A DNA stretch of 64,000 nt, taken from IMG/VR virus record IMGVR_UViG_3300028840_006257, positions 149,011 through 213,010 of that record; one strand, 5' to 3'. A program made the position numbers and the translations under genes. Under the pieces are notes generated by a model. It did no database searches, was not told the origin of the DNA, and worked only from the letters and a program-made list of their open reading frames with translations. This document shows, piece after piece, positions 1-64,000 of the stretch. How positions within the stretch are numbered: the first letter of the stretch is position 1; each line of letters begins with the position of its first letter.

Positions 1-485
1 AGTACACGGCCTACAACTCCGTGACGGCGCCGGGGGGCTCGAGGGCCTTCCGCCTGTTCCGCGGCGGCGGCTCGAGCTTCGTGCTCGGGGGCCGCAACCC
101 GGGCGGCCCATTGGACTGGTTCGCCGACTCGCTCGCGCCGGCACTCAACCCGGTCCTCAAGGGCGGGATGCTCGCCTGCAAGGCCATCCTAGTGAGGAAC
201 TTCGTGGAGGAGGCGTTCTCCACGGAGGACGTGACGACCGACGGAGACGAGATCCAGATGCTCCTTCTCACCAACGGAGTCTTCGGCGACGAAAACACGC
301 CGCGAGAGGGCGTGACGGTCGCTGGCATCGTGGGTCCCACGGGCTTCGGCGAGGGGACGGCTGCCGCCGACCGCTACCGCCTGAACGGCAAGCCCATGTT
401 CGTGGGTAGGATGCGCGTGACCCCGGACCCGGAGCAGGTCCCGATGGCCCCTTTCCCGGGCCGTGACCAGGTCGACCTCGGATGA
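1..485 (+). CDS. 3' end of a large, probably virion structural protein (starts upstream of the window)
   Basis: Frame open from the window edge to TGA at 483-485; Gly-rich, genome-typical codon usage; ATGA overlap with the next gene. Confidence 0.55.
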   Translation, partial: YTAYNSVTAPGGSRAFRLFRGGGSSFVLGGRNPGGPLDWFADSLAPALNPVLKGGMLACKAILVRNFVEEAFSTEDVTTDGDEIQMLLLTNGVFGDENTPREGVTVAGIVGPTGFGEGTAAADRYRLNGKPMFVGRMRVTPDPEQVPMAPFPGRDQVDLG

Positions 486-871
486 GACACCTCTCACAGC
501 AGATGCTCGCGGAGACGCTCCGGCGTCCTCACCTGAGGAAGCACCGCAGGCGTCTCCAGGAGTCTCTCCAGAACATGCACCTGAGCCCGGGGACGCGGAG
601 GCGCCTCCTCGGCGAGCTCGCGAGACTCGGACAGCCGAAGATCTACCGCGCCGAGGCGACGCCCCCTCCCGGGGCGCTCGATCCGGGTCCCATGCCCCGC
701 CCCGACATCGAACTCGACCTCGAGACGGCCACGGTCGAGTCCCTCTCCGCGACGCCGCACACGCGGCTCTACCTCTACGCGCGCCAGCAAGGTCTCGAGG
801 TGAACCCGGCCGACACGAAGGTCCAGACGATAGGCAAGATCCTGGACGCCATCCAAGGAGGAGACAGATGA
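482..871 (+). CDS. hypothetical protein
   Basis: 129 aa ORF with ATGA overlaps on both sides. Confidence 0.7.
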   Translation: MRHLSQQMLAETLRRPHLRKHRRRLQESLQNMHLSPGTRRRLLGELARLGQPKIYRAEATPPPGALDPGPMPRPDIELDLETATVESLSATPHTRLYLYARQQGLEVNPADTKVQTIGKILDAIQGGDR

Positions 872-1527
872 GGAAGCACTTCGCTCTGCTGCTGACATTC
901 CTGGCAGCACTCGCAATCACGAGTCCGGTCTACGCCGGGCCGACCGAGGAGGCCAAGGCCGAAAACACGAAGGCGGAGGACACGAAGGCGGAGGAGGCCA
1001 AGACGGAAAAGACCAAGGCCGACGAGGCCGAGGCAGAGGACACCGAGGCGAAGGAGTCCCCGGACGCGGAGGGGGATGCCGAAGCGGACGGACCCGCGAA
1101 GATTGAGGACGACGACGAGGCGGTCGCCGCCGTGAAGCAGCTCATCGACGCGGCCAAGAACGGGCACTGGAGCCTGGTCGTCGCGCTCGGCATCATGCTC
1201 CTCGTCTATGTGATTCACAGGTTCGGCCTCGCCGCCAAACTCGGCAAGAAGGCAGTTCCGTGGATCGCGGCCGCCACGGGCGTCCTTGGCTACGTCGCGG
1301 CCGCGCTCCTGGTCGAGGGCGCAACCATTCCGAACGCGCTGACCGGTGGACTGTTGACGGGAGCCGCGGCGGTCGGTCTGTGGGAGATGCTTTTCAAGCA
1401 TTTCATGGCGGCGAAGAAGGAGCCCGAGAAGGAGCCCGAGAAGGAGCCCGAGAAGGAGCCCGAGAAGGAGCCCGAGAAGGAAACCGGGGGGGACGGCGGC
1501 GACGCCGAGGGTGGCGACGGCGACTAG
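868..1527 (+). CDS. membrane protein with signal peptide, acidic linker and about 3 TM helices (holin-like)
   Basis: AGGAGGAG RBS; MRKHFALLLTFLAALAITSPVYA signal; three hydrophobic segments; KEPE-repeat tail. Confidence 0.65.
   Translation: MRKHFALLLTFLAALAITSPVYAGPTEEAKAENTKAEDTKAEEAKTEKTKADEAEAEDTEAKESPDAEGDAEADGPAKIEDDDEAVAAVKQLIDAAKNGHWSLVVALGIMLLVYVIHRFGLAAKLGKKAVPWIAAATGVLGYVAAALLVEGATIPNALTGGLLTGAAAVGLWEMLFKHFMAAKKEPEKEPEKEPEKEPEKEPEKETGGDGGDAEGGDGD
1417..1476 (+). repeat. 5 x 12-bp perfect tandem repeat AAGGAGCCCGAG (KEPE)
   Basis: Read directly from the sequence. Confidence 0.95.
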
Positions 1528-1548
1528 CGGCGTTGCGCGCTGGATGCG

Positions 1549-1578
1549 CAGGCCCGGCCTCGGTCGGGCCTGTTTTTT
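1549..1578 (+). terminator. intrinsic terminator
   Basis: CAGGCCCGGC-CTCG-GTCGGGCCTG stem followed by T6. Confidence 0.85.
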
Positions 1579-1639
1579 GCTCCGAAAAGCCACTTTCGGG
1601 ACGTTTCTGTAAAAACCGCACGTCTTCCGTGCAGAGGGC

Positions 1640-1975
1640 ATGACGATCATGCTGACAGCCAAGGGCCTGTTCTTCGGGGTGCTGACCGCGGGCGCGCCCG
1701 CGCCGAGCACGGCCCCGACCGCGGTAGGATCTTCGACAGTGACGGAGAAGACGGTCACCATCCTGTACGCGGAGAGCCTGCTCCCCAAGGAGCGACGCGA
1801 CCACATCGCCGGGTTGCTCAGGGTGAACTTCGAGATCACGGAGACGAAGTACCTGGTCTCGGACTCGAAGGACGCCGACGTCGTGGTCATCGAGGTCTCG
1901 GAGGGCGTCGACCGTGCCGCCGTGGCCGAGATGGTCGACTGGTACGCCTTCGAGTACGACCCGTGCCCTGACTAG
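1640..1975 (+). CDS. hypothetical protein with N-terminal hydrophobic segment
   Basis: GAGGG RBS; 111 aa ORF. Confidence 0.6.
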   Translation: MTIMLTAKGLFFGVLTAGAPAPSTAPTAVGSSTVTEKTVTILYAESLLPKERRDHIAGLLRVNFEITETKYLVSDSKDADVVVIEVSEGVDRAAVAEMVDWYAFEYDPCPD

Positions 1976-2029
1976 ACGCGCGCGAGTAGAATGGGGGATC
2001 GAACTCGTTCCCCCGCTTGCGCTGTGAAG

Positions 2030-3703
2030 ATGCCCAGGACACCCGTGGAGGTCGCGACGGGAAACGACCTGCGCCGGAGGATGCTCGACGGAGTCGCGGA
2101 GATGGTCCGGGCGGTCGCGGCGACTTACGGCCCGTGCGGCCGTACGGTGATGCTCGACCGTCCCGGTGGCCTCCTCTCCACGAAGGACGGGGCGACCGTG
2201 GCGTGGGAGATCGAGCCCGCCGACCCGGCGCGGCGCCTCGGGACCCGCGTCGTGCAGGAGGCGTGTGCCGAGGTTGACCGTGCCTGCGGAGACGGCACGA
2301 CGACGACGGCCATCCTCGTTCATGCCATCCTCGAGGAGAGCTTCCGGTGGGTGGCTGCGGGCGCGCATCCGGTCCTCCTCGCGAACGACCTCCGGGTGCT
2401 GGCCGAGAACATGGTGAGGTGCGACCTCTTCGACGTCGCGTGTCCCGAGCCCGTGGAGGACGAGGCCCAGATGCGGGAGATCGCTCTCGCGGCCTGCGAC
2501 GCGGACGCGGAGCTGGCCGACGCGGTCGTTGACGCCCTCGGTCGAGCGGGCTCCGAGGGCATGGTGATCATCGAGCAGGGAAGGGGGCGTGGAGTCGAGG
2601 TCGAGCACAGGCGCGGCACGGAGCTCGACCGGGGATGGGAGAGCAGCGACCTAGCTGGCCCCGACGGATCCCCCAGGCTCCTCGAGGTCCCCCTCGTCGC
2701 TCTGGTCGACGGCGTGCTCGACTCGCTCGAAGACGTCCGCACGCTGCTTGAGGAGGCGACCCAGTTTCCCCACCCCCTCCTCATCGCGTCGCGCGGGTGC
2801 TTCGGGCCGGCACTCCAGACCGTCGTGACGAATGATCGCAGGTTGATGCGCTCGGACGGGGGGACGTTCGAGGTCGTCGCCGTCAGGATTCCCGGACACG
2901 AGGGGGGCGCGCGTGACCTCCTCGAGGACGTCGCGGCGCTGGCGGGCGCGACCGTGGTCGACCCGAGCGTGACCTCGCCGGGCGCGTTCCGGTCGGAGAT
3001 GTTCGGCTCGGTCCAGACGGCCACCGTGCGGGCCGAGAGCACCACGCTGATTGCCTTCGAGGACAGGTTCCCGCTGATCGAAGCGCGCGTCGAGCAGCTG
3101 CGTCGCGCCGAAGGCGAGGCGGTGCACACTCATGACGCCGAGGAGATCCGCACCAGGATCGCGAAAATCACGGACGGGCTCTGCGTGATGAGAGTGGGAG
3201 GATCGACCGACGCGGAGATTCGTGAAAAGAGAGGACGAGTCGAGGACGCGCTGAGCGCCGTGCGTCTCGCGGTCGAGCGCGGCGTCGTTCCGGGCGCCGG
3301 AGTCGCGTACCTGGCGCTGGGCGAGTTCTTCGCGGGGGCGCTTCGGTTGTCGGAGACGACGGCAGCGCATGGACGCCCTGACCTGAGCGTGGCGGGTCTC
3401 GGGGCGAAGGTGCTCGCCAGGGCGCTCAGGGAACCCCTCAGGAGGCTGGCCCGAAACGCGGGTCACGAACCCTCGGTCGTCGAGCGACGCGTCCTGAGGG
3501 CGTCTGAGGAGCCTGGGATGTCTCCGTGTCCCTCCTGGGAGGCGGGATGGGACGCGACGACCGACGAGATCCGAGATTTGCGCCGCGCACCGGCTCTCCG
3601 AGACCCTCTCGGCGTGGTCGAGTGCGCCGTGCTCACCGCGATCTCCGCCGCCTCGACGCTGCTCACGGCGGAGGTCGCGCTCACCCGGAAGGAACGATCA
3701 TGA
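2030..3703 (+). CDS. groL: GroEL-like (Cpn60) phage chaperonin
   Basis: TYGPCG, TKDGATVA, GDGTTT, VGGST..E, VEDAL, GVVPGAG and DP..V motifs; divergent, no GGM tail. Confidence 0.9.
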   Translation: MPRTPVEVATGNDLRRRMLDGVAEMVRAVAATYGPCGRTVMLDRPGGLLSTKDGATVAWEIEPADPARRLGTRVVQEACAEVDRACGDGTTTTAILVHAILEESFRWVAAGAHPVLLANDLRVLAENMVRCDLFDVACPEPVEDEAQMREIALAACDADAELADAVVDALGRAGSEGMVIIEQGRGRGVEVEHRRGTELDRGWESSDLAGPDGSPRLLEVPLVALVDGVLDSLEDVRTLLEEATQFPHPLLIASRGCFGPALQTVVTNDRRLMRSDGGTFEVVAVRIPGHEGGARDLLEDVAALAGATVVDPSVTSPGAFRSEMFGSVQTATVRAESTTLIAFEDRFPLIEARVEQLRRAEGEAVHTHDAEEIRTRIAKITDGLCVMRVGGSTDAEIREKRGRVEDALSAVRLAVERGVVPGAGVAYLALGEFFAGALRLSETTAAHGRPDLSVAGLGAKVLARALREPLRRLARNAGHEPSVVERRVLRASEEPGMSPCPSWEAGWDATTDEIRDLRRAPALRDPLGVVECAVLTAISAASTLLTAEVALTRKERS

Positions 3704-4524
3704 CGACGACTCTCGTACAGCACAGAGCTGGGGCGTTCACCCCTGACTTGGCGGCCGCCCTCCGACAACTCGAGCACCGCGTCAGCGCGTTGAAGGCTCG
3801 AGTCAAGATCGAGGGCCGCTCTCCGGCCAAGATGGCGTGGGACGACGTGCGCCAGGATCCGGGTCCCACAGGACTCGCGCCCGAGTGGTCTGCCGTGCCC
3901 ACGGGCCGGGAGGTCCGTCTCCAGATCCAGATTCTTGAAGAGGAGGACGACGAACCGTCCGTGTCGAGGAGCGAGCGCGAGCTCGCGATGCTCTGGGGAC
4001 TGGCGGTCCCACTAGGCCTCACGCCGTTCAGTCGCTACCCGCTGCCTGGACCCCACGAGTCCGTGTTCCATTTCGTCGGACCGTGGGCATCCATGATGGA
4101 CCAGCTTCTTGGAGCTGGTCGCGGCGAGGTCGCGTGGCCGAGTTTCTGCTGCGCCGCGCAGATCGACGTCGGTCGGTGGGAGGGAGGACGCACGATGGAG
4201 CGGCTCGTGCAGGCGCACCTTCACCGGCTCGGCTACAACGTGGGTCCCCTCGACGGGATCGTCGGCAACAAGACGCAGGGAGCCCTGAGAGCCGCGAACC
4301 TCCACTCCAAGTCGATGACCGAGGTGGCCGAGCACATCGTGAATCTTTCGCCCGAGGTTCCGAGGGAGTTCGAACCCGCCGTGCAGGGGCGTCTTGAGCT
4401 CCCCGACGCTAGTTTCTCTATTCACCCCTATGGACAGGTGCGCGCGTCGCGAACCATCCGAGGGGCCGATCTTCACATCACGGGTCCCGGTCGCGTCGTG
4501 GTCGACATCCGGGAACCGACGTGA
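3700..4524 (+). CDS. protein with peptidoglycan-binding domain
   Basis: VQAHLHRLGYNVGPLDGIVGNKTQGALR matches the PG-binding signature; ATGA overlap with groL. Confidence 0.65.
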   Translation: MTTTLVQHRAGAFTPDLAAALRQLEHRVSALKARVKIEGRSPAKMAWDDVRQDPGPTGLAPEWSAVPTGREVRLQIQILEEEDDEPSVSRSERELAMLWGLAVPLGLTPFSRYPLPGPHESVFHFVGPWASMMDQLLGAGRGEVAWPSFCCAAQIDVGRWEGGRTMERLVQAHLHRLGYNVGPLDGIVGNKTQGALRAANLHSKSMTEVAEHIVNLSPEVPREFEPAVQGRLELPDASFSIHPYGQVRASRTIRGADLHITGPGRVVVDIREPT

Positions 4525-5180
4525 TGCTCTCAGCCGCCACCCCGAGCCACCAGCGAGTCGCCTGGGCGTGGCTCGAGAAGCTCGTGAGTCAGCCGCCCCC
4601 GCGAGCACCGAGTCCACCGCCTGCGCTCAAGATGACGGCCCGGGAGCGCGAGAGACTCCTCGAGAGTGCCTACGAGAGCATCAAGCAGGAGCTCATCGCG
4701 GCCGTCAAGCAGGAGATCCCGAAGCTCGAGCGGGCTCAGGGGCAGATCGCCGGGCGGCATGGCATCGATCCACTGTTTCTCGACTGGTTCATCGTCAACG
4801 GCAAGCACTGGCCACCGATGTCGCCGAGGCAACGTCGCGCGCTCCGGGCTTTGCAGAGCACGAACATCTGGTTCGGCGCGCTGCCCGACACGTGGCGCAA
4901 CATGGTCGTGCCCGAACTCGACCAGATGCGCGAGCGCGACCAGGCGTTGCGCGAGCTCGCGGACTGGTTCGTGAAAAACAGCCTCGCCACGATCGAACGC
5001 AAGTACGTGAACGCGATCTGGAAGCACTCGCGCGACCTCGTCCGGGCGTTTCGCGGAGGCGGTGCTCCGACCGACCCGAAGGCGTCGCTGCTGCTCATGA
5101 GGGAGTTCAAGAAACGCCTCGTCGGAGACAGATTTCAGCTTCAGCCGTCGGTCCAGAAGATCGTCGATCTCTTCGACTAG
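4521..5180 (+). CDS. hypothetical protein
   Basis: 219 aa ORF, GTGA overlap. Confidence 0.65.
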   Translation: MMLSAATPSHQRVAWAWLEKLVSQPPPRAPSPPPALKMTARERERLLESAYESIKQELIAAVKQEIPKLERAQGQIAGRHGIDPLFLDWFIVNGKHWPPMSPRQRRALRALQSTNIWFGALPDTWRNMVVPELDQMRERDQALRELADWFVKNSLATIERKYVNAIWKHSRDLVRAFRGGGAPTDPKASLLLMREFKKRLVGDRFQLQPSVQKIVDLFD

Positions 5181-5210
5181 CACCCTCGCGGGGATGCGTA
5201 TAACGGTGGC

Positions 5211-8200
5211 ATGGACGCACGCCTCAAGTCCGCGCACGCGAAGCTCCGAGAGCTGCGCGAACGTACCGACCTGTCGCTCAGGCCGACGCCGCTGCTGAAG
5301 CAGACGTTCACGGACTTCGACGGCGAGGAGAAGCCGCTCAGGATCCGCTACTACCAGGTGCAGGGCATCCTGCACCTCGTGGCGATGAACAGGTTCCTCC
5401 TGGGCGACGACACGGGGTTGGGCAAATGCGTCGTCGGTGACACGTTGGTGAAGACGGATCGCGGTCTCGTCCCGATTCGCGATCTGAATCCCGGCGTAGA
5501 GGAACCGGACTCCTTCGCCGCGTTGGAGGGGGTGCGTTTTCAGGTCGGAGTTTCCGAGGTTCAGGGGCGGTATTTCTACTACGGCGGCGAGAAGCCGACC
5601 GTCAGACTCCGTACCCGCTCGGGCTACGAGCTGGAAGGGTCACAGATTCATCCTGTCATGGTGCGTCGCGACGGCACGGACCAGTGGGTCCGGCTGCGAG
5701 ACCTTCGGGAGGGTGACTTCGTTGCGGTGGAGCGTACCGACGACTTCTCGGTGTGTGAAGGACGGCCGGAGCCTGCTCTTCCGGGGCCTGGTTCGGGCGC
5801 CCCGCACGAACGCAGGCACAGGATCCCTTCCAAGATGTCGCCTGACCTCGCCCGGTTCCTCGGTTATCTCATCGGGGAGGGGTGGTTCCGACGACACGAC
5901 TTCTTTACGCTCAGCCAGCATCGCGAAGTGAACCCTGAAGTCTACGGGGACATGGAGGAGCTGGGACGTGTGTTGTTCGACGTGAAGATGCAGCCGGCCG
6001 AGGACGGGTTCACCATCGCGAGCACACAGATCGTTCGGTTCCTGCGCGGGATCGGCTGCGACCCGAGTCTGGCGCCGGACAAGGAGGTGCCATGGTCGGT
6101 GCTTCAGGCATCTCCCGCGTCCATGCGAGAGTTTCTTCGGGGATTCGTGGATAGCGAAGGGTCGGCCAGCGAGTTGGGGATTGAAGTGAGTTCGTCCTCG
6201 GAGAAACTTCTTCGCCAAGTCCAGGTCATGTTGCTGTCCTTTGGAGTTGTCTCGCAACGCAATCCGAAGCTGATCGAAGGGCGTGACCGCGTCTACTGGA
6301 GACTCCAGATCCAGGGCGATGACGCACGCATTTTTTCTCGACGCATCGGCCTGGTGTCTTCCCGCAAGACCGCGGCGCTCCGGCCGCTGCTGGAACAGGA
6401 CTCAAATCCGAACTATGACGTGGTGCCAGATGCGTCAGCAGAGATCGAGGACCTGCGTGCTGAGGTCTATGCCCGAGCGGGGCGCCACGGTTATAAAGGC
6501 GTAGGAATGACGGAGCGCTGGGGTTCGGCGTTTTACAACACGCTCGGTCATGTAAGGGCTGGGCGTCGGAATCCCACCTACCAGTACCTCAGGCGCTTCC
6601 TTGAGATCGCTCGTGAGGTTGGGATCTCCGAGTTGAATCCTGCGTACGCACGCGTCCAGGCCCTTGTGCGGCGCAAGTGGTTTTACGACCCTGTGGATGC
6701 CTTGGAGGACGGGTGGGCAGAGGTCTATGACGTTGAGGTCGATGATCCTCGGCATGCGTTCATCGGGAACGGCCTCGTCAACCACAACACGCTCATGGGC
6801 ATCGCCTCCCTCTGCTACATCTGGGCGAAGGCGCCGGAGACGAAGGCCGTCATCTTGACGAACAAGTCGCTGGTCCAGCAGTGGGCCGGGGAGTTCGACA
6901 AGTTCTGCGCGCCGGGCGAGATCAACGTCATCGTGTGCACCGGGGTTCCGGCAAAACGGCGGAAGATCTACCAGGAGTTCGAGGCGTCGACGGGGCCGAC
7001 CGTGCTCGTGATGGGCTACGCGACGGCGCGCCGCGACATCCGGCAGATCCAGGAGTGGTCCGGGCACGTGCTGATCACGGACGAGTGTTTCCAGTATCAC
7101 ACTCCCATTCTCCTGGCAGACGGTACTCAGGAGTTGATCGGGCGTCTGGTGACCCGAAAAACACCTGCCGAGGTTCTGTCGTGGAACGCCGAAACCGGGG
7201 AGATAGAGCCCCGACGGATCGTGGGGTGGTATCGAAAACCGATGCCGGGGATTCACGGGCGTTCTCCGAGCAAGCGAACGGCCGCCATGCTGAAGCTGGA
7301 GTTCAGGTGGGGGGGCAACCTCTTGAGCACGCCAGACCATGAGTTCTATCGCATGGATGGGACGAAGGTTCGGGCTCGTGACCTCGGGTCGGGGGACCGC
7401 ATCGTTCACTTCGATCGGAACATTCCTTCGCCGGACCAGATGCAGGTCCTTCTCGGAGGGCTTCTGGGAGACTCTTCTGTTTCACACCCACGAAAAACAT
7501 GGGCCGTCGCGTTCGGGCACGGGACGGCTCAGAAGGCGTACCTTGAGTTTAAGCGGGACGTGCTTATGAGTTTGGGAGTTTCGGAGGTCACGGAGACCCG
7601 AAGTGGCTACGCCAGGAGCAAAAAAATCTGGCGCTTTCGCATGAAGGCCAACGAGGAGTTCACCCGCGTCGCGCAGGACGACTGTGGCTTGCTTGTTCCG
7701 TACAGCGGGCCGCGTACGGATCGAAGGTACAGGAAACGAATCACGCACGAGTGGTTGAACCGGATAGGTCCTCTTGGGCTGGCGATCTGGTATGCCGATG
7801 ACGGAAGCCTGACTCAGTACCGTAGAAAGGACGGCTCGAAGGGGTACCAGGTTCGCATCAGCACAGACGACTTCACACAGTCAGAGGCTGGCATGTTGGC
7901 GGGTTGGCTTTACTGGGTGTGGGGGATCAAGGCCGAACCCAAGATTGAATACCGCAAGTCAGGAGGAAAGAGGAAACGCCGACGCCTGCCGTACCCTCAT
8001 CTGTTCCTTGGGGATGAGGCGGCTCGTTCCTTTTTTGAACTTCTTCCGGGCGCTTTCCCGGGGGTTCAGGCCAAGTTTCCAGACGGCATGCGGGTCCTTC
8101 GACCCCAGGATCTGGATCTGTTGTCGCAGACACAACTTCGGGACGACAGGCTAGTCCGTCGGTCTCGATGGAAAACCACGAAGCCAGCCGAACGGTACGT

Positions 8201-9359
8201 TTACGACCTTGAGGTCGAAGGAAATCACAACTACTTCGCCAACGGCACCCTCGTTTCCAATTGCAGCGCGTACAAGAACCCGAGCACCCAGACCTACCAG
8301 GTGGTTCGGCATCTCGGCCATCCTGAGCGCGCGGCCCGACACTGGGGGCTCACGGCCACGCTGATCAAGAACAACCTCATCGAGGGCTTCGGCATCTACT
8401 CGCTGCTCGTTCCCGGCCTGTTCCCGTCGTCCAAGAACAGGTTCATGAACGAGTACTGCCTGACGCGTCTTCAGCCCATCCCGAACAGCAGGCGTCAGAT
8501 CCCGGTCATCGTCGGCTACCGGCCCGACCAGATCGCCCGGTTCCGCGAGAAGATCGATCCGTACTTCCTCTCGAGGGCGAAGTTCGACGTGGCCAAGGAG
8601 CTGCCCGTGCTGACCATGCGGGAGCACAAGGTCGGCATGACGCGCGAGCAGGAGGACAAGTATCGCGAGGCCCTCTCCGGGTTGCTGGAGATCGACAAGA
8701 CGGGGGAGGAGAAGGAGATGACGAAGCTGACGGCGCTCACGTACTGTCAGGAGATCGTCGACCATCCCGAGCTCGTGGACTGCGAGGGCGACAGCGAGAA
8801 GATGGACGCGCTGTTCACCATGCTGACCGAGGGAGACTTCGCGGACGAGAAGGTGATCGTGTTCAGCCGGTTCAGGAAGATGGTGGACAAGCTGGAGGCC
8901 GTCGCCAAGTCCAAGAGGTACGGGTTGAGCACCGTCCGCGTGACGGGCAAGGAGGAGGAGGACGAGCGCCAGGAGGCCATGCGGCGGTTCCAGGACCCGA
9001 ACGACGCCGCCCGGATCTGCTGGATCACGACCGCCGCGAAGGAGGGCGTCAACCTCCAGGCGGCGAAGGTCCTCATCTTCTACGACTCCCCCTGGTCGGC
9101 GGGCGATTTCCTGCAGGTTCTCGGCAGGATGATTCGAATCGGCTCGCTGCACGACAGGTGCTACGCGGTACACCTGGTCGCGCGGGGGACGATCGACGTG
9201 CACGTGATGGCCGTCCTGCGCAAGAAGATGAAGCTGATAGAGCAGGTCATGGGGAGGCGCCTCAAGGGCGATGACATGAGCGACGTCGTGGTAGCCTCCC
9301 AGGACAGCATCGACGACCTGTTCGCGGCGATGAGCCGGGACGCGAGGAGGGCGGTGTGA
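5211..9359 (+). CDS. SNF2-family helicase/ATPase with two inteins (about 536 aa after splicing)
   Basis: DDTGLGK|T Walker A, ITDE|C Walker B, LTAT, KVIVFSRF, KEGVNLQAA, QVLGRMIRIG. Confidence 0.92.
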   Translation: MDARLKSAHAKLRELRERTDLSLRPTPLLKQTFTDFDGEEKPLRIRYYQVQGILHLVAMNRFLLGDDTGLGKCVVGDTLVKTDRGLVPIRDLNPGVEEPDSFAALEGVRFQVGVSEVQGRYFYYGGEKPTVRLRTRSGYELEGSQIHPVMVRRDGTDQWVRLRDLREGDFVAVERTDDFSVCEGRPEPALPGPGSGAPHERRHRIPSKMSPDLARFLGYLIGEGWFRRHDFFTLSQHREVNPEVYGDMEELGRVLFDVKMQPAEDGFTIASTQIVRFLRGIGCDPSLAPDKEVPWSVLQASPASMREFLRGFVDSEGSASELGIEVSSSSEKLLRQVQVMLLSFGVVSQRNPKLIEGRDRVYWRLQIQGDDARIFSRRIGLVSSRKTAALRPLLEQDSNPNYDVVPDASAEIEDLRAEVYARAGRHGYKGVGMTERWGSAFYNTLGHVRAGRRNPTYQYLRRFLEIAREVGISELNPAYARVQALVRRKWFYDPVDALEDGWAEVYDVEVDDPRHAFIGNGLVNHNTLMGIASLCYIWAKAPETKAVILTNKSLVQQWAGEFDKFCAPGEINVIVCTGVPAKRRKIYQEFEASTGPTVLVMGYATARRDIRQIQEWSGHVLITDECFQYHTPILLADGTQELIGRLVTRKTPAEVLSWNAETGEIEPRRIVGWYRKPMPGIHGRSPSKRTAAMLKLEFRWGGNLLSTPDHEFYRMDGTKVRARDLGSGDRIVHFDRNIPSPDQMQVLLGGLLGDSSVSHPRKTWAVAFGHGTAQKAYLEFKRDVLMSLGVSEVTETRSGYARSKKIWRFRMKANEEFTRVAQDDCGLLVPYSGPRTDRRYRKRITHEWLNRIGPLGLAIWYADDGSLTQYRRKDGSKGYQVRISTDDFTQSEAGMLAGWLYWVWGIKAEPKIEYRKSGGKRKRRRLPYPHLFLGDEAARSFFELLPGAFPGVQAKFPDGMRVLRPQDLDLLSQTQLRDDRLVRRSRWKTTKPAERYVYDLEVEGNHNYFANGTLVSNCSAYKNPSTQTYQVVRHLGHPERAARHWGLTATLIKNNLIEGFGIYSLLVPGLFPSSKNRFMNEYCLTRLQPIPNSRRQIPVIVGYRPDQIARFREKIDPYFLSRAKFDVAKELPVLTMREHKVGMTREQEDKYREALSGLLEIDKTGEEKEMTKLTALTYCQEIVDHPELVDCEGDSEKMDALFTMLTEGDFADEKVIVFSRFRKMVDKLEAVAKSKRYGLSTVRVTGKEEEDERQEAMRRFQDPNDAARICWITTAAKEGVNLQAAKVLIFYDSPWSAGDFLQVLGRMIRIGSLHDRCYAVHLVARGTIDVHVMAVLRKKMKLIEQVMGRRLKGDDMSDVVVASQDSIDDLFAAMSRDARRAV
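5427..6788 (+). mobile_element. intein with LAGLIDADG endonuclease (454 aa) in SNF2 Walker A
   Basis: Begins CVVGDTLV, ends GLVNHN|T; LGYLIGEG and LRGFVDSEG blocks; shifted codon usage. Confidence 0.93.
7086..8261 (+). mobile_element. intein with LAGLIDADG endonuclease (392 aa) in SNF2 Walker B
   Basis: Begins CFQYHTPI, block B TPDH, ends NGTLVSN|C; LGGLLGD and IWYADDG blocks. Confidence 0.92.
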
Positions 9360-10648
9360 CGGTCGAACCCGCGGTGATCAGGCGTCCTCTGGGTGACCGG
9401 GCCCGGACGGCGATCCTCTACTACGGTGCGAGCTGTCTCGAGACCCTGCGCTGTCTGGCGGACGAGTCGGTCCACTGCTGCGTGACTTCTCCTCCTTACT
9501 GGGGGCTCCGGGACTACGGGACCGAGGAAGATCAGATTGGGCTCGAGGAGAGGCCGGAGAAGTACGTCGATAACCTGCTGAACGTGTTTCGTGAAGTCCG
9601 GCGCGTCCTCCGAGACGATGGAACCGTGTGGCTCAACCTCGGCGATTCGTACGCACGGGGGCGTACAGGACGGGATGATGCGGGACGCACGGTGGCAAAG
9701 AAGGACGCCTGGAAGGACACGATGCCACACGAGCGCCGTGATCGTGGCATCCCTCAAGGCCTGAAGAACAAGGACCTCGTGGGCATCCCGTGGATGGTGG
9801 CGTTCGCCCTGAGGGCCGACGGGTGGTACCTCAGGTCGGACATCGTCTGGGCCAAGTCGATCAGCGGAGACACGCGGACGGGTACCTGCATGCCCGAGTC
9901 GGTAACCGACAGGCCCACGCAGTCCAAGGAGTACGTCTTCCTCCTGTCGAAGTCCCCGACCTACTTCTTCGACATGGATGCGGTACGGGAACCCCACACG
10001 ATGCGCCCACAGGCGCGTCCATCGGGCCACAAGCGCGGGAGACCGGGACCCCTCTTGCCGGAGCACACCTGGTCTGGGACTGCTCGCAACGGGCCCGGCA
10101 TCGACGGCGACCTCTCCGGTCGCAATCTCCGGTCCGTCTGGCACCTGAACCCCAAGCCTTATCCGGGGGCCCACTTCGCAGTCTTTCCTCCGACGTTGCC
10201 CCGTCTCTGCATCCTCGCAGGCACGTCCGAACGGGGTTGTTGTCCCATGTGTGGGACGCCCTGGGTTCGGGAGGTCGAGCGCTCTTCCATGAAGGTGCGG
10301 GAAGGCCCTGGACGAGCCGGCCTCATGGGTGCCTCGACTACCGCCACCTCGCGGACGGCCTGCACCGGGACCGTCACGGAAGCACCCGTTTATCGCATGC
10401 TAGGATGGCGCCCGACCTGCGGGTGTCCCGAGCACGAGCCGGTCCCGTGCGTCGTGCTCGACCCATTCTCCGGCAGCGGGACGACGGGGATGGTCGCCCT
10501 CGATCACGGACGCAACATCGTGGGACTGGACCTGAACGGAGACTATCTCGAGCTCGCTAGGGCTCGGATCCTCGGTGAACCCGTGCCAGATCCGCACGAG
10601 GAGGACGACCTCGGGATCTTGAATTTCCTGGGAGTAGAAGATCCGTGA
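9356..10648 (+). CDS. N4C/N6A DNA methyltransferase (beta class)
   Basis: VTSPPYWGLRDY, HFAVFP, DPFSGSGTT. Confidence 0.92.
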   Translation: MTVEPAVIRRPLGDRARTAILYYGASCLETLRCLADESVHCCVTSPPYWGLRDYGTEEDQIGLEERPEKYVDNLLNVFREVRRVLRDDGTVWLNLGDSYARGRTGRDDAGRTVAKKDAWKDTMPHERRDRGIPQGLKNKDLVGIPWMVAFALRADGWYLRSDIVWAKSISGDTRTGTCMPESVTDRPTQSKEYVFLLSKSPTYFFDMDAVREPHTMRPQARPSGHKRGRPGPLLPEHTWSGTARNGPGIDGDLSGRNLRSVWHLNPKPYPGAHFAVFPPTLPRLCILAGTSERGCCPMCGTPWVREVERSSMKVREGPGRAGLMGASTTATSRTACTGTVTEAPVYRMLGWRPTCGCPEHEPVPCVVLDPFSGSGTTGMVALDHGRNIVGLDLNGDYLELARARILGEPVPDPHEEDDLGILNFLGVEDP

Positions 10649-11535
10649 GCCGGGAGTACGCCAGGCCGGACTGCATCCACTGTCGGGGCAGCGGGTTCAT
10701 CTACGGCGAGTCCATGTTGGACGGAGGGCACTACTGCGAGTGCACCTTCGACGGGATGCGCCTGGAGAACATGGAGAAGGTGTGGAGGCCGCTTCCGGCC
10801 GCGCGTGAGATTCCTGGCCTTCGGCAGAGGGCGCCTCTGCGGCAGCTCGTGGGCACGGACGTCTGGATAACGGCCAAGACTCCCGTCTTCCAGGCGCACC
10901 TCAAGGCGGTCGCGTTCAGCTGTCCCACGATGTGGGACTGCCGGGTGTTCTCCGACAAGGACCTCCTGACCGCGTGGCTCAACACGGCCCGAGCACAGGG
11001 GCACAAGATCTACGACGCCGAGGTCGAGGCCATGCGCATCGGGGCGATGGACGTCGATGAGCTGGTCGAGCCGCCCGAACTCGTCATCCTCGTGCTCGGT
11101 GTCAAGCAGGCCCCGAACAAGGAGACGCCTAGCGTCCTGCTCGAGGCCATCGGGGTGCGACGGCATCTCGGAAAACCCACCTGGCTCGTGGATCAACCCG
11201 ATCATCCCGTCGATCAGATGAGGCATCTCTGCTACAGCGAGACGCTCGAGATGTGGCTCTCTCACTGGCCGCACCTCGAGCTGCACGGCCCGAACGTGAA
11301 AGTCGTCGGCGGCGTGGTCGAGAAACCCTCAGCCGCGGCGGAGACGGATCCTGAGGAGATCGTCGAGCCGTCGGACGAGGCCGAGGAGCAAGTCGAGGAG
11401 GCGCTCGAGGACCTGGACGGGGCCGAGTCGGCGACGACGAACTTCATGGACGAGATCCTCCAGAACGAGGAGGCTCAGGAGAAGAAGGCGCGGAGAAAGT
11501 CGTTCTCCCAGAGGAAGAAGGGAGGGCGTTCGTGA
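10645..11535 (+). CDS. Zn-finger protein, degenerate DnaC/IstB-like helicase loader
   Basis: CxxC...CxC N-terminus; PELVILVLG resembles a decayed Walker B; directly upstream of the helicase. Confidence 0.5.
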   Translation: MSREYARPDCIHCRGSGFIYGESMLDGGHYCECTFDGMRLENMEKVWRPLPAAREIPGLRQRAPLRQLVGTDVWITAKTPVFQAHLKAVAFSCPTMWDCRVFSDKDLLTAWLNTARAQGHKIYDAEVEAMRIGAMDVDELVEPPELVILVLGVKQAPNKETPSVLLEAIGVRRHLGKPTWLVDQPDHPVDQMRHLCYSETLEMWLSHWPHLELHGPNVKVVGGVVEKPSAAAETDPEEIVEPSDEAEEQVEEALEDLDGAESATTNFMDEILQNEEAQEKKARRKSFSQRKKGGRS

Positions 11536-13100
11536 AGAACCTGCTGCGCTCGTGCTTCCTCGCCGACCCGACGGACAGCGCCGAGCTGCACGCCCAGAAC
11601 TACCACGCGATGGTGGACTCGGGCCTCGGCTTCGAGCTGCCCGAGGACAACATCATCTGGGCGTTCGTCCAGGACTTCTTCAAGAGCCACGGGCACGTCC
11701 CCCTCGTCCAGTCGATCCGGTCGCACTACGAGGCCGTCCACGAGAACGACGTGGTCGACCGCCTCGAGCGACTCGCGATGATCAAGCCCAGGACTCGGGG
11801 CGACTTCCTCACCTACCTCGAGGAGAAGGCCAGGGACCGTCGCAACCGGGTCGTGCTCGAGCTCGCCAAGGAGATGACCCAGATCACCTCTACCGGGCTG
11901 GAGGTCAAGGGTCCGCGCGGGAAGTCCGAGAAGCTGTTCGGGGCGATCGACGCTATCCGTCACGTGCTCGACCGCAGCCACGACATCGTGGCCCCCACGC
12001 TCGGGACCAAGCTGTCGGGAAACCTGATGCAGGACGGCGACGACTTCATGGCGCGGTACGATCGCGTGAAGGCGGACCCGAAGTACGGCATCGGGCAGTA
12101 CTGCGGGATCGCCCAGATCGACGCCGCGATGAACGGCGCCAAGCGCTACGAGCTATGGGTCCACGCCGGGTTCACGGGCGCCCTGAAGTCCACGACGGGG
12201 CTCCACTGGGCCTACATCCAGGCGGTCTACTACGGCTTCTCGACGGTCTACTTCTCGCTCGAGATGCCGTACCTCCAGTGCCGCAACATGATCTACACGA
12301 TGCACAGCGCGCACGAGGACTTCAAGCCCGTGCGCGAGGAGCTGGGAATCGAGGGCATCGGGCTCGACTACGAGAGGGTCCGCGACGGAAACCTCGCCCC
12401 GAACGAGGAGAGGTTCCTGCGCGAGTACGTCGTGCCCTCGCTGAACAAGCAGCGGGTCGTCCCGCCCCGGGGCAGGCACGCCCTGGATCCCCGAGACTAC
12501 GGGGACATCCACATCGAGGTCGCCGATCCCGACAAGACCGACTTCACGGTCCCGGACCTGCGCGCCAAGGCCGAGCTGATCTTCTCCAAGACGCCGTTCT
12601 CCATGATCGTCGTGGACCACGGCGGCCTCATGAGTGCGAGGCAGCGGTACTCGAACACGACCGAGAAGCTCAACGAGGTCGTGCGCGACCTCAAGCGGCT
12701 GGCGATGAGCTTCAACCGCGGCATGGGCATCGCCATCCTCCTCCTGTTCCAGATTAACCGCGAGGGCTACAAGCAGGCCGAGAAGAACGGCGGCCGCTAC
12801 AACCTCGCGGCCCTCGCCTACGCGAACGAGTGCGAGAGGAGTGCCGACGTGGTGACGGCGACCTGGATCGACGACGCCCTCCGCAAGATGAACCGGGCCG
12901 TCTTCCAGTGCCTCAAGTCACGCGATCAGAAGCCGTTCGACCGGATCCCGGTGAAGGTCGAGTTCTCGTGCAGGCGCCTTCTGACGGACAAGACGACCTC
13001 GATCGAGGAGATCGACCAGAAGATGAGGGACGCGAGAGGTGATGCCCCGCGCATCGTCGAGTCGAGTCAGCAGGTTCCCGACCTGGGGTTGCAGACATGA
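11532..13100 (+). CDS. DnaB-like replicative helicase
   Basis: AGFTGALKST, YFSLEM, IVVDH, LFQINREG, ERSADVV. Confidence 0.88.
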   Translation: MKNLLRSCFLADPTDSAELHAQNYHAMVDSGLGFELPEDNIIWAFVQDFFKSHGHVPLVQSIRSHYEAVHENDVVDRLERLAMIKPRTRGDFLTYLEEKARDRRNRVVLELAKEMTQITSTGLEVKGPRGKSEKLFGAIDAIRHVLDRSHDIVAPTLGTKLSGNLMQDGDDFMARYDRVKADPKYGIGQYCGIAQIDAAMNGAKRYELWVHAGFTGALKSTTGLHWAYIQAVYYGFSTVYFSLEMPYLQCRNMIYTMHSAHEDFKPVREELGIEGIGLDYERVRDGNLAPNEERFLREYVVPSLNKQRVVPPRGRHALDPRDYGDIHIEVADPDKTDFTVPDLRAKAELIFSKTPFSMIVVDHGGLMSARQRYSNTTEKLNEVVRDLKRLAMSFNRGMGIAILLLFQINREGYKQAEKNGGRYNLAALAYANECERSADVVTATWIDDALRKMNRAVFQCLKSRDQKPFDRIPVKVEFSCRRLLTDKTTSIEEIDQKMRDARGDAPRIVESSQQVPDLGLQT

Positions 13101-13807
13101 GCCGCGTCGTTAAACTCTGGAAGGGAGACTGCCTGGAGCGGCTGCTCGAGATCCCAGACGGCACCGTTGGCGCCTTCATCTGCGATCCTCCCTACGACCT
13201 GACTCAGGCGAGTCGGCGAGGAAGCCCGCGACCGCCAGGATCGGGGCCCTTCGGGCGGCACACGCTGGCCACCCACGGACACGACCGCGGAGTCGGGTCC
13301 TCGGGGGGTTTCATGGGGAAGACGTGGGACGCGACGGGCATCGCGTTCGATCCCGAGTTCTGGCACCTCGCGTTCCGCAAGCTATGTCCCGGCGGCGTCG
13401 TCAAGGCATTCGGTGGGACCAGGACGCACCATCGGATGCTCCGCGTGGTCGAGCAGGCCGGCTTCGTGGACGCGTGCCTTGAGGCGTGGGTATACGGGTC
13501 TGGTTTTCCGAAATCGACGAACATCTCGAAGCAGATCGACCGGCGAGCAGGGGCACCGCGCGAGGTCGTCGGCTACAAGCGGGGAGTAGGGGGAGAGAAC
13601 CTGAACGATCTGGTGCGGGGCTCGGAGATTCGACAGACGACGGACGCTGGCGGCCGGGGAATGGGCGCCTACGGCACGGGGGCGAGGCAGGTCCCCGTGG
13701 ACGTGCCCGTGACCGTGCCCACGACCGAGCTGGCGAAGCTGTGGTCTGAGTATGGAACCGCGCTCAAGCCGGCTTGGGAACCAGTTGTGATCGCCAGAAA
13801 ACCATGA
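13097..13807 (+). CDS. N-terminal (catalytic DPPY) half of a beta-class adenine methyltransferase
   Basis: GDCLE, ICDPPY, GFMGKTWD, WVYGSGFPKS, ends GTALKPAWEPVVIARKP; no FxGxG. Confidence 0.85.
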   Translation: MSRVVKLWKGDCLERLLEIPDGTVGAFICDPPYDLTQASRRGSPRPPGSGPFGRHTLATHGHDRGVGSSGGFMGKTWDATGIAFDPEFWHLAFRKLCPGGVVKAFGGTRTHHRMLRVVEQAGFVDACLEAWVYGSGFPKSTNISKQIDRRAGAPREVVGYKRGVGGENLNDLVRGSEIRQTTDAGGRGMGAYGTGARQVPVDVPVTVPTTELAKLWSEYGTALKPAWEPVVIARKP

Positions 13808-14298
13808 GCAAAAGAACGAAAAGAAGGCACACATCACGTCCAACAACGCTGACGTGTGCCAATGCGTTGTGCGGGAAAGAATTCCAATCCTACGAAGGAC
13901 CGGCGCATCTCAAGCGAAGCAAACGGCACTACTGTTGTCGGTCGTGTCAGAACACGACCCATGGTCTGGGGGGCACCGAGCGCCATAAGATCTGGGAACG
14001 CCTCAGGAAACGGGCACGGCAGCAAAAAATCCCGTTTGAACTCACCGTGCACGACATCCCGGAAATCCCGGTACGATGTCCCGTTTTGGGCATCGAGATC
14101 AAGGCAAACTCCGAGGCTGGTCCTCTGGATACCAGTCCTTCGGTCGACAAAATCAACCCGTCCCAAGGGTATGTCCCCGGCAACATCCGCATCATCAGCA
14201 ACAGGGCTAACCGTATTCGCTCAGATGCCACGGCAGAGGAACTCTACAAAATCGCCCAAGATGCCGAGACATTGGAGGCCCGTAAAGCGGCGAGGTAA
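13804..14298 (+). CDS. free-standing HNH-type endonuclease
   Basis: CPVLG...PSVDKINPSQGYVPGNIRIISNRAN; N-terminal Cys cluster; lower GC. Confidence 0.75.
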   Translation: MSKRTKRRHTSRPTTLTCANALCGKEFQSYEGPAHLKRSKRHYCCRSCQNTTHGLGGTERHKIWERLRKRARQQKIPFELTVHDIPEIPVRCPVLGIEIKANSEAGPLDTSPSVDKINPSQGYVPGNIRIISNRANRIRSDATAEELYKIAQDAETLEARKAAR

Positions 14299-14307
14299 GG
14301 TGAAGAC

Positions 14308-15099
14308 ATGCCGAACAGGCGACAGTTTCTGCAGATGCTCGGCCTCGGAGGAGCCTCCCTGGCCGTGTCCGCCGCCGTCGAGGCGAGCCCCATCGTCCCG
14401 CTGTTCTCGGGACGTGAAAGCAAGGTCTGGAGGCCCGAGCATGCCAGTTTGACGCGGAGTCACCTCGTCCTCACGCGTCCGAAGGAAACGTCGTGGACGC
14501 AATCTCCCACTCCCCGAGGCGCTCTTCTGGGCATCCAGCGGCTCGGCAAGAAGCGGTGGCCCATCGTGGGAGGAATGCGCCTTCCGATGATCGATGACGC
14601 GGAAATCTGGTCCTCACCATGGAGGACGCGTCCTGAATCCGCCTTTTCCAACATCCGCGATGTCAAAGTCTTGCTGGAGAAGGGCGACGATCCGCACGAG
14701 GCGTTCTACCGAGCCGCGATGAAGATGCGAGACGAGTTCGCCACGCAGTCGCGTCGGCGATTTGCCCAGGTTCCCGAGCCCCGACGACCCTACTCCCTGC
14801 TCGTCACCCTCGTGGACACTCCCATCTTCGCGGGTCCGTTGACCACTCCGGGGCCCTACGAGCCGGAAGACGCCGAGCGAGGTTTCTACCTCGAGATCAG
14901 CTACACTCCGCACCTCGTCGAGAACGGAGATCTCGAGCTCAACGGCTGGGGAATCTACTCCGAGAACGGCGAGTATCCGATAGAGGTTCCGACCGACGTG
15001 GACTTCGACCGCCTCCTGACCCTCGACCGCCTCGTTCTCGCGGGGGACGCCGATCCCCTCAGGTTCGCGGGCAAGCTGATCTCGGCCGCGCAGGATTGA
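14308..15099 (+). CDS. hypothetical protein with twin-arginine (Tat)-like signal
   Basis: MPNRRQFLQMLGLGGASLAVSAAVEA. Confidence 0.65.
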   Translation: MPNRRQFLQMLGLGGASLAVSAAVEASPIVPLFSGRESKVWRPEHASLTRSHLVLTRPKETSWTQSPTPRGALLGIQRLGKKRWPIVGGMRLPMIDDAEIWSSPWRTRPESAFSNIRDVKVLLEKGDDPHEAFYRAAMKMRDEFATQSRRRFAQVPEPRRPYSLLVTLVDTPIFAGPLTTPGPYEPEDAERGFYLEISYTPHLVENGDLELNGWGIYSENGEYPIEVPTDVDFDRLLTLDRLVLAGDADPLRFAGKLISAAQD

Positions 15100-15102
15100 T
15101 CC

Positions 15103-17661
15103 ATGCGCATCGTGACGATGACGCGCAAGCCGTGCTCAGGTGGCAGCGCGACGAACAACGTCATCGGGCACCAGGCGGGAGCGCTGAACATCGACGGCTG
15201 CCGCGTCGGGTACCTGTCCACGCGAGATTTTCGGGAGACGGTTAGCCGCAATCCGGGCACAGATCGCCGATTCGTCTCGAACCTGTACGACACACAGAGC
15301 AAGACGAGGCCGATGCAGAGAGTGGACACGTCGGGAAGGTGGCCCGCGAACGTCGTGCTCGTCCACCGCCCAGAGTGTCATCATGTCGGCGCCGTCGCCG
15401 GACCTGGCTACACGATCAACCGCTGGACCGACGGGGCCAAGCCCTTCGGGGGCGGTGCGGGCCACGAGTACGAGAGCAAAGAACGGTCCGAGGAGCGCAT
15501 CCCCGTCTGGGATTGCGTGGATTCCTGCGCTGTGGGGAAAATGGACGAACAGAGCGGGGTTTCTCGAAGCGGTGCCATGAGGCGGTACGTCGGCGCCTAC
15601 GAGGGCGACTCCGTAACGGGATTTCTCCGTGGAAATTCAGGGCCGCACAACCAGAGGGATGATGTGGGAACCGCGGCCCGCTTTTTCAAGCAGGTGCAGA
15701 GCGAGGAGGACGCCATGAGCAACGTCCCACGGGAACTCTGGGACTACCTCTACACGATGATCGCGCCGCCACTCAGCTGCGAACCCATCATCATCATGGA
15801 CGCCGACCTGGCGGCCCTCGACCTCTCGCAGTTCGAGGACTCCTCCGTCCACGGCATGATCACGGTCGGGAACCCGGAGCTCTACATGAAGGAGATCGAC
15901 CGGGTGCTCAAGCCAGGGGCACACCTTCTCCTGATCGCCCCCGACACTGAGCCGACGGGACACACGGGAGCCTGTGCCGTGGAGGACTTCGGCTACGAGA
16001 TACGCGATGCCATCGCCCTCCTGGATGCTCCCGCCGAGTTCCACTACGTCGCGAAGGCGAGCACGAGCGAGCGCAACGCGGGCGTCCCCGAGTTCAGGCG
16101 CACGGTCGAGGTCGCGCGGCTGTTCCCGGCGGACGGCGTGGACGTCGAGGACCTCGCGGAGGACATGGCCGAACACCTCGAGGAGGAGCAGGCGCGCACG
16201 TGGCTTGAGGAGGGGCTGCCTCCGCACGCGGTGCCCGAAGATTTGAAGGACAAGTTCGTGGAGCGCAAGGTCAGCGTCGAGAAGGTGCGCCGCAACGATC
16301 ACCCTTGTTTGCATCCTGATGACTTAGTGATGACCGCGAGGGGGTACCGGCCGTTGACGGAGGTTCAAACGGGGGATCTCGTATACTCGCAGGACGGTAG
16401 GTTCCACGTTATCGAGGAGGTCACCCGTCATCCGTATGCAGGCCCCTGTCTTTACGAGATCAGGGTGATCGGAACTAACTACACGACGAGAGCGAGCAAC
16501 AACCACCCTTTCCTGGTCTGGCGGCCCGTGCGCGAGAGACGGTACATCCTGGGGGGGCACGTTCTGTGGCTTGATGCGGCAGATGTCCAACGAGGGGATT
16601 ACACGATGACTCCGATCATGGAGGACGAGCCTCTTGGAGACGGGCGCTCGGAGGAGTTGGCGGCACGAGCCGACGACGAAGAGTTCTGGTTCATGTTTGG
16701 TCTCTACCTGGCCGAAGGTTCAATCCATACTGCCGGGCCCGGGAAAGCCGCCTATCCGTCCTATGGATTGGGCGACCATGAGGACGATTTGCATCTGCGG
16801 ATTGACGAGTACTTCGCACATGTCAAAGTCGGAATCTATGAGAAGGAATCGGGTACCGCCGTCGCAATCATTCCTTTTGATGCTGAGGCAGGACGAATTT
16901 TCCTCTGGCTCGGGGGAAAGGGAGCCGCGACTAAGAGTCTTCGTCCTGAGTTCTGGAGTCTCTCTCGGAGCGCACGAGAGGCAGTTTACGAGGGTTACAT
17001 GGCCGGAGACGGAGGAGACGTCAGGAATCACAGGCAGTGCAAAACAGTATCGCAGGACCTCGCCTCTCAGATGTGGCTTCTTTCCGAGGGACTGGGCTAC
17101 AAGGCCAATCTGTTCCGGTACCCCGGAACGCCAGGTGGGATTGGAGATCGCGTCTTCAAGAGTGTAAGCCCTGAGCATCAGATGCACTTTTATAGTCGGA
17201 ATCAGGCGCTCCAAAGGCGACAGCCTTCCAGGCCCACGCATCTTGAGCATGAAGGTCGACGGTATCTTCTGCGCTACGTCAAGGAAGTCCGAGAAGTCCC
17301 CTACGAGGGAGACGTGATGAACCTCAGCGTGGAGGGGTCTCCGACTTTCATGACACCTGTCGGGATGACCCACAACACCTGCAAACCCGTCGGCGTGATG
17401 GAACGGCTCCTCGCCGACGTCCCCAAGGACGCCCTCGTGGTCGATCCGTTCGTGGGTTCGGGCACGACCGGCATCGCGTGTCTCAGGACGGGACATGACT
17501 TCGTCGGCATCGAGCAGGACGCCGAGTACCTGAAGATCGCGGACCAGCGAATCCGGTACTGGGATCGAGCGGAGGCCGCGTGGCAGAACGCTGAGATCGA
17601 GAGCGAGGCCGAGCTCGAGGAGGACGAGCCGATGACTCTTGAGGACCTGTTCGGAGGCTAG
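15103..17661 (+). CDS. methyltransferase middle module fused to SAM-binding C-terminal half, with intein (possible internal start at 15715)
   Basis: RKP..GALNIDGCRV..GRWPANV..AARFF; AKAS..ERN..NDHP|TCKP; DPFVGSGTT; DPPY absent. Confidence 0.8.
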   Translation: MRIVTMTRKPCSGGSATNNVIGHQAGALNIDGCRVGYLSTRDFRETVSRNPGTDRRFVSNLYDTQSKTRPMQRVDTSGRWPANVVLVHRPECHHVGAVAGPGYTINRWTDGAKPFGGGAGHEYESKERSEERIPVWDCVDSCAVGKMDEQSGVSRSGAMRRYVGAYEGDSVTGFLRGNSGPHNQRDDVGTAARFFKQVQSEEDAMSNVPRELWDYLYTMIAPPLSCEPIIIMDADLAALDLSQFEDSSVHGMITVGNPELYMKEIDRVLKPGAHLLLIAPDTEPTGHTGACAVEDFGYEIRDAIALLDAPAEFHYVAKASTSERNAGVPEFRRTVEVARLFPADGVDVEDLAEDMAEHLEEEQARTWLEEGLPPHAVPEDLKDKFVERKVSVEKVRRNDHPCLHPDDLVMTARGYRPLTEVQTGDLVYSQDGRFHVIEEVTRHPYAGPCLYEIRVIGTNYTTRASNNHPFLVWRPVRERRYILGGHVLWLDAADVQRGDYTMTPIMEDEPLGDGRSEELAARADDEEFWFMFGLYLAEGSIHTAGPGKAAYPSYGLGDHEDDLHLRIDEYFAHVKVGIYEKESGTAVAIIPFDAEAGRIFLWLGGKGAATKSLRPEFWSLSRSAREAVYEGYMAGDGGDVRNHRQCKTVSQDLASQMWLLSEGLGYKANLFRYPGTPGGIGDRVFKSVSPEHQMHFYSRNQALQRRQPSRPTHLEHEGRRYLLRYVKEVREVPYEGDVMNLSVEGSPTFMTPVGMTHNTCKPVGVMERLLADVPKDALVVDPFVGSGTTGIACLRTGHDFVGIEQDAEYLKIADQRIRYWDRAEAAWQNAEIESEAELEEDEPMTLEDLFGG
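16306..17376 (+). mobile_element. intein with LAGLIDADG endonuclease (357 aa) in the methyltransferase HP|T motif
   Basis: Begins CLHPDDLV, NNHPF, FGLYLAEG and EGYMAGDG, ends GMTHN|T. Confidence 0.92.
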
Positions 17662-17664
17662 GCC

Positions 17665-18312
17665 ATGCGCGTCGTGACGGTGGCCCGAAAGCCGTGTTCG
17701 GAGAGCAGCACGGTGCGGAACGTGGTCAGGCACCAGGCGGGTGCGATCAACGTCGACGGCACGCGAGTCGCCGGACCTGCGTGGGTTCGGAGCACGGAGA
17801 CGCTCGAGGACATCCGAGGAGGCCGGTATGGGGCCGCATCGAAGGACCGGATCGTGACGGAACCTCGAGAGATGCCCGAGGGAGGGCGCTGGCCCTGCAA
17901 CGTCGTTTTCGTGCACCGTCCCACGTGCCAGGCCGTCGGGACGCGGAAGGTCTCGACCGGGACCGCCGTCCGACGCAACGTGGGGCACTCGACCAGGGGC
18001 CTGATCAGCTACGCGCGAGGAACCAAGGACGCCGAGATGAAGGACGACGTGACCTACGGCGAGAGAGACGGGAAGGAGACGGTGCTCGACTGGCGCTGCG
18101 AGTCCGGCTGTCCCGTGGCCGAACTGGACCGACAGAGCGGGTTTCTCGCCTCAGGAGCGGGGGCCGTCAAGCGGGCGAGCTCGCAGGACCGAGAGGATAA
18201 CAGGAGCGCGACCTACGGCGCCGAGAACCGTCGGGACGGCGAGCCCCAGGTCTGCTACGGAGATAGCGGGGGTGCCTCCCGGTTCTTCCGGCACTTCAAG
18301 GCCAGCTCCTGA
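17665..18312 (+). CDS. stand-alone paralog of the methyltransferase middle module
   Basis: MRVVTVARKPC..HQAGAINVDGTRV..GRWPCNV..GASRFF is collinear with the N-terminus of 15103-17661. Confidence 0.8.
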   Translation: MRVVTVARKPCSESSTVRNVVRHQAGAINVDGTRVAGPAWVRSTETLEDIRGGRYGAASKDRIVTEPREMPEGGRWPCNVVFVHRPTCQAVGTRKVSTGTAVRRNVGHSTRGLISYARGTKDAEMKDDVTYGERDGKETVLDWRCESGCPVAELDRQSGFLASGAGAVKRASSQDREDNRSATYGAENRRDGEPQVCYGDSGGASRFFRHFKASS

Positions 18313-18420
18313 TCCCCCGTCGCCCCCTCTTGAGCCTCTGGCATGGTCGGGGACCCCTCCGGCTGGTCCGCACACAGTCGGGCCCTTGAAGGGCGTAAAA
18401 GCAGGGAGGAGGTCGATGGC

Positions 18421-19344
18421 ATGAGCTACACGGAGATGTACGCGGTCCGCGAGGACGGGGAGGTCGTGTCCTTCGCCGAGTTCGCGAACTCGCACGGCGG
18501 CGGCATGGCCGTCTGGCGCATCCTCATCAAGAAGTACTTCGGCGTCACCGGGGTTGGGCTCATAAAGATGATGGACGGCGGCTTCAAGGGACTGTTCGAG
18601 TTCCAGAAGGAAGGCAAACTTCAACCCTGGGAGGACGTGGTGCTGACCACGACCTGCGATAACGTGATCGTCCCCATCGAGTGTGTCGAGACCGTGGCTT
18701 CCGCGATGGAGGTTTTCGACGACACCTACGGGCCCGTCGAGAGGACCGAGCAGCGCGCCTTCTCCATCGGGCAGCAGGCCAAGGAGCTTCGTCGGATGCT
18801 GGCCGAGCGCGAGGAGCACGGCTGGCGAGGCGTCTGCTGGAACCAGACCTCCGTGAACGGAGACGCCCTCTGGTACGGCAGATGGGTCGAGTGTTCCGAG
18901 TGCGATTCCGTGGAGAGGGAACACGACGAGGAGGGGGAGAACGTTCCGTACAACGTCGACGAGCATGACGACCACTGGTTCTACAAGCCCGAGAGGATCG
19001 AGGGCGGATACGCGAGACCCAGGTCGAGCAAGGAGAGCGTCTACGACGAGCGGATTTCGCCGCTCATGACGGAGATTTTGAAGGTCTGCAAGGAGCACGG
19101 GATCAACATGGCCGCGACGTTCTCCCTCGACCCGTGCCAGGACGAGGAGAGCGAGAGCTACGGTGAGCCTCTCCTGTGCACTTCGGTCCTCGCGGTCGAC
19201 GAGGCCGACGCCGCGGGTTTCGCGCTCGTGAACAACGTCCGACGCGTCGTACGCGACGGTTGGAAGGTCCAAGGGCCGCTCACGACGACCATGACCATCC
19301 TTTCGCGCGACCCGCGCGGCTCCGGGGAGGACGGGGGCGAATGA
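18421..19344 (+). CDS. hypothetical protein
   Basis: GGAGGAGG RBS; typical codon usage. Confidence 0.7.
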   Translation: MSYTEMYAVREDGEVVSFAEFANSHGGGMAVWRILIKKYFGVTGVGLIKMMDGGFKGLFEFQKEGKLQPWEDVVLTTTCDNVIVPIECVETVASAMEVFDDTYGPVERTEQRAFSIGQQAKELRRMLAEREEHGWRGVCWNQTSVNGDALWYGRWVECSECDSVEREHDEEGENVPYNVDEHDDHWFYKPERIEGGYARPRSSKESVYDERISPLMTEILKVCKEHGINMAATFSLDPCQDEESESYGEPLLCTSVLAVDEADAAGFALVNNVRRVVRDGWKVQGPLTTTMTILSRDPRGSGEDGGE

Positions 19345-19402
19345 GGCGCGTCTGCGCGCCCCGGAGCGTGTAAAAACTTCACGATCATCGTGCAGAGAGC
19401 GT

Positions 19403-21361
19403 ATGGCTAGCCGAAACATCCCGGAGATCGTCGAGCAGCTCGAGCAGTGGCGCGAGGCGTACTACAACGCCGAGCCGCTCGTCGACGACGCCGAGTACGA
19501 CGCGCTCCTAGACGAGCTGCACGAGCTCGACCCCAACAACCCGTTCTTCAAGCACGTCGGCGCGACGCCGAAGGCTTCGACCAAGTGGAAGAAGGTCCGG
19601 CACGGCGCGCCGATGGGCTCCTTGAACAAGGTCCAGACTCCAGCCGAATTCGATGCCTGGGAGCAGGACGCCATCGCGAAGATCCGGGCAGCCGAGCGCG
19701 CCGGAGACCTCGACGGCCCAACGCGCGACTTTGTGATCAGCGAGAAGCTCGACGGCATCTCGGTCTCCATGCACTACGAGCAAGGCAGGCTGGCCGAGGC
19801 GATCACGCGGGGCGACGGCGAGACCGGCGAGGACATCACGCGCAACGTCCTGCTGATGAAGGGCGTCGTGAAGAAGGCGCGCGACTTCAGCGGGTACGTC
19901 CGAGGCGAGATCATCCTCACCAAGTCCGCCCACAAGAAGCACGTCCCCGACTACAAGAATCCTCGCAACGCGGCCTCCGGCATCGCAAAGCGCGAGTCCG
20001 ACCCGGAGCCCTGCAAGCACCTCACCGTGGTCTGCTACCAGGTCATCAGCGACAAGCACAACATCGAGCGCAAGAGCCACGAGTTCAGGCTGCTCGAGGC
20101 CCTCGGCTTCGAGACCCCGAACTGGGAACTCCTCAAGGCAGGTGATGCCAGGGAGGTCCAGCAGGTCTACGACGAGTACGTGGCGAAGAGGCGCGACGCG
20201 CTCGACTACGAGATCGACGGCCTCGTCATCGAGTTCGACGATCTCGCCGCGATGGAACATCTGGGCGAGCACGACGGGCGTCCGAAGGGCGCGCGGGCCT
20301 TCAAGTTTCCGCACGAGGAGCAGGCGACGAGGCTTCGAGAGATCGTCTGGCAGGTCGGCAACTCGGGTCGAGTGACCCCGGTCGCCTACTTCGATGGCGT
20401 GAGCCTCGCGGGCGCGACGGTGTCGCAGGCGAGCCTGCACAACGAGTCCAACGTCCGGCGCCTCGCCGCCAGCTGCCCCCAGGGCCTCCTCGGCAAGTCC
20501 GACAAGATCCTGGTCAGCCGCCGCAACGACGTGATCCCCTACGTGGAGAGGGTCATAGCTGCCTCCAAGAGGGAGCGCCTGGCCGTTCCGAATGAGTGTC
20601 CCTCCTGTGGCACGAGGCTGACCAAGAAGGGCGAGTACCTCGTCTGCGCGAACGAGAAGAAATGCCCCGCGCAGCGGAGCGGCGCCGTCAAGCGATGGGT
20701 CAAGAAACTCGACATCAAGGGATGGGGCGACACCCTCGTCGAGGCTCTGTGCGAGTCGGGGATGGTCCGCGGCGTGGCCGACCTGTACGGTCTCGACGCG
20801 GACGAGCTGGGCGACCTGACGCTCTCGGGCAAGAAGGTCGGCAAGAGCACGGCCACCAAGGTCCTCAAGAACCTGCGGGCCAAGATGAACCTGTCCATCG
20901 TGGACTTCGTCGGTTCCTTGGGCATCGACCTTTGGGGTCGCAGCATGGTGAAGTTCATCGTCCAGGCCGGGTTCGACACCCTGGAGAAGATGGAGGACGC
21001 CTCGGTGGCCCAGATCGCGGCCGTGCCTGGCGTCGGTGACACGAAGGCCACGGCCTTCGTGGACGGGTTCAAGCACCGCCGGAAGGTGATTGACGAGCTC
21101 CTGGCCGCGGGCGTGAAGATCAAGAAGCCGGTGACGGGCGGCAAGCTGAGCGGCGTGTCGTTCTGCTTCACAGGAGTGCGCGACCGCGCCTTCGAGACGC
21201 AGATCGAGGAGGCGGGCGGCACCGTGAAGAGCGGCGTTGGTAAGGGCCTGACCTACCTAGTCGCGAAGTCGAAAAGCGGCTCTTCTGCCAAACTCAAGAA
21301 GGCTAAGGCTCAAGGAGTCCAGATCCTCACTTTGGAGGAAGCGAAAGGGTTTCTGAAATGA
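19403..21361 (+). CDS. ligA: NAD+-dependent DNA ligase
   Basis: YYN..DAEYD, MGSLNK, EKLDG, RGE, NPRNAASG, DGLV, C4 Zn finger, HhH, BRCT (FCFTG). Confidence 0.95.
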   Translation: MASRNIPEIVEQLEQWREAYYNAEPLVDDAEYDALLDELHELDPNNPFFKHVGATPKASTKWKKVRHGAPMGSLNKVQTPAEFDAWEQDAIAKIRAAERAGDLDGPTRDFVISEKLDGISVSMHYEQGRLAEAITRGDGETGEDITRNVLLMKGVVKKARDFSGYVRGEIILTKSAHKKHVPDYKNPRNAASGIAKRESDPEPCKHLTVVCYQVISDKHNIERKSHEFRLLEALGFETPNWELLKAGDAREVQQVYDEYVAKRRDALDYEIDGLVIEFDDLAAMEHLGEHDGRPKGARAFKFPHEEQATRLREIVWQVGNSGRVTPVAYFDGVSLAGATVSQASLHNESNVRRLAASCPQGLLGKSDKILVSRRNDVIPYVERVIAASKRERLAVPNECPSCGTRLTKKGEYLVCANEKKCPAQRSGAVKRWVKKLDIKGWGDTLVEALCESGMVRGVADLYGLDADELGDLTLSGKKVGKSTATKVLKNLRAKMNLSIVDFVGSLGIDLWGRSMVKFIVQAGFDTLEKMEDASVAQIAAVPGVGDTKATAFVDGFKHRRKVIDELLAAGVKIKKPVTGGKLSGVSFCFTGVRDRAFETQIEEAGGTVKSGVGKGLTYLVAKSKSGSSAKLKKAKAQGVQILTLEEAKGFLK

Positions 21362-21840
21362 ATCAGTGCCCGGTCTGTCACCAAGATTTCCAGAATGTGT
21401 GGGGGCATGCCAGGAAGCACCGCGACGTGGCTCATCGGTCGTTTGTGGAGGAGATGGTGGAGGAAGTTATCCAGGATTTCCACTCTCGCGAGACGGCAGT
21501 ACAGGTCGCACAGCGATTTCCGTTCAACCCGGAGGTAGTGAAACGAATTTGGCGCGACCACTACACTGTGGAGGAACGTACCCACAGGCGTCTTTCGTTG
21601 CTGGCTCGCGAGCGACCATCGTGTAAAAGGTATGGGAAACCTGTGAAGGAAATGAGGGGCAAATTCTGTTCGGTTCGGTGCTCCAACATGGTGAACGGTC
21701 AGAGGAGCGATTTCCGAAAGCGTCGTTCGCAGAGTTTGAAAGGACGCCCCAAGACGGAAGTCCACCGCCAGAGGATCTCGGAGACTTTGAAACGTGAAGC
21801 GGAGCAGGGAACTCTGGCGCCGCCCTCAGAGCCCCTATAG
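21358..21840 (+). CDS. NUMOD3-like DNA-binding protein, probable truncated homing endonuclease
   Basis: C2H2-like start, KFCSVRC, SLKGRPKTEVHRQRISETLK; lower GC; no nuclease domain visible. Confidence 0.6.
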   Translation: MNQCPVCHQDFQNVWGHARKHRDVAHRSFVEEMVEEVIQDFHSRETAVQVAQRFPFNPEVVKRIWRDHYTVEERTHRRLSLLARERPSCKRYGKPVKEMRGKFCSVRCSNMVNGQRSDFRKRRSQSLKGRPKTEVHRQRISETLKREAEQGTLAPPSEPL

Positions 21841-21906
21841 CACTCCTTCAGCGTGGGATCGATGCTCACGGTGGGTCGGCGTCCCCTGCGGGCGTACAAG
21901 GGAGGC

Positions 21907-22563
21907 ATGAAGCTCGCGGATGCCTACGAGCGCATTCGGCTCAAGCCGCTCGTCCCGTTCGAGCGAGGAGAGGGCGTCCTGGTGCGCCGCGCCGTCGGCG
22001 GGGTGGGGATCAGGGGCATAGGTTCCTCGGTTCACATGCTCGTCGAGCTCTACCTCGATCTGGCCGACGCCCTCCGAGAAGTCGCCTTGTGGGAACGGCA
22101 TCGGGTCAGGTTCTTGGTGGTATGTCTCGACCATCACCAGGCTCGGGATTTCCGCGGAGTGCTGGAGCAGATCCACGGCACTCTCGACCAGGATGTCGCC
22201 CTCGACCAGATCAGCTTCTTCCCCGAGACCTCCGACGAGCAGCGTCTCCGTGGATACGAGTGGCACTCGTGGGGCGTGTTCTGCGACCACGCCGTCAAGG
22301 AGAGGCACGACCTGGAGAGGTCGGTCGGTCCCTACCGCCTGGTACGGTCGCTCGAGCGTGGCTCCTCGGCGTGGGTGGCTCGCGACCGCGACGGAGGGCT
22401 CGTCTGTCACCTGACCGACGATGGCATGCGGGATCTCGTCGACGCCAGCCCGTGCCCGATCACCTACCGTCCGGACCCGAAGGTTGTTCCCGTCACGTAC
22501 CCGGCGTGGTCTAGCTTCGGTGATCGGATCGACATCAGGCTGACGAGGGCCTTTCAGCTGTGA
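21907..22563 (+). CDS. hypothetical protein
   Basis: GGGAGG RBS before ATG 21907. Confidence 0.6.
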   Translation: MKLADAYERIRLKPLVPFERGEGVLVRRAVGGVGIRGIGSSVHMLVELYLDLADALREVALWERHRVRFLVVCLDHHQARDFRGVLEQIHGTLDQDVALDQISFFPETSDEQRLRGYEWHSWGVFCDHAVKERHDLERSVGPYRLVRSLERGSSAWVARDRDGGLVCHLTDDGMRDLVDASPCPITYRPDPKVVPVTYPAWSSFGDRIDIRLTRAFQL

Positions 22564-23147
22564 GCACGTCCAGACTTCGGGCTAGGGCCGACAGGGTCAA
22601 TCAGGAGTGCGACCTGGGCGCGCTCCTGCAGGAGTACGGCTACGCGGTCGTCCCGGATCGCCAGCGCGAGCAGCAGTTCTCGTGCGACCTGCACGGCGTG
22701 GACGCGAAGCCGTCGGCCCGGCTCTACGGCGCGACCAACTCGACGTACTGCTGGGTCTGTCAGAAGACCCGCGATCCCATCGCCTACGTCATGGAGAAAG
22801 AGCACGTCGGCTTCGTCGAGGCCGTCGACATGCTCGAGAGGCGCCTGGGGCTTTCCCCGCTTCCGTGGAAGGACGAGGAGGAGCGGCCGAGGGACCTGGT
22901 CGACGAGCTCGAGGACCTAGCCTCTGCCGACGGGGGCTATGAGGTGGAACGTGGTCGCGCGCGCCGTTTCCTCGATCAGCTCACCCAGGAACGCGAGCTC
23001 GACGTGCTCACGCTCCTCGCTTTCTGGGAGGCGTTCGATCGGGTCGAGTACGCGGTCGCCAGGCAGGGTTGGCCCGAGAGGAAGGGCGCCGAGGCGATGG
23101 CGAAGATCAGGGAGCGCGTGATGGCTCGTCTTCGGGAGGCATCGTGA
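22560..23147 (+). CDS. CHC2 zinc-finger (primase Zn-binding domain) protein without TOPRIM
   Basis: SCDLHG.D.KPS..YCWVC..DPIAYVME.E...FVEAV. Confidence 0.8.
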   Translation: MSTSRLRARADRVNQECDLGALLQEYGYAVVPDRQREQQFSCDLHGVDAKPSARLYGATNSTYCWVCQKTRDPIAYVMEKEHVGFVEAVDMLERRLGLSPLPWKDEEERPRDLVDELEDLASADGGYEVERGRARRFLDQLTQERELDVLTLLAFWEAFDRVEYAVARQGWPERKGAEAMAKIRERVMARLREAS

Positions 23148-23599
23148 TTCGCGGGTTCCGCTACGTCGTTCTCGACGACCCCGACCGTCATGCTCGGCTC
23201 CCCGTGATGTTCCCGACGCCGCGGCGCGACGAGCCGTGGGGGGTACTGGCACCCCTGCGCGGGACGAAGTGGGGCGAACAGATTCCCGTCGTCACGGGCG
23301 AGGCGCTGTCGCACGCGCTCCACGGACATCCGAAGATGCTTCGTGAAATGTGGGGCAACCCTCCCCGGACGCGCGCCATGCGACTCGAGGCGAAGCACCG
23401 ACTATGCCACGAGCACCAGCACGGCATCTGCGCGATCAGGACCCCCGACTGCCACCCGGGTTCCGCGCAGATGCCCGACTGCTACGTCGCTCCCCTTCAG
23501 GACCAACACGTCAGGCGCCTGGCGGACGTCGTGGCCCGCGCCTGGGCCGAGGACCGGCACGTGTTCGTGGTCGAGGGACCCGAGTTCGTCGTCACGTAG
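23144..23599 (+). CDS. hypothetical Cys/His-containing protein
   Basis: GGGAGG RBS, GTGA overlap. Confidence 0.65.
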   Translation: MIRGFRYVVLDDPDRHARLPVMFPTPRRDEPWGVLAPLRGTKWGEQIPVVTGEALSHALHGHPKMLREMWGNPPRTRAMRLEAKHRLCHEHQHGICAIRTPDCHPGSAQMPDCYVAPLQDQHVRRLADVVARAWAEDRHVFVVEGPEFVVT

Positions 23600-23641
23600 G
23601 AACGTGAAAACCGAGGCGGGTAGAACCAGAAGAGAACACCC

Positions 23642-26600
23642 GTGAACCTGAGTTTCCTGGACAGCCTTGAGGAGGCGACTAGGCCCGACGTGGAACGCCG
23701 CGCCTGGATCGACGACGTGCACCTGGAGCTCGTGACCGAGAAGACGCTGGACGGCGTCGTGGACGACTGCATCGCGTCGGGGCGTTTCGGTTGTGACCTG
23801 GAGACCACAGGTCTCGACAACCGGGTGTTCGACGGACGCACCAAGGACCAGATCGTCGGCTACTGCCTCAGCCCGGACGTGAAGCGGGGTTACTACATCC
23901 CCGTCCGGCACCGGAAGGGAGAGCAGCACAACCTCCCGATCCAGCGGGTCGAGACGGCCATCCGTCGCCTGGTGAGCTCCGAGGCCGTGGCAATCTTCCA
24001 CCATGCGAAGTTCGACCAGGAGTTCCTCCAGTTCTGCGACCTCGGCCTCTGGGACGAGCCGCGCCAGTTCGACGACACGATGATCCTGGCGTACCTGTGG
24101 AACGCCAGGAACAAGCAGAAGGGCCTGAAGTACCTGGTCAGGACCCTCCTCGGCGTCGACATGATCGAGCTGGACGAGCTGTTTCCGGGCGATCACAAGG
24201 GCGCCAAGGACTTCTCCGAGCTCGACCCGTCGTGGGACCCCTGCGTCTGGTACGCGGCGGCGGACCCGCTGTTCACCTACCGGCTGTACGAGCACCTTCA
24301 TCCCCTCGTGGCCGCGCCGGACGGGGACCGCGGGAGGGGGCAGGAGGTCGTCTACAACCTCGAGAAGATGTGCCTGCCGGCGACGCGCTGGATGGAGCGG
24401 TGCCGGGTCTACATTGACCAGGACAGGGTGACCGAGTTGATGCAGCTCGGACAGCAGGAGTACTTCGACTCGATGCGGGAGATCTACGACTTCTCCAACG
24501 AGTCTCTCGGGCGGCGCATCGAACCAGGGTGGTTCAGGCTGCTGCGCGAGAAGTTCGTCGCGGACAATCCCGACTACAACATCAACCAGCAGATCCACGA
24601 CTGTCGGCTCGAGGCGAAGAGGAAGGGGTTCGACGACCTGGACGGCAAGGGGCACTACTTCAAGACCGAGAAGGGGTGGCCCGAGCGCTGCGACGTGTTG
24701 AGTCGAGAGCAGCTCGGTCCCCTGTTCGAGGAACTCCAGATACCGGACCTGCGCAAGACGGAGAAGAAGGAGCAGGTTCAGACGACGCAGGCCGAGATCG
24801 CGCGCCTCGAGGAGCAGCATGGCGAGAAGTACCCGTTCCTGCCCAAGATCAAGCGCCTCGGCGAGCTGCAGAAGGCCCTGGGGACCTACCTCATCTCGCT
24901 CCGCAACGACGTGGGCCCCGACGGGACCCTGAAGATCGACTACAACCAGTGCGGGACGGACACGGGTCGCTTCACGACTCCCTCGTCGCAGAATCCTGCG
25001 TCCGACGGCGGGACGAAGTTCCCTATGCACGGGACCCCGGCCACCTACGACAAGTCGCGTCCTCAGTGTCTCCTGCGAGCTCGCGAGTGCGTCAAGGCGC
25101 GGCCCGGCAAGGCGATGGTCGCGTGCGATTTCGGTGGGGTCGAACTCAGGATCGCCACCATCCTGTCGGGCGAGCCCCTGTGGCTCCGCGAGTTCTTCCG
25201 GTGCAGCACGTGCGGCCAGACGTTTGACCGCGGCGACGGCAAGAGCACGCCGCCGGCTCCTCCGGCCTACTGTCCCAAGTGCGGGGACGACCGTATTGGA
25301 GACCTGCACACCCTGACCGGCATCACCTTCTTCGGCGAGGACAAGGTCGGCACGAAGGAGTGGAAGCAGCTGCGGAACCGAGCGAAGAGCGCCAACTTCA
25401 GCATGGCGTACGGAGGGGGGCCCTCCTCCATAGTCCGCACCATCAAGTGCGACGAGCAGGAGGCCTCGCGGCACCATCTGGCCTTCAACCGAACCTACTC
25501 GACGCTGAAGGCGTGGTGGGACAGCGTAAAGGCGTTCGGCCGCGCGCACGGATACGTCAAGACGGCCTTCGGGCGCCACTACCCTATCCCCGACATCCAG
25601 CTGCCGACGAACGCCCGCGGCGTGCAGAAGCAACTCGCGGAGCAGTACAAGGCGAGGGTCGCGGCCGGGAAGAAGGCGACGCCGCCTGACGAAGCGGCCA
25701 TCCGGCGCCAGATGGACTGGAACCGAAAGTTCCGAGCGAAGGCCGAGCGCAACGCGACCAACGGACCGATCCAGGGCTGTCTTCACGCGGACTGTCGGAT
25801 TCCGACGTCTCTTGGGACTTGTCGGATCCAGGACCTCTGGGAACTCCGTGAACGAGGAGTTAGTAGATTCAAGGTATGGACCGGGCGAAACTGGGAGGCC
25901 GCGTGCGCCCTCTACTCAGGATTGAAGGAGCTCGTCGTCACGGAGTTCGAATCGGGACAGACCATCAGGACGAGCCCCGAACACCTGTTTCGCGTGTATC
26001 GGGAGGGGGCGTTCGGCTGGGTTCGGCAGGACGAGCTCACGCCGGACATGTGGGTGGCGACGAATTCAATGCCCGTGATCTCAGAGGGAGAACCCGTTTA
26101 CTCGTACGACTCGACGACGTTCGACCTAGAGGGGGACCCGGTCAAGATTCCGAATTTTCCCCACAATCGAAAGCCGTTCGTCTTCAAAGGAAATTCCCCA
26201 ATCTTGTGGGAGTTTCTCGGAATGGTTTACGGAGACGGGACCATCCAGACGGATTACTTGCTGGTCCACGTCGGGGAGGCGCCGAAGCACCTTACGACCG
26301 ACTTCTCCGCCGAGCGGCTTGCTCGCGAATGCGCGGAGGAACTCAACGACGCGCTGGAAATTGGAGCCATAGCCCGGAAAAGATGTCGAAGGGAGGGCGA
26401 CGCTCGGCGCCCTACCTGGCAGATCAAGGTCCACAATAAGTCGTTTCGCGACTTTTGCCGGATCGTGTTGGGCGTCGAAGATCAGAACACCTGGACCAAG
26501 CGGTTCCCCCGCGCCGTGTGGTCGGAGAGCTACGAGAACCGCAACGCTTTCCTTCGGGGGTATTTTTCGGCCGACGGTGGCATCAACTGCGAAAGCGTGA

Positions 26601-27910
26601 TCGATGTCCGGAGCGTGAACGAGGGTCTTCTGCGAGACGCGCACCAGCTGCTTCGCTCGGTCGGCATTCGTTCCACTCTCCGGCTGGCCTCTCAACGGGT
26701 GTCCGTCAAGGATCGACGAGCTTTTCGGGATCGAGTGGGATTCCTTCATTCCTACAAGCGCGACCGCATGGCCGCCATGACCGAGAATCCGTACTTCGAT
26801 CAGTGGCACCTCTGTCCTCCAGATCTCGTTGGACGAGTGGGTCAGTGCGTTCGAGAGTCCTCGCTGTGGCTGACCCTGACCAAGGACGAGAAGTCCGCCG
26901 TCTACCGGCTGATGAAGGGTTCGGGAAGCAAGTCACAGTGTCTTCGTTTTCTCAACCGAGTGAAGGGCGCCGAGGTTCCGCAGAGCCTGCGGGACGCCCT
27001 AGTATACGACTTCGAGCGCATCGTCGATTCTGAGCATACTGGAGAAATCGTCGAGATGTATGATGTCGAGGTGTTCGACGACGAGCACGCGTTCGTGGCC
27101 GACGGTTACGTCGTCCACAACACCTCGGCGGACATCACGAAGCTGGCGATGGCCCTGATCTACAAGGAGTGCAAGAAGCGGGACTGGCTCGACAAGGTCT
27201 ACATGATCATCACGATTCACGACGAGCTCGTGTTCGAGATCGATCTCGACATCCTCGCGGAGGCCGTCGAGGTGTTCCAGGAGATCATGACCCGGAACAG
27301 GACGATCACGAAGATGTGCTGGTCCGTGCCCCTCACCACCGACTGCGAGATCGGGTTCGACTGGACCGTCCCGTACGACGTGAAGGACTTCAAGTACCGT
27401 CGGGTGCGGCCCGACGGCGTCCAGGTCAACGAGAAGGGGGAGCCGACCAAGAAGGTGTGGCCCGAGGAGTTCGTGAAACTCTTCGGTCCGGTGTACGGGT
27501 TTGCCGGGGACGCGGAGGCTCCTCCGGCCCCGGCTTTCAAGCCCCTTCCCGCACCGCCCGCGGAGGCGCCCCAGAAGGCCCAGGAGGCGCCCGCACCCGT
27601 CGAGGCCCCGTCGCTCCCGGAACGCGTCGTCGAGGCTCCCGAGCGCTCTGAGACGCCCTCGACGCCTCTCCCGGCGCCGACCCTCCCGTCGGCGCCCCTG
27701 GAACGTGGTCAGGTCTATGAGTACCGGCTGCGCGCCCTCGGGGTCGGCGTCGCGGACCGCCTGGCGCGCGCCATCGTACAGTGCCACGGTCGGGGGTCGC
27801 ACCCGCTGCGCGTCGTCGGTCCGACGGGCGAGGAGGCCCTATGGGCCGGCGCGGAGATTCTGGTAAACCCCATTGAGTTCGAGACCGTCGCCGGCATGTA
27901 CGGAATCTGA
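23642..27910 (+). CDS. family A DNA polymerase with 3'-5' exonuclease domain and intein
   Basis: DLETTG, HAKFD, YAAAD; TGR; motif A DFGGVELR; motif B R..AK..NF...YG; NGPIQG|TSAD; motif C IHDE. Confidence 0.95.
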   Translation: MNLSFLDSLEEATRPDVERRAWIDDVHLELVTEKTLDGVVDDCIASGRFGCDLETTGLDNRVFDGRTKDQIVGYCLSPDVKRGYYIPVRHRKGEQHNLPIQRVETAIRRLVSSEAVAIFHHAKFDQEFLQFCDLGLWDEPRQFDDTMILAYLWNARNKQKGLKYLVRTLLGVDMIELDELFPGDHKGAKDFSELDPSWDPCVWYAAADPLFTYRLYEHLHPLVAAPDGDRGRGQEVVYNLEKMCLPATRWMERCRVYIDQDRVTELMQLGQQEYFDSMREIYDFSNESLGRRIEPGWFRLLREKFVADNPDYNINQQIHDCRLEAKRKGFDDLDGKGHYFKTEKGWPERCDVLSREQLGPLFEELQIPDLRKTEKKEQVQTTQAEIARLEEQHGEKYPFLPKIKRLGELQKALGTYLISLRNDVGPDGTLKIDYNQCGTDTGRFTTPSSQNPASDGGTKFPMHGTPATYDKSRPQCLLRARECVKARPGKAMVACDFGGVELRIATILSGEPLWLREFFRCSTCGQTFDRGDGKSTPPAPPAYCPKCGDDRIGDLHTLTGITFFGEDKVGTKEWKQLRNRAKSANFSMAYGGGPSSIVRTIKCDEQEASRHHLAFNRTYSTLKAWWDSVKAFGRAHGYVKTAFGRHYPIPDIQLPTNARGVQKQLAEQYKARVAAGKKATPPDEAAIRRQMDWNRKFRAKAERNATNGPIQGCLHADCRIPTSLGTCRIQDLWELRERGVSRFKVWTGRNWEAACALYSGLKELVVTEFESGQTIRTSPEHLFRVYREGAFGWVRQDELTPDMWVATNSMPVISEGEPVYSYDSTTFDLEGDPVKIPNFPHNRKPFVFKGNSPILWEFLGMVYGDGTIQTDYLLVHVGEAPKHLTTDFSAERLARECAEELNDALEIGAIARKRCRREGDARRPTWQIKVHNKSFRDFCRIVLGVEDQNTWTKRFPRAVWSESYENRNAFLRGYFSADGGINCESVIDVRSVNEGLLRDAHQLLRSVGIRSTLRLASQRVSVKDRRAFRDRVGFLHSYKRDRMAAMTENPYFDQWHLCPPDLVGRVGQCVRESSLWLTLTKDEKSAVYRLMKGSGSKSQCLRFLNRVKGAEVPQSLRDALVYDFERIVDSEHTGEIVEMYDVEVFDDEHAFVADGYVVHNTSADITKLAMALIYKECKKRDWLDKVYMIITIHDELVFEIDLDILAEAVEVFQEIMTRNRTITKMCWSVPLTTDCEIGFDWTVPYDVKDFKYRRVRPDGVQVNEKGEPTKKVWPEEFVKLFGPVYGFAGDAEAPPAPAFKPLPAPPAEAPQKAQEAPAPVEAPSLPERVVEAPERSETPSTPLPAPTLPSAPLERGQVYEYRLRALGVGVADRLARAIVQCHGRGSHPLRVVGPTGEEALWAGAEILVNPIEFETVAGMYGI
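25778..27121 (+). mobile_element. intein with LAGLIDADG endonuclease (448 aa) in PolA IQG|T
   Basis: Begins CLHADCRI, SPEH, LGMVYGDG and LRGYFSADG, ends YVVHN|T. Confidence 0.93.
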
Positions 27911-27941
27911 CCGTCGGTAGAGTAGACCCAGGACACGACCC

Positions 27942-28553
27942 ATGCTCAAACCGCTAGAGACCGAGTTCAAGGGACGGCCCCTGTCTCTCGAGTGCACCCA
28001 CAGGCGCAACTTCCCTCCGCCTCAGATGTACGGACATACGATCGAGGACATCGACGTGCTGTGGAAGCAGGGGAACCTCGATCAGAATCAGCACCAGCTG
28101 CTCAAGACCTGGGCCGAGAACTGTGGCCTGATGGTCATGGGACCACGCTGCCTCGACTGTCCTCTCGCCCTCAAGCGGAATCCGCGTCCGGGTCGCCCCG
28201 AGGTCATCGAGACGGAGAACTGGCTCGAGGCCAAGCGCAGGATGCACTGGGAGGACATGAAGGCGGCCAAAAGGTCCGAGGAAGGTGACGACCTCGAACA
28301 GCAGGAGGTCTCGGTGAGCGCGGTCGTGGACGACGTCGACGAGCCGCCACAGCCCGAGGACCTGGAATCCGTTCCCTGGACTGACAAGGAACCCGTCGGC
28401 TTCAGGGACGTCGACGTGCCTGCTCCGCTCGGTGAGGCCGGGGACGAGGAACCCGAAGCTGCCGAGGAGGCCGACAAGGCGAGCGAAAAGTCGTCGGCAT
28501 TGAAGGAGCCGGTCCTCTCCCAGGACATCATCGAGGCGCTCGCGGACGACTGA
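27942..28553 (+). CDS. hypothetical protein with acidic C-terminus
   Basis: 203 aa ORF, TGATG-coupled to the next gene. Confidence 0.7.
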   Translation: MLKPLETEFKGRPLSLECTHRRNFPPPQMYGHTIEDIDVLWKQGNLDQNQHQLLKTWAENCGLMVMGPRCLDCPLALKRNPRPGRPEVIETENWLEAKRRMHWEDMKAAKRSEEGDDLEQQEVSVSAVVDDVDEPPQPEDLESVPWTDKEPVGFRDVDVPAPLGEAGDEEPEAAEEADKASEKSSALKEPVLSQDIIEALADD

Positions 28554-29500
28554 TGGTGAAGCCGAGGCGTCTTGAGCTCGACCCGAACGACCGGGTGGTC
28601 GGCGTCCGTGCTCGAGAGAAGCGCGACCTCTTCGCGGGCTGCAACGAGCCCGGCCAGCGGTGGTTTCAGCGCGACCCTCACGAGTTCGAGCGCATCCACT
28701 GCCGCATCTGCAAGAACGCGGACTGCATCCGGGCGAAGGGAGCGGTCAGTCCTTGGGCGACTCGGATGCAGGAACAGGTGGACTACCTGCTCAACGCCCC
28801 GATCTTCTCCGACATGACCTCTCCCGAGCACAAGGCCCTGGCAGAGATGGCGTTCGAGTCGATCAGGGCGAAGGCCGAGCGCCTGGAGATCGCTCGTGAG
28901 CGCCAGGACTGGACGATCCCCGACGACGGCCCGACCGACGGCTACGATAGGGTCTCGCAACCCGCGACCACGGAGGGCTTCGACGACGCCGTCAAGGCGC
29001 TGGCAAAGGCCAAGGGCAGGCCCGAACCCGAGCTGCCCACCGAGCGTCGGGAAGAGGGCCCAGCCCACTTCACGCCGGGTACCGACGAGGAACCCGAGTA
29101 CGAGACTCGGTACCCGTCCTCGGACGGGAGCCGGACCTACCACGTGATGCTCGCGAGAGATGGTGCGTGGTCATGTGAGTGCGAGGGGTTCAGGCATCGC
29201 GGCAAGTGCAAGCACCTGGCGACCGTGCGCGCCTGGTACGAGGAGGAGGTGCGCAAGATCGAGGAGACCGAGCGGCGTCGGGAGGAGGAACGGATCTCGC
29301 CTCCGCCTCCTCGGCCCACGGCCGACCCTCGCGTGCCCGTGAGCCGACCGCACAACACTCCGATGCCTCCCGGCGGCGTGATGGTGGGGGGAGCAGACTC
29401 GTCGGCCTCCTCGAGGGTCGAGAGGGATCCCTGGGAGATTCCCGACGAGCACGTGGTCGAGCCCGGGGCGACGGTCACGGTGAGGAGGAGCAAGAAGTGA
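28553..29500 (+). CDS. SWIM zinc-finger protein
   Basis: WSCECEGF....KCKH. Confidence 0.75.
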   Translation: MVKPRRLELDPNDRVVGVRAREKRDLFAGCNEPGQRWFQRDPHEFERIHCRICKNADCIRAKGAVSPWATRMQEQVDYLLNAPIFSDMTSPEHKALAEMAFESIRAKAERLEIARERQDWTIPDDGPTDGYDRVSQPATTEGFDDAVKALAKAKGRPEPELPTERREEGPAHFTPGTDEEPEYETRYPSSDGSRTYHVMLARDGAWSCECEGFRHRGKCKHLATVRAWYEEEVRKIEETERRREEERISPPPPRPTADPRVPVSRPHNTPMPPGGVMVGGADSSASSRVERDPWEIPDEHVVEPGATVTVRRSKK

Positions 29501-30570
29501 CCGAAGACTCGGAGATGCTCGCCGCCATCGAAAGGTTCAGCCGGGAGATGTTCGGGGAGGAGCCCGCCCTCGACGACCTCGTCCGGCGAGCGCGGTCGGG
29601 CTCCATGACCCTCCAGGAAGTCGTCAGGGAAACGTGGAGGATCGCGGCGATCTACCCCAACTTCGACAGCGAGCTGAAAGACGCGCTCTGCTCCGCGTTC
29701 GGCCTAGAGACGGCCTCGACGGAACTCGCCCGGTTCCCGGATAGGGACAGGCTGCTCGAGCGCTGGGGTTTCGCCGAGGAGGACCTGATCTACCAACCCT
29801 TCGAGGAGCGCCCCGACTACAAGATGCTCCATCCGCTGCTCATGGGCATGATCGTCGAGCTCATCCAGTTCGATGGCGACGTGCCGGAGCTGCGGACCGG
29901 CCGGATGCCCGAGGGAGGCAGCCCGGCCGTCCCGGTCGAGACGACTGCCCGCGATCCCGTCATGATAGGGGCCATGCTGCGGACGGCCAGCGCCGAGGTG
30001 GCCGGAGAGCTCCGCGCCGCCGAGGAGACACATGACCGGAAAGTGGGGAAGCTCGCCGAGGCACTCAGCGGCGAGGAGGGAGGAACGGAGTTGGTACGTC
30101 AGGAAGCCGAGCGCGCCGTCGGAGTCCCGGGTTACGAGCCGGGGAGGCGAGCACGTCCTCGTCGGGTCGACGCTCCGTTGTCCTCGGAGCTGGCCCGTCT
30201 GCCCTTCAGGGAACGACAGGAGCTTGCGCACAAGACGCTGACGAGCACGCAGGGACGTCGGTCGGCGGCTCCGGTGATCGCGAGCGGGGTCCTGGAGGAG
30301 CTCCACGAGCGGGGGTTCACAGGCGTGGCGATAGGAGAGGGATCCGAGAGGTTCGCGGAGGCCGAGTGGATCGTCTCCATCGACGGAGGACGAGGCGAAC
30401 GCAACCCAAACTTCAACTTCATCGAGACGGCGACGAGGGCCATCGCGGCCAAGCTAGGGAACGAGCTGAGCGGCAATGCCAGCCGCTACACCCGCTTCCG
30501 TCTCCAGGTCAGGCCCGTGAACGAGGTCTCGGAGCGCCGCGTCGGTTGGCGCGCGGTCCTGTGCGAGTAA
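29497..30570 (+). CDS. hypothetical protein
   Basis: GAGGAGG RBS, GTGA overlap. Confidence 0.7.
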   Translation: MTEDSEMLAAIERFSREMFGEEPALDDLVRRARSGSMTLQEVVRETWRIAAIYPNFDSELKDALCSAFGLETASTELARFPDRDRLLERWGFAEEDLIYQPFEERPDYKMLHPLLMGMIVELIQFDGDVPELRTGRMPEGGSPAVPVETTARDPVMIGAMLRTASAEVAGELRAAEETHDRKVGKLAEALSGEEGGTELVRQEAERAVGVPGYEPGRRARPRRVDAPLSSELARLPFRERQELAHKTLTSTQGRRSAAPVIASGVLEELHERGFTGVAIGEGSERFAEAEWIVSIDGGRGERNPNFNFIETATRAIAAKLGNELSGNASRYTRFRLQVRPVNEVSERRVGWRAVLCE

Positions 30571-30652
30571 GGAGGGATCACGAACGGGGCTGGAGACGGC
30601 CGACGGCGCGCCCTCGAGACGGGAGCACTGTTCTTCGTGTATTAAGAGCAGG

Positions 30653-31015
30653 ATGGATCTCGAGGTCACCCACATGCTCGTCCTCGGTCGGATGATCGAG
30701 CACGCGCGACGCACGCGCGAATGGCTCGTCGTCGTGGCGCCGGAGCGGTCATTTCGCGGGCTCCTGCGCGTCCTCCCGGGGATCGCGCCCGCCGAAAGCC
30801 GCGTCCTGGGTTGCACGGTGCTGCTTTCCGACGGAGGGCGCGTGACCCTGACCGAGACGTCGCGCCCGGTGCATGGAGACGGTTACCGGGTCGCCTTCCT
30901 GGGCGTCGACGGTGCCGGGACGCCCCGCGAGGAGATCGCCATGCACGCGTGGCGCGAGGCGGCCCGGGGAACTCTCAGCCTGGGCGACAGACCCGGAGAA
31001 CTGAGGATCGGATGA
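30653..31015 (+). CDS. hypothetical protein
   Basis: ORF in a coupled gene run. Confidence 0.55.
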   Translation: MDLEVTHMLVLGRMIEHARRTREWLVVVAPERSFRGLLRVLPGIAPAESRVLGCTVLLSDGGRVTLTETSRPVHGDGYRVAFLGVDGAGTPREEIAMHAWREAARGTLSLGDRPGELRIG

Positions 31016-31452
31016 TGGCCCACCGCGAGTTCTGGATCTTCGAGGTCCTCGGCGGCCAGTCCTTCGACATGCGGGTGACGGGCAACCCGACCATGCGTCA
31101 CGACGGGAACCGCTCGATTGTCCGCTGTCTATGCACGGACGAGCAGGCGGCCGAGCTCGAGGACGAGATGCGGCGCCGAGGATGCCGGGTTCGGTCGAAC
31201 TCGCCCAGGGAGGACGACGAGCAGGCACACGAACGCGAGAACCTGCTCGCCGTGCTCGGAGGGGAGCGGGCGTTCCCGTGCGAGCGCTGTCCCGAGTGTG
31301 CATGGTTCGACCCCCACTTGGAGAGCTTGTGCGGAGCCGGGTTCGCCGTCGCGGGTCGGGGTTGGGAGACTTCGGCCCGCGACGGTGCCATGACGAACCA
31401 GAAGTTCCGCGACGACTGCGAGGCATGTCCGCTGCGGAGGGAGAGCTCTTGA
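31012..31452 (+). CDS. hypothetical Cys-rich protein
   Basis: GAGG RBS, ATGA overlap; CxxCxxC and CxxC. Confidence 0.65.
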   Translation: MMAHREFWIFEVLGGQSFDMRVTGNPTMRHDGNRSIVRCLCTDEQAAELEDEMRRRGCRVRSNSPREDDEQAHERENLLAVLGGERAFPCERCPECAWFDPHLESLCGAGFAVAGRGWETSARDGAMTNQKFRDDCEACPLRRESS

Positions 31453-32078
31453 GCGACGAGACGGAACGCAAGAACCCCGTCCTGGAGGTGAAGGACGGTG
31501 GCTACCCGGGCCGGGAAATGCTCGACTCGCTCAAGAAGACGTTGTTCGACACGGGCGGCGACAACTACCTCGGCAGCGGGATGACCTTTCACGACTGGTT
31601 CGCCATGATGGACCTCCTGCGCTACGACCGATGGCAGGCGACGCAGGCTCCCCACGAGAAGCGCAGGCGCATGAGATACCTCATCTCGCTCTGCGCCGAG
31701 CAGGCTCGCCTCGTGGAGGAGAGCATCCAGGCCACCGGCATCTCCGAGATGCTGATCGAGGATCTGATCGCGGGAGACTGGAAGGGGGTCGACTGCTGCA
31801 TCCAGAGCTTGAAGTTCGAGGGAGAGCGCCCGGAGTACCGACAGCCTCAGGCCGAGCGGTTCGCCCGCTTCGTAAAGATCGCCCAGGAGGCGTACGACAC
31901 GCGCCCCAAGGTGTTCTGTCCCGTGTGCATGCGCCCCGCCCCGAAGGAACACGTCGGGGCGTTCCACGACGGACGCCACGTATGTCCCTGGTGCGAGGTC
32001 GTCCACGACGACGAGGGAAACTACGAGGACAGGGCCAAGGCCAACCTCAGGCCCGTGAAGGAGTCCGAGGATGGCTGA
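31449..32078 (+). CDS. hypothetical protein with C-terminal Zn ribbon
   Basis: TTG start after GGAGG; CPVC...CPWC. Confidence 0.6.
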   Translation: MSDETERKNPVLEVKDGGYPGREMLDSLKKTLFDTGGDNYLGSGMTFHDWFAMMDLLRYDRWQATQAPHEKRRRMRYLISLCAEQARLVEESIQATGISEMLIEDLIAGDWKGVDCCIQSLKFEGERPEYRQPQAERFARFVKIAQEAYDTRPKVFCPVCMRPAPKEHVGAFHDGRHVCPWCEVVHDDEGNYEDRAKANLRPVKESEDG

Positions 32079-32460
32079 GCAGCTCCCGCTCGGCACGCGC
32101 CTCGATCCTCCGTGTCCCGAGTGCGGGGAACCGATGGTCCTGCGCGACAGCAAGTACGGGCTGTTCTACGGGTGCAGTGCCTTCCCTCAGTGCAGGGCGA
32201 CGCACGGCGCCTATCCCGACGGTCGTCCCCTCGGGACGCCAGCCGACAAGGAGACGAAGAAGGCCCGCATCCGAGCTCATGACTGCTTCGACCAGTTGTG
32301 GAAAGGCAGGCACATGGGCCGTGGCGAGGCGTACGCCTGGATGCAGGAGGCGATGAGTCTCTCCCCGGAGGAGGCCCACATCGGGAGATTCACGATCGAC
32401 CAGTGCGACCGACTCGAGCTGCTCGTGGACGAGTACCTCGAGGAGAAGGACGACAAGTGA
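32071..32460 (+). CDS. topoisomerase C4 Zn ribbon plus DUF3268-like domain protein
   Basis: CPECG.PMVLR..KYG.FYGCS.FPQC; LGTPAD..AH..FD.LW..AY.W..HIG. Confidence 0.75.
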   Translation: MAEQLPLGTRLDPPCPECGEPMVLRDSKYGLFYGCSAFPQCRATHGAYPDGRPLGTPADKETKKARIRAHDCFDQLWKGRHMGRGEAYAWMQEAMSLSPEEAHIGRFTIDQCDRLELLVDEYLEEKDDK

Positions 32461-32717
32461 TGGACGCGGACACGCTCACCATGCTGCTCCTGGGCCACTG
32501 GACCATCGAGACCGACTGCGGCCCATGTCTCCGCCTCGTGCGCCATACGAGGTACACGGACCTTCCCGACGTCGAGGGGCCGTGGGTCTACCCGGAGGAC
32601 GCCGGGCTGCCTCGCTTCTGCGACGACTGGGACGCCACCCTTCGGGTCCTTTTGCCCTTGGCCGTTGACTCAATCATGGAACATCTCAGGAAGGAAACCC
32701 ATGGAGAGACCATATAA
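32460..32717 (+). CDS. hypothetical protein
   Basis: Coupled small ORF. Confidence 0.5.
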   Translation: MDADTLTMLLLGHWTIETDCGPCLRLVRHTRYTDLPDVEGPWVYPEDAGLPRFCDDWDATLRVLLPLAVDSIMEHLRKETHGETI

Positions 32718-32997
32718 GCGGTGGGTTCAGAGCTTCTTCACGCCCGAAGGGCGAATGGGGGCGTGGGTCGTCGTCTGCGACTCCGAGGAGCAGGCGGACG
32801 CCGTGCTCGACGCCTTCGGGAAACCTCGGGACGGCGAGTCCGAGCTCTCGCTAGACCAGCAGGCCGGGCTGGCCGGGCACCGGACGGGGACCGGACTTCC
32901 GGGGTTGTCGATGCAGCGAGAGGCCGAGCTGGCGCAGCCGGGGGTGCACGAGCCAGCGCCGAAGGGTGACGATGGATCGCGTCGGTTCCCTAGGTGA
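32701..32997 (+). CDS. hypothetical protein
   Basis: AGGAAGGA RBS. Confidence 0.5.
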   Translation: MERPYKRWVQSFFTPEGRMGAWVVVCDSEEQADAVLDAFGKPRDGESELSLDQQAGLAGHRTGTGLPGLSMQREAELAQPGVHEPAPKGDDGSRRFPR

Positions 32998-33187
32998 GCG
33001 TCTGCGCTGGCACAGACAGGCGACCGGGATGACCGGCGCCGAGGTCGCTGCGGCGCTCAAGGTCTCGCCCGCCACGCTGTCTCGTTGGGAGAACGATCTG
33101 TTGTCACCCCCCGTGGTTCAGCTCCGACTCTTGGCGCGCGTGCTGGTCATTCCCGACTACTGGAACCTGCTGAGGGGCCCGGACTGA
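32972..33187 (+). CDS. XRE-family HTH regulator
   Basis: LGERLRWHRQ..GMT..EVA..LKVS..TLSRWEN. Confidence 0.85.
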   Translation: MDRVGSLGERLRWHRQATGMTGAEVAAALKVSPATLSRWENDLLSPPVVQLRLLARVLVIPDYWNLLRGPD

Positions 33188-34005
33188 TGCCACACGAAAT
33201 GAGATTGAAAGATGCTTTGACGGGCCTCCGCGAGATGGGCGACGGGTCTGCCAATCTTATCGTAACCGATCCTCCGTATGAGTCCTTGGAACGCTGGCGT
33301 GACATGGGGACGACCACGAGGCTCAAAAAGTCCAAGATGTCGAACAACCCGTGGTTCCCGACGGTCCCCAACGACTATTTCGTGCCGTTCTTCGTGGAGT
33401 GCTACAGGGTTCTGGCGAGCAACACGCACATGTACGTGATGTGCGACGAGGAGACATCCGAGGCGCTCAGGCCGATGATCCGCGCCGCCGGGTTCAGCCT
33501 CCGCAAGTCGCTCATCTGGCACAAGGTCGGGAAGCTGGAGAAGGTTTCGTGCCCGAGGTGCGGGACGCACGTCTGTGACCGTCGCGCTCCGGGGACGCCC
33601 GGCATGGGCTATCCGTACCGCTCGGCCTACGAGATGATCCTGCTCGCCGAGAAGGGCAAGAGGAAGCCTCCGGAGGACAGGTCGGTCCGCAACGTGCTCG
33701 AGGAGGGCTGGATCGACGAGGCGTGGATCAAGAGCCAGGACGCGTACCCGACGGAGAAGCCGGTCGCGCTCTGCCTGCCTCTGATAAGGATCTCCTCCGA
33801 GAAGGGCGACCTCGTGCTCGATCCCTTCGCGGGCAGCGGCTCCGCGGGCGAGGCGGCGTTCGAGCTCGGGCGCGACTTCCTGGGTTTCGACGTGCAGCAG
33901 GAGGCCCTCGACAGGTTCGAGGAGCGGCGGCAGCACTGGACCTACGAGAACCCGGAGGAGGCCCCGAAGGTCACGGGGGGCATCCTCGATTTCCTGTCAC
34001 ACTAG
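33187..34005 (+). CDS. N6A DNA methyltransferase (beta class)
   Basis: VTDPPY, YPTEKP, DPFAGSGS. Confidence 0.9.
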   Translation: MPHEMRLKDALTGLREMGDGSANLIVTDPPYESLERWRDMGTTTRLKKSKMSNNPWFPTVPNDYFVPFFVECYRVLASNTHMYVMCDEETSEALRPMIRAAGFSLRKSLIWHKVGKLEKVSCPRCGTHVCDRRAPGTPGMGYPYRSAYEMILLAEKGKRKPPEDRSVRNVLEEGWIDEAWIKSQDAYPTEKPVALCLPLIRISSEKGDLVLDPFAGSGSAGEAAFELGRDFLGFDVQQEALDRFEERRQHWTYENPEEAPKVTGGILDFLSH

Positions 34006-34010
34006 GAACG

Positions 34011-34692
34011 TCACCACAGGCGCCGGAGATCTCCCTTCTGGTATGCCTCCCAAGTGGTGCGTTTTCGGGTGCGATGGTCCACGACCTGGTTGCGTTGGAC
34101 GGCGATCGTCCGTCGTTTGTCCCCACGCGCTCCACGACCCACCTGGGCCTTCCTGTCGGCGTTCCGCCCCCGCGTCTCCCTAGCGTCGATCTTGGCCTTG
34201 AGACGCGCCCTCAGGACGGCCAGGGCCGTTTGACGGTTGACGTGCTGGCTGCGACCGCCGTCGATCCTCACGGTGATGTCCGAGGGGCGGTGCGACAAGA
34301 CCACGCAGCTGTCGGTCTTGTTCCGATGCTGGCCTCCCTTTCCGCTCCCGCGCGTGAACGACTCCTCGAGGTCGCGAGGGTCGATGTGGAGCTCGTGCTC
34401 CTCAGGCTCAGGAAGGACGGCGATCGTCACCGTCGACGTGTGGACGCGTCCGCGCTTCTCGGTCGGAGGGACCCGTTGGAATCTGTGACCCCCGGCCTCA
34501 TGGCGGAACGCCGCCACGGCCCCACGTCCTGCGACGCGCATCAGGAGGAAGCCGGGTCTCGCCTCGAGGATCTCGTGGTCAAAGACCCTCCTGGGCCATG
34601 AACTTCTCGTACACCCGGTACTGGACGCGCACGAGGTCCTTGGAGTCGTCGCCGCCCTCGGCAGCCCTGATTTCCACGATCACTCGTTCCAT
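34011..34692 (-). CDS. class I peptide chain release factor (RF1-like PxT, GGQ, lacks domain 1), made via +1 programmed frameshift, about 226 aa
   Basis: ORF1 MERVIVEIRAAEGG..EGL stops at TGA 34581-34579; the +1 frame continues DHEIL..EAGGHRFQRVPPTEKRGRVHTS..GSGKGGQHRNKTDS..RSQH.N. Confidence 0.9.
34578..34592 (-). promoter_or_regulatory. prfB-type +1 frameshift cassette AGGAG-GGT-CTT-TGA-C
   Basis: Internal SD 3 nt before CUU UGA C, the same layout as bacterial RF2. Confidence 0.88.
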
Positions 34693-34772
34693 TTCGATTT
34701 GTCTACTTCCTCTCGCGCTCGGGCGCAAGATGCCGTTGATGTTCGTGCTCGTGTGGACGTGCGCGAACCTGG

Positions 34773-35193
34773 CTAGAGGAATCCTGGAAACGAACCCTGA
34801 AACTCGTAGTCCGATGCAAGCCTGATTCGCTTAGCCTGTTTGTTGCGGGAGGGTGCGACACGCAGAGAAGCTTTCCTTGTTCCAACATGTTCGACCGGTA
34901 CTAAGTACACGGCATCCAACTCTGGTGAGTACACGGCAAAAAACTCGATTTCTTCTCGGTAGGCTCTCGTCTCGCCCGTGTTCCAGTTGTTGGAACATGT
35001 CGAAAAATTGAGGGCTCCTTTGAAGACCTTGCCGGTCTTGCACTGAATACGAACGAAACGACCATCCTGATCCACGACCAAATCGTACCTCTGTGAGTCT
35101 CCGAAGGGAGTCAGAACAACCAACCCTGCCCGCAAAAAATCTAGCAATCATTTGCGCTTCAGACCGTTCTCCGATCTCCTTTGGGGTTGCCAT
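34773..35193 (-). pseudogene. PD-(D/E)XK endonuclease (group I intron-associated type), frame broken at a T6 run
   Basis: MATPKEIGERSEAQMIARF joins LRAG..PFGD..RYDLV..IQCKT only if one T of 35134-35139 is removed; low GC. Confidence 0.75.
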
Positions 35194-35228
35194 AGAGCTA
35201 AGATATCACAACCCCCATCTCTTGTAAC

Positions 35229-35321
35229 TGGCGAGCGAGGAGGGATTTGAACCCCCGATGGGACTTGCGTCCTCTGGATTAAAAGTCCAGTGCGTTCGGC
35301 CAGGCTACGCGTAACTCGCCC
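35229..35321 (-). tRNA. tRNA-Lys(UUU) with long variable arm and encoded CCA
   Basis: GGGCGAG/CTCGCTC-G-CCA; CTGGA-CTTTTAA-TCCAG; GGAC-GCAA-GTCC variable arm; TTCAAAT loop. Confidence 0.85.
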
Positions 35322-35386
35322 ACAACTGATGGAGCAGGGCGCCGCGCGTTTGAGTCTGTGGTGTGTAACCGACATCGTCTTCTCGG

Positions 35387-35459
35387 TGAGCCGGGTGGGT
35401 CACGATCCCACGGCCTGCGGGTTAAGAGTCCGCCGCTCTGCCTACTGAGCTACCGGCCC
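35387..35459 (-). tRNA. tRNA-Lys(CUU)
   Basis: Cloverleaf, loop CTCTTAA, atypical T-loop ATCGTGA. Confidence 0.88.
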
Positions 35460-35509
35460 TGGAGACGCACTCCAGCGATGCCCGAGGGCACGCGAGGCGT
35501 CCCCCCAGG

Positions 35510-35539
35510 CTAGGTCTTGCGTTTCAGTCGGACAGTCAC
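35510..35539 (-). CDS. putative leaderless mini-ORF MTVRLKRKT
   Basis: GTG 8 nt after the -10 box; AAA and AAG codons; upstream of both Lys tRNAs. Confidence 0.4.
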   Translation of the reverse strand: MTVRLKRKT

Positions 35540-35547
35540 GGGAATCC

Positions 35548-35576
35548 GTTGTACGCGACGAGGGGCGCCCTGTCAA
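35548..35576 (-). promoter_or_regulatory. sigma70-type promoter
   Basis: TTGACA-17-TACAAC. Confidence 0.7.
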
Positions 35577-35585
35577 GCCTCGGGC

Positions 35586-36506
35586 TCAGACGATGCACTC
35601 GCACGGCCGGTTCTCGTTCTCCTCCTCCTGCTCCTGGAGGACCGGGGAGAAGTAGTCGAAGATCGTAGGGCGCCCGTGCCACTCGAGGGCCTCTCGAGCG
35701 TGGGCCCAGAAGAGGGACGCCTCCGTGTTCTCGGTCGCCTCCACCTTCGCCTCCCTCATGATCGCGAAGTCGGCCTCGAGCTCCTCTAGCCGGACGTTCC
35801 GCAGGATGGTGTGGCCGATGTGGGCCTCGGCCTTCTTGGCCTTCTCCCAGAGGTCGGGTCGGGTGCAGTAGACGATGTACCAGTGGCGCCTGCCGGCCCT
35901 GAGGCACGCCGTGCAGTTCGCGTGCTTGAAGACCCCGTAGGTAAGCGGCGGCTCTATCCCGATCTCCCTGGTGGACTCGATGGTGCGGCCGGTCCAGCGA
36001 GCGAGTGGGTAGTCGGTCTGGTATCCCATGTCCCCCAGGACGGCCGTGCGCCTCTCGATCCTGTGATCCTCGTACGCGTCGAACCCGTAGTAGACGACGC
36101 AGTTCTTCTCCGGTTCCATGTTCGCCGCGAGCCACTTGTGGAAGGGCTCCGTCTTGAACCTGTGCGTGCAGAGCACGGACGTGGCGCCGACCTTGAAGCC
36201 CGTGTGCTTGATGCAAACGTCGAACTGGTCCATCGTGTCCCAGCTCGGATAGTTCGCGTACGTGATCTCGACTCCGAGGTAGCCGGCGACCTCGCGCTTG
36301 AAGCGCTTGATGTCCGGGTCCTCGACCGACGGGTTGATGTCGTGGTTGAGGAGGATCAGATTCTCGGTCCCGTGGCGACGCGCGACCTCGACGGCCACGA
36401 GCGCCGAGCTGTGGCCCCCGCTGAAGCACACGACGTGCTTCGTGGTCTCGTCGATCCTCGGCATCATCTGGGGGTCTCCTAGAGGACGACCAGCGAGGTC
36501 GCTCAT
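35586..36506 (-). CDS. PAPS-reductase-like (PP-loop) protein
   Basis: VCFSGGHSS PP-loop; CT..FK.EP, YPL, HANCTAC; C-terminal PCEC. Confidence 0.75.
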   Translation of the reverse strand: MSDLAGRPLGDPQMMPRIDETTKHVVCFSGGHSSALVAVEVARRHGTENLILLNHDINPSVEDPDIKRFKREVAGYLGVEITYANYPSWDTMDQFDVCIKHTGFKVGATSVLCTHRFKTEPFHKWLAANMEPEKNCVVYYGFDAYEDHRIERRTAVLGDMGYQTDYPLARWTGRTIESTREIGIEPPLTYGVFKHANCTACLRAGRRHWYIVYCTRPDLWEKAKKAEAHIGHTILRNVRLEELEADFAIMREAKVEATENTEASLFWAHAREALEWHGRPTIFDYFSPVLQEQEEENENRPCECIV

Positions 36507-36534
36507 TCTACGCCCCGACGGACCTCGGTCCTTT

Positions 36535-36822
36535 TCACGAAAGGTCGAGTTCCCGCAGCTGCTCGTGAAAATCCAGCAGATGCCGCCGTTCCTGGCGCGT
36601 GAGTGCCTCGAAGCTGCGGCCGAAGACCGTGAAGCCGAAGTGGCGACGCGGATTCCCGCACGAGTAACACGAGCACCAGGCCAGGTTGTCGGCTAGGCGC
36701 AGGGCCGCCTGATGGAGCTCCTCCTCGGTGAAGCGGGCGCCGCTCCACCAGCGCCTCTGGATCCTCTTGACGTGGGCGATCATCCTCGCCCGGTGATGGC
36801 GACGCAGGGCTCTCTTGGACAT
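36535..36822 (-). CDS. small basic protein with CSCxxCGNPR motif
   Basis: GAGGAGG RBS; Arg-rich. Confidence 0.7.
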   Translation of the reverse strand: MSKRALRRHHRARMIAHVKRIQRRWWSGARFTEEELHQAALRLADNLAWCSCYSCGNPRRHFGFTVFGRSFEALTRQERRHLLDFHEQLRELDLS

Positions 36823-36946
36823 GACGGCCTCCTCGGCCCGCCCGGTCCCGAGAGCCTCCTGCTCCGGGCCGGGCTAGGTCGTGATCGGACCGCCGCGTGC
36901 CTTGTCGCGCATCACGCCCCCTCTATACATCAACTCGAGGCCCGTG

Positions 36947-37579
36947 TCACCGTTTGAAGGGTCGTTCGACCTCGGAGAGAAAGCGGTATCCGAGAGAGTC
37001 GATCTCCTCTCCGAAGCGACGCCGGACGATGGCCCTGGTCTCGTCGTCGTAGTAGGACGGCCACGGCATCTTCTCGGTCGTGACGTTCGTCCAGGAGAGG
37101 CGGACGGGCTCGATTCCGAACCTGTCGAGGAACATGTCGAGGTCGTCCTGGAGGCGCTCGTAGCGGAGGGCGTAGTCCGCGTCCTGCCAGAAGATCTTGC
37201 CGGTCCTGAGGTACGGACCTCCGGGCATTCCCTCGTCGTAGACCTCGACGAAGTGACGGAAGGTGACCTCTCGGTCCAGGTGCTTTTCGAGGACTTTCCT
37301 CTGTCGCAGCCACCAGGTCACGAGCAGGTCGTACGGGTTCCTGATCGTCGTGACGGCCAGCTCGACGCCCACGAAGGAGTCGGGTTGGCGCTTCCTCAGC
37401 TCGGCGCGCGTCGCGTGGTGGGTCGCCCTGGGAAACCAGTGCTCGATCTCGAGGTCGCGGACCTCGTTGATGTCGCTGACTACGGCCCCCTCTAGCGTCG
37501 CGAGGGCTCGCGTGGTGGCGATGGAGGCCGTGTGCGGGGTCGCCAGGTAGATGAACCTTCCGGGAAGTAGGACCGCCAT
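36947..37579 (-). CDS. sulfotransferase family 2-like protein
   Basis: FIYLATPHTAS, IRNPYDLLVTWW, RYERLQDD, YYDDE..LGYRF. Confidence 0.7.
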   Translation of the reverse strand: MAVLLPGRFIYLATPHTASIATTRALATLEGAVVSDINEVRDLEIEHWFPRATHHATRAELRKRQPDSFVGVELAVTTIRNPYDLLVTWWLRQRKVLEKHLDREVTFRHFVEVYDEGMPGGPYLRTGKIFWQDADYALRYERLQDDLDMFLDRFGIEPVRLSWTNVTTEKMPWPSYYDDETRAIVRRRFGEEIDSLGYRFLSEVERPFKR

Positions 37580-37665
37580 CGTGCGTCCTCGTGGGCGCGT
37601 GCGGCCCACGTCTAGGGGCCGTCAAAAGGGCGGTTATCGTCCCCCGAAGATCGGCGCGTGACCGC

Positions 37666-38358
37666 TCAGGCCCTGCGCCTCTCGTCGAGGATGGCTTGGA
37701 TGGCCCGGAAGCGACGGTTGCTCTCCTCGGCGAGCTCGTCGAGGCTCATGGGGACGATCTCGCGCTCGAGCCACGCCCCCAGGCTCTGCGGGGCCTCGGC
37801 CGGAGGGACGCCGAGGTGCAGATAGTGAGGTTTCACGGAGAGGAGCTGCCGCACCATCGGTCGGCTGTGGGTCGTGACGAACACGCCCCTCGTCTGCTCG
37901 GGAAGATCGGCCACGAACTCGGCCACGACCGTTCCAGCTCCGGCCGCGGCCGCCTCCCCCATGCCGATGTCGGGCTCGTCCCAGTAGAGGAGGTGCGAGT
38001 GCGTCCGAGCTCGGCACGTGCTGATGGCCGTCCTCACCGTCATTCCCGAGTTCTCTCCGGTGGAGCGGAAGCCCTCGTCTCCGTAGACGAAGCCCTTCAT
38101 CGCCCCCATCATGTTCATGCCGGCGCGGGCCTCCATGCTGAGGTGGATGACCTCCTTGATGGAGGTGTGGCTCTTGGCCGACGCCTGAACGCAGCGTCGG
38201 AAGAAGCTCTTCCCGCTCGCGTTCTCTCCGAGCACGAGGAAGAGGGGCGACGACCCCTTCACCCAGAGGGCCGGGATGGCGGGTTCGTCGCCGACGAAGT
38301 ATCGCCAGCTACCGAGGATGTTTCCGACGATCCAGAGGCCGGTGCTCGGCTTGCTCAT
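37666..38358 (-). CDS. stand-alone ABC-type ATPase
   Basis: GENASGKS, STGE signature, WDEPD, VTTHS. Confidence 0.8.
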   Translation of the reverse strand: MSKPSTGLWIVGNILGSWRYFVGDEPAIPALWVKGSSPLFLVLGENASGKSFFRRCVQASAKSHTSIKEVIHLSMEARAGMNMMGAMKGFVYGDEGFRSTGENSGMTVRTAISTCRARTHSHLLYWDEPDIGMGEAAAAGAGTVVAEFVADLPEQTRGVFVTTHSRPMVRQLLSVKPHYLHLGVPPAEAPQSLGAWLEREIVPMSLDELAEESNRRFRAIQAILDERRRA

Positions 38359-39197
38359 CGGTCTCCTCCGTCGAACAGGAGGATCCGGTCGAGCATGGCC
38401 GCCGGGAACCTGCGTCGCAGGATCTCCTCGGCCTCCTCGCGCGAGTGCTTCATGGACCTGTGCGTGAGCACGAGATAGTCGCCCTCGAATTTCTCGCAGT
38501 GCTCGGCCATCTCGGCCACGTGCGTGTGGCCGTAGCGCCGCGCGCCCTCGACGTTCGCGTCGTCCATCTCCCAGGTCGTGACCTCGTGGACGAGCACCTT
38601 GGCCCTCCGAGCCCTCTCGTGCTCCAGCAGGAAGTCGATCCGGGTGTCGCCCGAGACCACCAGGAGGGTGCTCACCACGTCGTCCGTGACCTGCACGCCC
38701 TCCCGACGGAGGCGCCCTATCTCGGAGCCCTCCATGCCGACGAACTCGGTCTTGAGCTTGCTCGTGGTGCGGTCGACGCCCCACCCGAGCGACGCCCCCC
38801 GGTGCCAGCTCCGCATCGCGTGTACGACCGCGCCGCGTCCGAGCTCGAAGAAGTAGCCGGGCCTCGCGGGGTAGAGGCGAACCTTCGCCTCGTGCTCGCT
38901 GTCCCGCTGCACGTCGCGCATCGCCTCGAGGAGCCTCTCCATCGGCTCGCCGAGCTCGTCCGGTAGGTAGACGCTCAGCGTCGCCTTGTTGCGCCGAATG
39001 GAGCGCAGGCTCACGATGTACGGGAGCGCCGCCACGTGGTCCGCGTGACCGTGGGTCAGGAAGACGTGGTCGACGGTCGCCCCTGGCACCGCGCCCGCGT
39101 CGAACACAGCGCGGATCTCGGGGACGTGGAACGCCGTCTGGCAGCCGCCCTGGGCGAACCCGTGCAGCGTCACGCCGCCTATGCTGATCTTCTCCAT
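38355..39197 (-). CDS. RNase Z-like metallo-beta-lactamase
   Basis: FDAG, THGHADH, SGDT, HEVT, GHTH, LTH.S. Confidence 0.85.
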   Translation of the reverse strand: MEKISIGGVTLHGFAQGGCQTAFHVPEIRAVFDAGAVPGATVDHVFLTHGHADHVAALPYIVSLRSIRRNKATLSVYLPDELGEPMERLLEAMRDVQRDSEHEAKVRLYPARPGYFFELGRGAVVHAMRSWHRGASLGWGVDRTTSKLKTEFVGMEGSEIGRLRREGVQVTDDVVSTLLVVSGDTRIDFLLEHERARRAKVLVHEVTTWEMDDANVEGARRYGHTHVAEMAEHCEKFEGDYLVLTHRSMKHSREEAEEILRRRFPAAMLDRILLFDGGDR

Positions 39198-39239
39198 GAT
39201 CACCTGCACGGGGCGTTCGTGAAATTTACAGAACCCCCG

Positions 39240-39431
39240 TCAGAAGGCGCTTGGAAACCTCTGATGGGACTGTCCGCGCGGAGGGCGCTTCGGGGGCGGC
39301 TGCGCGTCTTCGGGTTCGACACGAGCCCCACAGCGGGCACAGAAGCGTCTCCCGTTCTTGTCGGGGCTGGTCAGCATTCCGCGGTGGGTGCACAGCGACA
39401 TGCGGTCGTAGTGGGTGAAAAGCAGTGACAT
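39240..39431 (-). CDS. small Zn-finger protein
   Basis: CTH...CARC. Confidence 0.45.
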   Translation of the reverse strand: MSLLFTHYDRMSLCTHRGMLTSPDKNGRRFCARCGARVEPEDAQPPPKRPPRGQSHQRFPSAF

Positions 39432-39451
39432 CTTGGATTCTTTCGAGGTTG

Positions 39452-39524
39452 TGCCCCAGGACGGAGTTGAACCGCCGACACTCTGGACTTCAGCCAGATG
39501 CTCTACCGCCTGAGCTACCGGGGC
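39452..39524 (-). tRNA. tRNA-Phe(GAA)
   Basis: Cloverleaf; TCTGG-CTGAAGT-CCAGA. Confidence 0.9.
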
Positions 39525-39525
39525 G

Positions 39526-39601
39526 TGGTCCCTCGGGCGGCGCTTGAATCCGCGTCTCCTGGGCTTCAACCAGGCGCTTGAACCGTCTCAGCTACCGAGG
39601 G
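39526..39601 (-). tRNA. tRNA-Phe(GAA), divergent copy with CCA
   Basis: CCCTCGG/CCGAGGG-A-CCA; CCTGG-TTGAAGC-CCAGG; imperfect T-stem. Confidence 0.75.
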
Positions 39602-39646
39602 GCATGGCATTGCGCCGAGCCGCTCTCCCGAAGGAGACCGACCCGG

Positions 39647-39799
39647 CTAGGCGAACAGCTCCGCGGTGACGGGGTGCGTGACGGGGATCGAACCCGTAAC
39701 CTCCTGGGCCACAACCAGGCGCTCTGCCATCCGAGCTCCACGCACCATGAGATGATGGTGTGGGGCCTCGTCGGCGTCGGTATGTCGTCCAGCGAGCAC
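39647..39799 (-). CDS. His-rich leader ORF reading through tRNA-His (50 aa)
   Basis: AGGA..GTG; MLAGRHTDADEAPHHHLM.., open to TAG 39649-39647. Confidence 0.5.
   Translation of the reverse strand: MLAGRHTDADEAPHHHLMVRGARMAERLVVAQEVTGSIPVTHPVTAELFA
39673..39746 (-). tRNA. tRNA-His(GUG)
   Basis: G-1:C73 pair; CCTGG-TTGTGGC-CCAGG. Confidence 0.92.
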
Positions 39800-39821
39800 G
39801 GTCTCGGTTCCTGAAGTGTTG

Positions 39822-39849
39822 AAGATACCCGAAAATCTCCGGGTGTCAA
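39822..39849 (-). promoter_or_regulatory. sigma70-type promoter
   Basis: TTGACA-16-TATCTT. Confidence 0.7.
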
Positions 39850-39855
39850 GTGGAG

Positions 39856-39932
39856 TGGTAGCGGGGACAGGATTTGAACCTGTGGCCTCCGGGTTATGAG
39901 CCCGACGAGCTACCTGACTGCTCTACCCCGCA
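39856..39932 (-). tRNA. initiator tRNA-fMet(CAU)
   Basis: 1:72 mismatch, GGG/CCC anticodon stem, CTCATAA loop, CCA. Confidence 0.92.
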
Positions 39933-40090
39933 TCATAGGGGACTTGCCGTTTCCAGACACCGGGTTCGGTGGAGATCGTCAACCAGGGCTCGATTCTACA
40001 TATCAATCGTCGTCCCCTGCGCTGCTTGACTCCGTCCACTATCGGGCGGTGTTGGGCCGCGGGTGTTCGCCGCGGAGGTCTCCTTTCGTC

Positions 40091-40399
40091 TCAGTGGTAG
40101 TCGTCCCAGATCTCGATGGCCCTCTCCGGCATCTCGTCCCCTTGGACCAGGTCCCAGAAGTCGCGGATGCCATTCCTGGAGAGGATGATTCCGGAGAGGA
40201 ACCGCGAACCGTCACCCGCGCCGAGCTCATCGGCCCACTCGAGTACCTCGTCCAGGCTCTCGAAGTCTCGGACGTGCCACGCCAGCTCCTGCACCTCGTC
40301 GGTCTGCTTCTTGTGGCGGAAGATGCCCTTCTGCCCCGTGCAGCCGTCGGTGAGGACGGGGTTGCCGCTCGTTCTCTTGACCGCGAATCGCATCGGCAT
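40091..40399 (-). CDS. hypothetical protein
   Basis: AGGAG RBS; about 100 aa. Confidence 0.6.
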   Translation of the reverse strand: MPMRFAVKRTSGNPVLTDGCTGQKGIFRHKKQTDEVQELAWHVRDFESLDEVLEWADELGAGDGSRFLSGIILSRNGIRDFWDLVQGDEMPERAIEIWDDYH

Positions 40400-40414
40400 C
40401 TCCTGGGCTGCGTG

Positions 40415-40455
40415 AAAGGAAACCCCGGAAGCCTCTCTCGAGGGGGCGTCCGGGG
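40415..40455 (-). terminator. probable terminator closing the ncRNA cluster
   Basis: CCCCGGA..TCCGGGG hairpin followed by TTTCCTTT. Confidence 0.55.
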
Positions 40456-40466
40456 ACGGGAAAGTT

Positions 40467-40618
40467 GGTCAACGCCGAGTGAAGAACCTTGATCGCGTTT
40501 TCACGCCAGATTTACACGTCTGGTGGCTTTTCCAATTTGCCTACCCCGCCGTGTGGTGGCGGGGGCTGGACTCGAACCAGCAAGGTTTGCTTGTGAGGTT
40601 GATCTGCGGGCGTTGACC
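40467..40618 (-). ncRNA. motif RNA D enclosing a circularly permuted tRNA-Tyr-like body (Y-RNA-like)
   Basis: GGTCAACGCC/GGCGTTGACC outer stem; order T-arm, acceptor hairpin with ACCA loop, D-arm, anticodon arm, variable arm. Confidence 0.75.
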
Positions 40619-40626
40619 TAAAGGGT

Positions 40627-40758
40627 AGAAGCGACCGAGTTGAAAGGCTGTTTGATGCAAGGAGCAGGACTTGAACCTGCGACCTTCGGTTTGTCGAACC
40701 GACGCTCAAGCCAGCTGAGCTGTCTTTGCTTGTGAGCCTGACCTTGGTGGTCGCTTCT
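40627..40758 (-). ncRNA. motif RNA C enclosing a tRNA-Val(GAC)-like body (40656-40729)
   Basis: AGAAGCGACC/GGTCGCTTCT outer stem, AGGCT/AGCCT inner stem, full cloverleaf inside. Confidence 0.75.
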
Positions 40759-40890
40759 TGGTGGCGGACCCTGGAGTCGAACCAGGTTGCTTGTGGACCT
40801 TCAACGGGTGCCTCTCCGGGAGAGGTGAGTGTTGTTGTCGGTTTTACCGATTTACCGTCGGGTGACCCCCCGCCGGGGTCTTGGTCCGCC
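40759..40890 (-). ncRNA. motif RNA B: tRNA-like RNA (GTA loop) with about 60-nt insert in the variable region
   Basis: GGCGGAC/GTCCGCC-A-CCA; CCTGG-TTCGACT-CCAGG; CCGA-CGGTAAA-TCGG. Confidence 0.7.
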
Positions 40891-40902
40891 GTGTTGTAGG
40901 TA

Positions 40903-41014
40903 GTTCCGAGAGCGTGGTCTTGCTGGCTTCAAGACCCCGACCCTCTGGGGTCGGGGATGCGCTTGTAGGACCTGCGCGTTTGGCTTTGATCCTCGAGGGA
41001 GGTTAGCCAGGAAC
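40903..41014 (-). ncRNA. motif RNA A (no tRNA body)
   Basis: GTTCC/GGAAC ends, AGGTC-CTACAAGC motif, strong hairpins. Confidence 0.5.
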
Positions 41015-41026
41015 AGCCGAGAAAGG

Positions 41027-41055
41027 AGTCTGGGGCAGCGCAGAGCCGTTGTCAA
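41027..41055 (-). promoter_or_regulatory. sigma70-type promoter for the ncRNA cluster
   Basis: TTGACA-17-CAGACT. Confidence 0.7.
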
Positions 41056-41064
41056 CCCCCTTTC

Positions 41065-41637
41065 TCAGATTTTCTCGACCCGCGCCGGCGAGATCGAGTA
41101 CCCCACCTTCCGGCGCGTCTGGACGAACTGCTGGACCGCGAGCGCGAGGAAGGCGCTCACGACTTGGATGAAGGGGAGAAATTCCCCCTCTTCGCAGGTG
41201 GCAGCCCCCGCCACGTCCTCGTCGTCGACCACGAAGTCCTCCTCCCAGATGATCCTCCCGTAGCCACCGTCGGCCGCGAGGGCCCCGTGGAGGCACGGGA
41301 CTCCGTTCGCGCGGGCGAAACCCTGGACGAGCCTGCGAGCCTCGCCGTTGTCTAGGCAGTCGACGAGGAGCTCGGCGCCGCCCAGGAGCTGGGTCGTGTT
41401 GTCGGCCGTGAGCTTGTGGCCCACGACGTCGACCTTGCGACCGAAGCAGAACTGCATGGCTCCCCGAAGCGCCTCGGTTTTCTTCTTGCCCACGCCAGCC
41501 CTCAGGTGGAACTGCGAGGCGACATTCTTCATCTCGACCCTGTCGAAATCCACGAGGGTCAGAATCACCTTCTCGTTCCGCAGGGCCTGAACCAGGTGCG
41601 AGCCCAGGGCGCCGGCTCCGACGATCGTGATCTTCAC
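41065..41637 (-). CDS. ThiF/MoeB/E1-like adenylyltransferase
   Basis: IVGAGALGS, DFDRVE.KN..SQ, GK.K, VDCLDN..AR, ATCE. Confidence 0.9.
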   Translation of the reverse strand: MKITIVGAGALGSHLVQALRNEKVILTLVDFDRVEMKNVASQFHLRAGVGKKKTEALRGAMQFCFGRKVDVVGHKLTADNTTQLLGGAELLVDCLDNGEARRLVQGFARANGVPCLHGALAADGGYGRIIWEEDFVVDDEDVAGAATCEEGEFLPFIQVVSAFLALAVQQFVQTRRKVGYSISPARVEKI

Positions 41638-41849
41638 GGCACGGTCCTCGCGTTTACGCTCCGCAGCTTTTTCCACTCGCCCTCGTGGAAACGGCAGTAG
41701 TGATGTTTGACGTTCACCTCGAGGCCGTCCTCCGTGCTTCGGATGTCGTGCGTGGGGATGACGATCCTGTCTCCCTCGATCCTGGCGCCGAGCACGGCGA
41801 GCATCTCCTCCAACCCCGGAGTGCATTCTCCCAGACGTTCGATGATCAT
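41634..41849 (-). CDS. hypothetical protein
   Basis: AGGAGG RBS; GTGA overlap with the E1 gene. Confidence 0.6.
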   Translation of the reverse strand: MIIERLGECTPGLEEMLAVLGARIEGDRIVIPTHDIRSTEDGLEVNVKHHYCRFHEGEWKKLRSVNARTVP

Positions 41850-41859
41850 GGCTTCCTCC

Positions 41860-42216
41860 TTACTTGGGTTTCCCGCGTCTCAGTAGCTCGTCGGCGACCA
41901 TGCCGAGGAACTCCTCCTTGCGGCGTTCGCGGTTGGCCTCGGCGTTGCGGAGCACCTCTCGCAGGTGGTCCACGGTCGACTCCCGCTTTTCGTCCACCTT
42001 CGACTGGATGCGCTTGGCATTCTCGATGGCGTCGAGCACGGACGTAGAGGGCCCTTTGGCGGTGAATGTCAGGGTCTCCCCGTTCTTCACGAGCCGCGAG
42101 GTCCCTCCGGCGTCCCGGTGCAGCTCCCGCAGGGCTCGGAACGCCTCCCTCGCCTTCGGCCACATCGAGCTAGGGACCCGAAGGGTGACGGTGTGCTCGA
42201 TAGGGTCGCCGACCAT
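41860..42216 (-). CDS. hypothetical protein
   Basis: 118 aa ORF within the operon. Confidence 0.6.
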   Translation of the reverse strand: MVGDPIEHTVTLRVPSSMWPKAREAFRALRELHRDAGGTSRLVKNGETLTFTAKGPSTSVLDAIENAKRIQSKVDEKRESTVDHLREVLRNAEANRERRKEEFLGMVADELLRRGKPK

Positions 42217-42222
42217 GCTCGC

Positions 42223-42477
42223 CTACCGTCCGAACGCGGCCTTGGGACGAAGGTAGAGCCGATTGCCCTGGTCGTCCTTCGCAGTGAATCTGTCCACCAC
42301 GAAGTCCCCGAAGTTGACGTTCGGGTCGGCGTCGATTCCGGGGACGTGCCCGGCGGCGACGGCCTCGGTGGCCCACGCCTTGATGTCGGCGTCGGTCGCG
42401 TCGAACTGGACCGGGTCCGGGAGGTCACCGTTCATCCCGTTCACGGTGATGTTGAGACGTGCCTCATTCTCTTCCAT
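42223..42477 (-). CDS. ubiquitin-like (beta-grasp) protein, C-terminus ..LRPKAAFGR
   Basis: 84 aa; N-terminal beta hairpin then helix pattern; penultimate Gly; lies between JAB and E1 genes. Confidence 0.65.
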   Translation of the reverse strand: MEENEARLNITVNGMNGDLPDPVQFDATDADIKAWATEAVAAGHVPGIDADPNVNFGDFVVDRFTAKDDQGNRLYLRPKAAFGR

Positions 42478-42856
42478 TTTCCTTCTCCTGTTCTGAGTGC
42501 TTGCGAAGCTGTGCGGTCCAGTCGGGCTCGTTCGTGAGGATCGACAACGCGTAGTCGTGCTCGCCCGGTCCTTTCCAGCGCAGGGCGACGACGTTCGATG
42601 AGCTCGTGATCCACCAGGTGAGGCGCCGGCCGAGACCATGCTCGACGGCGGCGAAGGTGGTGATGTCTTCGTGGGAGGGCCCTGGGACCCCGTTGCCGGG
42701 ATGGCTGTGCGCGAAGCCGAGGCCCTCGTCCTCGCGGTGCTTCCACAGGACCAGCCAGAGGTTCCGCTTGTCGGGAATGTTCCCTCCCGTCCTGTCGGGT
42801 GGCAGGTGCCAGAACACGGGGCCCCCGGCCGTGACGACGACGCCGGTCTCGATCAT
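42464..42856 (-). CDS. JAB/MPN+ metallopeptidase
   Basis: N-terminal E, HSHP......PS..D JAMM motif. Confidence 0.85.
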   Translation of the reverse strand: MIETGVVVTAGGPVFWHLPPDRTGGNIPDKRNLWLVLWKHREDEGLGFAHSHPGNGVPGPSHEDITTFAAVEHGLGRRLTWWITSSSNVVALRWKGPGEHDYALSILTNEPDWTAQLRKHSEQEKENGRE

Positions 42857-43383
42857 GGCTTGTCTCCCTTCAGGATCGTCGTCCGTATCCCCGCAGGAAG
42901 AAGCGCCTCGGGGCGCTCGAAGAACCACCCGAACAGCGGGAAGGGGGTTTCCCAGTCACGCCGGACGAGCACGAGGTCTTCGCCGGGGGCCGTCCTGTCC
43001 ACGCTGATCTCGGCGAACTTCACGAAGGGCCTCTGCTCCCGCTGGAACATGACCACGATGCCTTCGAAGTCGAACATCACGTACTCGGCGTAGATGTCAC
43101 GCCAGAAGGGAATCAGGGCGGCTACGAAGGCTTCGATGGACGAGTAGTTCCCCACCGATCCCCACGTGAACATGTCGCCCCTGGGACCGGCCCCGACGCC
43201 GTGCCCCTCGACGACGTACCGGAGCATCCGATGGGCGTCCGCGTTGTACCCGTCCTCCGCCGAGGGATACGGCGTGGACTCTTTGAGCGCCTCCATGATC
43301 TTGAGCTGTCGGCGCGCGCACACGAAGAGCTTCGCGTCGCTTCTGACCTCGAACTGGACGGTGATGTTGCAGCAGACGCTCAT
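42853..43383 (-). CDS. hypothetical protein
   Basis: ATGA overlaps on both sides. Confidence 0.65.
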   Translation of the reverse strand: MSVCCNITVQFEVRSDAKLFVCARRQLKIMEALKESTPYPSAEDGYNADAHRMLRYVVEGHGVGAGPRGDMFTWGSVGNYSSIEAFVAALIPFWRDIYAEYVMFDFEGIVVMFQREQRPFVKFAEISVDRTAPGEDLVLVRRDWETPFPLFGWFFERPEALLPAGIRTTILKGDKP

Positions 43384-44192
43384 ACGCCTTTCTTCTTTCG
43401 CAGGGCCCTCTCAGGGGGCCAGCCTTTCAGGAGACGGTAGCGAATCGTGGTGCTGCTCAGGCCCGTCTCTTCGGCCCAAGCAGCGAGGCATTGAATTTTT
43501 CCGAAGGCCCGAATTTCCCGGTTGTTACGACGATTGCGTGCCTGTTCTTTGCGAGTCGCCCACCGGACGTTTCCAGGTCCGTAGTCCCCATCGATGTCTA
43601 GCCGATCGAGCGTGTGGTGGGGGCTCGGGGAAGGTCCCATGTCTCGTAAAAAGTTGGCGAACGACGTGATCCAGGGTTCGTGGATTCCAATCCCACGACC
43701 TCCGTAATTTTCGTACCCCATGGCTTGCGGATCTAGGCACCTCTTTTTCATTGCGTGCCATGAATTCCACTCAGGTCTCCCCCACCCGCCGTGGATAGTC
43801 GCCGTTTTCCTCAACCTCTCGGCGGCCACCTCCTTGTTCAGACAGCCGCAGGATTTCGTTTTTTCGGCAAGCAAATCGTATCGCCAGATCCACCTTTCCG
43901 CGCCACAAGAGTAGCGACACAGCACCCATTGACGTTCATTCCTGAGAACGGTGAGACGGTGAAAGACAGTGCCCTGCGGGATGGAGACGGTCTTCGAGTG
44001 CTTCTTCCACTTCTCCTGAAGTTGCTGACGTCGCAGGCATCCGCAGGACTTGCTCGCTCCCCTGACGAGATTGCAGCGACGAAACGTCATTGACGTTCCG
44101 CACTCGCAGAGACACAGAACGTCCTTGTAGCCTCGGTCTTCCATGACAGTCAGACGGCCGAAGCGCTCCCCGCTCTCTAAACGTGTCGCCAT
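43380..44192 (-). CDS. free-standing HNH homing-endonuclease-like protein
   Basis: Two G..F.RLTV..C..SKSCGCL repeats; W..MK.RC, YGGRGI, LDR.D.DGDY.P.NVRWAT..EQ..N; lower GC. Confidence 0.85.
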   Translation of the reverse strand: MATRLESGERFGRLTVMEDRGYKDVLCLCECGTSMTFRRCNLVRGASKSCGCLRRQQLQEKWKKHSKTVSIPQGTVFHRLTVLRNERQWVLCRYSCGAERWIWRYDLLAEKTKSCGCLNKEVAAERLRKTATIHGGWGRPEWNSWHAMKKRCLDPQAMGYENYGGRGIGIHEPWITSFANFLRDMGPSPSPHHTLDRLDIDGDYGPGNVRWATRKEQARNRRNNREIRAFGKIQCLAAWAEETGLSSTTIRYRLLKGWPPERALRKKKGV

Positions 44193-45106
44193 ATCACCAG
44201 CTTGCCTTCTCTCACGGCTTGCCGAATGATAAGGGGCAGGCTTTCCAATGTAAAGTAGGTGTCGTAGGACTCCTCCGTGGCGTGGTCGGTGAGGCACACG
44301 CCCGCGTCGATGATGTGGAGGTTCGTGTCGCAGACGCACTCGAGGCGCTGGCCGTCGACGCGGTACTTCACGGCCCACTCTCCGCGACGGACCCTGCGGT
44401 GGTCGAGGTAGTCGGCTCCTCCCACTTGGAGCGCGGCCCTCGCAGCCTCGGCGAAGTTCTCCTGAGCCATGGCGCGTCGGGTGGCGCCGTCCCCGAGTCG
44501 TTCGCGGAGCTCGGCACGGCGCTGCTCCCGGAGCCTCCGGGCCTCCTCCTCGGCACGTCGCCGGGCGATCTCCTGCCGACGCAGCTCGGCCTGCTCGCGT
44601 CGGTACGTCTCCATGCGGAAGGCGGCGTCGAGGGCCGGGACGACGCCGGGAATCCCGGTCACGTCCTTCTTCCCGTCGAGGTAGGCGTCCATGACCTCGT
44701 TCTCGGGACCGAGCGGGAACGCCTGCTCGAGGAAGATGAGGGGGCCCTCTGGATAGATCCTCCCGGCCCGCACTCGGGAGAACCTGTCGAGCTCCTCGGG
44801 GATGAGGTGGACCCTCTCCGAGTGTCCCACGATCGTGGCGGGATCCGGGTCCACGCGGACCTCGTCGGAGACGATCCGGTCCCCGACGAGGTACCCGGTG
44901 ACAGGATTCCTGAGGATCTCAGGCACCGGCTCGGCGCTCTCGAAACTCGTGGCCGTGTTGCCCTCGATCCTGAACCGATACCACCCGAACTCGCGCAGGC
45001 GGCTCCCCAGCTTGAAGGTGCGGGAGTCCGAGTGGAGGGACGCGCCTCCCGTCCAGGGAAGGGTGACGGTCTCCGCGCCGCCGGCCAAGAGGTCCCTCCA
45101 TCCCAT
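44177..45106 (-). CDS. protein with candidate C-terminal E2/UBC-like domain
   Basis: LHIIDAGVCL..YDTYFTLESLPLII resembles UBC G.ICL..W.P..T; operon context. Confidence 0.5.
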   Translation of the reverse strand: MGWRDLLAGGAETVTLPWTGGASLHSDSRTFKLGSRLREFGWYRFRIEGNTATSFESAEPVPEILRNPVTGYLVGDRIVSDEVRVDPDPATIVGHSERVHLIPEELDRFSRVRAGRIYPEGPLIFLEQAFPLGPENEVMDAYLDGKKDVTGIPGVVPALDAAFRMETYRREQAELRRQEIARRRAEEEARRLREQRRAELRERLGDGATRRAMAQENFAEAARAALQVGGADYLDHRRVRRGEWAVKYRVDGQRLECVCDTNLHIIDAGVCLTDHATEESYDTYFTLESLPLIIRQAVREGKLVIWRHV

Positions 45107-45113
45107 GACTACC

Positions 45114-47039
45114 TCAGGCCCACGCGGGTCTCACGAGCAGGTCCGTCCTGATGATCTGCTCCACCAGGGTGACACGACGGGGGCGCGCCCCCTGTTGGAT
45201 GGCGTCGCCCACGGGCGTCGCCGCGACCAGGTTCCTGACGATTCGGGGGATCGCGTAGGGGTCGTCGAACGTGTCCTCCTGGATCATGAAGCACGGGATC
45301 CCCAGCTTGGCCGCCGTGTCCCGGACGGCCGTGGCGTAGTCGTCGCCGTAGTGACGACGGCGCCACGCGGCCCCGCCCTCCTCGGCCACGACCTTGAGGA
45401 AGCCGAACGCCATGGGACGCAGGCCCGAGGCCTCGACCTCGCGCTCGAACGTCCTCTGCTGCTCCTCGTCGCCGGCGAACACGAACAGCGAGTCCTCGTC
45501 GTCCTTCGGCTGGTGGTGTCGGAGCGCCCAGACGCCCTGGCCGTAGTCGGTCGCCCCGCTCGCGTCGATGCCCCTGAAGGCGTGCTCTACGAGCTTGGTC
45601 GACAGCGAGCCGTCGAGCCCGTCGGCGCCCGCTGGTGCCCTGATGACGATCTCCTTCCCCACCGTGTTGAAGCAGGAGACGTGGACCCTGTCGGGCGGGA
45701 ACGACTGGAGGAACTTCGCGATCAGAGGCTTGGCGCGCTCGAGCGCCCCCTTCATCGAGGAGGAGCGGTCCACGATGAAGTAGGTGCGGATGTGTCGAAC
45801 TACCTCCTCGACGACCTTCTGGCTCGCCTTGTCGCCTCCCTCCTCCATCTGGTCTCTGAGCTCCTTCGACCGCACGTTGCGGGCGATGTTGGCCGCGCGC
45901 ATGTCCTCGGCGCGGGCCAGGGCCGCGGCGTGGCGCTCCTTGACGTCCTGCACCTTGAGGAGCCCTAGCTCCTCGAGGGTGGGCGTCATGATGATGATGT
46001 CCTTGTCGGACACGGAGCCCGCGTCGATGGCCGCGGCCACGACCGCGCGGGTGACTCCGATCTCCTTCGGGAGCAGGCCGACGATGCGTTTCCATCCGGG
46101 CCTGTCCTCCTCGATCTTGCGGCAGACGTCCTCCTCGCTGAGGTGCGCCCAGGACTCGGCCACCTTGACGTGCTTGCCGATCGCCATCTCGCGGCGTCCG
46201 TCCTCCGCCTGCTTCTGCTTCCACCGCAGTAGCTCGAAGAACCACTCGGAGCTCGGCTTGTAGCCGATCTTCCTGGCGAGGGTCATGACCGTGGTCCTGA
46301 ACCCGGCCTTCACGAGCCCCTCGAGCATCTTCGGGTTCTCCTCGCGGTACCGGAGCCACTTCTCCACGGCCTTGGGCCATCGGCCCAGGAAGGGACGCCT
46401 GGCCGACCGACCGAAGCCGAGCTCGCGGTTGATGGCCGCGATCTCGGGCACGGTCAGGACCTCCCAGATGCGCAGGAGCAGCTTCGGGTTCAGGTCCCGG
46501 TTCTTCTCCTGAAGGAGCATCATGGCCTCGCCCACGTCGCGGTAGTCTTCGTCCTCGAACAGGACCTCGCCGGCGTCGACGACGGGATCGCCCTTGCGAG
46601 ACTGCACCAGCATGAAGGCCGCGAGCACGACCTTCAGGTCCCGGTGCTCCTGACGGAACGCGTAGCTCGCCCAGCGCGCGGCGAACTCGTTGTCCATCTG
46701 CCACACGGCGGCGACCTGCCTGTAGAACCAGACGGCGACCTCGGGGAAGAGGCCGCTCTTGCGGTACAGCCCGATCTCACGGCCACCGTGGACGACCCTG
46801 TCGTCGCCGTCCATGGTGCCGATCTGGACGCGCTGCTGCTTCTTCCCGCGCCTCTCGAGGCGGTACACGACGCGCTCGCCATTCTCGCCCGCCTTGTGGG
46901 TGACGGGTTCCCACCTGACTCCGACAGTCGTACGCTGGTCGGGAACCACGATCCCGGGGCGTCCATGATATAGATGGTCCTGATGAGCGAGCAGTGTGTT
47001 GATGATCTGCTCGGCAGGTCCTAGACTTTCCTTTTCCAT
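45114..47039 (-). CDS. Ro60/TROVE-like helical protein with C-terminal vWA domain
   Basis: vWA MIDAS VDRSSSM, GATD, AGD; N-terminal FAARWASYAF..R, TLARKIGYKP, ESW echo TROVE motifs; GAGGAG RBS. Confidence 0.65.
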   Translation of the reverse strand: MEKESLGPAEQIINTLLAHQDHLYHGRPGIVVPDQRTTVGVRWEPVTHKAGENGERVVYRLERRGKKQQRVQIGTMDGDDRVVHGGREIGLYRKSGLFPEVAVWFYRQVAAVWQMDNEFAARWASYAFRQEHRDLKVVLAAFMLVQSRKGDPVVDAGEVLFEDEDYRDVGEAMMLLQEKNRDLNPKLLLRIWEVLTVPEIAAINRELGFGRSARRPFLGRWPKAVEKWLRYREENPKMLEGLVKAGFRTTVMTLARKIGYKPSSEWFFELLRWKQKQAEDGRREMAIGKHVKVAESWAHLSEEDVCRKIEEDRPGWKRIVGLLPKEIGVTRAVVAAAIDAGSVSDKDIIIMTPTLEELGLLKVQDVKERHAAALARAEDMRAANIARNVRSKELRDQMEEGGDKASQKVVEEVVRHIRTYFIVDRSSSMKGALERAKPLIAKFLQSFPPDRVHVSCFNTVGKEIVIRAPAGADGLDGSLSTKLVEHAFRGIDASGATDYGQGVWALRHHQPKDDEDSLFVFAGDEEQQRTFEREVEASGLRPMAFGFLKVVAEEGGAAWRRRHYGDDYATAVRDTAAKLGIPCFMIQEDTFDDPYAIPRIVRNLVAATPVGDAIQQGARPRRVTLVEQIIRTDLLVRPAWA

Positions 47040-47041
47040 GG

Positions 47042-47255
47042 CTAACTCCTCATGTGGGTTCGAATTCTGTGACAGACAGAGCAGACAAGGTCGCACTTGG
47101 CGATCTCAGCGAGAAGGAGAGGCACAGAGCCGCGGTAGACAAGGGCTGACACTTTGTCGATTTTCGTGGCCGGGTTACGGTGATCGAAATCCATCGCACA
47201 GGACGGAAAGGTCTTGCCGCAGTCAGCACACGGCCCTTGCTTTCTTATCGGTCAT
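47042..47255 (-). pseudogene. HNH endonuclease remnant
   Basis: PCADCG..P..MDFDH..EIAKCDLVCSVCHRIRT; the RBS-led ATG at 47255 is out of frame. Confidence 0.7.
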
Positions 47256-47414
47256 GGTCTTGTTCCTCTCTCATTCGTGCAAAGTGGAGCACCTCGGGCC
47301 TTCCCTTGTACTCCAGACGCAACGTAAAAAGCCGACCCTCCTGCAAACAGGGCCGAAATCCGTGTTTCGCTCCTCTTATGCCCTTGAAGGGCGTTTTTTC
47401 CGTTGATCCTTGGG

Positions 47415-47488
47415 TCCCGGAGGAGAGACTTGAACTCTCGACCTCCCGCTTATGAGGCGGGCGCTCTCGCCAGCTGAGCTACTCCGGA
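47415..47488 (-). tRNA. tRNA-Met/Ile2(CAU)
   Basis: Cloverleaf; CCCGC-CTCATAA-GCGGG. Confidence 0.88.
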
Positions 47489-47516
47489 GGTTGTGGACGC
47501 GTTTTCTGGGTCTCGG

Positions 47517-47590
47517 TAGCGGGGGTCGGATTCGAACCGACGGTACCCGGATCATGAGTCCGGCGCCTTACCTGACTTGGCTACCCCGCA
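47517..47590 (-). tRNA. tRNA-Met(CAU) with 1:72 mismatch
   Basis: CCGGA-CTCATGA-TCCGG. Confidence 0.85.
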
Positions 47591-47610
47591 TCGTGTTGCC
47601 GGGTTCCTTT

Positions 47611-47642
47611 TGGTGGATGTGGGAAGACTCGAACTTCCGAAG
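47611..47642 (-). pseudogene. orphan tRNA 3' half
   Basis: GGAAG-TTCGAGT-CTTCC-CACATCC-A-CCA with no matching 5' half nearby. Confidence 0.65.
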
Positions 47643-47650
47643 GCAGACGG

Positions 47651-47724
47651 TCGGCCCGGCTGGATTCGAACCAGCGATCTCCACTGTATCAGAGTGGCGT
47701 CCTCACCAACTAGACCACAGGCCG
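47651..47724 (-). tRNA. tRNA-Ile(GAU)
   Basis: CCACT-CTGATAC-AGTGG; Asp/Glu-style D arm. Confidence 0.82.
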
Positions 47725-47788
47725 AGCTGGGAATCGCAATCTCGCTGTCGGGAGCGCCCATCGTCTTCTCCTTTCCTGGTTGTCTCGG

Positions 47789-47862
47789 TAGGCCCGCCCG
47801 GACTCGAACCGGGGACCCCCCGTCGTGTCGAGACGGTGCTCTTCCTGCTGAGCTACGAGGCT
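47789..47862 (-). tRNA. tRNA-Val(GAC)
   Basis: CCGTC-TCGACAC-GACGG; one acceptor mismatch; C33. Confidence 0.8.
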
Positions 47863-47865
47863 GTG

Positions 47866-48054
47866 TCATTGTAGGCCCGCCCGGATTCGAACCGGGGACC
47901 CCTGTCGTGTGAAGGCAGTGTTCTCCCACTGAACTACGGACCTGCATGGGCGGGGTGAACGGGACTCGAACCCGCGACCTCCGAATCGACAATCCGGCGT
48001 TCTGGCCATCTGAACTACCACCCCAAGGCGATCGTCATCGTCATCATCAGCCAT
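47866..48054 (-). CDS. poly-Asp leader ORF reading through tRNA-Asp and tRNA-Val(CAC)
   Basis: AAAGGAGG RBS, ATG GCT, six Asp codons, CGC CTT, then the tRNA-Asp 5' end. Confidence 0.6.
   Translation of the reverse strand: MADDDDDDRLGVVVQMARTPDCRFGGRGFESRSPRPCRSVVQWENTAFTRQGSPVRIRAGLQ
47872..47943 (-). tRNA. tRNA-Val(CAC)
   Basis: Loop TTCACAC; 3' end nearly identical to Val(GAC). Confidence 0.85.
47951..48024 (-). tRNA. tRNA-Asp(GUC)
   Basis: CCGGA-TTGTCGA-TTCGG; G73. Confidence 0.9.
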
Positions 48055-48096
48055 TGGACTGTCCTCCTTTCGGTTGCGGATTTGAGGGTCTTGCTG

Positions 48097-48169
48097 AGCC
48101 GGAGGTGGGAATCGAACCCACGAGTTTCCTCTTTACCAAAGAGGTGCCTTTCCACTTGGCCACACCGGC
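48097..48169 (-). tRNA. tRNA-Thr(GGU)
   Basis: CCTCT-TTGGTAA-AGAGG. Confidence 0.88.
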
Positions 48170-48175
48170 GTCGGA

Positions 48176-48439
48176 TCAGTCCCAATGCGGTAGAACTTCA
48201 ACAGGGTCCTGGTCCTGAAGATGTTTCGTCAGGAGTTCAGTTGTCGCCGCGTCTTCTGAGTTCTCTGGAGCGGCACCTTTCAGCATCGCTTCGAACCATG
48301 TTCGATGCTCGGCTCGGAGACGTCCGTCTAGTGCCCGCTGAAGCCTCTCCATACGGTATGCGCCGCGCGGATTGCCGTTCTTTTCATCCGCATCGTCAAG
48401 ACTTTGCGTGTATCTGAGGAAATTTTTGACGGTGATCAT
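48176..48439 (-). CDS. hypothetical protein inside the tRNA array
   Basis: AAAGGAG RBS; lower GC. Confidence 0.55.
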   Translation of the reverse strand: MITVKNFLRYTQSLDDADEKNGNPRGAYRMERLQRALDGRLRAEHRTWFEAMLKGAAPENSEDAATTELLTKHLQDQDPVEVLPHWD

Positions 48440-48481
48440 GGATTTTCTCTCTCCTTTCAGTTCTGTAACCTGGGTACACTG

Positions 48482-48555
48482 AGCCCGCGGTCGGAATCGA
48501 ACCGACGAACCTGCCGATTACGAATCGGCCGCTCTGCCGACTGAGCTACACGGGC
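48482..48555 (-). tRNA. tRNA-Thr(CGU)
   Basis: GCCGA-TTCGTAA-TCGGC. Confidence 0.92.
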
Positions 48556-48590
48556 GCGTTTTTGTCTCTTCTCTCGATGAAAGTTCTCGG

Positions 48591-48662
48591 AGCTGGCGAT
48601 GGGAGTCGAACCCGCAACCGCCTGATTACAAATCAGGTGCTCTACCGTTGAGCTACGCCAGC
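48591..48662 (-). tRNA. tRNA-Thr(UGU)
   Basis: CCTGA-TTTGTAA-TCAGG. Confidence 0.92.
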
Positions 48663-48684
48663 AGGAGCTGACGAGGCCGCGGCA

Positions 48685-48847
48685 CCGTGTTGAGCATCCC
48701 CTCCGGGGTCCCCGGCGGGCTTCCTTCAGTTGGTCACGCGCCGGGAAATGCTCAACACGGGGTCGTATCGCCCGAAATGGGGCGTACGAAGGCCACGACC
48801 GCCATCAGGGCGGCTGTCGTGGCCGATGTTGTCGTGGAGCGTTTCAT
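48685..48847 (-). promoter_or_regulatory. attenuator-like leader: Thr-rich mini-ORF (48847-48752) plus 13-bp inverted repeat
   Basis: MKRSTTTSATTAALMAVVAFVRPISGDTTPC; its stop lies inside CCGTGTTGAGCAT/ATGCTCAACACGG. Confidence 0.55.
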
Positions 48848-48933
48848 GGCGTGTGTGTGCGCGTCGGTCCTGCGCTTTAACCCCCGTCCGTCAGGACGGT
48901 GCGCCGATCCTGCCAAGGGAACGACGCAACCCA

Positions 48934-48962
48934 TGTGTACGCCGTCTTTCGCCGCAAGTCAA
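48934..48962 (-). promoter_or_regulatory. sigma70-type promoter of the tRNA array
   Basis: TTGACT-17-TACACA. Confidence 0.55.
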
Positions 48963-48983
48963 GCGCCTTCTCGTCCGCGGCTC

Positions 48984-49247
48984 TCAGTCCAGGTCGTCCC
49001 AGGGGTCTTGATGCTCGTCAGGGTCGGGGGTGTCCTGGAGCATCTCCAGTCCGCGGAGCAGGAGCAGCAGGAGCAGCACGAGGATCGCGAACCAACCCAT
49101 CCCGAGCAGCGCGAGCACGAGGAAGGGACGCCATGGCGGGAAGGCCAGAGCGACGATCCCGAGGCTCCCGGCGAGGGCCAGGTACCAAAGCCCTCGCCTC
49201 TGCACGAGACGCCAGGTTTCCCGGATCTTTTCGCCGTGCGTGGTCAT
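48984..49247 (-). CDS. small 2-TM membrane protein
   Basis: Two hydrophobic helices; ATGA overlap. Confidence 0.65.
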   Translation of the reverse strand: MTTHGEKIRETWRLVQRRGLWYLALAGSLGIVALAFPPWRPFLVLALLGMGWFAILVLLLLLLLRGLEMLQDTPDPDEHQDPWDDLD

Positions 49248-49765
49248 CGGGAAGTCGGGAGGTCGTACACGGTGACGGGGATGTCGTTGGCGACGAAGTG
49301 CTGCTCGAGGAGGGGCTCGATCTCATCCCAGGAGCCGCCAGCCAGACCGCACCCGATCCGTGGCATGTGCACCGAGACTCGACGTTCGGGATGGCTCTGA
49401 GCGTACTCCGCGATCATCCGGAACCCGTAGGCTATCGCCTCGTAGCGGACGGGAGATTTTCCCTTCGGGCCCCTCTTGAGTCCGCGCTGCCCCACGATGT
49501 TCGCGACCCAGATGTCGTTCTCGACTGGGACGAGCTGCATCGCCCCGAGCAGCTTCTTCCCCCTCTCCAGGGAGTCCGCCACCCAGCGGCGGTACTCGAC
49601 CTCGGGCCTCTTCCACCTGTCGGAGAGCGCCAGCACGAAGCCCGCGCCCCAGGCCCCCTCGTCGTTGCAGCAGTGGGCGATGATCTTGAGCCCGTCGCCC
49701 TCGGGACGGGTGGCGTCGCCCGTGACGTACTCGATGGAGGTGGACATCTCTTCGGCAGCACTCAT
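49244..49765 (-). CDS. macrodomain ADP-ribose hydrolase (Poa1/TARG1/DarG-like)
   Basis: YVTGDAT, IIAHCCND.G.WGAGF, MPRIGCGLAGG.W; may start at 49747. Confidence 0.9.
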   Translation of the reverse strand: MSAAEEMSTSIEYVTGDATRPEGDGLKIIAHCCNDEGAWGAGFVLALSDRWKRPEVEYRRWVADSLERGKKLLGAMQLVPVENDIWVANIVGQRGLKRGPKGKSPVRYEAIAYGFRMIAEYAQSHPERRVSVHMPRIGCGLAGGSWDEIEPLLEQHFVANDIPVTVYDLPTSR

Positions 49766-49780
49766 GTTCGTTTTACTCGG

Positions 49781-50833
49781 TTACGTGTTGCCGCGGGCCA
49801 GGACCTCCGCGAAGGACACCTTGAACTGATGCTCGCCGATCACGGCCCAGCGACCGGGGTCAAGGTCGGCGTTGTACCAGTCCCACCAGACGATCGACTT
49901 CTCGGGGGTCGGCGTCCGAGAGAGGAGATCCCTCATCTCTGCTGGCGTCTTGTACGCCGTGCTCGCGGGCACGACCTTCTCGTAGCCGAGAGCCCGCCAC
50001 TCGGCCACGGAGCGTGTCGGGTAGTCCTCGGGCATCGAGTTCTGGGAGTCGTAGATCTGCGGGACCCCGAAGTCTGCCTTGGAGAATTCCGCGAACGGGA
50101 ATCTCGCGTGGTACCAGGGCGCTCCGTAGCTCGTCAGGCCGACGGGGCATCCGAGGCTCGTCATCTTGTCGATCAGGACCGTGGCCTGGGCGCCCTGGTC
50201 GTACCAGGGAGCCTCGCAGTCCATGACGATCCCCTTCGCCCCCCACTCCTGCCGTGTCTCCCACATGGTCGCGACGTAGTCGTCCTCGCGGTTCGGCACC
50301 GGCCAACCCCAGATCCAGAGCTCGCAGCCCGTGTCCTCCCACGCCCGCTTGTAGTCGTCGAAGCTCGACTCGTTGTAGTACTTGTCGTCGTTCGGGTCGT
50401 CGTACTGCCAGAGGCGTTGGACGCAGATCCACTGGATGCCGCGTTCGGTGATGTGCTGCTTCATGTTGTCGACGGTGCCGGTACCGGTCAGGCTCCGCAC
50501 GAACATCCCCTTCCCCCGCGGGATCCTGGCGTCGGGCTCCGGCTCGGGAGGCTGGGGTTCGGGCTCCGTGGGCGGCGTCGGGCCGAAGTCCACGCACACC
50601 TGGTTGAAGAGCATCGTGAGCGTGCGCAGGTCGACGGCGAGCGACAGGGTGTCGTTGTAGGAGTGGTCGATCTCGAAGCGCTCGATCGCCTTCCTGGTCT
50701 CGTCGCCGAAGATGCCGTCGACGGTGAGCTCGTAGCCGGCGAAGACGAGCGCCTCCTGCAGCGCCGTGATCTTGTCTCCCCGGGCGCCGTACTTGTAGTT
50801 GCGGGGATCGATCGTGAAGGGATTGGTCGCCAT
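49781..50833 (-). CDS. modular endolysin-like protein (PG-binding domain, Pro/Glu linker, glycoside-hydrolase-like domain)
   Basis: LQEAL..AGY..VDGIFG.ET..AI; DCE, GLTSY, PQIY. Confidence 0.75.
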   Translation of the reverse strand: MATNPFTIDPRNYKYGARGDKITALQEALVFAGYELTVDGIFGDETRKAIERFEIDHSYNDTLSLAVDLRTLTMLFNQVCVDFGPTPPTEPEPQPPEPEPDARIPRGKGMFVRSLTGTGTVDNMKQHITERGIQWICVQRLWQYDDPNDDKYYNESSFDDYKRAWEDTGCELWIWGWPVPNREDDYVATMWETRQEWGAKGIVMDCEAPWYDQGAQATVLIDKMTSLGCPVGLTSYGAPWYHARFPFAEFSKADFGVPQIYDSQNSMPEDYPTRSVAEWRALGYEKVVPASTAYKTPAEMRDLLSRTPTPEKSIVWWDWYNADLDPGRWAVIGEHQFKVSFAEVLARGNT

Positions 50834-50853
50834 CCCCCACACTACCGACCGTC

Positions 50854-51288
50854 CTACTGGGCGAGGATTTCGCTGACGGCCACGAGGGCGTTCGCGAACG
50901 AGTCGGAGGTCTCGCGGAGGCGCAGCTTCGGGTCCGTCACGTGGGCCCACTGACTTCCGGTCCACGAGATGGTGATGCCGTGGTGGACGGCCACGTCGCC
51001 CTCCTGGATGAGCTCACCGTAGACCGTCACGCTGCCCAGGCAGCGACACGCGGCCTCGCGCAGCTGGTCGTCGTCGAGCACGTCGAGCACCTCGCCGAGC
51101 TTCGAGCTGACGGCCCCGTAGCCCGCCCACAGCGTCTCGGAGGTGAGGTGCACGGCGTCCTTGAACTCGAGGCCCGTGATCACGAGCCACGGACGCAGCA
51201 GCTTGATGAGCGGGGTCGTCGCGGCGTTCCCCTCGAGCATCTGGGCGAGGCCCCCGATGACCGTCTTGAGTTCGGTGTCCTGTGTCAT
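50854..51288 (-). CDS. hypothetical protein
   Basis: GGGAG RBS. Confidence 0.65.
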   Translation of the reverse strand: MTQDTELKTVIGGLAQMLEGNAATTPLIKLLRPWLVITGLEFKDAVHLTSETLWAGYGAVSSKLGEVLDVLDDDQLREAACRCLGSVTVYGELIQEGDVAVHHGITISWTGSQWAHVTDPKLRLRETSDSFANALVAVSEILAQ

Positions 51289-51369
51289 GTCGTCTGTCTC
51301 CCTGTGCGGACGTCTTCGTGAAACTCCGGGCGCACTAGTCCCGGGGTCCCGAGACGCCGTCCTCGGATC

Positions 51370-51705
51370 CTACCCGCGCGAGAGACGATGTACCCGGGCC
51401 CGGCCGCCGATGGAGTCGATCAGGAGCTTCGCCGCGGCATCGGGGTTCACGTCGCCGCAGGTGAAGATGTCGGCCATCCACGCCGCGTGCTCGGGATACG
51501 TGTGAATGGTGGCATGAGACTCGGCCAGGATTACCCAGGCCGTCACTCCTTGCGGTTCGAACTTGTGGTAGTCGGAGGAGAGGACGGTCGCGCCGGTGGC
51601 CCTCACGGCCTCGACGAGAATCCCCCTCAGACGCTCCGGGTCGTCGAGCAAAGCGACCTCGGCGCCCCAGGCGTCCACGATGGCGTGGCGTCCCAGCTCG
51701 CGCAT
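51370..51705 (-). CDS. speD: S-adenosylmethionine decarboxylase proenzyme
   Basis: LGRH, KFEPQGVT, LAE-SH pyruvoyl site, IHTYPE, DIFTCG. Confidence 0.93.
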   Translation of the reverse strand: MRELGRHAIVDAWGAEVALLDDPERLRGILVEAVRATGATVLSSDYHKFEPQGVTAWVILAESHATIHTYPEHAAWMADIFTCGDVNPDAAAKLLIDSIGGRARVHRLSRG

Positions 51706-51784
51706 GTCACGAACCAGGAAGCGATAGACCCAAAAACCGGGGCCCCTTGGCGTGGTGCTTCGTCTATGGCCTCCCCCTCGTCGA

Positions 51785-52675
51785 ATGCCGAACGCGGTGC
51801 CAGGTTCCTCCCGTCTTCGCCGGGAGATCGTGAAGCTTGCGCGCGAGGATCGCGGATTCGCGCGGCTGCTCGTGGCCGAGTTCCATCGGCTCGCCGACCT
51901 GAAGCGACGGCAGATCACAAAGCTCGTCCAGGGCCCCCGGTCGTTCATGAGCATCTCCGCCTGGAAGGGCGACCGGAGTCGGTCCGAGAATAAGGCCGCG
52001 ATGGCCCGACTGCGTCGGGACCTCGAGAAGCAGGGGCTGCATCCCATCGACTCCTGGGCGACCTGGAAAGACGCGGAGACCGGCAAGCTATACGGAGAGG
52101 ACAGCTTCATCGTTCCGGGTGTCACCGCGCCCCAGGCGTTCGAGATAGGTCGCGAGTTCGAGCAGGACTCGGTGATCTACAGGTCACCGAAGGGCGTCCT
52201 GGCGATGTACGATACTCGAGGAGCCGAGCCCAAGGCGTACGTCGCTCACCGGGCGGACGGCTCTCCGGCCTACCGGGTCCAGACGGAGAAGTCTCCGAAG
52301 AGGGAGAAGGGAAAGGGACCGCGAGGGCGGGAGCGCGAGCAGGAGGAGCTGTTCAGTCGAACCCGCGGGGTCAACTTCGAGTTCGACTTCCTCTGGGACC
52401 ATCCCGTGCGGTTCGACGGCGAGACTCCCGTCACCCCGAAGCGGATGCGAGAGGTCGTCGGGCGCGCGTTCCGATCCGAGGGCGCTGGAATCAAGGCCCG
52501 GTGGGAGGAGTACCTGAAGCGCGAGTGGGAGGGCGGCAAGAAGATGGTCCGCAACACGAACCCGAAGAGCCGCGACGCGCACCCCAGGGTCACGATGCTC
52601 ACGCTGATGAGGACGGATCCGAAGTTCCGCGACGACGTCATCGCCCGCTTCAGACGAGAACGCCGGGAGGACTAG
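51785..52675 (+). CDS. hypothetical phage protein (DUF3293-like core)
   Basis: ISAW....EN....L..DL, E.SF, FEQDSV. Confidence 0.6.
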   Translation: MPNAVPGSSRLRREIVKLAREDRGFARLLVAEFHRLADLKRRQITKLVQGPRSFMSISAWKGDRSRSENKAAMARLRRDLEKQGLHPIDSWATWKDAETGKLYGEDSFIVPGVTAPQAFEIGREFEQDSVIYRSPKGVLAMYDTRGAEPKAYVAHRADGSPAYRVQTEKSPKREKGKGPRGREREQEELFSRTRGVNFEFDFLWDHPVRFDGETPVTPKRMREVVGRAFRSEGAGIKARWEEYLKREWEGGKKMVRNTNPKSRDAHPRVTMLTLMRTDPKFRDDVIARFRRERRED

Positions 52676-52962
52676 GCCTCTCCGCGGCTTCTCGTGTCGC
52701 GCTCGGCCGCCAGGACGGCCCGATGAGTCTCCTCGAGCGACTCGCTCGGACGCTCGGGGTCGAGGGCCCGCGCGGGGACAGGCGTCGAGTAGTCGAAGTC
52801 GATCAGCAGCGAGTTGTGACCGAAGCGGAAGCCGTGAAAGTAGCGACGTCGGAACGGCGGCGCGCTGACCTTCGACCAGGCGTGCCGATACGCCTCCCAG
52901 AGCCTGTTGCGGGCCCGTCGGGTCTTCTTCCGGCGCCTCTTCGTCTTGCTGTCTCGTGCCAC
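52672..52962 (-). CDS. hypothetical basic protein
   Basis: GGAGGT RBS before GTG. Confidence 0.5.
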   Translation of the reverse strand: MARDSKTKRRRKKTRRARNRLWEAYRHAWSKVSAPPFRRRYFHGFRFGHNSLLIDFDYSTPVPARALDPERPSESLEETHRAVLAAERDTRSRGEA

Positions 52963-53002
52963 GGGGCGCACCTCCGTCCCCTGGACGACTGGCTCGTAAA
53001 TT

Positions 53003-53194
53003 TTACATCTCGCGGCGGGACCGCGCGAGCTCCTCGGCCTCGTCCAGCGCCTCGGCGATGAGTTCCTCGAGCTTGTCGAGGTCGAGCCGGTGCACGTGAA
53101 TCGGAGAGGGTGACGGAAGGTAGCGCCGTTCGCGCCAGGCGTCGACGATCCGGCGAGCCTTCGCCTTCCTGTCTGTCGGTTCTCTCGTTTCCAC
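53003..53194 (-). CDS. hypothetical protein
   Basis: AAAGGT RBS; 63 aa. Confidence 0.55.
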   Translation of the reverse strand: METREPTDRKAKARRIVDAWRERRYLPSPSPIHVHRLDLDKLEELIAEALDEAEELARSRREM

Positions 53195-53305
53195 GATGAC
53201 ACCGTACCTTTCACGTCCTCGGCGCGGCGTCCGCAGAATGCCGTTGAGGGGCCGAAAGACGGCCGTTCGCGAGTTTGTCCCAGGAAAGGAAGGAGGAGAT
53301 CTGCC

Positions 53306-53485
53306 CTAGTCCTGGGATGGCGGGGTCAGCGCGGTCTCGATGGCCGAGACCACCGCGTCGACCTGTGCCTGCTCCTCCTCGGACAGCTCGCGGCCGCCCG
53401 CGTTCTTCCGGGCTACGTGGGGGAGGACCGTGGCGATCTTCGCCTTGGCCCTCGCGTCCGCCTGCCTGAGTGCTTCCGACGACAT
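53306..53485 (-). CDS. hypothetical protein
   Basis: Follows the UDG stop. Confidence 0.55.
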   Translation of the reverse strand: MSSEALRQADARAKAKIATVLPHVARKNAGGRELSEEEQAQVDAVVSAIETALTPPSQD

Positions 53486-53489
53486 GGTC

Positions 53490-54092
53490 CTACCCACGCG
53501 GAGACGATAGGCCCGCTAGCGCGAGGGCCCGTCTGAGGTCCGTGAGGGCCACGGGTTCCTTCTCGGCTCGTCCTCCTCGCAGGACGTAGCTCGGATGATA
53601 GATCGCGACGACGGGCGCCTCGACGCCGGTCTTCTCGTTCCGGTAGAAGAACTCGCTGTCTCGCAGCTCGGCCATCGTCAGCCTCTGGCCCGTCAGCGAG
53701 TTCGCCGCGTGACGCCCGAGTGCGACTAGCACCCTCGGCCTGATGAGGAAGATCTGCGTGTGCAGGAACGGAGCACAGGCATCCTTCTCCTGGGGGTAGG
53801 GATCTCGGTTGTCGAGGGGCCGGCACTTCACGACATTCGCGATGTAGACCTCCGAGCGTCGGAGCCCGATGACCTCGATCCAATGGTCGAGGCACTTGCC
53901 AGCCATGCCGACGAAGGGCCTGCCGGTCTGGTCCTCCTGGGCGCCGGGAGCCTCGCCCACGAACATCACGTCGGCCTCGGGGCTGCCCTCTCCGAACACG
54001 ACGTTGGTCCGGTTCATGTGGAGGGCGCACCGGGTGCAGTCGCCGATCTTCCGGACTCGGAGATAGTCGAGTTTCTCGACAACGGTGGTCAT
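53490..54092 (-). CDS. family 4 uracil-DNA glycosylase
   Basis: CTRCAL, VFGEG, VGEAPG.QED..GRPFVG, NVVKCRP, YHPS. Confidence 0.93.
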   Translation of the reverse strand: MTTVVEKLDYLRVRKIGDCTRCALHMNRTNVVFGEGSPEADVMFVGEAPGAQEDQTGRPFVGMAGKCLDHWIEVIGLRRSEVYIANVVKCRPLDNRDPYPQEKDACAPFLHTQIFLIRPRVLVALGRHAANSLTGQRLTMAELRDSEFFYRNEKTGVEAPVVAIYHPSYVLRGGRAEKEPVALTDLRRALALAGLSSPRG

Positions 54093-54160
54093 TGATTGGT
54101 CTCGTGTTCGCGCCGGGAGTTCCTGATGTGCTTTCTGAGCTTGTAGGCGCCGTTCTTCAT
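54089..54160 (-). CDS. 23-aa coupled mini-ORF
   Basis: MKNGAYKLRKHIRNSRREHETNQ; TGATG overlap upstream and ATGA overlap downstream. Confidence 0.5.
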   Translation of the reverse strand: MKNGAYKLRKHIRNSRREHETNQ

Positions 54161-54936
54161 CAGGGACCTCCGATCCCCCGTTCTCGCGCGATCTCCATCA
54201 TCGGGCTGACCTGAGGCCATCCGTGCCAGCTCACCACGTCTAGGGTCACGAACTCGAGCCACTTGTCGTGGTCCGTGAGTTCGTTCCAGACCGTGGCACG
54301 CCAGGCCCAGTCTTGCGACGTCACCTCCTCAGGTCGATCCGAGTTGTTCCAGTACGAGAAGTCCTCCAGGCGCCCGTCGGTCTGCATGAACTCGAGGCAG
54401 CCCGCGAGCAGACACGCCCGGTCGCAGTAGGGGATCAGGTAGAATCTGTCGCGGAATCGCCTCGCGGCGACGCACGTGTCGAGCGCCCAGGCGTTCCGCT
54501 CGAAGCGCGCGAGCTGCTCCCCGTACTTGGCTAGGGCCCACGCGTCCACGTCGAAGATGCCCGGCCGCATACCCTCGGCCGCGTCGCGCCTCGCCGCCGT
54601 GAGCACCTCCTCGTTCGATGCCGGGTAGATCCCGGCCGCGACCCGAAACTCCGGGGGGCAGTGCTCCTTCTCCCACTTTGCGTAGAGCGAGAGGGAGAGC
54701 GACGGCGTCTTCTCGAGCTCCTCTCCGTGGTTCTCCCGAGCCCACGCCGTGAAGAGGCCTTGCTGCTCCCTGATCTGGAGGTGGGCCGTGTGCGAGCGTC
54801 CCTCGAGCACGTCCTCGAAGATCTTCCTGAGGCGTTCTCGGGCGCGGCGCTGGCCCTCCCCCTTCAAGTCCCAGAGGAGGGGAAAGGGGTCGACCTGCTT
54901 CTTCAGGCGGTACGCCTCGTAGATCTTGATGCTCAT
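54160..54936 (-). CDS. hypothetical protein
   Basis: 258 aa ORF, Trp-rich C-terminus. Confidence 0.7.
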   Translation of the reverse strand: MSIKIYEAYRLKKQVDPFPLLWDLKGEGQRRARERLRKIFEDVLEGRSHTAHLQIREQQGLFTAWARENHGEELEKTPSLSLSLYAKWEKEHCPPEFRVAAGIYPASNEEVLTAARRDAAEGMRPGIFDVDAWALAKYGEQLARFERNAWALDTCVAARRFRDRFYLIPYCDRACLLAGCLEFMQTDGRLEDFSYWNNSDRPEEVTSQDWAWRATVWNELTDHDKWLEFVTLDVVSWHGWPQVSPMMEIARERGIGGP

Positions 54937-55033
54937 GCCCGTTCTACGCCCGCGACCAGGCTGGCCGGGGGCGCGCCGTCAGGATGCCGCGGCCGCAGGC
55001 GTGCCTGATCCTCCGGGATGGTAGGATGTCTCG

Positions 55034-55228
55034 ATGTCCGAGGAGCTCGCGCGCGTCGAGGTGCTCGACCCGGAGCGGCGACCCGTCCGGCGTCGCAGGT
55101 CGCTCGGTCCGACGAACGCGGCGATGTTCGTGCTCGCCGTGTTCGCCGCGTTCGGAATCCTGCTCCTCGCCGTGGGCACCGTCCTTCGCGAGCGGGCCCG
55201 GGGGTTGACGGGCCGGAGGTCGCCGTGA
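55034..55228 (+). CDS. small membrane protein
   Basis: One TM helix. Confidence 0.55.
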   Translation: MSEELARVEVLDPERRPVRRRRSLGPTNAAMFVLAVFAAFGILLLAVGTVLRERARGLTGRRSP

Positions 55229-55488
55229 AGAGGACTCCGCGCTCGCTCACCCTCCACTTCCCAGGAAAGCTCCGCGAGCGCATGGACAGGCTCGTGCGGG
55301 AGTCGGGGTGTCGGGAGGCGAGGGACGTGGTCGTCGCGGCGCTCGAGCTGTACGAGTACGTCGTCGACCGACGGCTCACGGTGGACGCTAACTTCTTCTG
55401 GCAGGCACCCGGCGGCCCGCTCGTGTCTCTCGAAACTCCGACGGGCCCGTTGACTTGGGACGCCGGGTCGGCCGAGGACGACGCCTGA
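55225..55488 (+). CDS. ribbon-helix-helix-like protein
   Basis: SLTLHFP..LRERMDRL..VV.AAL.LY; GGAGG RBS. Confidence 0.55.
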   Translation: MKRTPRSLTLHFPGKLRERMDRLVRESGCREARDVVVAALELYEYVVDRRLTVDANFFWQAPGGPLVSLETPTGPLTWDAGSAEDDA

Positions 55489-55550
55489 GCTGGCGGGTAT
55501 CGTGGCATACTTTTCCTATGGGGACGGCGTAGGAGACAGGAGAAGATCAC

Positions 55551-55760
55551 ATGGCAGTTCGTTCCACGAGTTCTGAGTATCAGCCCTCCCCACCGAACTA
55601 CGTGCAGGGCGCGACCGGCGTCTGGCACAACATCGGGCACTACCGCGCGGTCACGTCGACTCCGACGACGCAGACCCCGGTGAGTGCGAACATGTGCACT
55701 TCTCCGGTGTGCTCCGTCACGCATCGTCAGTTCCAGTACATCCCCAGGATCAACGGGTAG
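55551..55760 (+). CDS. hypothetical protein
   Basis: AGGAG RBS. Confidence 0.6.
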   Translation: MAVRSTSSEYQPSPPNYVQGATGVWHNIGHYRAVTSTPTTQTPVSANMCTSPVCSVTHRQFQYIPRING

Positions 55761-55936
55761 TAGGTCGAAAAACCCTCCGTTCAAGGAGAGCCCGCCGGGC
55801 GTATAGTGCGTGGCAGGGCTCTTTTTGTGCCTTCGGAAACGCTACAGATGGCCGAACCGGGGTTTCTAAGGGACTTTCACTTCTCTACCCTGGGAACGGG
55901 ACTCGTGGACGAGCTTCTGGGGGGATCGAGCGTCCG

Positions 55937-56473
55937 ATGTGGCTGAACTTCAAGTTCGGGGTGAGCCCGGACGTGAGCCATCGCTCTACCCGGTTCACGA
56001 CGGACGTGGTGATCAGTCCGAATTTCAGGTTCCCCGTCGCGCTGCCGGAGGGCGACGAGATCGTGGTGAGCACGAGGAGCGGGCGCCGCCTGCACGCCGA
56101 GTTCGCGCTCCCCGACGACCTGGTGCGGAGCTCGCGGGGTGACCTGGGCAACGTGGTCCGCGACGGGTTCAGGAGCAGCCTGCTCTCGGGCGCGCATCGC
56201 CTCTACGAGTTCGATCCGCGAATCGGGTGGCGATGGGACGGCACGAGAGACCGGGTCGAGCTGCCCGTTTCGCGGCTCTTCGACCCGCCCGAACCGTTCT
56301 CGCGCCACGGAGTGCCTCTCATCCTCGACCGGGACGGCTCGGAGTATCGGCCTCAACAAATTCACGAACCGCGCTGCCCGTTCTGCCGGAGGGCCCACGA
56401 GTTTGACGATCCGCCGATCTGGGCCGGGGCCAACCTGATGTGGGTCCACAGGCGCTGCTGGAGGCGGTCGTGA
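55937..56473 (+). CDS. hypothetical protein with C-terminal CxxC/HxxC
   Basis: GGGGG RBS. Confidence 0.6.
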   Translation: MWLNFKFGVSPDVSHRSTRFTTDVVISPNFRFPVALPEGDEIVVSTRSGRRLHAEFALPDDLVRSSRGDLGNVVRDGFRSSLLSGAHRLYEFDPRIGWRWDGTRDRVELPVSRLFDPPEPFSRHGVPLILDRDGSEYRPQQIHEPRCPFCRRAHEFDDPPIWAGANLMWVHRRCWRRS

Positions 56474-56964
56474 GCGCGGACCTGCTGGCCGACGAGCGAG
56501 TAGAAGAGTGGAGGCGTCTGCATCCGCGAGAATGGTGGGCCTTCAGACAGCTAGACCAGGACGACGACCTGCGAGCGCGCGTGCTCGCGGCCGTCCTCGG
56601 ACGTCGGACGGCCCACGACCCGGCCCTCGACGACCTCGTGCGGTACGCCGACGCCCTCGAGAACATGCAGCGAGCTCGGCGAGAAGGGACGCTCAAGGCT
56701 CCCCCGGGCGACGGCGAGCGTCGTCCCTTCCCGGCTCGCGTGACCAGGATGGTCCACTTGCAGTCCGGGGGGCGCACGTTCTACCGGGTAGACTTCGCGA
56801 CGCCCCACGGATGGTCGGGGACGTTCGACACCACCAACCCCGACCTGGTCGAGCGCGTGTCGAAGCAGCGCGACCCCAGGAAGCCGGTCACCCTGGTCGG
56901 CGAGATCACGCGGCGTCCGTACGAGTTCCTCGTGGAGCTCGACGCCCGCGTCCGAATCGTGTGA
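56470..56964 (+). CDS. hypothetical protein
   Basis: GGAGG RBS, GTGA overlap. Confidence 0.6.
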   Translation: MSADLLADERVEEWRRLHPREWWAFRQLDQDDDLRARVLAAVLGRRTAHDPALDDLVRYADALENMQRARREGTLKAPPGDGERRPFPARVTRMVHLQSGGRTFYRVDFATPHGWSGTFDTTNPDLVERVSKQRDPRKPVTLVGEITRRPYEFLVELDARVRIV

Positions 56965-56971
56965 GGAGCAG

Positions 56972-57766
56972 ATGCCCAAGGCCAAGCCGTATTCCGGTCC
57001 GATCGATGCAAACCTAGCAGCACAGCTGCTCAACAGCAGCGGGGTGACCGTCGACGACGTCCCTCTCGGAGACGCGCTCCGGGCGGGAGCCGAGCACCTG
57101 GAGAGCCTCGTCTCTCGAGCCCGGAAGGCCCTCGACGCCAGCGAGTTCGCGCAGATCGTGGCGGACCACCTCACCGCCAAGATGAACAGGCGCGGCACCT
57201 CGACGCTCACGGTCTCCGACACGGGCCAGGTGACCCTCGAGATCAGCTACGAGGACGCCCCCGTCCGGCACGCCCGACAGCAGCGCACTCGTCGAGTCCC
57301 GCTCATGGAGGAGCTCAAGGCGAAGGCCGACGAGCTGGGCGTGGACATCAGCGAATTCGGAATTAAGCGCAAGAAGATCTGGGAGCACCTTCAGGAGGTC
57401 GAAGCGAAGCGGGCGCAGAGGCCCAGGTCGAAGCGCGAGTCTCGGCGAGAGAAGCGCGCCGAGACCCCGAAGGTCAAGGAGACGGGCCCCGAGGACGAGG
57501 AGGATCGCGGCCCGATGTCCGCCGGTCCCGACGAGACCAGGCTGACGGATCCTCCCGACGACGTGAAGCCGCCGCGGCGAGGCTTCGTGAAAACTGGCGA
57601 CGCGGTCGAGGGCCCCGTCCTCGTGGAGCCCGAGGAGGGCGCGGAGGAGGCCAAGAACGGCCCCAAGGGGGGAAAGAAAGGTTCTCGGCCCTCCATGAAG
57701 CAGCTCGTGCAGGACTCCAAGGAGGTCGACATCACGGACCTCCTGACCTCCGACCCTCCCAAGTAG
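56972..57766 (+). CDS. hypothetical protein
   Basis: GAGGAG RBS. Confidence 0.7.
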   Translation: MPKAKPYSGPIDANLAAQLLNSSGVTVDDVPLGDALRAGAEHLESLVSRARKALDASEFAQIVADHLTAKMNRRGTSTLTVSDTGQVTLEISYEDAPVRHARQQRTRRVPLMEELKAKADELGVDISEFGIKRKKIWEHLQEVEAKRAQRPRSKRESRREKRAETPKVKETGPEDEEDRGPMSAGPDETRLTDPPDDVKPPRRGFVKTGDAVEGPVLVEPEEGAEEAKNGPKGGKKGSRPSMKQLVQDSKEVDITDLLTSDPPK

Positions 57767-57799
57767 TGGTTTTCCTTCTATGGCCCCGATCTTTGGTAG

Positions 57800-58249
57800 A
57801 TGGGCTGTGAGAACAACTGCCCCCAGTGTCAGCAGTTTCCGTGCACGTGCTCCACGAACTTCTGGATCCTGCCGTCGGGGGTGAACACGCTGAAGGGTTG
57901 CGAGTGCGACCCTGAGAACCCGATCCGGCTGGCAGACTGCTTCATCCTTCACGCCCTCCAGCACTCGATGAAGGCCCGCGCGGACTTCGAGGCCCTGTAC
58001 CCCACGCTCTTTCCGTGCGAGCAGGAGAGGTTCGAGCTCCTCATGGAGGAGTCTCCCTACCTCTTCAAGCTCGTACTCGACGAGAGGGACGACGCGGACG
58101 CCTTCCAGCGCAGGATGAACGACATCCCCGTACACGTGGCCGGTCCTCGAGGCGGCAGGCGGCTCCCCATCACCCACCAGGCCCAGGCGCTGACGCTGCC
58201 GCCGTGGTTCGCGCCGAAGGCCCAACCCAGGCGGTGCGAGGGCAGCTGA
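57800..58249 (+). CDS. hypothetical protein with Cys-rich N-terminus
   Basis: 149 aa ORF. Confidence 0.65.
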   Translation: MGCENNCPQCQQFPCTCSTNFWILPSGVNTLKGCECDPENPIRLADCFILHALQHSMKARADFEALYPTLFPCEQERFELLMEESPYLFKLVLDERDDADAFQRRMNDIPVHVAGPRGGRRLPITHQAQALTLPPWFAPKAQPRRCEGS

Positions 58250-58250
58250 C

Positions 58251-58598
58251 ATGGCGGACGCCGAGACCTCACGAACCGACACTCCGTGCCTGAACGGGCT
58301 CGACGTCGCCAAGGTGTACGAGAAGGCCTGGTGGCAGTCCAAGAAGTTCTTCGCGTTCCTGCTGTGCGAGGTCGGGTTCTTCGTGCTGATGGGCTCGATG
58401 ATCTACACGCAGGAGCTCGACAAGCTGGCGGAGAACGTGGCCTTCATGGTGCTGGCCGTCACGTCTGGGATGCTTGCCATAGGGTTCATTCTCGGACAGG
58501 GCGCCCTAGATCGTTACGTCCGCGTCGCCGCCCTCGCCATGGGGCGCGGGATAGAAAACGGGTCCTCGAAGGCTTCGGCACGAGAGGACGACGGCTGA
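58251..58598 (+). CDS. 2-TM holin-like membrane protein
   Basis: WWQSKKF followed by two TM helices. Confidence 0.6.
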   Translation: MADAETSRTDTPCLNGLDVAKVYEKAWWQSKKFFAFLLCEVGFFVLMGSMIYTQELDKLAENVAFMVLAVTSGMLAIGFILGQGALDRYVRVAALAMGRGIENGSSKASAREDDG

Positions 58599-58617
58599 TC
58601 AGGAAGGAGAGACAAAA

Positions 58618-59112
58618 ATGCCCGGAAGACCACCCCCTCCCATGTACGGAGCCGTCCGGAAGAGGCGCGTTCCTCAGCAGCACACGGTGACCGTCCAGCC
58701 GAAGACCGAGGAGCAGCGCCAAAAGGAGGCGGCCGCGGCGGAGAAGCAGGCCGAGAAGGCCCGCAAGGAGGTCGACAAGGCGCGCAAGGACGCCCTGAAG
58801 GCGGCCGCGCCTCCGAAGAAGGCCGCGCCTCCGAAGAAGGCCGCGAAGAAGGCGACGAAGAAGAAGGCGACGAAGGAGAAGGCGAGCAAGAAGGAGGCCA
58901 AGGAGGAGGCGCCCAAGAAAACGGCCAGCAAGGCCACGAAGAAGCCTCCCAAGAAGGCCAAGAAGTTCCCGAAGTGGTCTCCCGATGACACGCGCGACAC
59001 CCTCTACAGGCTCGCCAAGAAGCTCGAGCTCGACGTGAACTCGCGCGACCCGAAGGACTGGCTCGTCGACCAGCTCGAGAAGGCGGAGAAGAAGGCGGCG
59101 AAGCAGGCCTGA
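58618..59112 (+). CDS. Lys/Ala-rich histone-H1-like protein
   Basis: AAPPKK, KKAT repeats; AAGGAG RBS. Confidence 0.7.
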   Translation: MPGRPPPPMYGAVRKRRVPQQHTVTVQPKTEEQRQKEAAAAEKQAEKARKEVDKARKDALKAAAPPKKAAPPKKAAKKATKKKATKEKASKKEAKEEAPKKTASKATKKPPKKAKKFPKWSPDDTRDTLYRLAKKLELDVNSRDPKDWLVDQLEKAEKKAAKQA

Positions 59113-59144
59113 GGTCCCTCGTGACGACGCGGGTACAGTGGGCC

Positions 59145-59498
59145 ATGCTGCGCGCGCTCCTGGTTCTCACGCTCCTGGCCCCCGTGGGCTGCAAGAAGGT
59201 CGGGGTGGTGCTCCGCGATCCGGAGGTCTACAAGAACGAGATCGCGTTCTTCCAGATGGCCCTCGAGCAGGACACCGAGCTCCTCGAGAAGTACCTCGCA
59301 GAGGGATCGTGCTCCTGCGAGGAAGGGGCCTGGACCACGGAGGAGTGCGAGGTGGCCGCCTTGAACGTCCTCGTGGTGAGACACCGTCTCCAGTACCACG
59401 TGGACCTGATGCTCTACAACGCGAGGATGCGGGACGAGAGGCCCCCGAAGGAGCCTCCCGAGGTTCCCGATCCCTCGACGCTCTGCCCGGAGGGATAG
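59145..59498 (+). CDS. putative lipoprotein
   Basis: MLRALLVLTLLAPVG-C lipobox-like. Confidence 0.6.
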   Translation: MLRALLVLTLLAPVGCKKVGVVLRDPEVYKNEIAFFQMALEQDTELLEKYLAEGSCSCEEGAWTTEECEVAALNVLVVRHRLQYHVDLMLYNARMRDERPPKEPPEVPDPSTLCPEG

Positions 59499-59504
59499 CC
59501 GCCG

Positions 59505-59885
59505 ATGTCGTACAAGCGCAAACTGTCTGGCCTCGCGTCGAAGCTCGGTCAGGAGGGGGTGGACCGCCTGGCCGACCTGCTCGACGACGAGGCCGGGAAG
59601 GCCGACGAACCTTGGAAGAAGACGCTCCTCGACCTGCTGGCCGACGGGGCTCGCCGTCACGGGCCCGACGGTTTTCAGATGGCCCAGGACGCCGTGGAGC
59701 GGCTGCTCGACGGAGACGACGCGGACATCAGGAAGGTGACGAAGAACCTCCTGATCGCCAGCAACCTCCTCGCGCAGCTCCAGAACGCCGAGGCCGACCG
59801 CAAGGACCGGGCTCGCAAGTGGCTCAGGGCCGTCGGCGAGACCATCGGACAGATCCTGAAGGCGGTGGTCGGGACGGTGCTCTAG
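59505..59885 (+). CDS. hypothetical helical protein
   Basis: GGAGG RBS. Confidence 0.65.
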   Translation: MSYKRKLSGLASKLGQEGVDRLADLLDDEAGKADEPWKKTLLDLLADGARRHGPDGFQMAQDAVERLLDGDDADIRKVTKNLLIASNLLAQLQNAEADRKDRARKWLRAVGETIGQILKAVVGTVL

Positions 59886-59910
59886 CCGCGTCCGCGGCGG
59901 AACTCGTGTC

Positions 59911-60369
59911 GTGACGAGCCTGGTCCGCAAGCGGATGCGCGTAGCCCGGTACATCCCGGCCAAGCTCTATGGCTTCGTGATGGACGACGACGGCCTTCAG
60001 GTGTTCTTCCACGTCCGGGCGTTCGATTGGGGGACGTTCAAGACGCGTCCTCCGCCCATCGTCGGGGAGCTCGTGGACGTGGAGTACGACCCGGCCGGTC
60101 CCGTGAACGGCAAGGCTCCGAAGGCGCGCCACGTTCACCGTCTCGAGGAGCCCCAGGCGTGTCACGGGATCGTGGAGGACTTCAACGAGGGCCGTGGGTA
60201 CGGCTTCATCACGACGTCAGACGGCCGGTCGCACTACCTTCACAGGTCGGAGATGACGGACGGGAGCCTTCCGCGGCCCGGCATGGAGGTCTCGTTCTTC
60301 GAGGGCTTCAAGCAGGGGCGCACGAGGGCGTGCTACGTGTCGCTCGCGAACCAGGGAGCGAAGAGATGA
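59911..60369 (+). CDS. tandem cold-shock-domain protein
   Basis: YGFV..VFFH and FNEGRGYGFI..YLH. Confidence 0.85.
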   Translation: MTSLVRKRMRVARYIPAKLYGFVMDDDGLQVFFHVRAFDWGTFKTRPPPIVGELVDVEYDPAGPVNGKAPKARHVHRLEEPQACHGIVEDFNEGRGYGFITTSDGRSHYLHRSEMTDGSLPRPGMEVSFFEGFKQGRTRACYVSLANQGAKR

Positions 60370-60965
60370 GCCAGGACGAGAACCCCTTCGGCGGCAAGAA
60401 CCCTCACGGCATGTACGTGCCCATCACGGACGACGAGATGGAGGTCGTAGCCAGGATCGCGGAGGCGGGCGGCTTCAGGCTCGTGGTCGCGGACTGGGGA
60501 CGCGTCGACGGCTTCACGCTCGCCGTTCCCGGCGAGCGCTACACGGGCAGGCCGCTCGTCGTGATGGGAGACAAACGCGTCTCGTTCTACTTCCGCATGA
60601 CGTTCTCCGCGCCCGAGGTGCCGCAGCCGAACTGGTACTTCGACGTCGAGGTGTGGGCCTTCGACCGGCTCCTCTTCTCGAAGCGCATGCCCACGGAGCA
60701 GAACGGGCACCCCATCGAGATCGTCGCCGGGATGTCCATCGACCTGGCCCTCGACATCGCGCTCGACAAGATGGATCCCGCGTTCGTCAAGGAGGTCAAG
60801 CCCGGCGCGACCGGACTCACGACGCGCCACGGCAACCTGCATCTCGACCTGCATCGGCAGCGCCTCCTGCGCGAGACGCGGGCCGGGGAGAAGGCAGTTC
60901 GTGAAATATCGCGCCGCGAGGCCGTGGAAGCCACGCAGAAGGCCAAGAAGGCCACGGGACGGTGA
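60366..60965 (+). CDS. hypothetical protein
   Basis: GGGAG RBS, ATGA overlap. Confidence 0.7.
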   Translation: MSQDENPFGGKNPHGMYVPITDDEMEVVARIAEAGGFRLVVADWGRVDGFTLAVPGERYTGRPLVVMGDKRVSFYFRMTFSAPEVPQPNWYFDVEVWAFDRLLFSKRMPTEQNGHPIEIVAGMSIDLALDIALDKMDPAFVKEVKPGATGLTTRHGNLHLDLHRQRLLRETRAGEKAVREISRREAVEATQKAKKATGR

Positions 60966-60992
60966 CGGCCCTATGAGACGTCCCCTGACGAG

Positions 60993-61739
60993 ATGCCCGG
61001 CGCGCGAGAAGAGGCCCAAGATCATCGTCCGCAGCAGCCGTCCGAGGAACAGGGTCGTCGTGCGACCGAGGAACCCACTGAACCGCTACAAGGTCGTGAC
61101 GACGCTGCCCGCTCCGGGAGCGGTGGGACACCTCCTGATCTCGATCCGCGGCTCCTAGTGCGCCGAGCGCTGGCCGCCGAGAGGCCGAAGCGTCCCGACG
61201 ATGCCGAGGTCGACGTCGACGGCGAGGAGATGGACACCGAGTGGGACGAGCCCGCCGCGGCCTGGATGCAGGTCAAGCGGGCCGCGGTCAGGCGCGCCAT
61301 CGCGTCGCTCGTCAACGATCCCGAGAACCTCCCACAGGTCGGCAGGCGCGTCGACCGGATCGTCCGTCAGACGGGAGCCGCCGACATCTACTTCGACGAC
61401 GGCTCGTGGGTGTCCGCGACGGTGGACGATCCTGAGCCCCGCACGAGCGAGCAGGCTCGGGTCCTCGAGGAGGTGTACGGAGAGGCGTCCCCGGCGGCCA
61501 CGCGGCCGCTGGTCGTGGCCGCCAGGAACCGCAGGATGCTCGGGGTGCTCGACGCTCGCGCCCCCGGGGCGACCGACCCACGCCTCTGGCGACTCAGGCT
61601 CGAGGCACCCTTCGACCTCTACCTCGTCCGCGATCCGAGATTGGCGCCCGAGAGTTTCAAGATGCGCGACGCGTCGGCTCGAGACTGGAGACGCGTGCGC
61701 CGCCTGGTGAGGGCGAGCCTGGTCGCTCGCGTCCGCTGA
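60993..61739 (+). CDS. hypothetical protein (start uncertain)
   Basis: Best codon-usage frame. Confidence 0.5.
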   Translation: MPGAREEAQDHRPQQPSEEQGRRATEEPTEPLQGRDDAARSGSGGTPPDLDPRLLVRRALAAERPKRPDDAEVDVDGEEMDTEWDEPAAAWMQVKRAAVRRAIASLVNDPENLPQVGRRVDRIVRQTGAADIYFDDGSWVSATVDDPEPRTSEQARVLEEVYGEASPAATRPLVVAARNRRMLGVLDARAPGATDPRLWRLRLEAPFDLYLVRDPRLAPESFKMRDASARDWRRVRRLVRASLVARVR

Positions 61740-61916
61740 TTTTCACGACGCCGGTCGAGTTCCGCGGCCGAGCTCGGGGCGCGGGCGAACGCGCGCCTCG
61801 CACGGTGTCGCAGAAGCCCGAATCTCCGCGCATGGTGCGGATCTTCGCGTCGATAAGTTTCGTCGCCGGGCCTCGGTTTTCGTTCGATGGGGGCGCCCTT
61901 ACCAGAGAGGCGTCCT

Positions 61917-62642
61917 GTGACCACGCTCACCAACTTCAAGGCGATCGAGCTTTTCGGGGGAGGGGGAGGAGCTGCCGACCTCGCCACGACTCTCGGCATC
62001 GGGAACACGACCGGAGGCAACGACATCGTGTTCTCGAACGCCGGCGGAGGACTCCTCGACCAGATCGACTCCGAGGACAACGCGGCCGGGGCGGGCTACA
62101 CGTTCAACCTCAACGGAAGCGACGCCGGCGGCGGAGTCTTCGTCGGCGGCGACATCAACCTGAATCCGGGACTGGGTTCGGGGGGAGCCGCGGACGGCAA
62201 GGTCAACATCAACGGCGACCTCGTCGTGACCGGGAGCGTCACGCTGACGAACCTCTACAGTGGGACGGGCTCTCCCGAGGGCGTCCTGACTGCCGCCGTC
62301 GGATCGGTCTACACGAGGACGGACGGCCAGGACGGGAACTCTCAGTACTTCAAGCAGGCGAATGGTGCAGGGAACACGGGGTGGGTGCCTGCGGGACCGC
62401 AGGTCGTCGAGGAGTTCACGGCTCCGGGCGGCTCGGCGATCTTCACGACCGCGCGCGCGGTGTTCGACGCGACCGTGGTCACCACCGTCGACAACCTCGC
62501 CGTGTACTGGAACGGCGTGCTGCAGCGCGAGGGGGCCCTGAACGACTACACGGTCGTCTACAACCCCGCGTTCGCGTCGATCACCCTCAACCAGGTACCG
62601 CCAGCGAGCGACCCCATCACGATCAAGTACCTGCCCGAGTAG
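61917..62642 (+). CDS. probable virion structural protein
   Basis: Gly/Asn/Thr-rich; GTGSPEG..A.VGS.Y; VYWNGVLQ..DY. Confidence 0.7.
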   Translation: MTTLTNFKAIELFGGGGGAADLATTLGIGNTTGGNDIVFSNAGGGLLDQIDSEDNAAGAGYTFNLNGSDAGGGVFVGGDINLNPGLGSGGAADGKVNINGDLVVTGSVTLTNLYSGTGSPEGVLTAAVGSVYTRTDGQDGNSQYFKQANGAGNTGWVPAGPQVVEEFTAPGGSAIFTTARAVFDATVVTTVDNLAVYWNGVLQREGALNDYTVVYNPAFASITLNQVPPASDPITIKYLPE

Positions 62643-62669
62643 CGCAGGAAGCAACGCAGGAGCAGAAGC

Positions 62670-64000
62670 ATGACCGTCGCAAAGACCAACCTTGCACCCC
62701 AGGATCAGGTACGAGTCGTCTCGACCTACACGGACACCATCGCCGCGGGCCAGACGGCGCTCGAGCCGTCGGTGGCCTCGGGCGCGTCCATCGAGGACAA
62801 CGTCCACGGGATCATCTCGCAGATCAACAGGATCCTGAACGCGACGACCTCGGGCAACGACTGGTACGTGGACATCAACACGCCGAGCTCGTTCGAGGGC
62901 GGCGCGAAGCGCGGCGTCCGTGACCTGAACAGCGACCTGCACAACCTCGAGCGCAAGCGGATCCTGAAGCGCACGAGCATGGTCGGCGTCGACGTGCCGA
63001 ACCCCGGGAGCGCGCTCCTCTCCGTCCTCGGGGCTGGCGACCTGCCGACCAACACGACCGCGGCCATCGGCGCGGTCACGACCCAGGGCACCGTGCTGGC
63101 GACCGCGACGACGTTCGGCACGGCAGGTCTCGACGAGGTGGCGGGGAGCAACGCGTTGCAGCCGAAGAACCTCGCGATCCTGACGGACACGTCGACCGGC
63201 GAGGTGGTCACCCGCACGAGCGACGGCAAGCAGGTCTACGGCCTGTTCCAGTCGGAGAGCTCGACCGACGGCTCCACCATCACCGCCACGACTCCGAACC
63301 GGGTGCAGCTCAGCTTCGTCGTCCACAACGCGGCGAACGACGACCTCGAGCTCATCCAGGCCGGGGACATGAGCGGCATCGTCTTCGACTACGCCTACGT
63401 CGAGCGCGACGCCTTCGACGACCTCAACGAGCAGGACTTCCTCGGAGACGGCTTCACCGACATCGGCGTGTCCACCTCGGACCGGCAGACGGCCTACGAC
63501 GTGCAGGGGACGGCGGTGGTCACGACGACCACCAACGCCACGCTCGACCTCGGGACGGGCTTCACCTGGGAGATCGGCGACGCGGCCAGCGCCTCGCTGA
63601 TGCGGTTCACCGAGGCTTCTGCCGGAGGTACCACGGACCTCAGCATCGGGGCGGACGTCGACACCTACGTGAACTCCGCGGTGGACGTGGACTTCACCCA
63701 GGGCATCACGGTCAACACGGCCGACGCCATCAACATCGGCAAGACGACCGACCAGATCGACTTCACGGGGAACGCCACGATCACGGGCGGCACCTCGACG
63801 ATGACCCTGACCACGGACTCGAACTCCGTGACTGTCTCGACCACGACCTCGGGCAACATCAACCTCTCGTCGGTCGGCAACATCAGCAGCACGACCCAGA
63901 CGGGCGGGGCGACGGGAGGGGAGTTCGACGTCACGTGCGGGACGGGGACGACGACGGGCGGTGCCATCGACCTGAACGCGGGTGCCGGCGCGACGAACGG
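62670..64000 (+). CDS. large Thr/Gly/Asp-rich virion (tail or fibre-like) protein, runs off the window
   Basis: AGGAG RBS, MTVAKTNLAPQDQ.., no in-frame stop seen; absent from the ORF track because it is unclosed. Confidence 0.7.
   Translation, partial: MTVAKTNLAPQDQVRVVSTYTDTIAAGQTALEPSVASGASIEDNVHGIISQINRILNATTSGNDWYVDINTPSSFEGGAKRGVRDLNSDLHNLERKRILKRTSMVGVDVPNPGSALLSVLGAGDLPTNTTAAIGAVTTQGTVLATATTFGTAGLDEVAGSNALQPKNLAILTDTSTGEVVTRTSDGKQVYGLFQSESSTDGSTITATTPNRVQLSFVVHNAANDDLELIQAGDMSGIVFDYAYVERDAFDDLNEQDFLGDGFTDIGVSTSDRQTAYDVQGTAVVTTTTNATLDLGTGFTWEIGDAASASLMRFTEASAGGTTDLSIGADVDTYVNSAVDVDFTQGITVNTADAINIGKTTDQIDFTGNATITGGTSTMTLTTDSNSVTVSTTTSGNINLSSVGNISSTTQTGGATGGEFDVTCGTGTTTGGAIDLNAGAGATN

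Follow-up and report, generated by a model that had tools for sequence, protein, structure and literature searches.

Is a tRNA-like gene whose 3' third is encoded ahead of its 5' two-thirds a tRNA, or a mimic of one? Such an element lies on the minus strand of the window, a stretch of 64,000 nt from the virus record IMGVR_UViG_3300028840_006257, where its two parts are joined by ACCA and CAC (40581 to 40491). A sequence-only reading had described it as a complete, circularly permuted tRNA-Tyr-like gene, with the 3' half placed before the 5' half and a CAC linker between them. All of the parts that it named are present on the minus strand, and the gene is both complete and permuted, but the likeness to tRNA-Tyr holds for one subgroup only. 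To our knowledge, permuted tRNA genes have been reported from no more than a few algae and a single archaeon, and the nearest equivalents in bacteria are YrlA and the two-piece tmRNA. Here, the element is a real, conserved RNA gene and a member of an apparently undescribed family of tRNA mimics found in the tRNA islands of very large phages. As to function, we give about even chances to a functional phage non-coding RNA of ~152 nt, a rotated class-II cloverleaf that most likely serves as a tRNA mimic in the conflict between phage and host over tRNAs. The parts of the unit are as follows.

40467 to 40618, minus strand: whole permuted tRNA-like unit, from the P1 5' strand to the P1 3' strand; 172.2 bits with covariance model R1, over all 157 positions
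40609 to 40618, minus strand: P1 5' strand, GGTCAACGCC / GGUCAACGCC, forming 10 bp with 40467-40476
40596 to 40604, minus strand: P1b GA (40604-40603) and P2 5' strand AACCU (40600-40596)
40588 to 40597, minus strand: invariant single-stranded motif CUCACAAGCA in the stretch from P2 to the T arm; its columns are invariant in alignment A1
40565 to 40581, minus strand: T arm, GCUGG-UUCGAGU-CCAGC; pairs 50-64 and 51-63 covary
40544 to 40564, minus strand: acceptor hairpin, comprising CCCCGCC (40564-40558), ACCA (40557-40554), CAC (40553-40551) and GGCGGGG (40550-40544)
40524 to 40543, minus strand: U8 and A9, D arm GGC-AAAUUGGAAAA-GCC (DNA: GGC-AAATTGGAAAA-GCC, 40541-40525) and A26
40506 to 40523, minus strand: anticodon arm CCAGA-CGUGUAAA-UCUGG (DNA loop CGTGTAAA), with an 8-nt loop containing GUA
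40491 to 40505, minus strand: short variable arm CGU-GAAA-ACG (hairpin 40505-40494), then CGAUC, ending in ATC at 40493-40491; helix 7 of A1
40467 to 40489, minus strand: 3' closing strands, P2' AGGUU (40489-40485), UCACUCG (40482-40476) and P1' GGCGTTGACC / GGCGUUGACC (40476-40467)

The MFE fold of 40630-40455 is exactly the proposed structure (z = -4.07; none of 200 shuffles was as stable), and RNAalifold independently returns the identical 40 pairs. When the two parts are rejoined, ARAGORN reports an 88-nt class-II tRNA with the four-base anticodon tgta, assigned Thr|Tyr; the rejoined molecule is the canonical cloverleaf expected of a permuted gene, apart from its 8-nt anticodon loop. The D stem has 3 bp, as is typical of class II, and the GG of its loop is invariant. 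Joining ATC to GCTGG had been proposed to restore positions 48 and 49. Rejoining does yield a cloverleaf, but the break is likelier at 47/48, because an invariant U at 40582, directly 5' of the T stem, is probably U48 and would pair with A15. Both ends of the RNA emerge from the variable region, at a point flanked by the short variable arm and U48, and there pair as P2 and P1. These flanking stems, which the sequence-only reading had also proposed, are real and covary, and they would hold both parts together.

Conservation of the structure was measured in two alignments. In the first (A1), comprising nine sequences, namely the window and eight diverged relatives, 97.8% of the cells of the 157-nt structure are paired and 19 of the 40 pairs show double changes, a result matched by none of 500 shuffles; slid controls gave 23-46%. 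In the second (A2), which comprises 29 distinct sequences, the paired cells amount to 95.4% and compensatory changes affect 38 of the 40 pairs; these statistics are not model-independent, as A2 was fitted to the covariance model. All seven helices carry compensatory changes, across phages with ThiF proteins that are just 66-82% identical. P1 has double changes at four pairs in A1 and at nine of ten in A2, while helix 2 (the P1b/P2 region) is 100% paired with two compensatory pairs in A1, and all five P2 pairs covary in A2. The acceptor stem is compensatory at six of seven pairs in A1 and at all seven in A2, with A73 invariant in A1. In addition, two of the three D-stem pairs are compensatory, pairs 29-41 and 31-39 of the anticodon stem covary, and the loop of the variable arm is GNRA in most relatives (GAAA; GUAA in L389). 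A co-occurring relative, seen in metagenome contigs, differs by four compensatory pairs, spread over the acceptor, T and D stems, and its anticodon arm is unchanged.

Misassembly, which had been named as a possible source of the adjacency, is countered by contigs of three runs (two of sediment, 2018; one of seawater, 2021) that contain a contiguous 1.3 kb with no differences, although one of these runs may be the source sample. The near-identical strain L356 also has the element, but with a U-U mismatch in the T stem. Model R1 finds the window's copy at full length with an E-value of about 1e-48, scores close relatives at 154-186 bits and more than 20 further loci at 50-110 bits, and recovers over 25 further full-length copies, mostly in phage contigs of 300-620 kb in IMG/VR. 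Copies stand in tandem in L389, L391, L377 and L396. The order of elements proposed for the family, P1/P2, CA(A/C/U)GCA, T arm, capped 7-bp acceptor, and D, anticodon and short variable arms, is that of the window. Simpler searches returned less. Exact patterns of the D arm and closing stem had no match in IMG/VR, nor did the neighbouring 102-aa ORF as a protein query, and a megablast search of INPHARED phages for close relatives gave tRNA-Met matches only. Generic T-loop/ACCA/TAG patterns found mostly tandem tRNAs among the matches listed and yielded L067, L163, L165 and L212, and nearly all matches to an ACAARCAA..GGTTCGA pattern were random coding sequence. No description of permuted tRNAs or tRNA mimics in phages was found in the literature searched.

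Several other identities were considered and rejected. The element is not a tmRNA: ARAGORN, which detects permuted tmRNA, reports none, an Rfam E-value search gives none, and the G3-U70 alanine identity is lacking, pair 3-70 being C-G or G-C. An attP-type tRNA 3' fragment was dismissed because the element includes the 5' part and shows internal conservation. Reading CTCACAAG as a T7-like promoter fails since the sequence upstream is not conserved and the covariation of the flanks is that of an RNA, and an overlapping 65-aa ORF (40512-40709) was set aside because the substitution pattern is of the RNA type.

The surroundings of the element comprise a ThiF-like gene, tRNAs and the 102-aa ORF. 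Judged by its sequence signals, an RNA operon appears to begin at a sigma-70-like promoter downstream of the ThiF-like gene and to end at a terminator just past the element, in the order empty cassette, long tRNA-like RNA, tRNA-Val and permuted unit. The relevant features are listed here.

41027 to 41055, minus strand: promoter-like TTGACA, 17 nt, CAGACT, directly past the stop codon of the ThiF-like gene; probable operon start
40759 to 40890, minus strand: sister unit, a long non-permuted tRNA-like RNA that ends in a free ACCA and contains a capped arm
40628 to 40757, minus strand: regular tRNA-Val(GAC) unit (tRNA at 40656-40729) with leader-trailer helices GAAGCGACC/GGUCGCUUC and AGGCU/AGCCU
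40415 to 40455, minus strand: terminator-like hairpin CCCCGGA...UCCGGGG with a U-rich tract, read as closing the RNA operon
38355 to 39209, minus strand: phage RNase Z homologue, 1.3 kb from the element, which may process 3' ends in the island

The promoter-like pattern, TTGAC(A/T/G), 17 nt, (C/T)A(G/A)NNT, stands at the same place in eight of eight relatives, with a spacer of varying sequence, and comparable GC hairpins with a U tract lie downstream of the element in L357, L363 and L365. A promoter and terminator scan made no minus-strand calls; it missed the terminator because the loop exceeds 8 nt, and the promoter because the -10 hexamer falls below the consensus threshold. Elsewhere in the island tandem tRNAs are common, as with two tRNA-Phe genes 1 nt apart.

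The helices that close the permuted unit belong to the operon as a whole. Covarying leader-trailer helices also surround its regular tRNAs, UCACUCG is conserved, and the 3' closing strands resemble the trailers of those tRNAs. A CUCACAAGCA-type motif stands at the head of every operon unit in relatives, and YACAARCAA occurs three times in the 64 kb, each time at this locus, against 0.22 expected. The sister unit, which has 12 homologues, 21 of 32 pairs compensatory and a GUA loop, bears the same motifs in its capped arm (CACUCA ... CACAAGCAA). P1 and P2, with CUCACAAGCA on the 5' side and UCACUCG on the 3' side, are the standard leader-trailer module of every unit. The RNase Z homologue matches RNase ZS1 (PDB 7xgt, E = 5.8e-43) and tRNase Z (1ww1, E = 1.6e-15), and it matches the NCBIfam RNase_Z models, but under their cut-offs. 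Searches of the 213-kb record for RtcB, two RNA-ligase families, a CCA-adding enzyme and class Ib aminoacyl-tRNA synthetases found none (the T4 Rnl1 search was run without a positive control). This record is only about 40% of the phage genome by the CheckV estimate, so absent partner proteins (Ro60, ligases, TyrRS) may lie elsewhere.

The acceptor is closed by a cap. In the window it is a 7-bp hairpin with A73, an encoded CCA, a 3-nt linker and G+1; across the family caps range from 4 to 25 nt and include, in some copies, UUCG and 5-nt forms. Of the 29 distinct copies, 14 have NCCA after the 3' strand of the acceptor, where chance predicts 1/64, unlike the regular tRNAs of the array, which do not encode CCA. 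In M. smegmatis, the 7-bp acceptor hairpin of YrlA undergoes RNase P cleavage both in vivo and in vitro, after which CCA is added (PMC4201824), and the acceptor in the window is the kind of substrate that is cleaved there. An RNase P site is predicted between 40551 and 40550, by extrapolating cleavage of a 7-nt closed loop from the YrlA of this one organism. In the Tyr-like subgroup, which has a 7-bp acceptor, G1-C72, A73, an encoded CCA, a linker of 3-5 nt and GUA within an 8-nt loop, the RNA would probably be opened by RNase P and 3' trimming into a nicked, CCA-ended molecule. Here, host RNase P would cut 5' of G1 and trimming, possibly by exonucleases in the window's subgroup, would bare the CCA, while the RNase Z homologue may have the CCA-less relatives as its main targets. 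The product would be a nicked, two-piece look-alike of tRNA-Tyr, kept together by the acceptor stem, elbow contacts and P1/P2. As half of the family is without CCA, an open acceptor end cannot be a family-wide requirement.

With an anticodon loop of 8 nt (CGUGUAAA), the element is not a standard Tyr decoder. The loop CRUGUAAA (CAUAUAAA in L403) recurs in six diverged phages, and the loops of orthologues are of other kinds altogether (CUAUAGA, AUUCGGA and CAUGAAA, among many others). Across the family there is no coupling between discriminator and anticodon; GCA, for example, occurs with A73 or C73. Within the window's subgroup, G1-C72 and U35 are present in six of six copies, A73, G34 and NCCA in five of six, and the variable arm is kept. 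These are the identity features of bacterial tRNA-Tyr. No regular tRNA-Tyr is among the 15 tRNAs that ARAGORN reports for the 213-kb record; phages with family members also have normal tRNA sets, which in L377 include a normal tRNA-Tyr. Unrelated loops, the half of the family without CCA and the UUCG caps together argue for a family-wide tRNA mimic with a closed acceptor and not for a tyrosine tRNA gene.

The analysis establishes the structure with its conservation and covariation, the family, and the context in the operon; the explanations of them carry different weights. Mimicry is favoured by hypervariable loops on a constant scaffold, the lack of an identity match and the acceptor that is sometimes capped by a tetraloop. 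Against enzymes that recognise the anticodon loop, the mimic may serve as a decoy or as a nuclease-resistant substitute, and not as an ordinary decoder; the decoy idea is suggested by the hypervariability of the loop. That the element is a true permuted or split tRNA gene serving translation is unlikely; after RNase P cleavage and 3' trimming, and perhaps once leader and trailer are gone, its two pieces would form a decoding tRNA-Tyr charged by TyrRS. Its cloverleaf is complete with the elbow G18 G19, T54-C56, U8 and A15/U48, and the subgroup's identity features, the lack of a regular tRNA-Tyr among the 15 tRNAs, and the adjoining long RNA with its own GUA loop and free ACCA end all speak for it, as does the two-piece tmRNA, by which bacteria can use a permuted, two-piece acceptor RNA. 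Such a tRNA-Tyr might resist a host nuclease directed at tRNA-Tyr, or its 8-nt loop might read four bases. However, that loop is non-canonical, unrelated loops occupy orthologous positions with no matching change in acceptor or discriminator, some members have tetraloop caps, and the ribosome may not accommodate a P1/P2 arm of ~17 bp at the variable region. L377 and similar relatives have a normal tRNA-Tyr as well, and the 213-kb record (~40% of the genome) yielded no TyrRS, CCA-adding enzyme or RNA ligase. Slightly less likely again is the broader proposal that these are the first permuted or split tRNAs of the bacterial and viral world, two-piece and CCA-ended, opened by RNase P and RNase Z, charged, and used by the ribosome. 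If true, the window's copy would be a tRNA-Tyr with an 8-nt loop that possibly escapes a host anticodon nuclease and might promote four-base or +1 decoding, and the leader-trailer cassette a new signal for the processing of phage tRNAs.

A scaffold resembling Y RNA is also improbable, a little more so than either tRNA proposal. Here, the closed acceptor would be part of an adaptor tethering a P1/P2-bound protein to a tRNA-binding partner, as with YrlA, Ro60 and PNPase. The T arm, capped acceptor and D arm follow the topology of YrlA, part of the family has UUCG or other caps, and the invariant single-stranded motifs beside the closing helix look like a possible protein-binding site. YrlA (RF02553) is also the best sub-threshold Rfam match here (24.5 bits, E = 0.023, model positions 29-81 only, covering the T arm, acceptor and D arm), but this is far under the gathering score of 69 bits, and a plain pair of tandem tRNA-Phe genes scores as high (23.4 bits); tandem tRNA dimers are known to mimic YrlA in model searches (PMC4201824). 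The Ro60 motif GNCGAAN0-1G, as defined in that paper, is absent from the 5' strands of the nine A1 homologues, where P1 bases covary freely (GGUC becomes GAUC or GACC with compensation). No TROVE gene, whether rsr within about 4 kb on the same strand or elsewhere, was matched in the 213-kb record (~40% of the genome), nor in Gordonia phages with similar modules, and the same helix and motifs flank ordinary tRNAs, from which they have to be removed. A classical permuted pre-tRNA of the Cyanidioschyzon/Thermofilum kind, cut at leader and trailer, ligated into a circle and opened at the acceptor loop to give a continuous tRNA, is very improbable. The layout is the same, with 3' part, linker, 5' part and a leader and trailer paired at the junction, and host RtcB ligases are common in bacteria, as the control of the RtcB search indicates. 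Against it, the junction has no 3-4-3 bulge-helix-bulge (it reads P2, 2x2 loop, P1b, 4x4 loop, P1, and there are 15 unpaired nt ahead of the T stem), bacteria are not known to have a splicing endonuclease (10.1101/312249), the searched phage sequence (the 213-kb record) yielded no RtcB or RNA ligase, and a conserved single strand of 12-15 nt (CACAAGCA...) from P2 to the T stem would need precise removal. It is scarcely credible that the element is a product of misassembly, or a dead relic left by the tandem duplication of a tRNA and outer deletions. Tandem tRNAs are frequent in the island, and duplication followed by deletion is the likely evolutionary origin of the element. A relic or artefact is contradicted, however, by covariation in seven helices, by the conserved operon position, by more than 25 copies and by identity in independent assemblies, and the divergence of the homologues shows that they did not arise recently by copying from one another.

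On the preferred reading as a mimic, more than 30 complete, covarying permuted cloverleaves in the tRNA islands of very large phages point to a new class of viral tRNA mimics. A hypervariable anticodon loop on a constant scaffold is the pattern expected from an arms race with tRNA-targeting enzymes. The family is missed by standard tRNA finders and no Rfam family covers it; model R1 gives annotators a means of finding such genes. In addition, the leader-trailer cassette common to the units, with its invariant motifs, suggests a new processing or binding factor, and the RNAs offer natural substrates on which to study RNase P, RNase Z, the CCA-adding enzyme and aminoacyl-tRNA synthetases acting on capped or nicked tRNAs.

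Four known systems bear comparison. In Cyanidioschyzon merolae, other algae and Thermofilum pendens, the 3' part likewise lies upstream, a short linker spans the acceptor ends, leader and trailer pair at the junction, and rejoining gives a complete cloverleaf. Those genes have a bulge-helix-bulge endonuclease, a ligase, a circular intermediate, matching identity elements and 7-nt loops, whereas the element belongs to a bacteriophage, with no bulge-helix-bulge, no ligase found, hypervariable or 8-nt loops, and many copies without CCA. The two-piece tmRNA of alpha-proteobacteria, some beta-proteobacteria and cyanobacteria also places the acceptor piece, with T arm and CCA, first; it is a functional two-piece RNA held by base pairing and a bacterial precedent for a permuted gene. 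The element differs from it in having no tag reading frame, no pseudoknots and a canonical D arm.

YrlA (RF02553) resembles the element in placing the T arm first, then a hairpin acceptor and the D arm, with the RNA ends in a long stem, and the actinobacterial form has a 7-bp acceptor that is cut by RNase P and bears CCA, giving a two-piece RNA (PMC4201824). The sequence-only reading had noted that YrlA lacks an anticodon arm, in agreement with a report that it has no anticodon loop (bioRxiv 10.1101/312249). It has no variable arm either, and its closing stem replaces the anticodon stem; the element contains the T/acceptor/D module together with intact anticodon and variable arms. The closing stem of YrlA carries the Ro60 motif and its gene lies next to rsr, and the element has neither motif nor gene. 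Furthermore, the closing stem of the element leaves at 47/48 and is common to the ordinary tRNAs of the operon, unlike that of YrlA.

The fourth system is the phage tRNAs that counter anticodon nucleases, among them the T5 tRNA-Tyr that opposes the tRNA-Tyr-degrading effector PtuAB of retron-Eco7 (PMC11555353). Mycobacteriophage tRNAs with anticodon-loop variants belong to the same group (PMC10264068). These anti-defence tRNAs are ordinary, contiguous and chargeable, whereas the element is permuted and capped. They share with the element a location in a phage tRNA island and changes in the anticodon loop, and the Tyr-type loop of the window's subgroup would, by analogy, fit the same arms-race logic.

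Read on the minus strand from 40581 to 40491, the core of the element begins with a T arm (GCUGG-UUCGAGU-CCAGC), followed by the 3' acceptor strand CCCCGCC, ACCA, CAC and the 5' acceptor strand GGCGGGG. These precede UA, a class-II D arm of 3 bp (GGC-AAAUUGGAAAA-GCC), A and the anticodon arm CCAGA-CGUGUAAA-UCUGG, and the core ends with a short hairpin and AUC. The sequence-only reading had claimed a complete circularly permuted tRNA-Tyr-like gene here, and every part that it named exists; what it did not stress is the 8-nt length of the anticodon loop and the double pairing of the flanks (GGUCAACGCC/GGCGUUGACC and AACCU/AGGUU). The fold that RNAfold gives for 40630–40455 is the same multi-branch structure (−61.5 kcal/mol, z = −4.07), and each of 200 shuffles was less stable. 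The native order of parts gives no ARAGORN call and no Rfam match except a sub-threshold one to YrlA (24.5 bits; gathering score 69), which extends no further than T arm, acceptor hairpin and D arm. When the two natural parts are rejoined in tRNA order, ARAGORN calls a tRNA of 88 nt whose anticodon has four bases, 'Thr|Tyr (tgta)'. With A15 in the D loop, the invariant U just before the T stem points to 47/48 as the likely break in the cloverleaf.

Misassembly had been a concern, and the adjacency of the parts is intact in Logan contigs of each of three DNA runs (two of 2018 sediment and one of 2021 seawater; one may be the source sample), where 40000–41300 lies in one piece with 0 differences. 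A second, more abundant contig in the same runs aligns only to 40461–40618, which is exactly the element plus its closing stems, and differs at 21 positions. The differences listed are compensatory pairs: 40548/40560 (acceptor pair 3-70), 40545/40563 (acceptor pair 6-67), 40566/40580 (T-stem pair 50-64) and 40540/40526 (D-stem pair 11-24). No change falls in the anticodon arm. A tandem second copy is seen in this alignment, and this relative was later recovered as L389, an IMG/VR contig of 497 kb.

The window is the final 64 kb of a 213-kb IMG/VR record (65% G+C), whose CheckV completeness of ~40% points to a phage genome of about 500 kb. All 15 tRNA genes of the record (ARAGORN) lie within the window, on the minus strand and in two islands, the first of which holds the element. 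The features of this region are:

35233–35320 (−), odd tRNA-like gene (Rfam tRNA match 38.9 bits, missed by ARAGORN) with a class-II body, long variable arm and anticodon loop CUUUUAA (UUU)
38355–39209 (−), clear RNase Z homologue inside the tRNA island, 284 aa, metallo-beta-lactamase fold; structure match PDB 7xgt RNase ZS1, E = 5.8e-43
40467–40618 (−), the permuted element with its closing helices
40628–40757 (−), tRNA-Val(GAC) cassette, leader-trailer helix GAAGCGACC/GGUCGCUUC plus AGGCU/AGCCU
40759–40890 (−), long tRNA-like RNA, 132 nt
40895–40970 (−), first cassette after the promoter, containing nothing but two hairpins, the motif CUACAAGCGCA before them and CGCUCUCGG after
41065–41826 (−), ThiF/E1-like adenylyltransferase
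43380–44378 (−), HNH endonuclease (phrog_374, E = 4e-61) among the small ORFs preceding the ThiF-like gene

The ThiF-like gene, whose protein is probably ~190 aa in true length, is always directly upstream of the RNA operon (window; contigs L359/L360, L364–L366). Relatives have a Prok-JAB-like ORF, a ~92-aa ORF and a VWA protein ahead of it, and the gene together with its neighbours looks like an E1/JAB/small-protein set. HNH or LAGLIDADG genes occupy nearby positions in relatives, and a Lactamase_B gene also lies near the L366 array.

Homologues were recovered by several routes. Two JGI metagenome contigs matched a 20-nt pattern taken from the element's 3' closing strand. One is near-identical (L356:95–252, −), its sole element difference, A63 to U, giving a U-U mismatch in the T stem. 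The other, L355, is a true relative, in which a ThiF-like gene also precedes the element (proteins 72% identical). Further contigs, fetched via homologues of the ThiF-like protein (L357/L358, L359/L360, L363, L364, L365 and L366), share a layout directly downstream of that gene: a promoter-like TTGAC(A/T/G), 17 nt, (C/T)A(G/A)NNT; a short unit that is 'empty'; a long tRNA-like RNA with a regular tRNA after it, this pair occurring once or twice; the permuted element; and a GC-rich hairpin with a U tract.

Nine sequences were aligned over 162 columns and 40 pairs tested (P1 10 bp, P1b 2 and P2 5, the closing helices; T 5, acceptor 7, D 3, anticodon 5, variable 3). Standard pairs fill 97.8% of cells and 19 of the 40 pairs change on both sides, which 0 of 500 column shuffles match; sliding the 3' partners by 1–3 columns lowers pairing to 23–46%, with 1–3 double-change pairs. 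RNAalifold, given the alignment as its only input, returned the same 40 pairs. The covariance model built from the nine-sequence alignment detects a single copy in the 213-kb record of the phage itself (172 bits). A motif-based scan gave 22 IMG/VR loci, mostly on contigs of 300–620 kb, and 17 metagenome-assembled-genome contigs, in which the model made 26 further full-length matches (50–186 bits). Their model-fitted alignment, which leans toward the model, has 95.4% of cells paired and 38 of 40 pairs compensatory. Tandem copies occur in L389, L391 and L396 (two each) and L377 (four to five). The architecture extends to L212:426–584 (−), a low-G+C IMG/VR contig with long closing stems (64.7 bits), whose Leu(UAA)-like element has a canonical 7-nt anticodon loop and ACCA-ACAU, and to a second, class-I, Arg(ACG)-like element at L366:3117–3263 (58.9 bits) in the first cassette, which is empty elsewhere. 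The element thus belongs to a sizeable family selected for the whole permuted cloverleaf and closing helix, and the permuted tRNA-like gene first noticed is confirmed by its parts, fold, rejoined ARAGORN call and covariation.

Units near the L212 element share their own leader/trailer motifs (UACAAAC..., ...GAACUUGGACG). In L377:2065–3240, on a 4.5-kb contig binned as Polyangiaceae, four permuted elements alternate with odd tRNAs, and the anticodon in one loop, CUUUAGA, is UUA, the complement of the ochre stop codon.

Throughout these arrays the same kind of closing stems encloses each regular tRNA; they are formed by a leader, GAAGCGACC ... AGGCU-CACAA, with G1 directly after, and a trailer, AGCCU-UUCAACUC-GGUCGCUUC. 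Both helices covary between phages (e.g., GAAACGGCC/GGCCGUUUC and GAAGUGACC/GGUCACUUC). Two single-stranded motifs are invariant, CUCACA(A/C/U)GCA (5' side) and UCACUCG (3' side). In regular units the tRNA 5' end falls within the motif, CACAA|GCA. YACAARCAA occurs three times in the window, all in one 210-nt stretch at the element (0.22 expected). Orthologues of the tRNA-Val cassette keep a GCAAAG scaffold with anticodons CGC, GAU, ACG, GCU, AGU, CAU, AUC and CGU, several having A34 or lacking U33.

For the long tRNA-like RNA 12 homologues were found, and compensatory changes affect 21 of its 32 predicted pairs. Its acceptor (GGCGGAC/GUCCGCC plus ACCA) is open and its T arm normal; the D arm is replaced by a 6-bp GC hairpin, and the anticodon arm CCGA-CGGUAAA-UCGG has G at position 33. 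In such RNAs an internal capped arm between the anticodon and T arms carries CACUCG, a hairpin and CACAAGC in that order (in the window, CACUCA ... CACAAGCAA). As the same motifs recur in regular, long and permuted units, there is a single motif-bearing arm that takes three places. Ordinary tRNAs have it at the acceptor end. Long RNAs, whose acceptor is open and carries ACCA, have it closed within the variable region, and permuted RNAs, with a capped acceptor, have it open there. Read directly, the motif order makes the long and permuted RNAs circular permutations of one design, and the long RNA looks like the non-permuted counterpart of the element.

The window subgroup comprises six diverged phages with the loop CRUGUAAA or CAUAUAAA. 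Evidence on function is split between a tRNA-like end that is opened and an RNA that is not an ordinary decoder. Opening is favored by what the subgroup keeps (a 7-bp acceptor, G1-C72, a 3–5 nt linker, A73 in 5/6 and NCCA in 5/6), by the NCCA that 14 of 29 distinct family members have behind the acceptor strand though regular array tRNAs encode no CCA, by the RNase Z homologue, and by M. smegmatis YrlA, where the same kind of acceptor hairpin is cut by RNase P in vivo and CCA then added (PMC4201824). Against an ordinary decoder stand the 8-nt loop; unrelated loops in orthologues ('anticodons' include GAA, GCA, CGU, UGU, CAU, UGG, UAG and UUA); discriminators and acceptors that do not track the loop (GCA with A73 or C73); family acceptors capped by UUCG or by 5 nt; and the normal tRNA sets that the phages also carry.

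The best reading, a composite given about an even chance as a whole, is that the permuted RNA would be a tRNA mimic whose anticodon loop is a variable, selected surface. In the window subgroup it would probably be opened to a nicked, CCA-ended tRNA-Tyr look-alike, and its role would be that of a decoy, or a resistant substitute, in the face of host factors that recognize anticodon loops. Such a role agrees with current knowledge of phage tRNAs and anticodon nucleases (PMC11555353; PMC10264068). A two-piece tRNA truly used in translation would draw on the same signs of opening and face the same points against decoding; it is unlikely, and both the Tyr-decoder and two-piece steps are hypothetical. 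Somewhat less likely again is a closed, Y-RNA-like adaptor, for which capped family acceptors would speak. Ligation of the parts into a continuous tRNA is very improbable; neither RtcB nor an RNA ligase was found in the 213-kb record (~40% complete). Least credible is a relic or artefact, a decayed tRNA dimer being ruled out by the covariation.

Among known systems, identity with YrlA was rejected: the score is below gathering, the Ro60 motif GNCGAAN0-1G (defined in PMC4201824) is absent from the element, covariation at P1 bases is free, and the 213-kb record (~40% complete) yielded no TROVE gene. YrlA is without anticodon and variable arms (10.1101/312249), in agreement with what the sequence-only reading had said of the anticodon arm, whereas the element retains both. 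A tmRNA was rejected (no G3-U70, no tag, no ARAGORN call), as was an algal or archaeal permuted pre-tRNA (no bulge-helix-bulge motif in the element, no RtcB or RNA ligase found in that record). Gordonia phages Fryberger (L001:1470–1900) and GodonK (L002:1440–1870) and the related IMG/VR contigs L163 and L165 carry unannotated ~450-nt RNAs beside tRNA arrays, each of which combines a terminator with two modules of T arm, capped acceptor and D arm. The sequence in the first module is ACCA-CAN, GodonK's has G3-U70, and no TROVE gene was found in these phages. Literature searches turned up no description of permuted tRNAs or such mimics in phages. The family, which merits experimental follow-up, is apparently undescribed so far and a variation on the known theme of permuted tRNA mimics.

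What the first reader, a model, noticed from the sequence alone, without database searches (positions are those of the whole stretch)
41065..47039. Phage operon joining a Ro60/TROVE-vWA-like protein to a ubiquitin-like conjugation pathway
Seen, co-oriented and mostly overlapping: TROVE-vWA-like, E2-like (HIIDAGVCL), HNH insert, unknown, JAB, Ubl, two unknowns, E1 (with a candidate catalytic Cys in ATCE), then the ncRNA array. The Ubl ends FG-R, so the JAB would have to trim one residue to expose Gly. Known: bacterial E1-E2-Ubl-JAB systems (Bil; related enzymes in CBASS) are anti-phage. Here the set is phage-borne inside a tRNA region. Inference: an RNP in which tRNA-mimic RNAs bait host anticodon nucleases or translation factors for Ubl tagging, or a sulfur-relay or repair system for tRNA.
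Basis: partly seen in the sequence, partly recalled or inferred. Interest (0 to 1): 0.88.

Follow-up and report, generated by a model that had tools for sequence, protein, structure and literature searches.

The report
Ubiquitin-like tagging module inside tRNA arrays
A giant phage carries, in the middle of its tRNA genes, a conserved five-gene kit for trimming and activating a small ubiquitin-like protein.

Summary
The nine co-oriented genes are real. Only five form a conserved unit:
- p1, a vWA/MIDAS protein
- p2, a 309-aa protein with one invariant Cys
- a JAMM peptidase
- an 84-aa ubiquitin-like precursor
- a minimal ThiF-type E1 with an invariant Cys

Their order is kept in about 70 non-redundant jumbo-phage loci. 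Homing endonucleases and orphan genes (p3, p4, p7, p8 here) come and go between them.

The Ubl reading rests on two results:
- An invariant RPKTPFG end is followed by 0, 1, a few, or about 50-115 extra residues.
- In all 7 loci without a JAMM gene, the Ubl stops exactly at the Gly. These loci represent at least 3-5 separate losses.

The TROVE/Ro60 reading failed every test, and no Y RNA was found. The E2 reading is open. Foldseek found no UBC fold, but the Gly-x-Cys-Leu motif is 98-99% conserved and shared with a cyanobacterial homologue that lies directly beside the E1.

The quartet of Ubl, vWA protein, p2-like protein and E1 also occurs in cyanobacteria. There it is embedded in or beside tRNA genes, together with a bL12 paralog, a CCA-type nucleotidyltransferase, RNase T and EndoV.

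The best reading is a mobile Ubl-transfer module that accompanies long tRNA arrays. Its target is unknown, possibly the translation apparatus.

The parts
45114..47042 (-). p1: 642-aa vWA/MIDAS protein. N-terminal helix, beta domain (30-94), helical region (100-415), vWA (418-608). A core gene.
   Evidence: Pfam VWA_2 in 43/44 relatives. MIDAS residues D425, S427, S429, T498, D525 are invariant. AF2 pLDDT 82.7. Foldseek top 50 are all vWA domains. No TROVE signal. A homologue lies in the cyanobacterial cassette: hhalign 98.9%, E 3e-17.
44177..45106 (-). p2: 309-aa protein of a new family. Beta-rich N-terminal domain, long helix, then a C-terminal helix + four-strand meander + loop carrying the invariant Cys271 (G-x-C-L). 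Candidate Ubl carrier with an E2-like role. A core gene.
   Evidence: At least 1386 homologues, none with a Pfam domain, and 485 representatives at 50% identity, all with the same architecture. Conservation: G269 99%, C271 98.5%, L272 95.5%, D282 and E288 about 96%. AF2 pLDDT 84.6. No fold match in the PDB or BFVD. The cyanobacterial homologue lies next to the E1: hhalign 88.6%, E 2.7e-6.
43380..44192 (-). p3: HNH homing endonuclease. A variable insert, not part of the core.
   Evidence: phrog_374, 4e-61. Found in only 8 of 58 loci. HNH and LAGLIDADG genes recur at different positions in relatives.
42853..43383 (-). p4: 176-aa orphan ORF, not conserved.
   Evidence: No family hit. Found in 3 of 58 loci.
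42464..42856 (-). JAMM/MPN+ metallopeptidase. The likely start is the ATG at 42856, which overlaps the p4 stop as ATGA. A core gene in phages.
   Evidence: Prok-JAB 0.0019. E27, H74, H76, S85, D88 are invariant in 50 sequences. Its presence goes with Ubl tails.
42223..42477 (-). Ubl precursor, 84 aa, ending ...RPKAAFG-R. A core gene.
   Evidence: 148 homologues. An invariant RPKTPFG end is followed by 0, 1, a few, or about 50-115 residues. All 7 loci without JAMM end at the Gly. The beta-grasp fold was not tested.
41860..42216 (-). p7: 118-aa orphan ORF, not conserved.
   Evidence: Found only in the window's own contig. No family hit.
41634..41849 (-). p8: 71-aa orphan ORF, not conserved.
   Evidence: Found only in the window's own contig.
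41065..41637 (-). Minimal E1 (ThiF/MoeB-type adenylation domain, about 190 aa) with the invariant Cys150 in 'TCE'. It has no CxxC zinc motifs and no rhodanese domain. A core gene.
   Evidence: Pfam ThiF 1e-22. PADLOC E1-E2 models match only the E1 part, 7e-14. Best PDB match is MoeB, 4.5e-8. Conservation. Cys present in 32/32.
47413..48662 (-). Upstream block of 9 co-oriented tRNA genes.
   Evidence: ARAGORN and Rfam.
39451..40890 (-). Downstream block: 5 co-oriented tRNA genes (39451-40729) and a 135-nt tRNA-like RNA (40757-40890) that ends in CCA.
   Evidence: Fold with z = -3.0.

Best explanation
The locus is a self-contained module for ubiquitin-like protein (Ubl) activation and transfer. 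It travels with long tRNA gene arrays.

Shown, or close to shown:
- Five genes form the unit: p1 (vWA-MIDAS), p2, JAMM, pro-Ubl and E1.
- The Ubl is made as a precursor whose invariant ...PFG end is capped by a variable tail.
- A catalytically intact JAMM peptidase is encoded whenever a tail exists.
- The E1 has a complete adenylation site and an invariant Cys.

Inferred mechanism:
- JAMM cuts after the Gly.
- The E1 adenylates the Gly carboxylate and takes the Ubl onto Cys150 as a thioester.
- The Ubl passes to the single invariant Cys271 of p2. p2 plays the E2 role without being a recognisable UBC protein.
- p1 uses its MIDAS site to hold the Ubl or the substrate, as an E3-like adaptor.

The target is unknown. 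The module is embedded in tRNA arrays, in phages and in cyanobacteria. Its variable companions are a bL12 paralog, a CCA-type nucleotidyltransferase, RNase T, EndoV, an exoribonuclease, NUDIX and AlkB. This context points to the translation or tRNA-maintenance apparatus, acting when translation is under attack or stress.
For: Synteny:
- The order p1-p2-JAMM-Ubl-E1 is kept in 58/58 fetched phage loci, 54 of them with E1, and in the MAG loci. Protein identity falls to 35-50% and the inserts between the genes vary.

Ubl:
- The invariant RPKTPFG end carries tails of 0 to 115 residues.
- In one relative the tail is a whole Lockin domain.
- All 7 loci without JAMM have no tail, against 12/74 loci with JAMM (Fisher p = 1.4e-5).
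- The JAMM-less loci sit at 3-5 separate places on the p2 tree.

Enzymes:
- The JAMM motif is invariant.
- E1 motifs and Cys150 are conserved in 32/32 sequences, cyanobacteria included.
- p2 Cys271 is 98.5% conserved within G-x-C-L, while the other Cys and His residues are not conserved.

Cyanobacterial version:
- It has the Ubl (ending ...VYG-stop), a vWA protein (hhalign 98.9%), a p2-like protein (88.6%) directly upstream of ThiF, and no JAMM.

tRNA link:
- 48/72 non-redundant phage loci have tRNAs inside or within 2 kb.
- 633/638 tRNAs are co-oriented with the cassette.
- 7 of 8 cyanobacterial loci have tRNAs embedded, with 16 and 21 tRNA genes (counted across each fetched locus) on two plasmids.
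- No minus-strand terminator-like site lies inside the cassette.
Against: - No UBC fold or E2 family match was found for p2. Foldseek gives nothing below E 0.1 against the PDB or BFVD, and Pfam, PADLOC and NCBIfam are all empty.
- The beta-grasp fold of the Ubl was not tested, and its profile finds nothing in the PDB or Pfam.
- No substrate, thioester or conjugate has been observed.
- The E1 is closest to MoeB, ThiF and Uba4, which are sulfur-carrier enzymes.
- About a third of phage loci show no tRNA within the fetched flanks.
- Synteny among related phages is partly inherited rather than independently selected.
Confidence: 0.55

Rival explanations
1. Sulfur-carrier system. The E1 adenylates the trimmed Ubl, which is converted to a thiocarboxylate. 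That donates sulfur for a thio-modification of the array's tRNAs or of a small molecule, as in TtuB/TtuC, Urm1/Uba4, CysO/Mec+ or QbsCDE. p2 Cys271 would carry a persulfide.
For: - The E1 is nearest to MoeB, ThiF, MoeZ and Uba4.
- Tail trimming of a carrier protein by a JAMM peptidase is established for QbsD/QbsE and Mec+/CysO (established knowledge).
- The tRNA context.
- No E2 fold was detected.
Against: - About 80 loci hold no rhodanese, cysteine desulfurase, PP-loop thiolase (TtuA/Ncs6/MnmA type) or other sulfur acceptor enzyme.
- The E1 has no rhodanese domain.
- Ubl tails can be whole folded domains, as in ubiquitin fusions.
- Two extra obligatory proteins, p1 and p2, have no counterpart in any known sulfur relay.
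Confidence: 0.2
2. A Ro60-like RNP in which tRNA-mimic RNAs bait host anticodon nucleases or translation factors, which are then tagged with the Ubl.
For: - p1 has the overall layout 'helical region + vWA with MIDAS', as Ro60 does.
- One 135-nt tRNA-like RNA lies just downstream of the E1.
- The cassette sits in tRNA arrays.
Against: - TROVE failed every test.
- No Y RNA was found: YrlA hits score 23-26 bits against a threshold of 69, and two of the three overlap tRNA genes.
- The flanking RNAs are ordinary tRNAs.
- No nuclease target has been identified.
Confidence: 0.07
3. Counter-defence by interference. The phage JAMM and E1 act on host Ubl-type immune pathways (type II CBASS Cap2/Cap3, or Bil), or the Ubl merely serves as a cleavable expression tag for anti-defence cargo such as Lockin.
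For: - The Ubl-Lockin fusion in L003.
- PADLOC E1-E2 (Cap2-type) models match the E1.
- The variable cargo tails.
Against: - The same quartet, without JAMM and without tails, is chromosomal in many cyanobacteria, so it is not a phage-only weapon.
- Most tails are a single residue.
- The PADLOC matches cover only the generic adenylation domain.
Confidence: 0.1
4. No system at all. The genes are unrelated neighbours in a variable 'moron' region.
For: - Many inserted orphan genes and homing endonucleases.
Against: - Five genes keep their order across about 70 non-redundant loci.
- Four of them recur together in cyanobacteria at 25-40% identity.
- JAMM presence covaries with Ubl tails.
Confidence: 0.02

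Closest known systems
Bil (bacterial ISG15-like) defence systems: BilA Ubl, BilB E2, BilC JAMM, BilD E1
   Same: A separate Ubl, JAMM peptidase, E1 and a Cys-bearing partner in one operon. The Ubl C-terminal Gly is activated by a ThiF-type E1.
   Different: - This module is carried by a phage and by cyanobacterial tRNA arrays, not by a defence island.
- p2 has no detectable UBC fold.
- There is an obligatory vWA-MIDAS protein.
- No PADLOC or NCBIfam model matches apart from the generic E1.
Type II CBASS Cap2 (E1-E2 fusion) / Cap3 (JAMM)
   Same: An E1 adenylation domain of similar type (PADLOC 7e-14), with a JAMM that acts on the C-terminus.
   Different: - No CD-NTase is present.
- The E1 is not fused to an E2.
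- A dedicated Ubl is present.
E2-less archaeal/bacterial Ubl systems that double as sulfur carriers (SAMP/UbaA/HvJAMM1; TtuB/TtuC; Urm1/Uba4)
   Same: A minimal E1, a small Ubl and a JAMM. These systems have an established link to tRNA (thiolation).
   Different: - No rhodanese or PP-loop partner is present.
- Two extra conserved proteins are present.
- The Ubl ends in FG, not GG, and often carries long tails.
QbsCDE and CysO/Mec+ (JAMM trims residues after the carrier's Gly)
   Same: A precursor with extra residues after the Gly, removed by a dedicated JAMM. The JAMM is unnecessary when the gene ends at the Gly.
   Different: Those systems are biosynthetic sulfur carriers with a MoeZ-type E1-rhodanese. 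Nothing of that kind is present here.
Ro60 (Rsr)/Y RNA (YrlA) RNP of bacteria and mycobacteriophages
   Same: A helical region followed by a vWA domain with an intact MIDAS, next to tRNA-like genes.
   Different: - No TROVE homology by Pfam, PDB profile, Foldseek or hhalign against Bxz1 gp220.
- No Y RNA.
vWA-MoxR 'FtsH ternary' conflict systems (Kaur et al. 2020, PMC7159879)
   Same: A vWA protein genetically coupled to JAB, E1 and a Ubl. L12/ClpS-like domains appear in some of the vWA components.
   Different: - No MoxR or FtsH ATPase, RING E3, Ubl-E2 fusion or caspase effector lies in the cassette.
- The context is tRNA arrays.
[quoted passage not shown] 2021, PMC8421152)
   Same: Mobile arrays of co-oriented tRNA genes with embedded protein genes, including HNH homing endonucleases and RNA-processing genes. 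They are induced by translational stress in Anabaena.
   Different: The text of that paper does not mention ThiF, vWA or ubiquitin. The Ubl quartet as a recurrent passenger of such arrays appears to be unreported.
Rea1/Midasin MIDAS domain binding the UBL domains of Rsa4/Ytm1 (established knowledge)
   Same: A precedent for a MIDAS site gripping an acidic residue of a ubiquitin-like domain, in a ribosome-related process.
   Different: This is an analogy only. No homology was tested, and no AAA+ motor is present.

Membership tests
Ro60 / TROVE-vWA | TROVE (HEAT-like ring) domain | tested here: not met
   - No Pfam TROVE hit in 44 family members.
- The family profile against the PDB finds only vWA.
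- No Ro60 in the Foldseek top 50.
- hhalign against Bxz1 Ro-like gp220: 7% probability, 55 columns at the MIDAS only.
Ro60 / TROVE-vWA | C-terminal vWA domain with MIDAS | tested here: met
   VWA_2 in 43/44 members. DxSxS...T...D is invariant. Foldseek hits are vWA domains at E 6e-6.
Ro60 / TROVE-vWA | Adjacent Y RNA (YrlA-type) | tested here: not met
   Rfam at gathering threshold finds only tRNA. YrlA hits score 23-26 bits against a threshold of 69, and two of the three overlap tRNA genes.
E1 / ThiF-MoeB-UBA adenylation enzymes | Rossmann-type nucleotide site (GxGxxG, DxD, Arg/Lys, DxxDN) | tested here: met
   Pfam ThiF 1e-22. The motifs are conserved in 46 sequences. Best PDB match is MoeB, 4.5e-8.
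E1 / ThiF-MoeB-UBA adenylation enzymes | Catalytic Cys that forms a thioester with the Ubl | not testable with these tools
   Cys150 is invariant in 32/32 phage and cyanobacterial E1s. The chemistry itself needs an experiment.
JAMM/MPN+ metallopeptidases | E...HxH...S..D zinc site | tested here: met
   E27, H74, H76, S85, D88 are invariant in 50 sequences. Pfam Prok-JAB gives a weak hit, 0.0019.
Ubiquitin-like modifiers / carrier proteins | Conserved C-terminal Gly exposed directly or after trimming | tested here: met
   RPKTPFG followed by variable tails. The tail is absent in all 7 loci without JAMM. The cyanobacterial Ubl ends ...VYG-stop.
Ubiquitin-like modifiers / carrier proteins | Beta-grasp fold | not tested
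   Both structure-prediction jobs went to p1 and p2. The profile finds nothing in the PDB or Pfam.
UBC / E2 conjugating enzymes | UBC fold (helix, four-strand meander, Cys loop, C-terminal helices) | tested here: inconclusive
   The AF2 model of residues 205-309 has the same order of elements. But Foldseek finds no E2 against the PDB (best E 0.48) or BFVD (best E 0.11), and no Pfam or PADLOC E2 model matches. A search with the C-terminal domain alone could not be run.
UBC / E2 conjugating enzymes | Invariant catalytic Cys | tested here: met
   C271 98.5%, G269 99%, L272 95.5% in 133 diverse representatives. The motif is kept in the cyanobacterial homologues.
UBC / E2 conjugating enzymes | HPN motif upstream of the Cys | tested here: not met
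   The His of 'HIID' varies between H, Q, R and G.
Bil / type II CBASS defence systems | Family-specific profiles for all components; a CD-NTase for CBASS | tested here: not met
   Only the E1 matches PADLOC, and only generic E1-E2 models over the E1 part. No CD-NTase lies in any locus.
Ubl sulfur-carrier pathways (ThiS/ThiF, MoaD/MoeB, CysO, QbsE, TtuB, Urm1) | Sulfur donor (rhodanese or desulfurase) and sulfur-accepting enzyme in the operon or fused | tested here: not met
   None was found in the phage or cyanobacterial neighbourhoods. All NCBIfam equivalog scores are far below their cut-offs.
vWA-MoxR ternary systems | MoxR AAA+ ATPase partner of the vWA protein | tested here: not met
   No AAA+ gene lies in the cassette in phages. 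A MoxR-DUF58-transglutaminase operon lies 1.5-3.5 kb downstream in two Nostocales loci only.
SWIM-type zinc module (considered for the p2 C-terminus) | Conserved CxC...C..H metal ligands | tested here: not met
   C259 is only 49% conserved (Val in most others) and H275 only 43% across 133 representatives.

The most novel reading that the evidence does not exclude
Long tRNA arrays in jumbo phages and in cyanobacteria carry their own ubiquitin-like conjugation machine: E1, a non-UBC Cys carrier, and a MIDAS adaptor. It tags a component of the translation apparatus, for example the bL12 stalk, a translational GTPase or a tRNA-processing enzyme. Array-encoded tRNAs can then take over translation when the host's tRNAs or ribosomes are under attack. 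That would make it a mobile 'translation rescue' package and a new branch of E2-like enzymes.
Probability: 0.25. Interest if true: 0.9.

Novelty: new variant of a known kind. Interest (0 to 1): 0.8.

Why it matters
- Prokaryotic ubiquitin-like conjugation is so far known from anti-phage defence (Bil, type II CBASS) and from sulfur carriers. Here the same chemistry appears on the phage side, and in cyanobacteria in a quite different setting: physically embedded in long tRNA arrays.
- The system brings two new obligatory protein families. p2 has at least 1386 phage-type and 1736 cyanobacterial homologues, none of them annotated.
- It offers a testable hypothesis for what accompanies tRNA arrays, whose role in translational stress and in escaping tRNA-targeting defences is a current question.
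- It offers a candidate for a new kind of E2-like carrier.
- It shows a natural ubiquitin-style fusion of a Ubl to an anti-defence sponge (Lockin).

Tried and rejected
- **Known phage?** Megablast of the locus against 50,697 phage records found nothing. By tblastn only Virus Rctr197k matches, with hypothetical proteins.
- **TROVE/Ro60 for p1.** Rejected.
- **Zinc (SWIM-like CxC..C..H) site in p2.** It was suggested by the first alignment of close relatives. It was rejected when 133 diverse representatives showed C259 and H275 to be poorly conserved.
- **PRTRC, Bil, CBASS and 6A-MBL membership.** Only generic E1 similarity was found.
- **Lockin in this window.** Absent. It occurs only as the Ubl tail in L003/L004. 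The local Pfam copy did not reproduce the precomputed PF26760 hit, but the PDB sequence search did.
- **Remote homologues of p2 with other architectures.** None were found among the best 150 representatives.
- **Fold search of p2 against viral models.** Nothing was found.
- **Ubl profile against the PDB and Pfam.** Nothing was found.
- **Recurrent accessory genes inside the cassette.** Mostly singletons. The recurrent ones are LAGLIDADG and HNH homing endonucleases.
- **Literature.** I found no paper describing the cassette.
- **OB-fold reading of the p2 N-terminus.** Foldseek hits to HIN, S1 and eIF1A-type barrels have E 0.5-2 and probabilities below 0.3. I treat this as a hint only.

Full report
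**What is in the window.** The window is high-GC DNA (about 65%). It matches a 213-kb IMG/VR viral contig at 100% identity over p2. It also carries a DNA polymerase, helicases, an NAD-dependent ligase, GroEL and methyltransferases, plus 15-16 tRNA genes.

Nine co-oriented minus-strand ORFs lie between two blocks of co-oriented tRNA genes, with overlapping or abutting ends:

| Gene | Coordinates | Size |
|---|---|---|
| p1 | 47042-45114 | 642 aa |
| p2 | 45106-44177 | 309 aa |
| p3 | 44192-43380 | about 270 aa |
| p4 | 43383-42853 | 176 aa |
| JAMM | 42856-42464 | about 130 aa |
| Ubl | 42477-42223 | 84 aa |
| p7 | 42216-41860 | 118 aa |
| p8 | 41849-41634 | 71 aa |
| E1 | 41637-41065 | about 190 aa |

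No minus-strand terminator-like site and no excess of promoter-like sites lies inside the cassette.

**Which parts of the observation hold.**
- The E1 is solid. Pfam ThiF scores 1e-22 and MoeB is the best solved relative. That Cys is present in 32 of 32 phage and cyanobacterial E1s.
- The JAMM gives only a weak Pfam hit. Its complete zinc-site signature is nevertheless invariant in 50 sequences.
- p3 is an HNH homing endonuclease.
- p1 has a genuine vWA domain with an intact MIDAS.
- The Ro60/TROVE label failed every test. There is no TROVE hit in 44 family members. The family profile finds only vWA matches in the PDB. No Ro60 appears among the top Foldseek hits for a model with pLDDT 82.7. 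The only match to the Ro-like protein of mycobacteriophage Bxz1 is 55 columns at 7% probability.
- Rfam finds no Y RNA.

**The unit is five genes, not nine.** p2 belongs to a large, unannotated family: at least 1386 proteins at E ≤ 0.001 and 485 representatives at 50% identity, the 150 listed all about 300 aa.

A scan of viral contigs returned 54 loci, mostly on contigs of 130-620 kb. A scan of genomes returned 24 MAG contigs, mostly binned to Myxococcota.

The order p1, p2, JAMM, Ubl, E1 is kept in these loci. p3, p4, p7 and p8 are almost never present. The genes inserted between the core genes are mostly singletons. The recurrent ones are LAGLIDADG and HNH homing endonucleases. Occasional inserts include NUDIX, a 3'-5' exoribonuclease, a methyltransferase and a protein with a bL12 C-terminal domain.

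**The small protein behaves like a ubiquitin-like precursor.**
- In 148 homologues and about 70 loci, an invariant RPKTPFG motif is followed by nothing, by one variable residue (the commonest case, as here), by 2-14 residues, or by whole domains of about 50-115 residues.
- In locus L003 the tail is a Lockin domain (PDB 9p8l, E 3e-20). Lockin is a phage sponge for Thoeris immune signals (PMC13712596).
- Seven loci lack the JAMM gene, and in all seven the Ubl gene stops right after the Gly. With JAMM present, about five in six Ubl genes carry a tail (Fisher p = 1.4e-5).
- On a p2 tree the JAMM-less loci need five changes, at least three of them forced by well-supported branches. The covariation is therefore not one inherited event.
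- This is the expected signature of a peptidase that exposes the Gly.

**Is p2 an E2?**
- The model (pLDDT 84.6) has a beta-rich N-terminal domain and a long helix. Its C-terminal part runs helix, four-strand meander, Cys loop, helix. That is the same order of elements as a UBC core.
- Foldseek finds no E2, and nothing below E 0.1, in the PDB or BFVD. No family library matches either.
- Close relatives suggested a CxC...C..H zinc site. Across 133 diverse representatives C259 (49%) and H275 (43%) are not conserved, while G269 (99%), C271 (98.5%) and L272 (95.5%) are. One universal Cys in a G-x-C-L motif fits a catalytic or carrier Cys better than a metal site.
- My conclusion is that an E2-like role is plausible, and membership of the UBC family is not shown.

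**A cellular counterpart.**
- The best plasmid match of the E1 (40% identity) is on a Kovacikia minuta megaplasmid. That locus (L084) holds 16 co-oriented tRNA genes, with a Ubl gene among the last of them. These are followed by a vWA protein homologous to p1 (hhalign 98.9%, E 3e-17, over the helical and vWA parts), a CCA/poly(A)-type nucleotidyltransferase, an unknown gene, a p2-like protein and ThiF.
- The p2-like family has 1736 members in cyanobacteria. It matches the phage family at 88.6% probability and shares the G-x-C-L and D..F.L.SL motifs.
- In Nostoc, Calothrix, Aulosira and a metagenomic relative the order is: Ubl (66-69 aa, ending ...VYG-stop in the copies read, L085 and L084), a 229-241-aa protein, a tRNA gene, a full bL12 paralog, the vWA protein, a gap, then p2-like directly followed by ThiF.
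- On a Leptolyngbya plasmid about 20 tRNA genes precede the Ubl. EndoV lies between the Ubl and the vWA gene. The nucleotidyltransferase, NADAR and RNase T lie between the vWA and p2-like genes.
- None of these loci has a JAMM, and the cyanobacterial Ubl genes read here stop at the Gly. That agrees with the covariation seen in phages.

**The tRNA link.**
- In 72 non-redundant phage and MAG loci, 48 have a tRNA gene inside the cassette or within 2 kb, and 29 have them on both sides. Of 638 tRNA genes, 633 are co-oriented with the cassette.
- Synteny among related phages could be inherited. The same association in cyanobacteria, at 25-40% protein identity, argues that the link is functional.
- Long tRNA arrays are known to be mobile. 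They carry HNH genes and RNA-processing genes, and in Anabaena they are induced by translational stress (PMC8421152). The text of that paper does not mention ThiF, vWA or ubiquitin.
- A survey of 224 jumbo phages does not mention JAB, ThiF or Ubl (PMC7824862).
- A coupling of vWA proteins with JAB, E1 and Ubl genes is known in MoxR/FtsH ternary conflict systems (PMC7159879). The ATPases, RING and effector of those systems are absent here.

**Mechanism.**
- Shown by sequence: the catalytic motifs of the JAMM and E1 are intact, the Ubl is capped, the cap covaries with JAMM, each of E1 and p2 has one universal Cys, p2 and E1 are adjacent, and p1 has a conserved MIDAS.
- Inferred: JAMM trims the cap. 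The E1 adenylates the Gly and forms a thioester. The Ubl moves to p2 Cys271. p1 holds the Ubl or the substrate through its MIDAS, by analogy with the Midasin MIDAS gripping UBL domains (established knowledge, not tested here).
- The target is unknown. The company the cassette keeps (tRNA arrays, a bL12 paralog, a CCA-type enzyme, RNase T, EndoV, an exoribonuclease, AlkB after the E1 in L003) points to translation or tRNA maintenance.
- The main rival is a sulfur-carrier role, which fits the E1's nearest relatives and the tRNA setting. It lacks every sulfur-handling partner in about 80 loci, and it does not explain domain-sized tails or the two extra core proteins.

**Verdict.**
TROVE does not, and the E2 call is unsettled.
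- I found no description of the system in the libraries searched. It is widespread, and it extends Ubl conjugation-type chemistry to phage-borne and array-borne modules with two new partner families.
- I class it as a new variant of a known kind, with high interest.

Noticed in passing
L003:12518-13138 (also L004:5466-6086): The Ubl is fused after its ...PFG to a Lockin domain (PDB 9p8l, E 3e-20). Lockin is a phage sponge for Thoeris signals. This is a natural ubiquitin-style fusion of a Ubl to an anti-defence protein. Other Ubl tails carry CxxC zinc-ribbon-like peptides or 50-60-aa domains.
   Followed up: partly
window 40757-40890 (-): A 135-nt tRNA-like RNA just downstream of the E1. It has an 8-bp acceptor stem with an encoded CCA, a D-like hairpin, a canonical T arm, and a branched insert where the anticodon arm should be. 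Neither ARAGORN nor Rfam calls it a tRNA. The fold has z = -3.0. Its conservation in relatives was not checked.
   Followed up: partly
window 40545-40600 (-): A T-arm plus CCA remnant without a matching 5' acceptor strand. It gives a weak YrlA hit (24.5 bits against a threshold of 69). It is probably a decayed tRNA.
   Followed up: partly
window 35233-35320 (-): An 88-nt tRNA (long variable arm?) found by Rfam at 38.9 bits but missed by ARAGORN.
   Followed up: no
window 38355-39209 (-): A metallo-beta-lactamase-fold protein (Lactamase_B_2, 2.5e-12) just downstream of the 39451-40729 tRNA block, between it and tRNA-Lys at 35385. It may be an RNase Z-like tRNA 3'-processing enzyme.
   Followed up: no
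L085:4634-5026; L087:4539-4919; L090:6013-6393; L091:4609-4989; phage L028:8956-9414: A full paralog of ribosomal stalk protein bL12, read in L085, where a charged linker replaces the Ala/Gly hinge. It sits inside the cyanobacterial cassettes. A protein with a bL12 C-terminal domain sits between p2 and JAMM in two phage loci.
   Followed up: partly
L089:3529-9994: On a Leptolyngbya plasmid the cassette holds EndoV, a CCA/poly(A)-type nucleotidyltransferase, DUF4291, NADAR and RNase T between the Ubl and the p2-like gene. It lies right after about 20 tRNA genes.
   Followed up: partly
L087:11061-15403; L090:14392-18722: A MoxR (AAA_3)-DUF58-transglutaminase operon lies 1.5-3.5 kb downstream of the E1 in two Nostocales loci, but not in the others. 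The link is uncertain.
   Followed up: no
L059-L082 (genome contigs): All genome hits of p2 are MAG contigs, mostly binned to Myxococcota (Polyangiaceae, Kofleriaceae, Sandaracinaceae). This is a likely host clue for this jumbo-phage lineage, or a sign of mis-binned phage contigs.
   Followed up: no
L015:15517-15877: A related phage locus carries a tmRNA gene at the end of its tRNA array, downstream of the cassette.
   Followed up: no
window 51370-52125 (-): A protein with an S-adenosylmethionine decarboxylase domain (1e-31), near an endolysin-like gene with a peptidoglycan-binding domain (49781-50965).
   Followed up: no
window 5211-9359 (+): The large helicase gene contains a LAGLIDADG homing-endonuclease-like segment (residues 740-884), which suggests an intein or an inserted endonuclease.
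   Followed up: no
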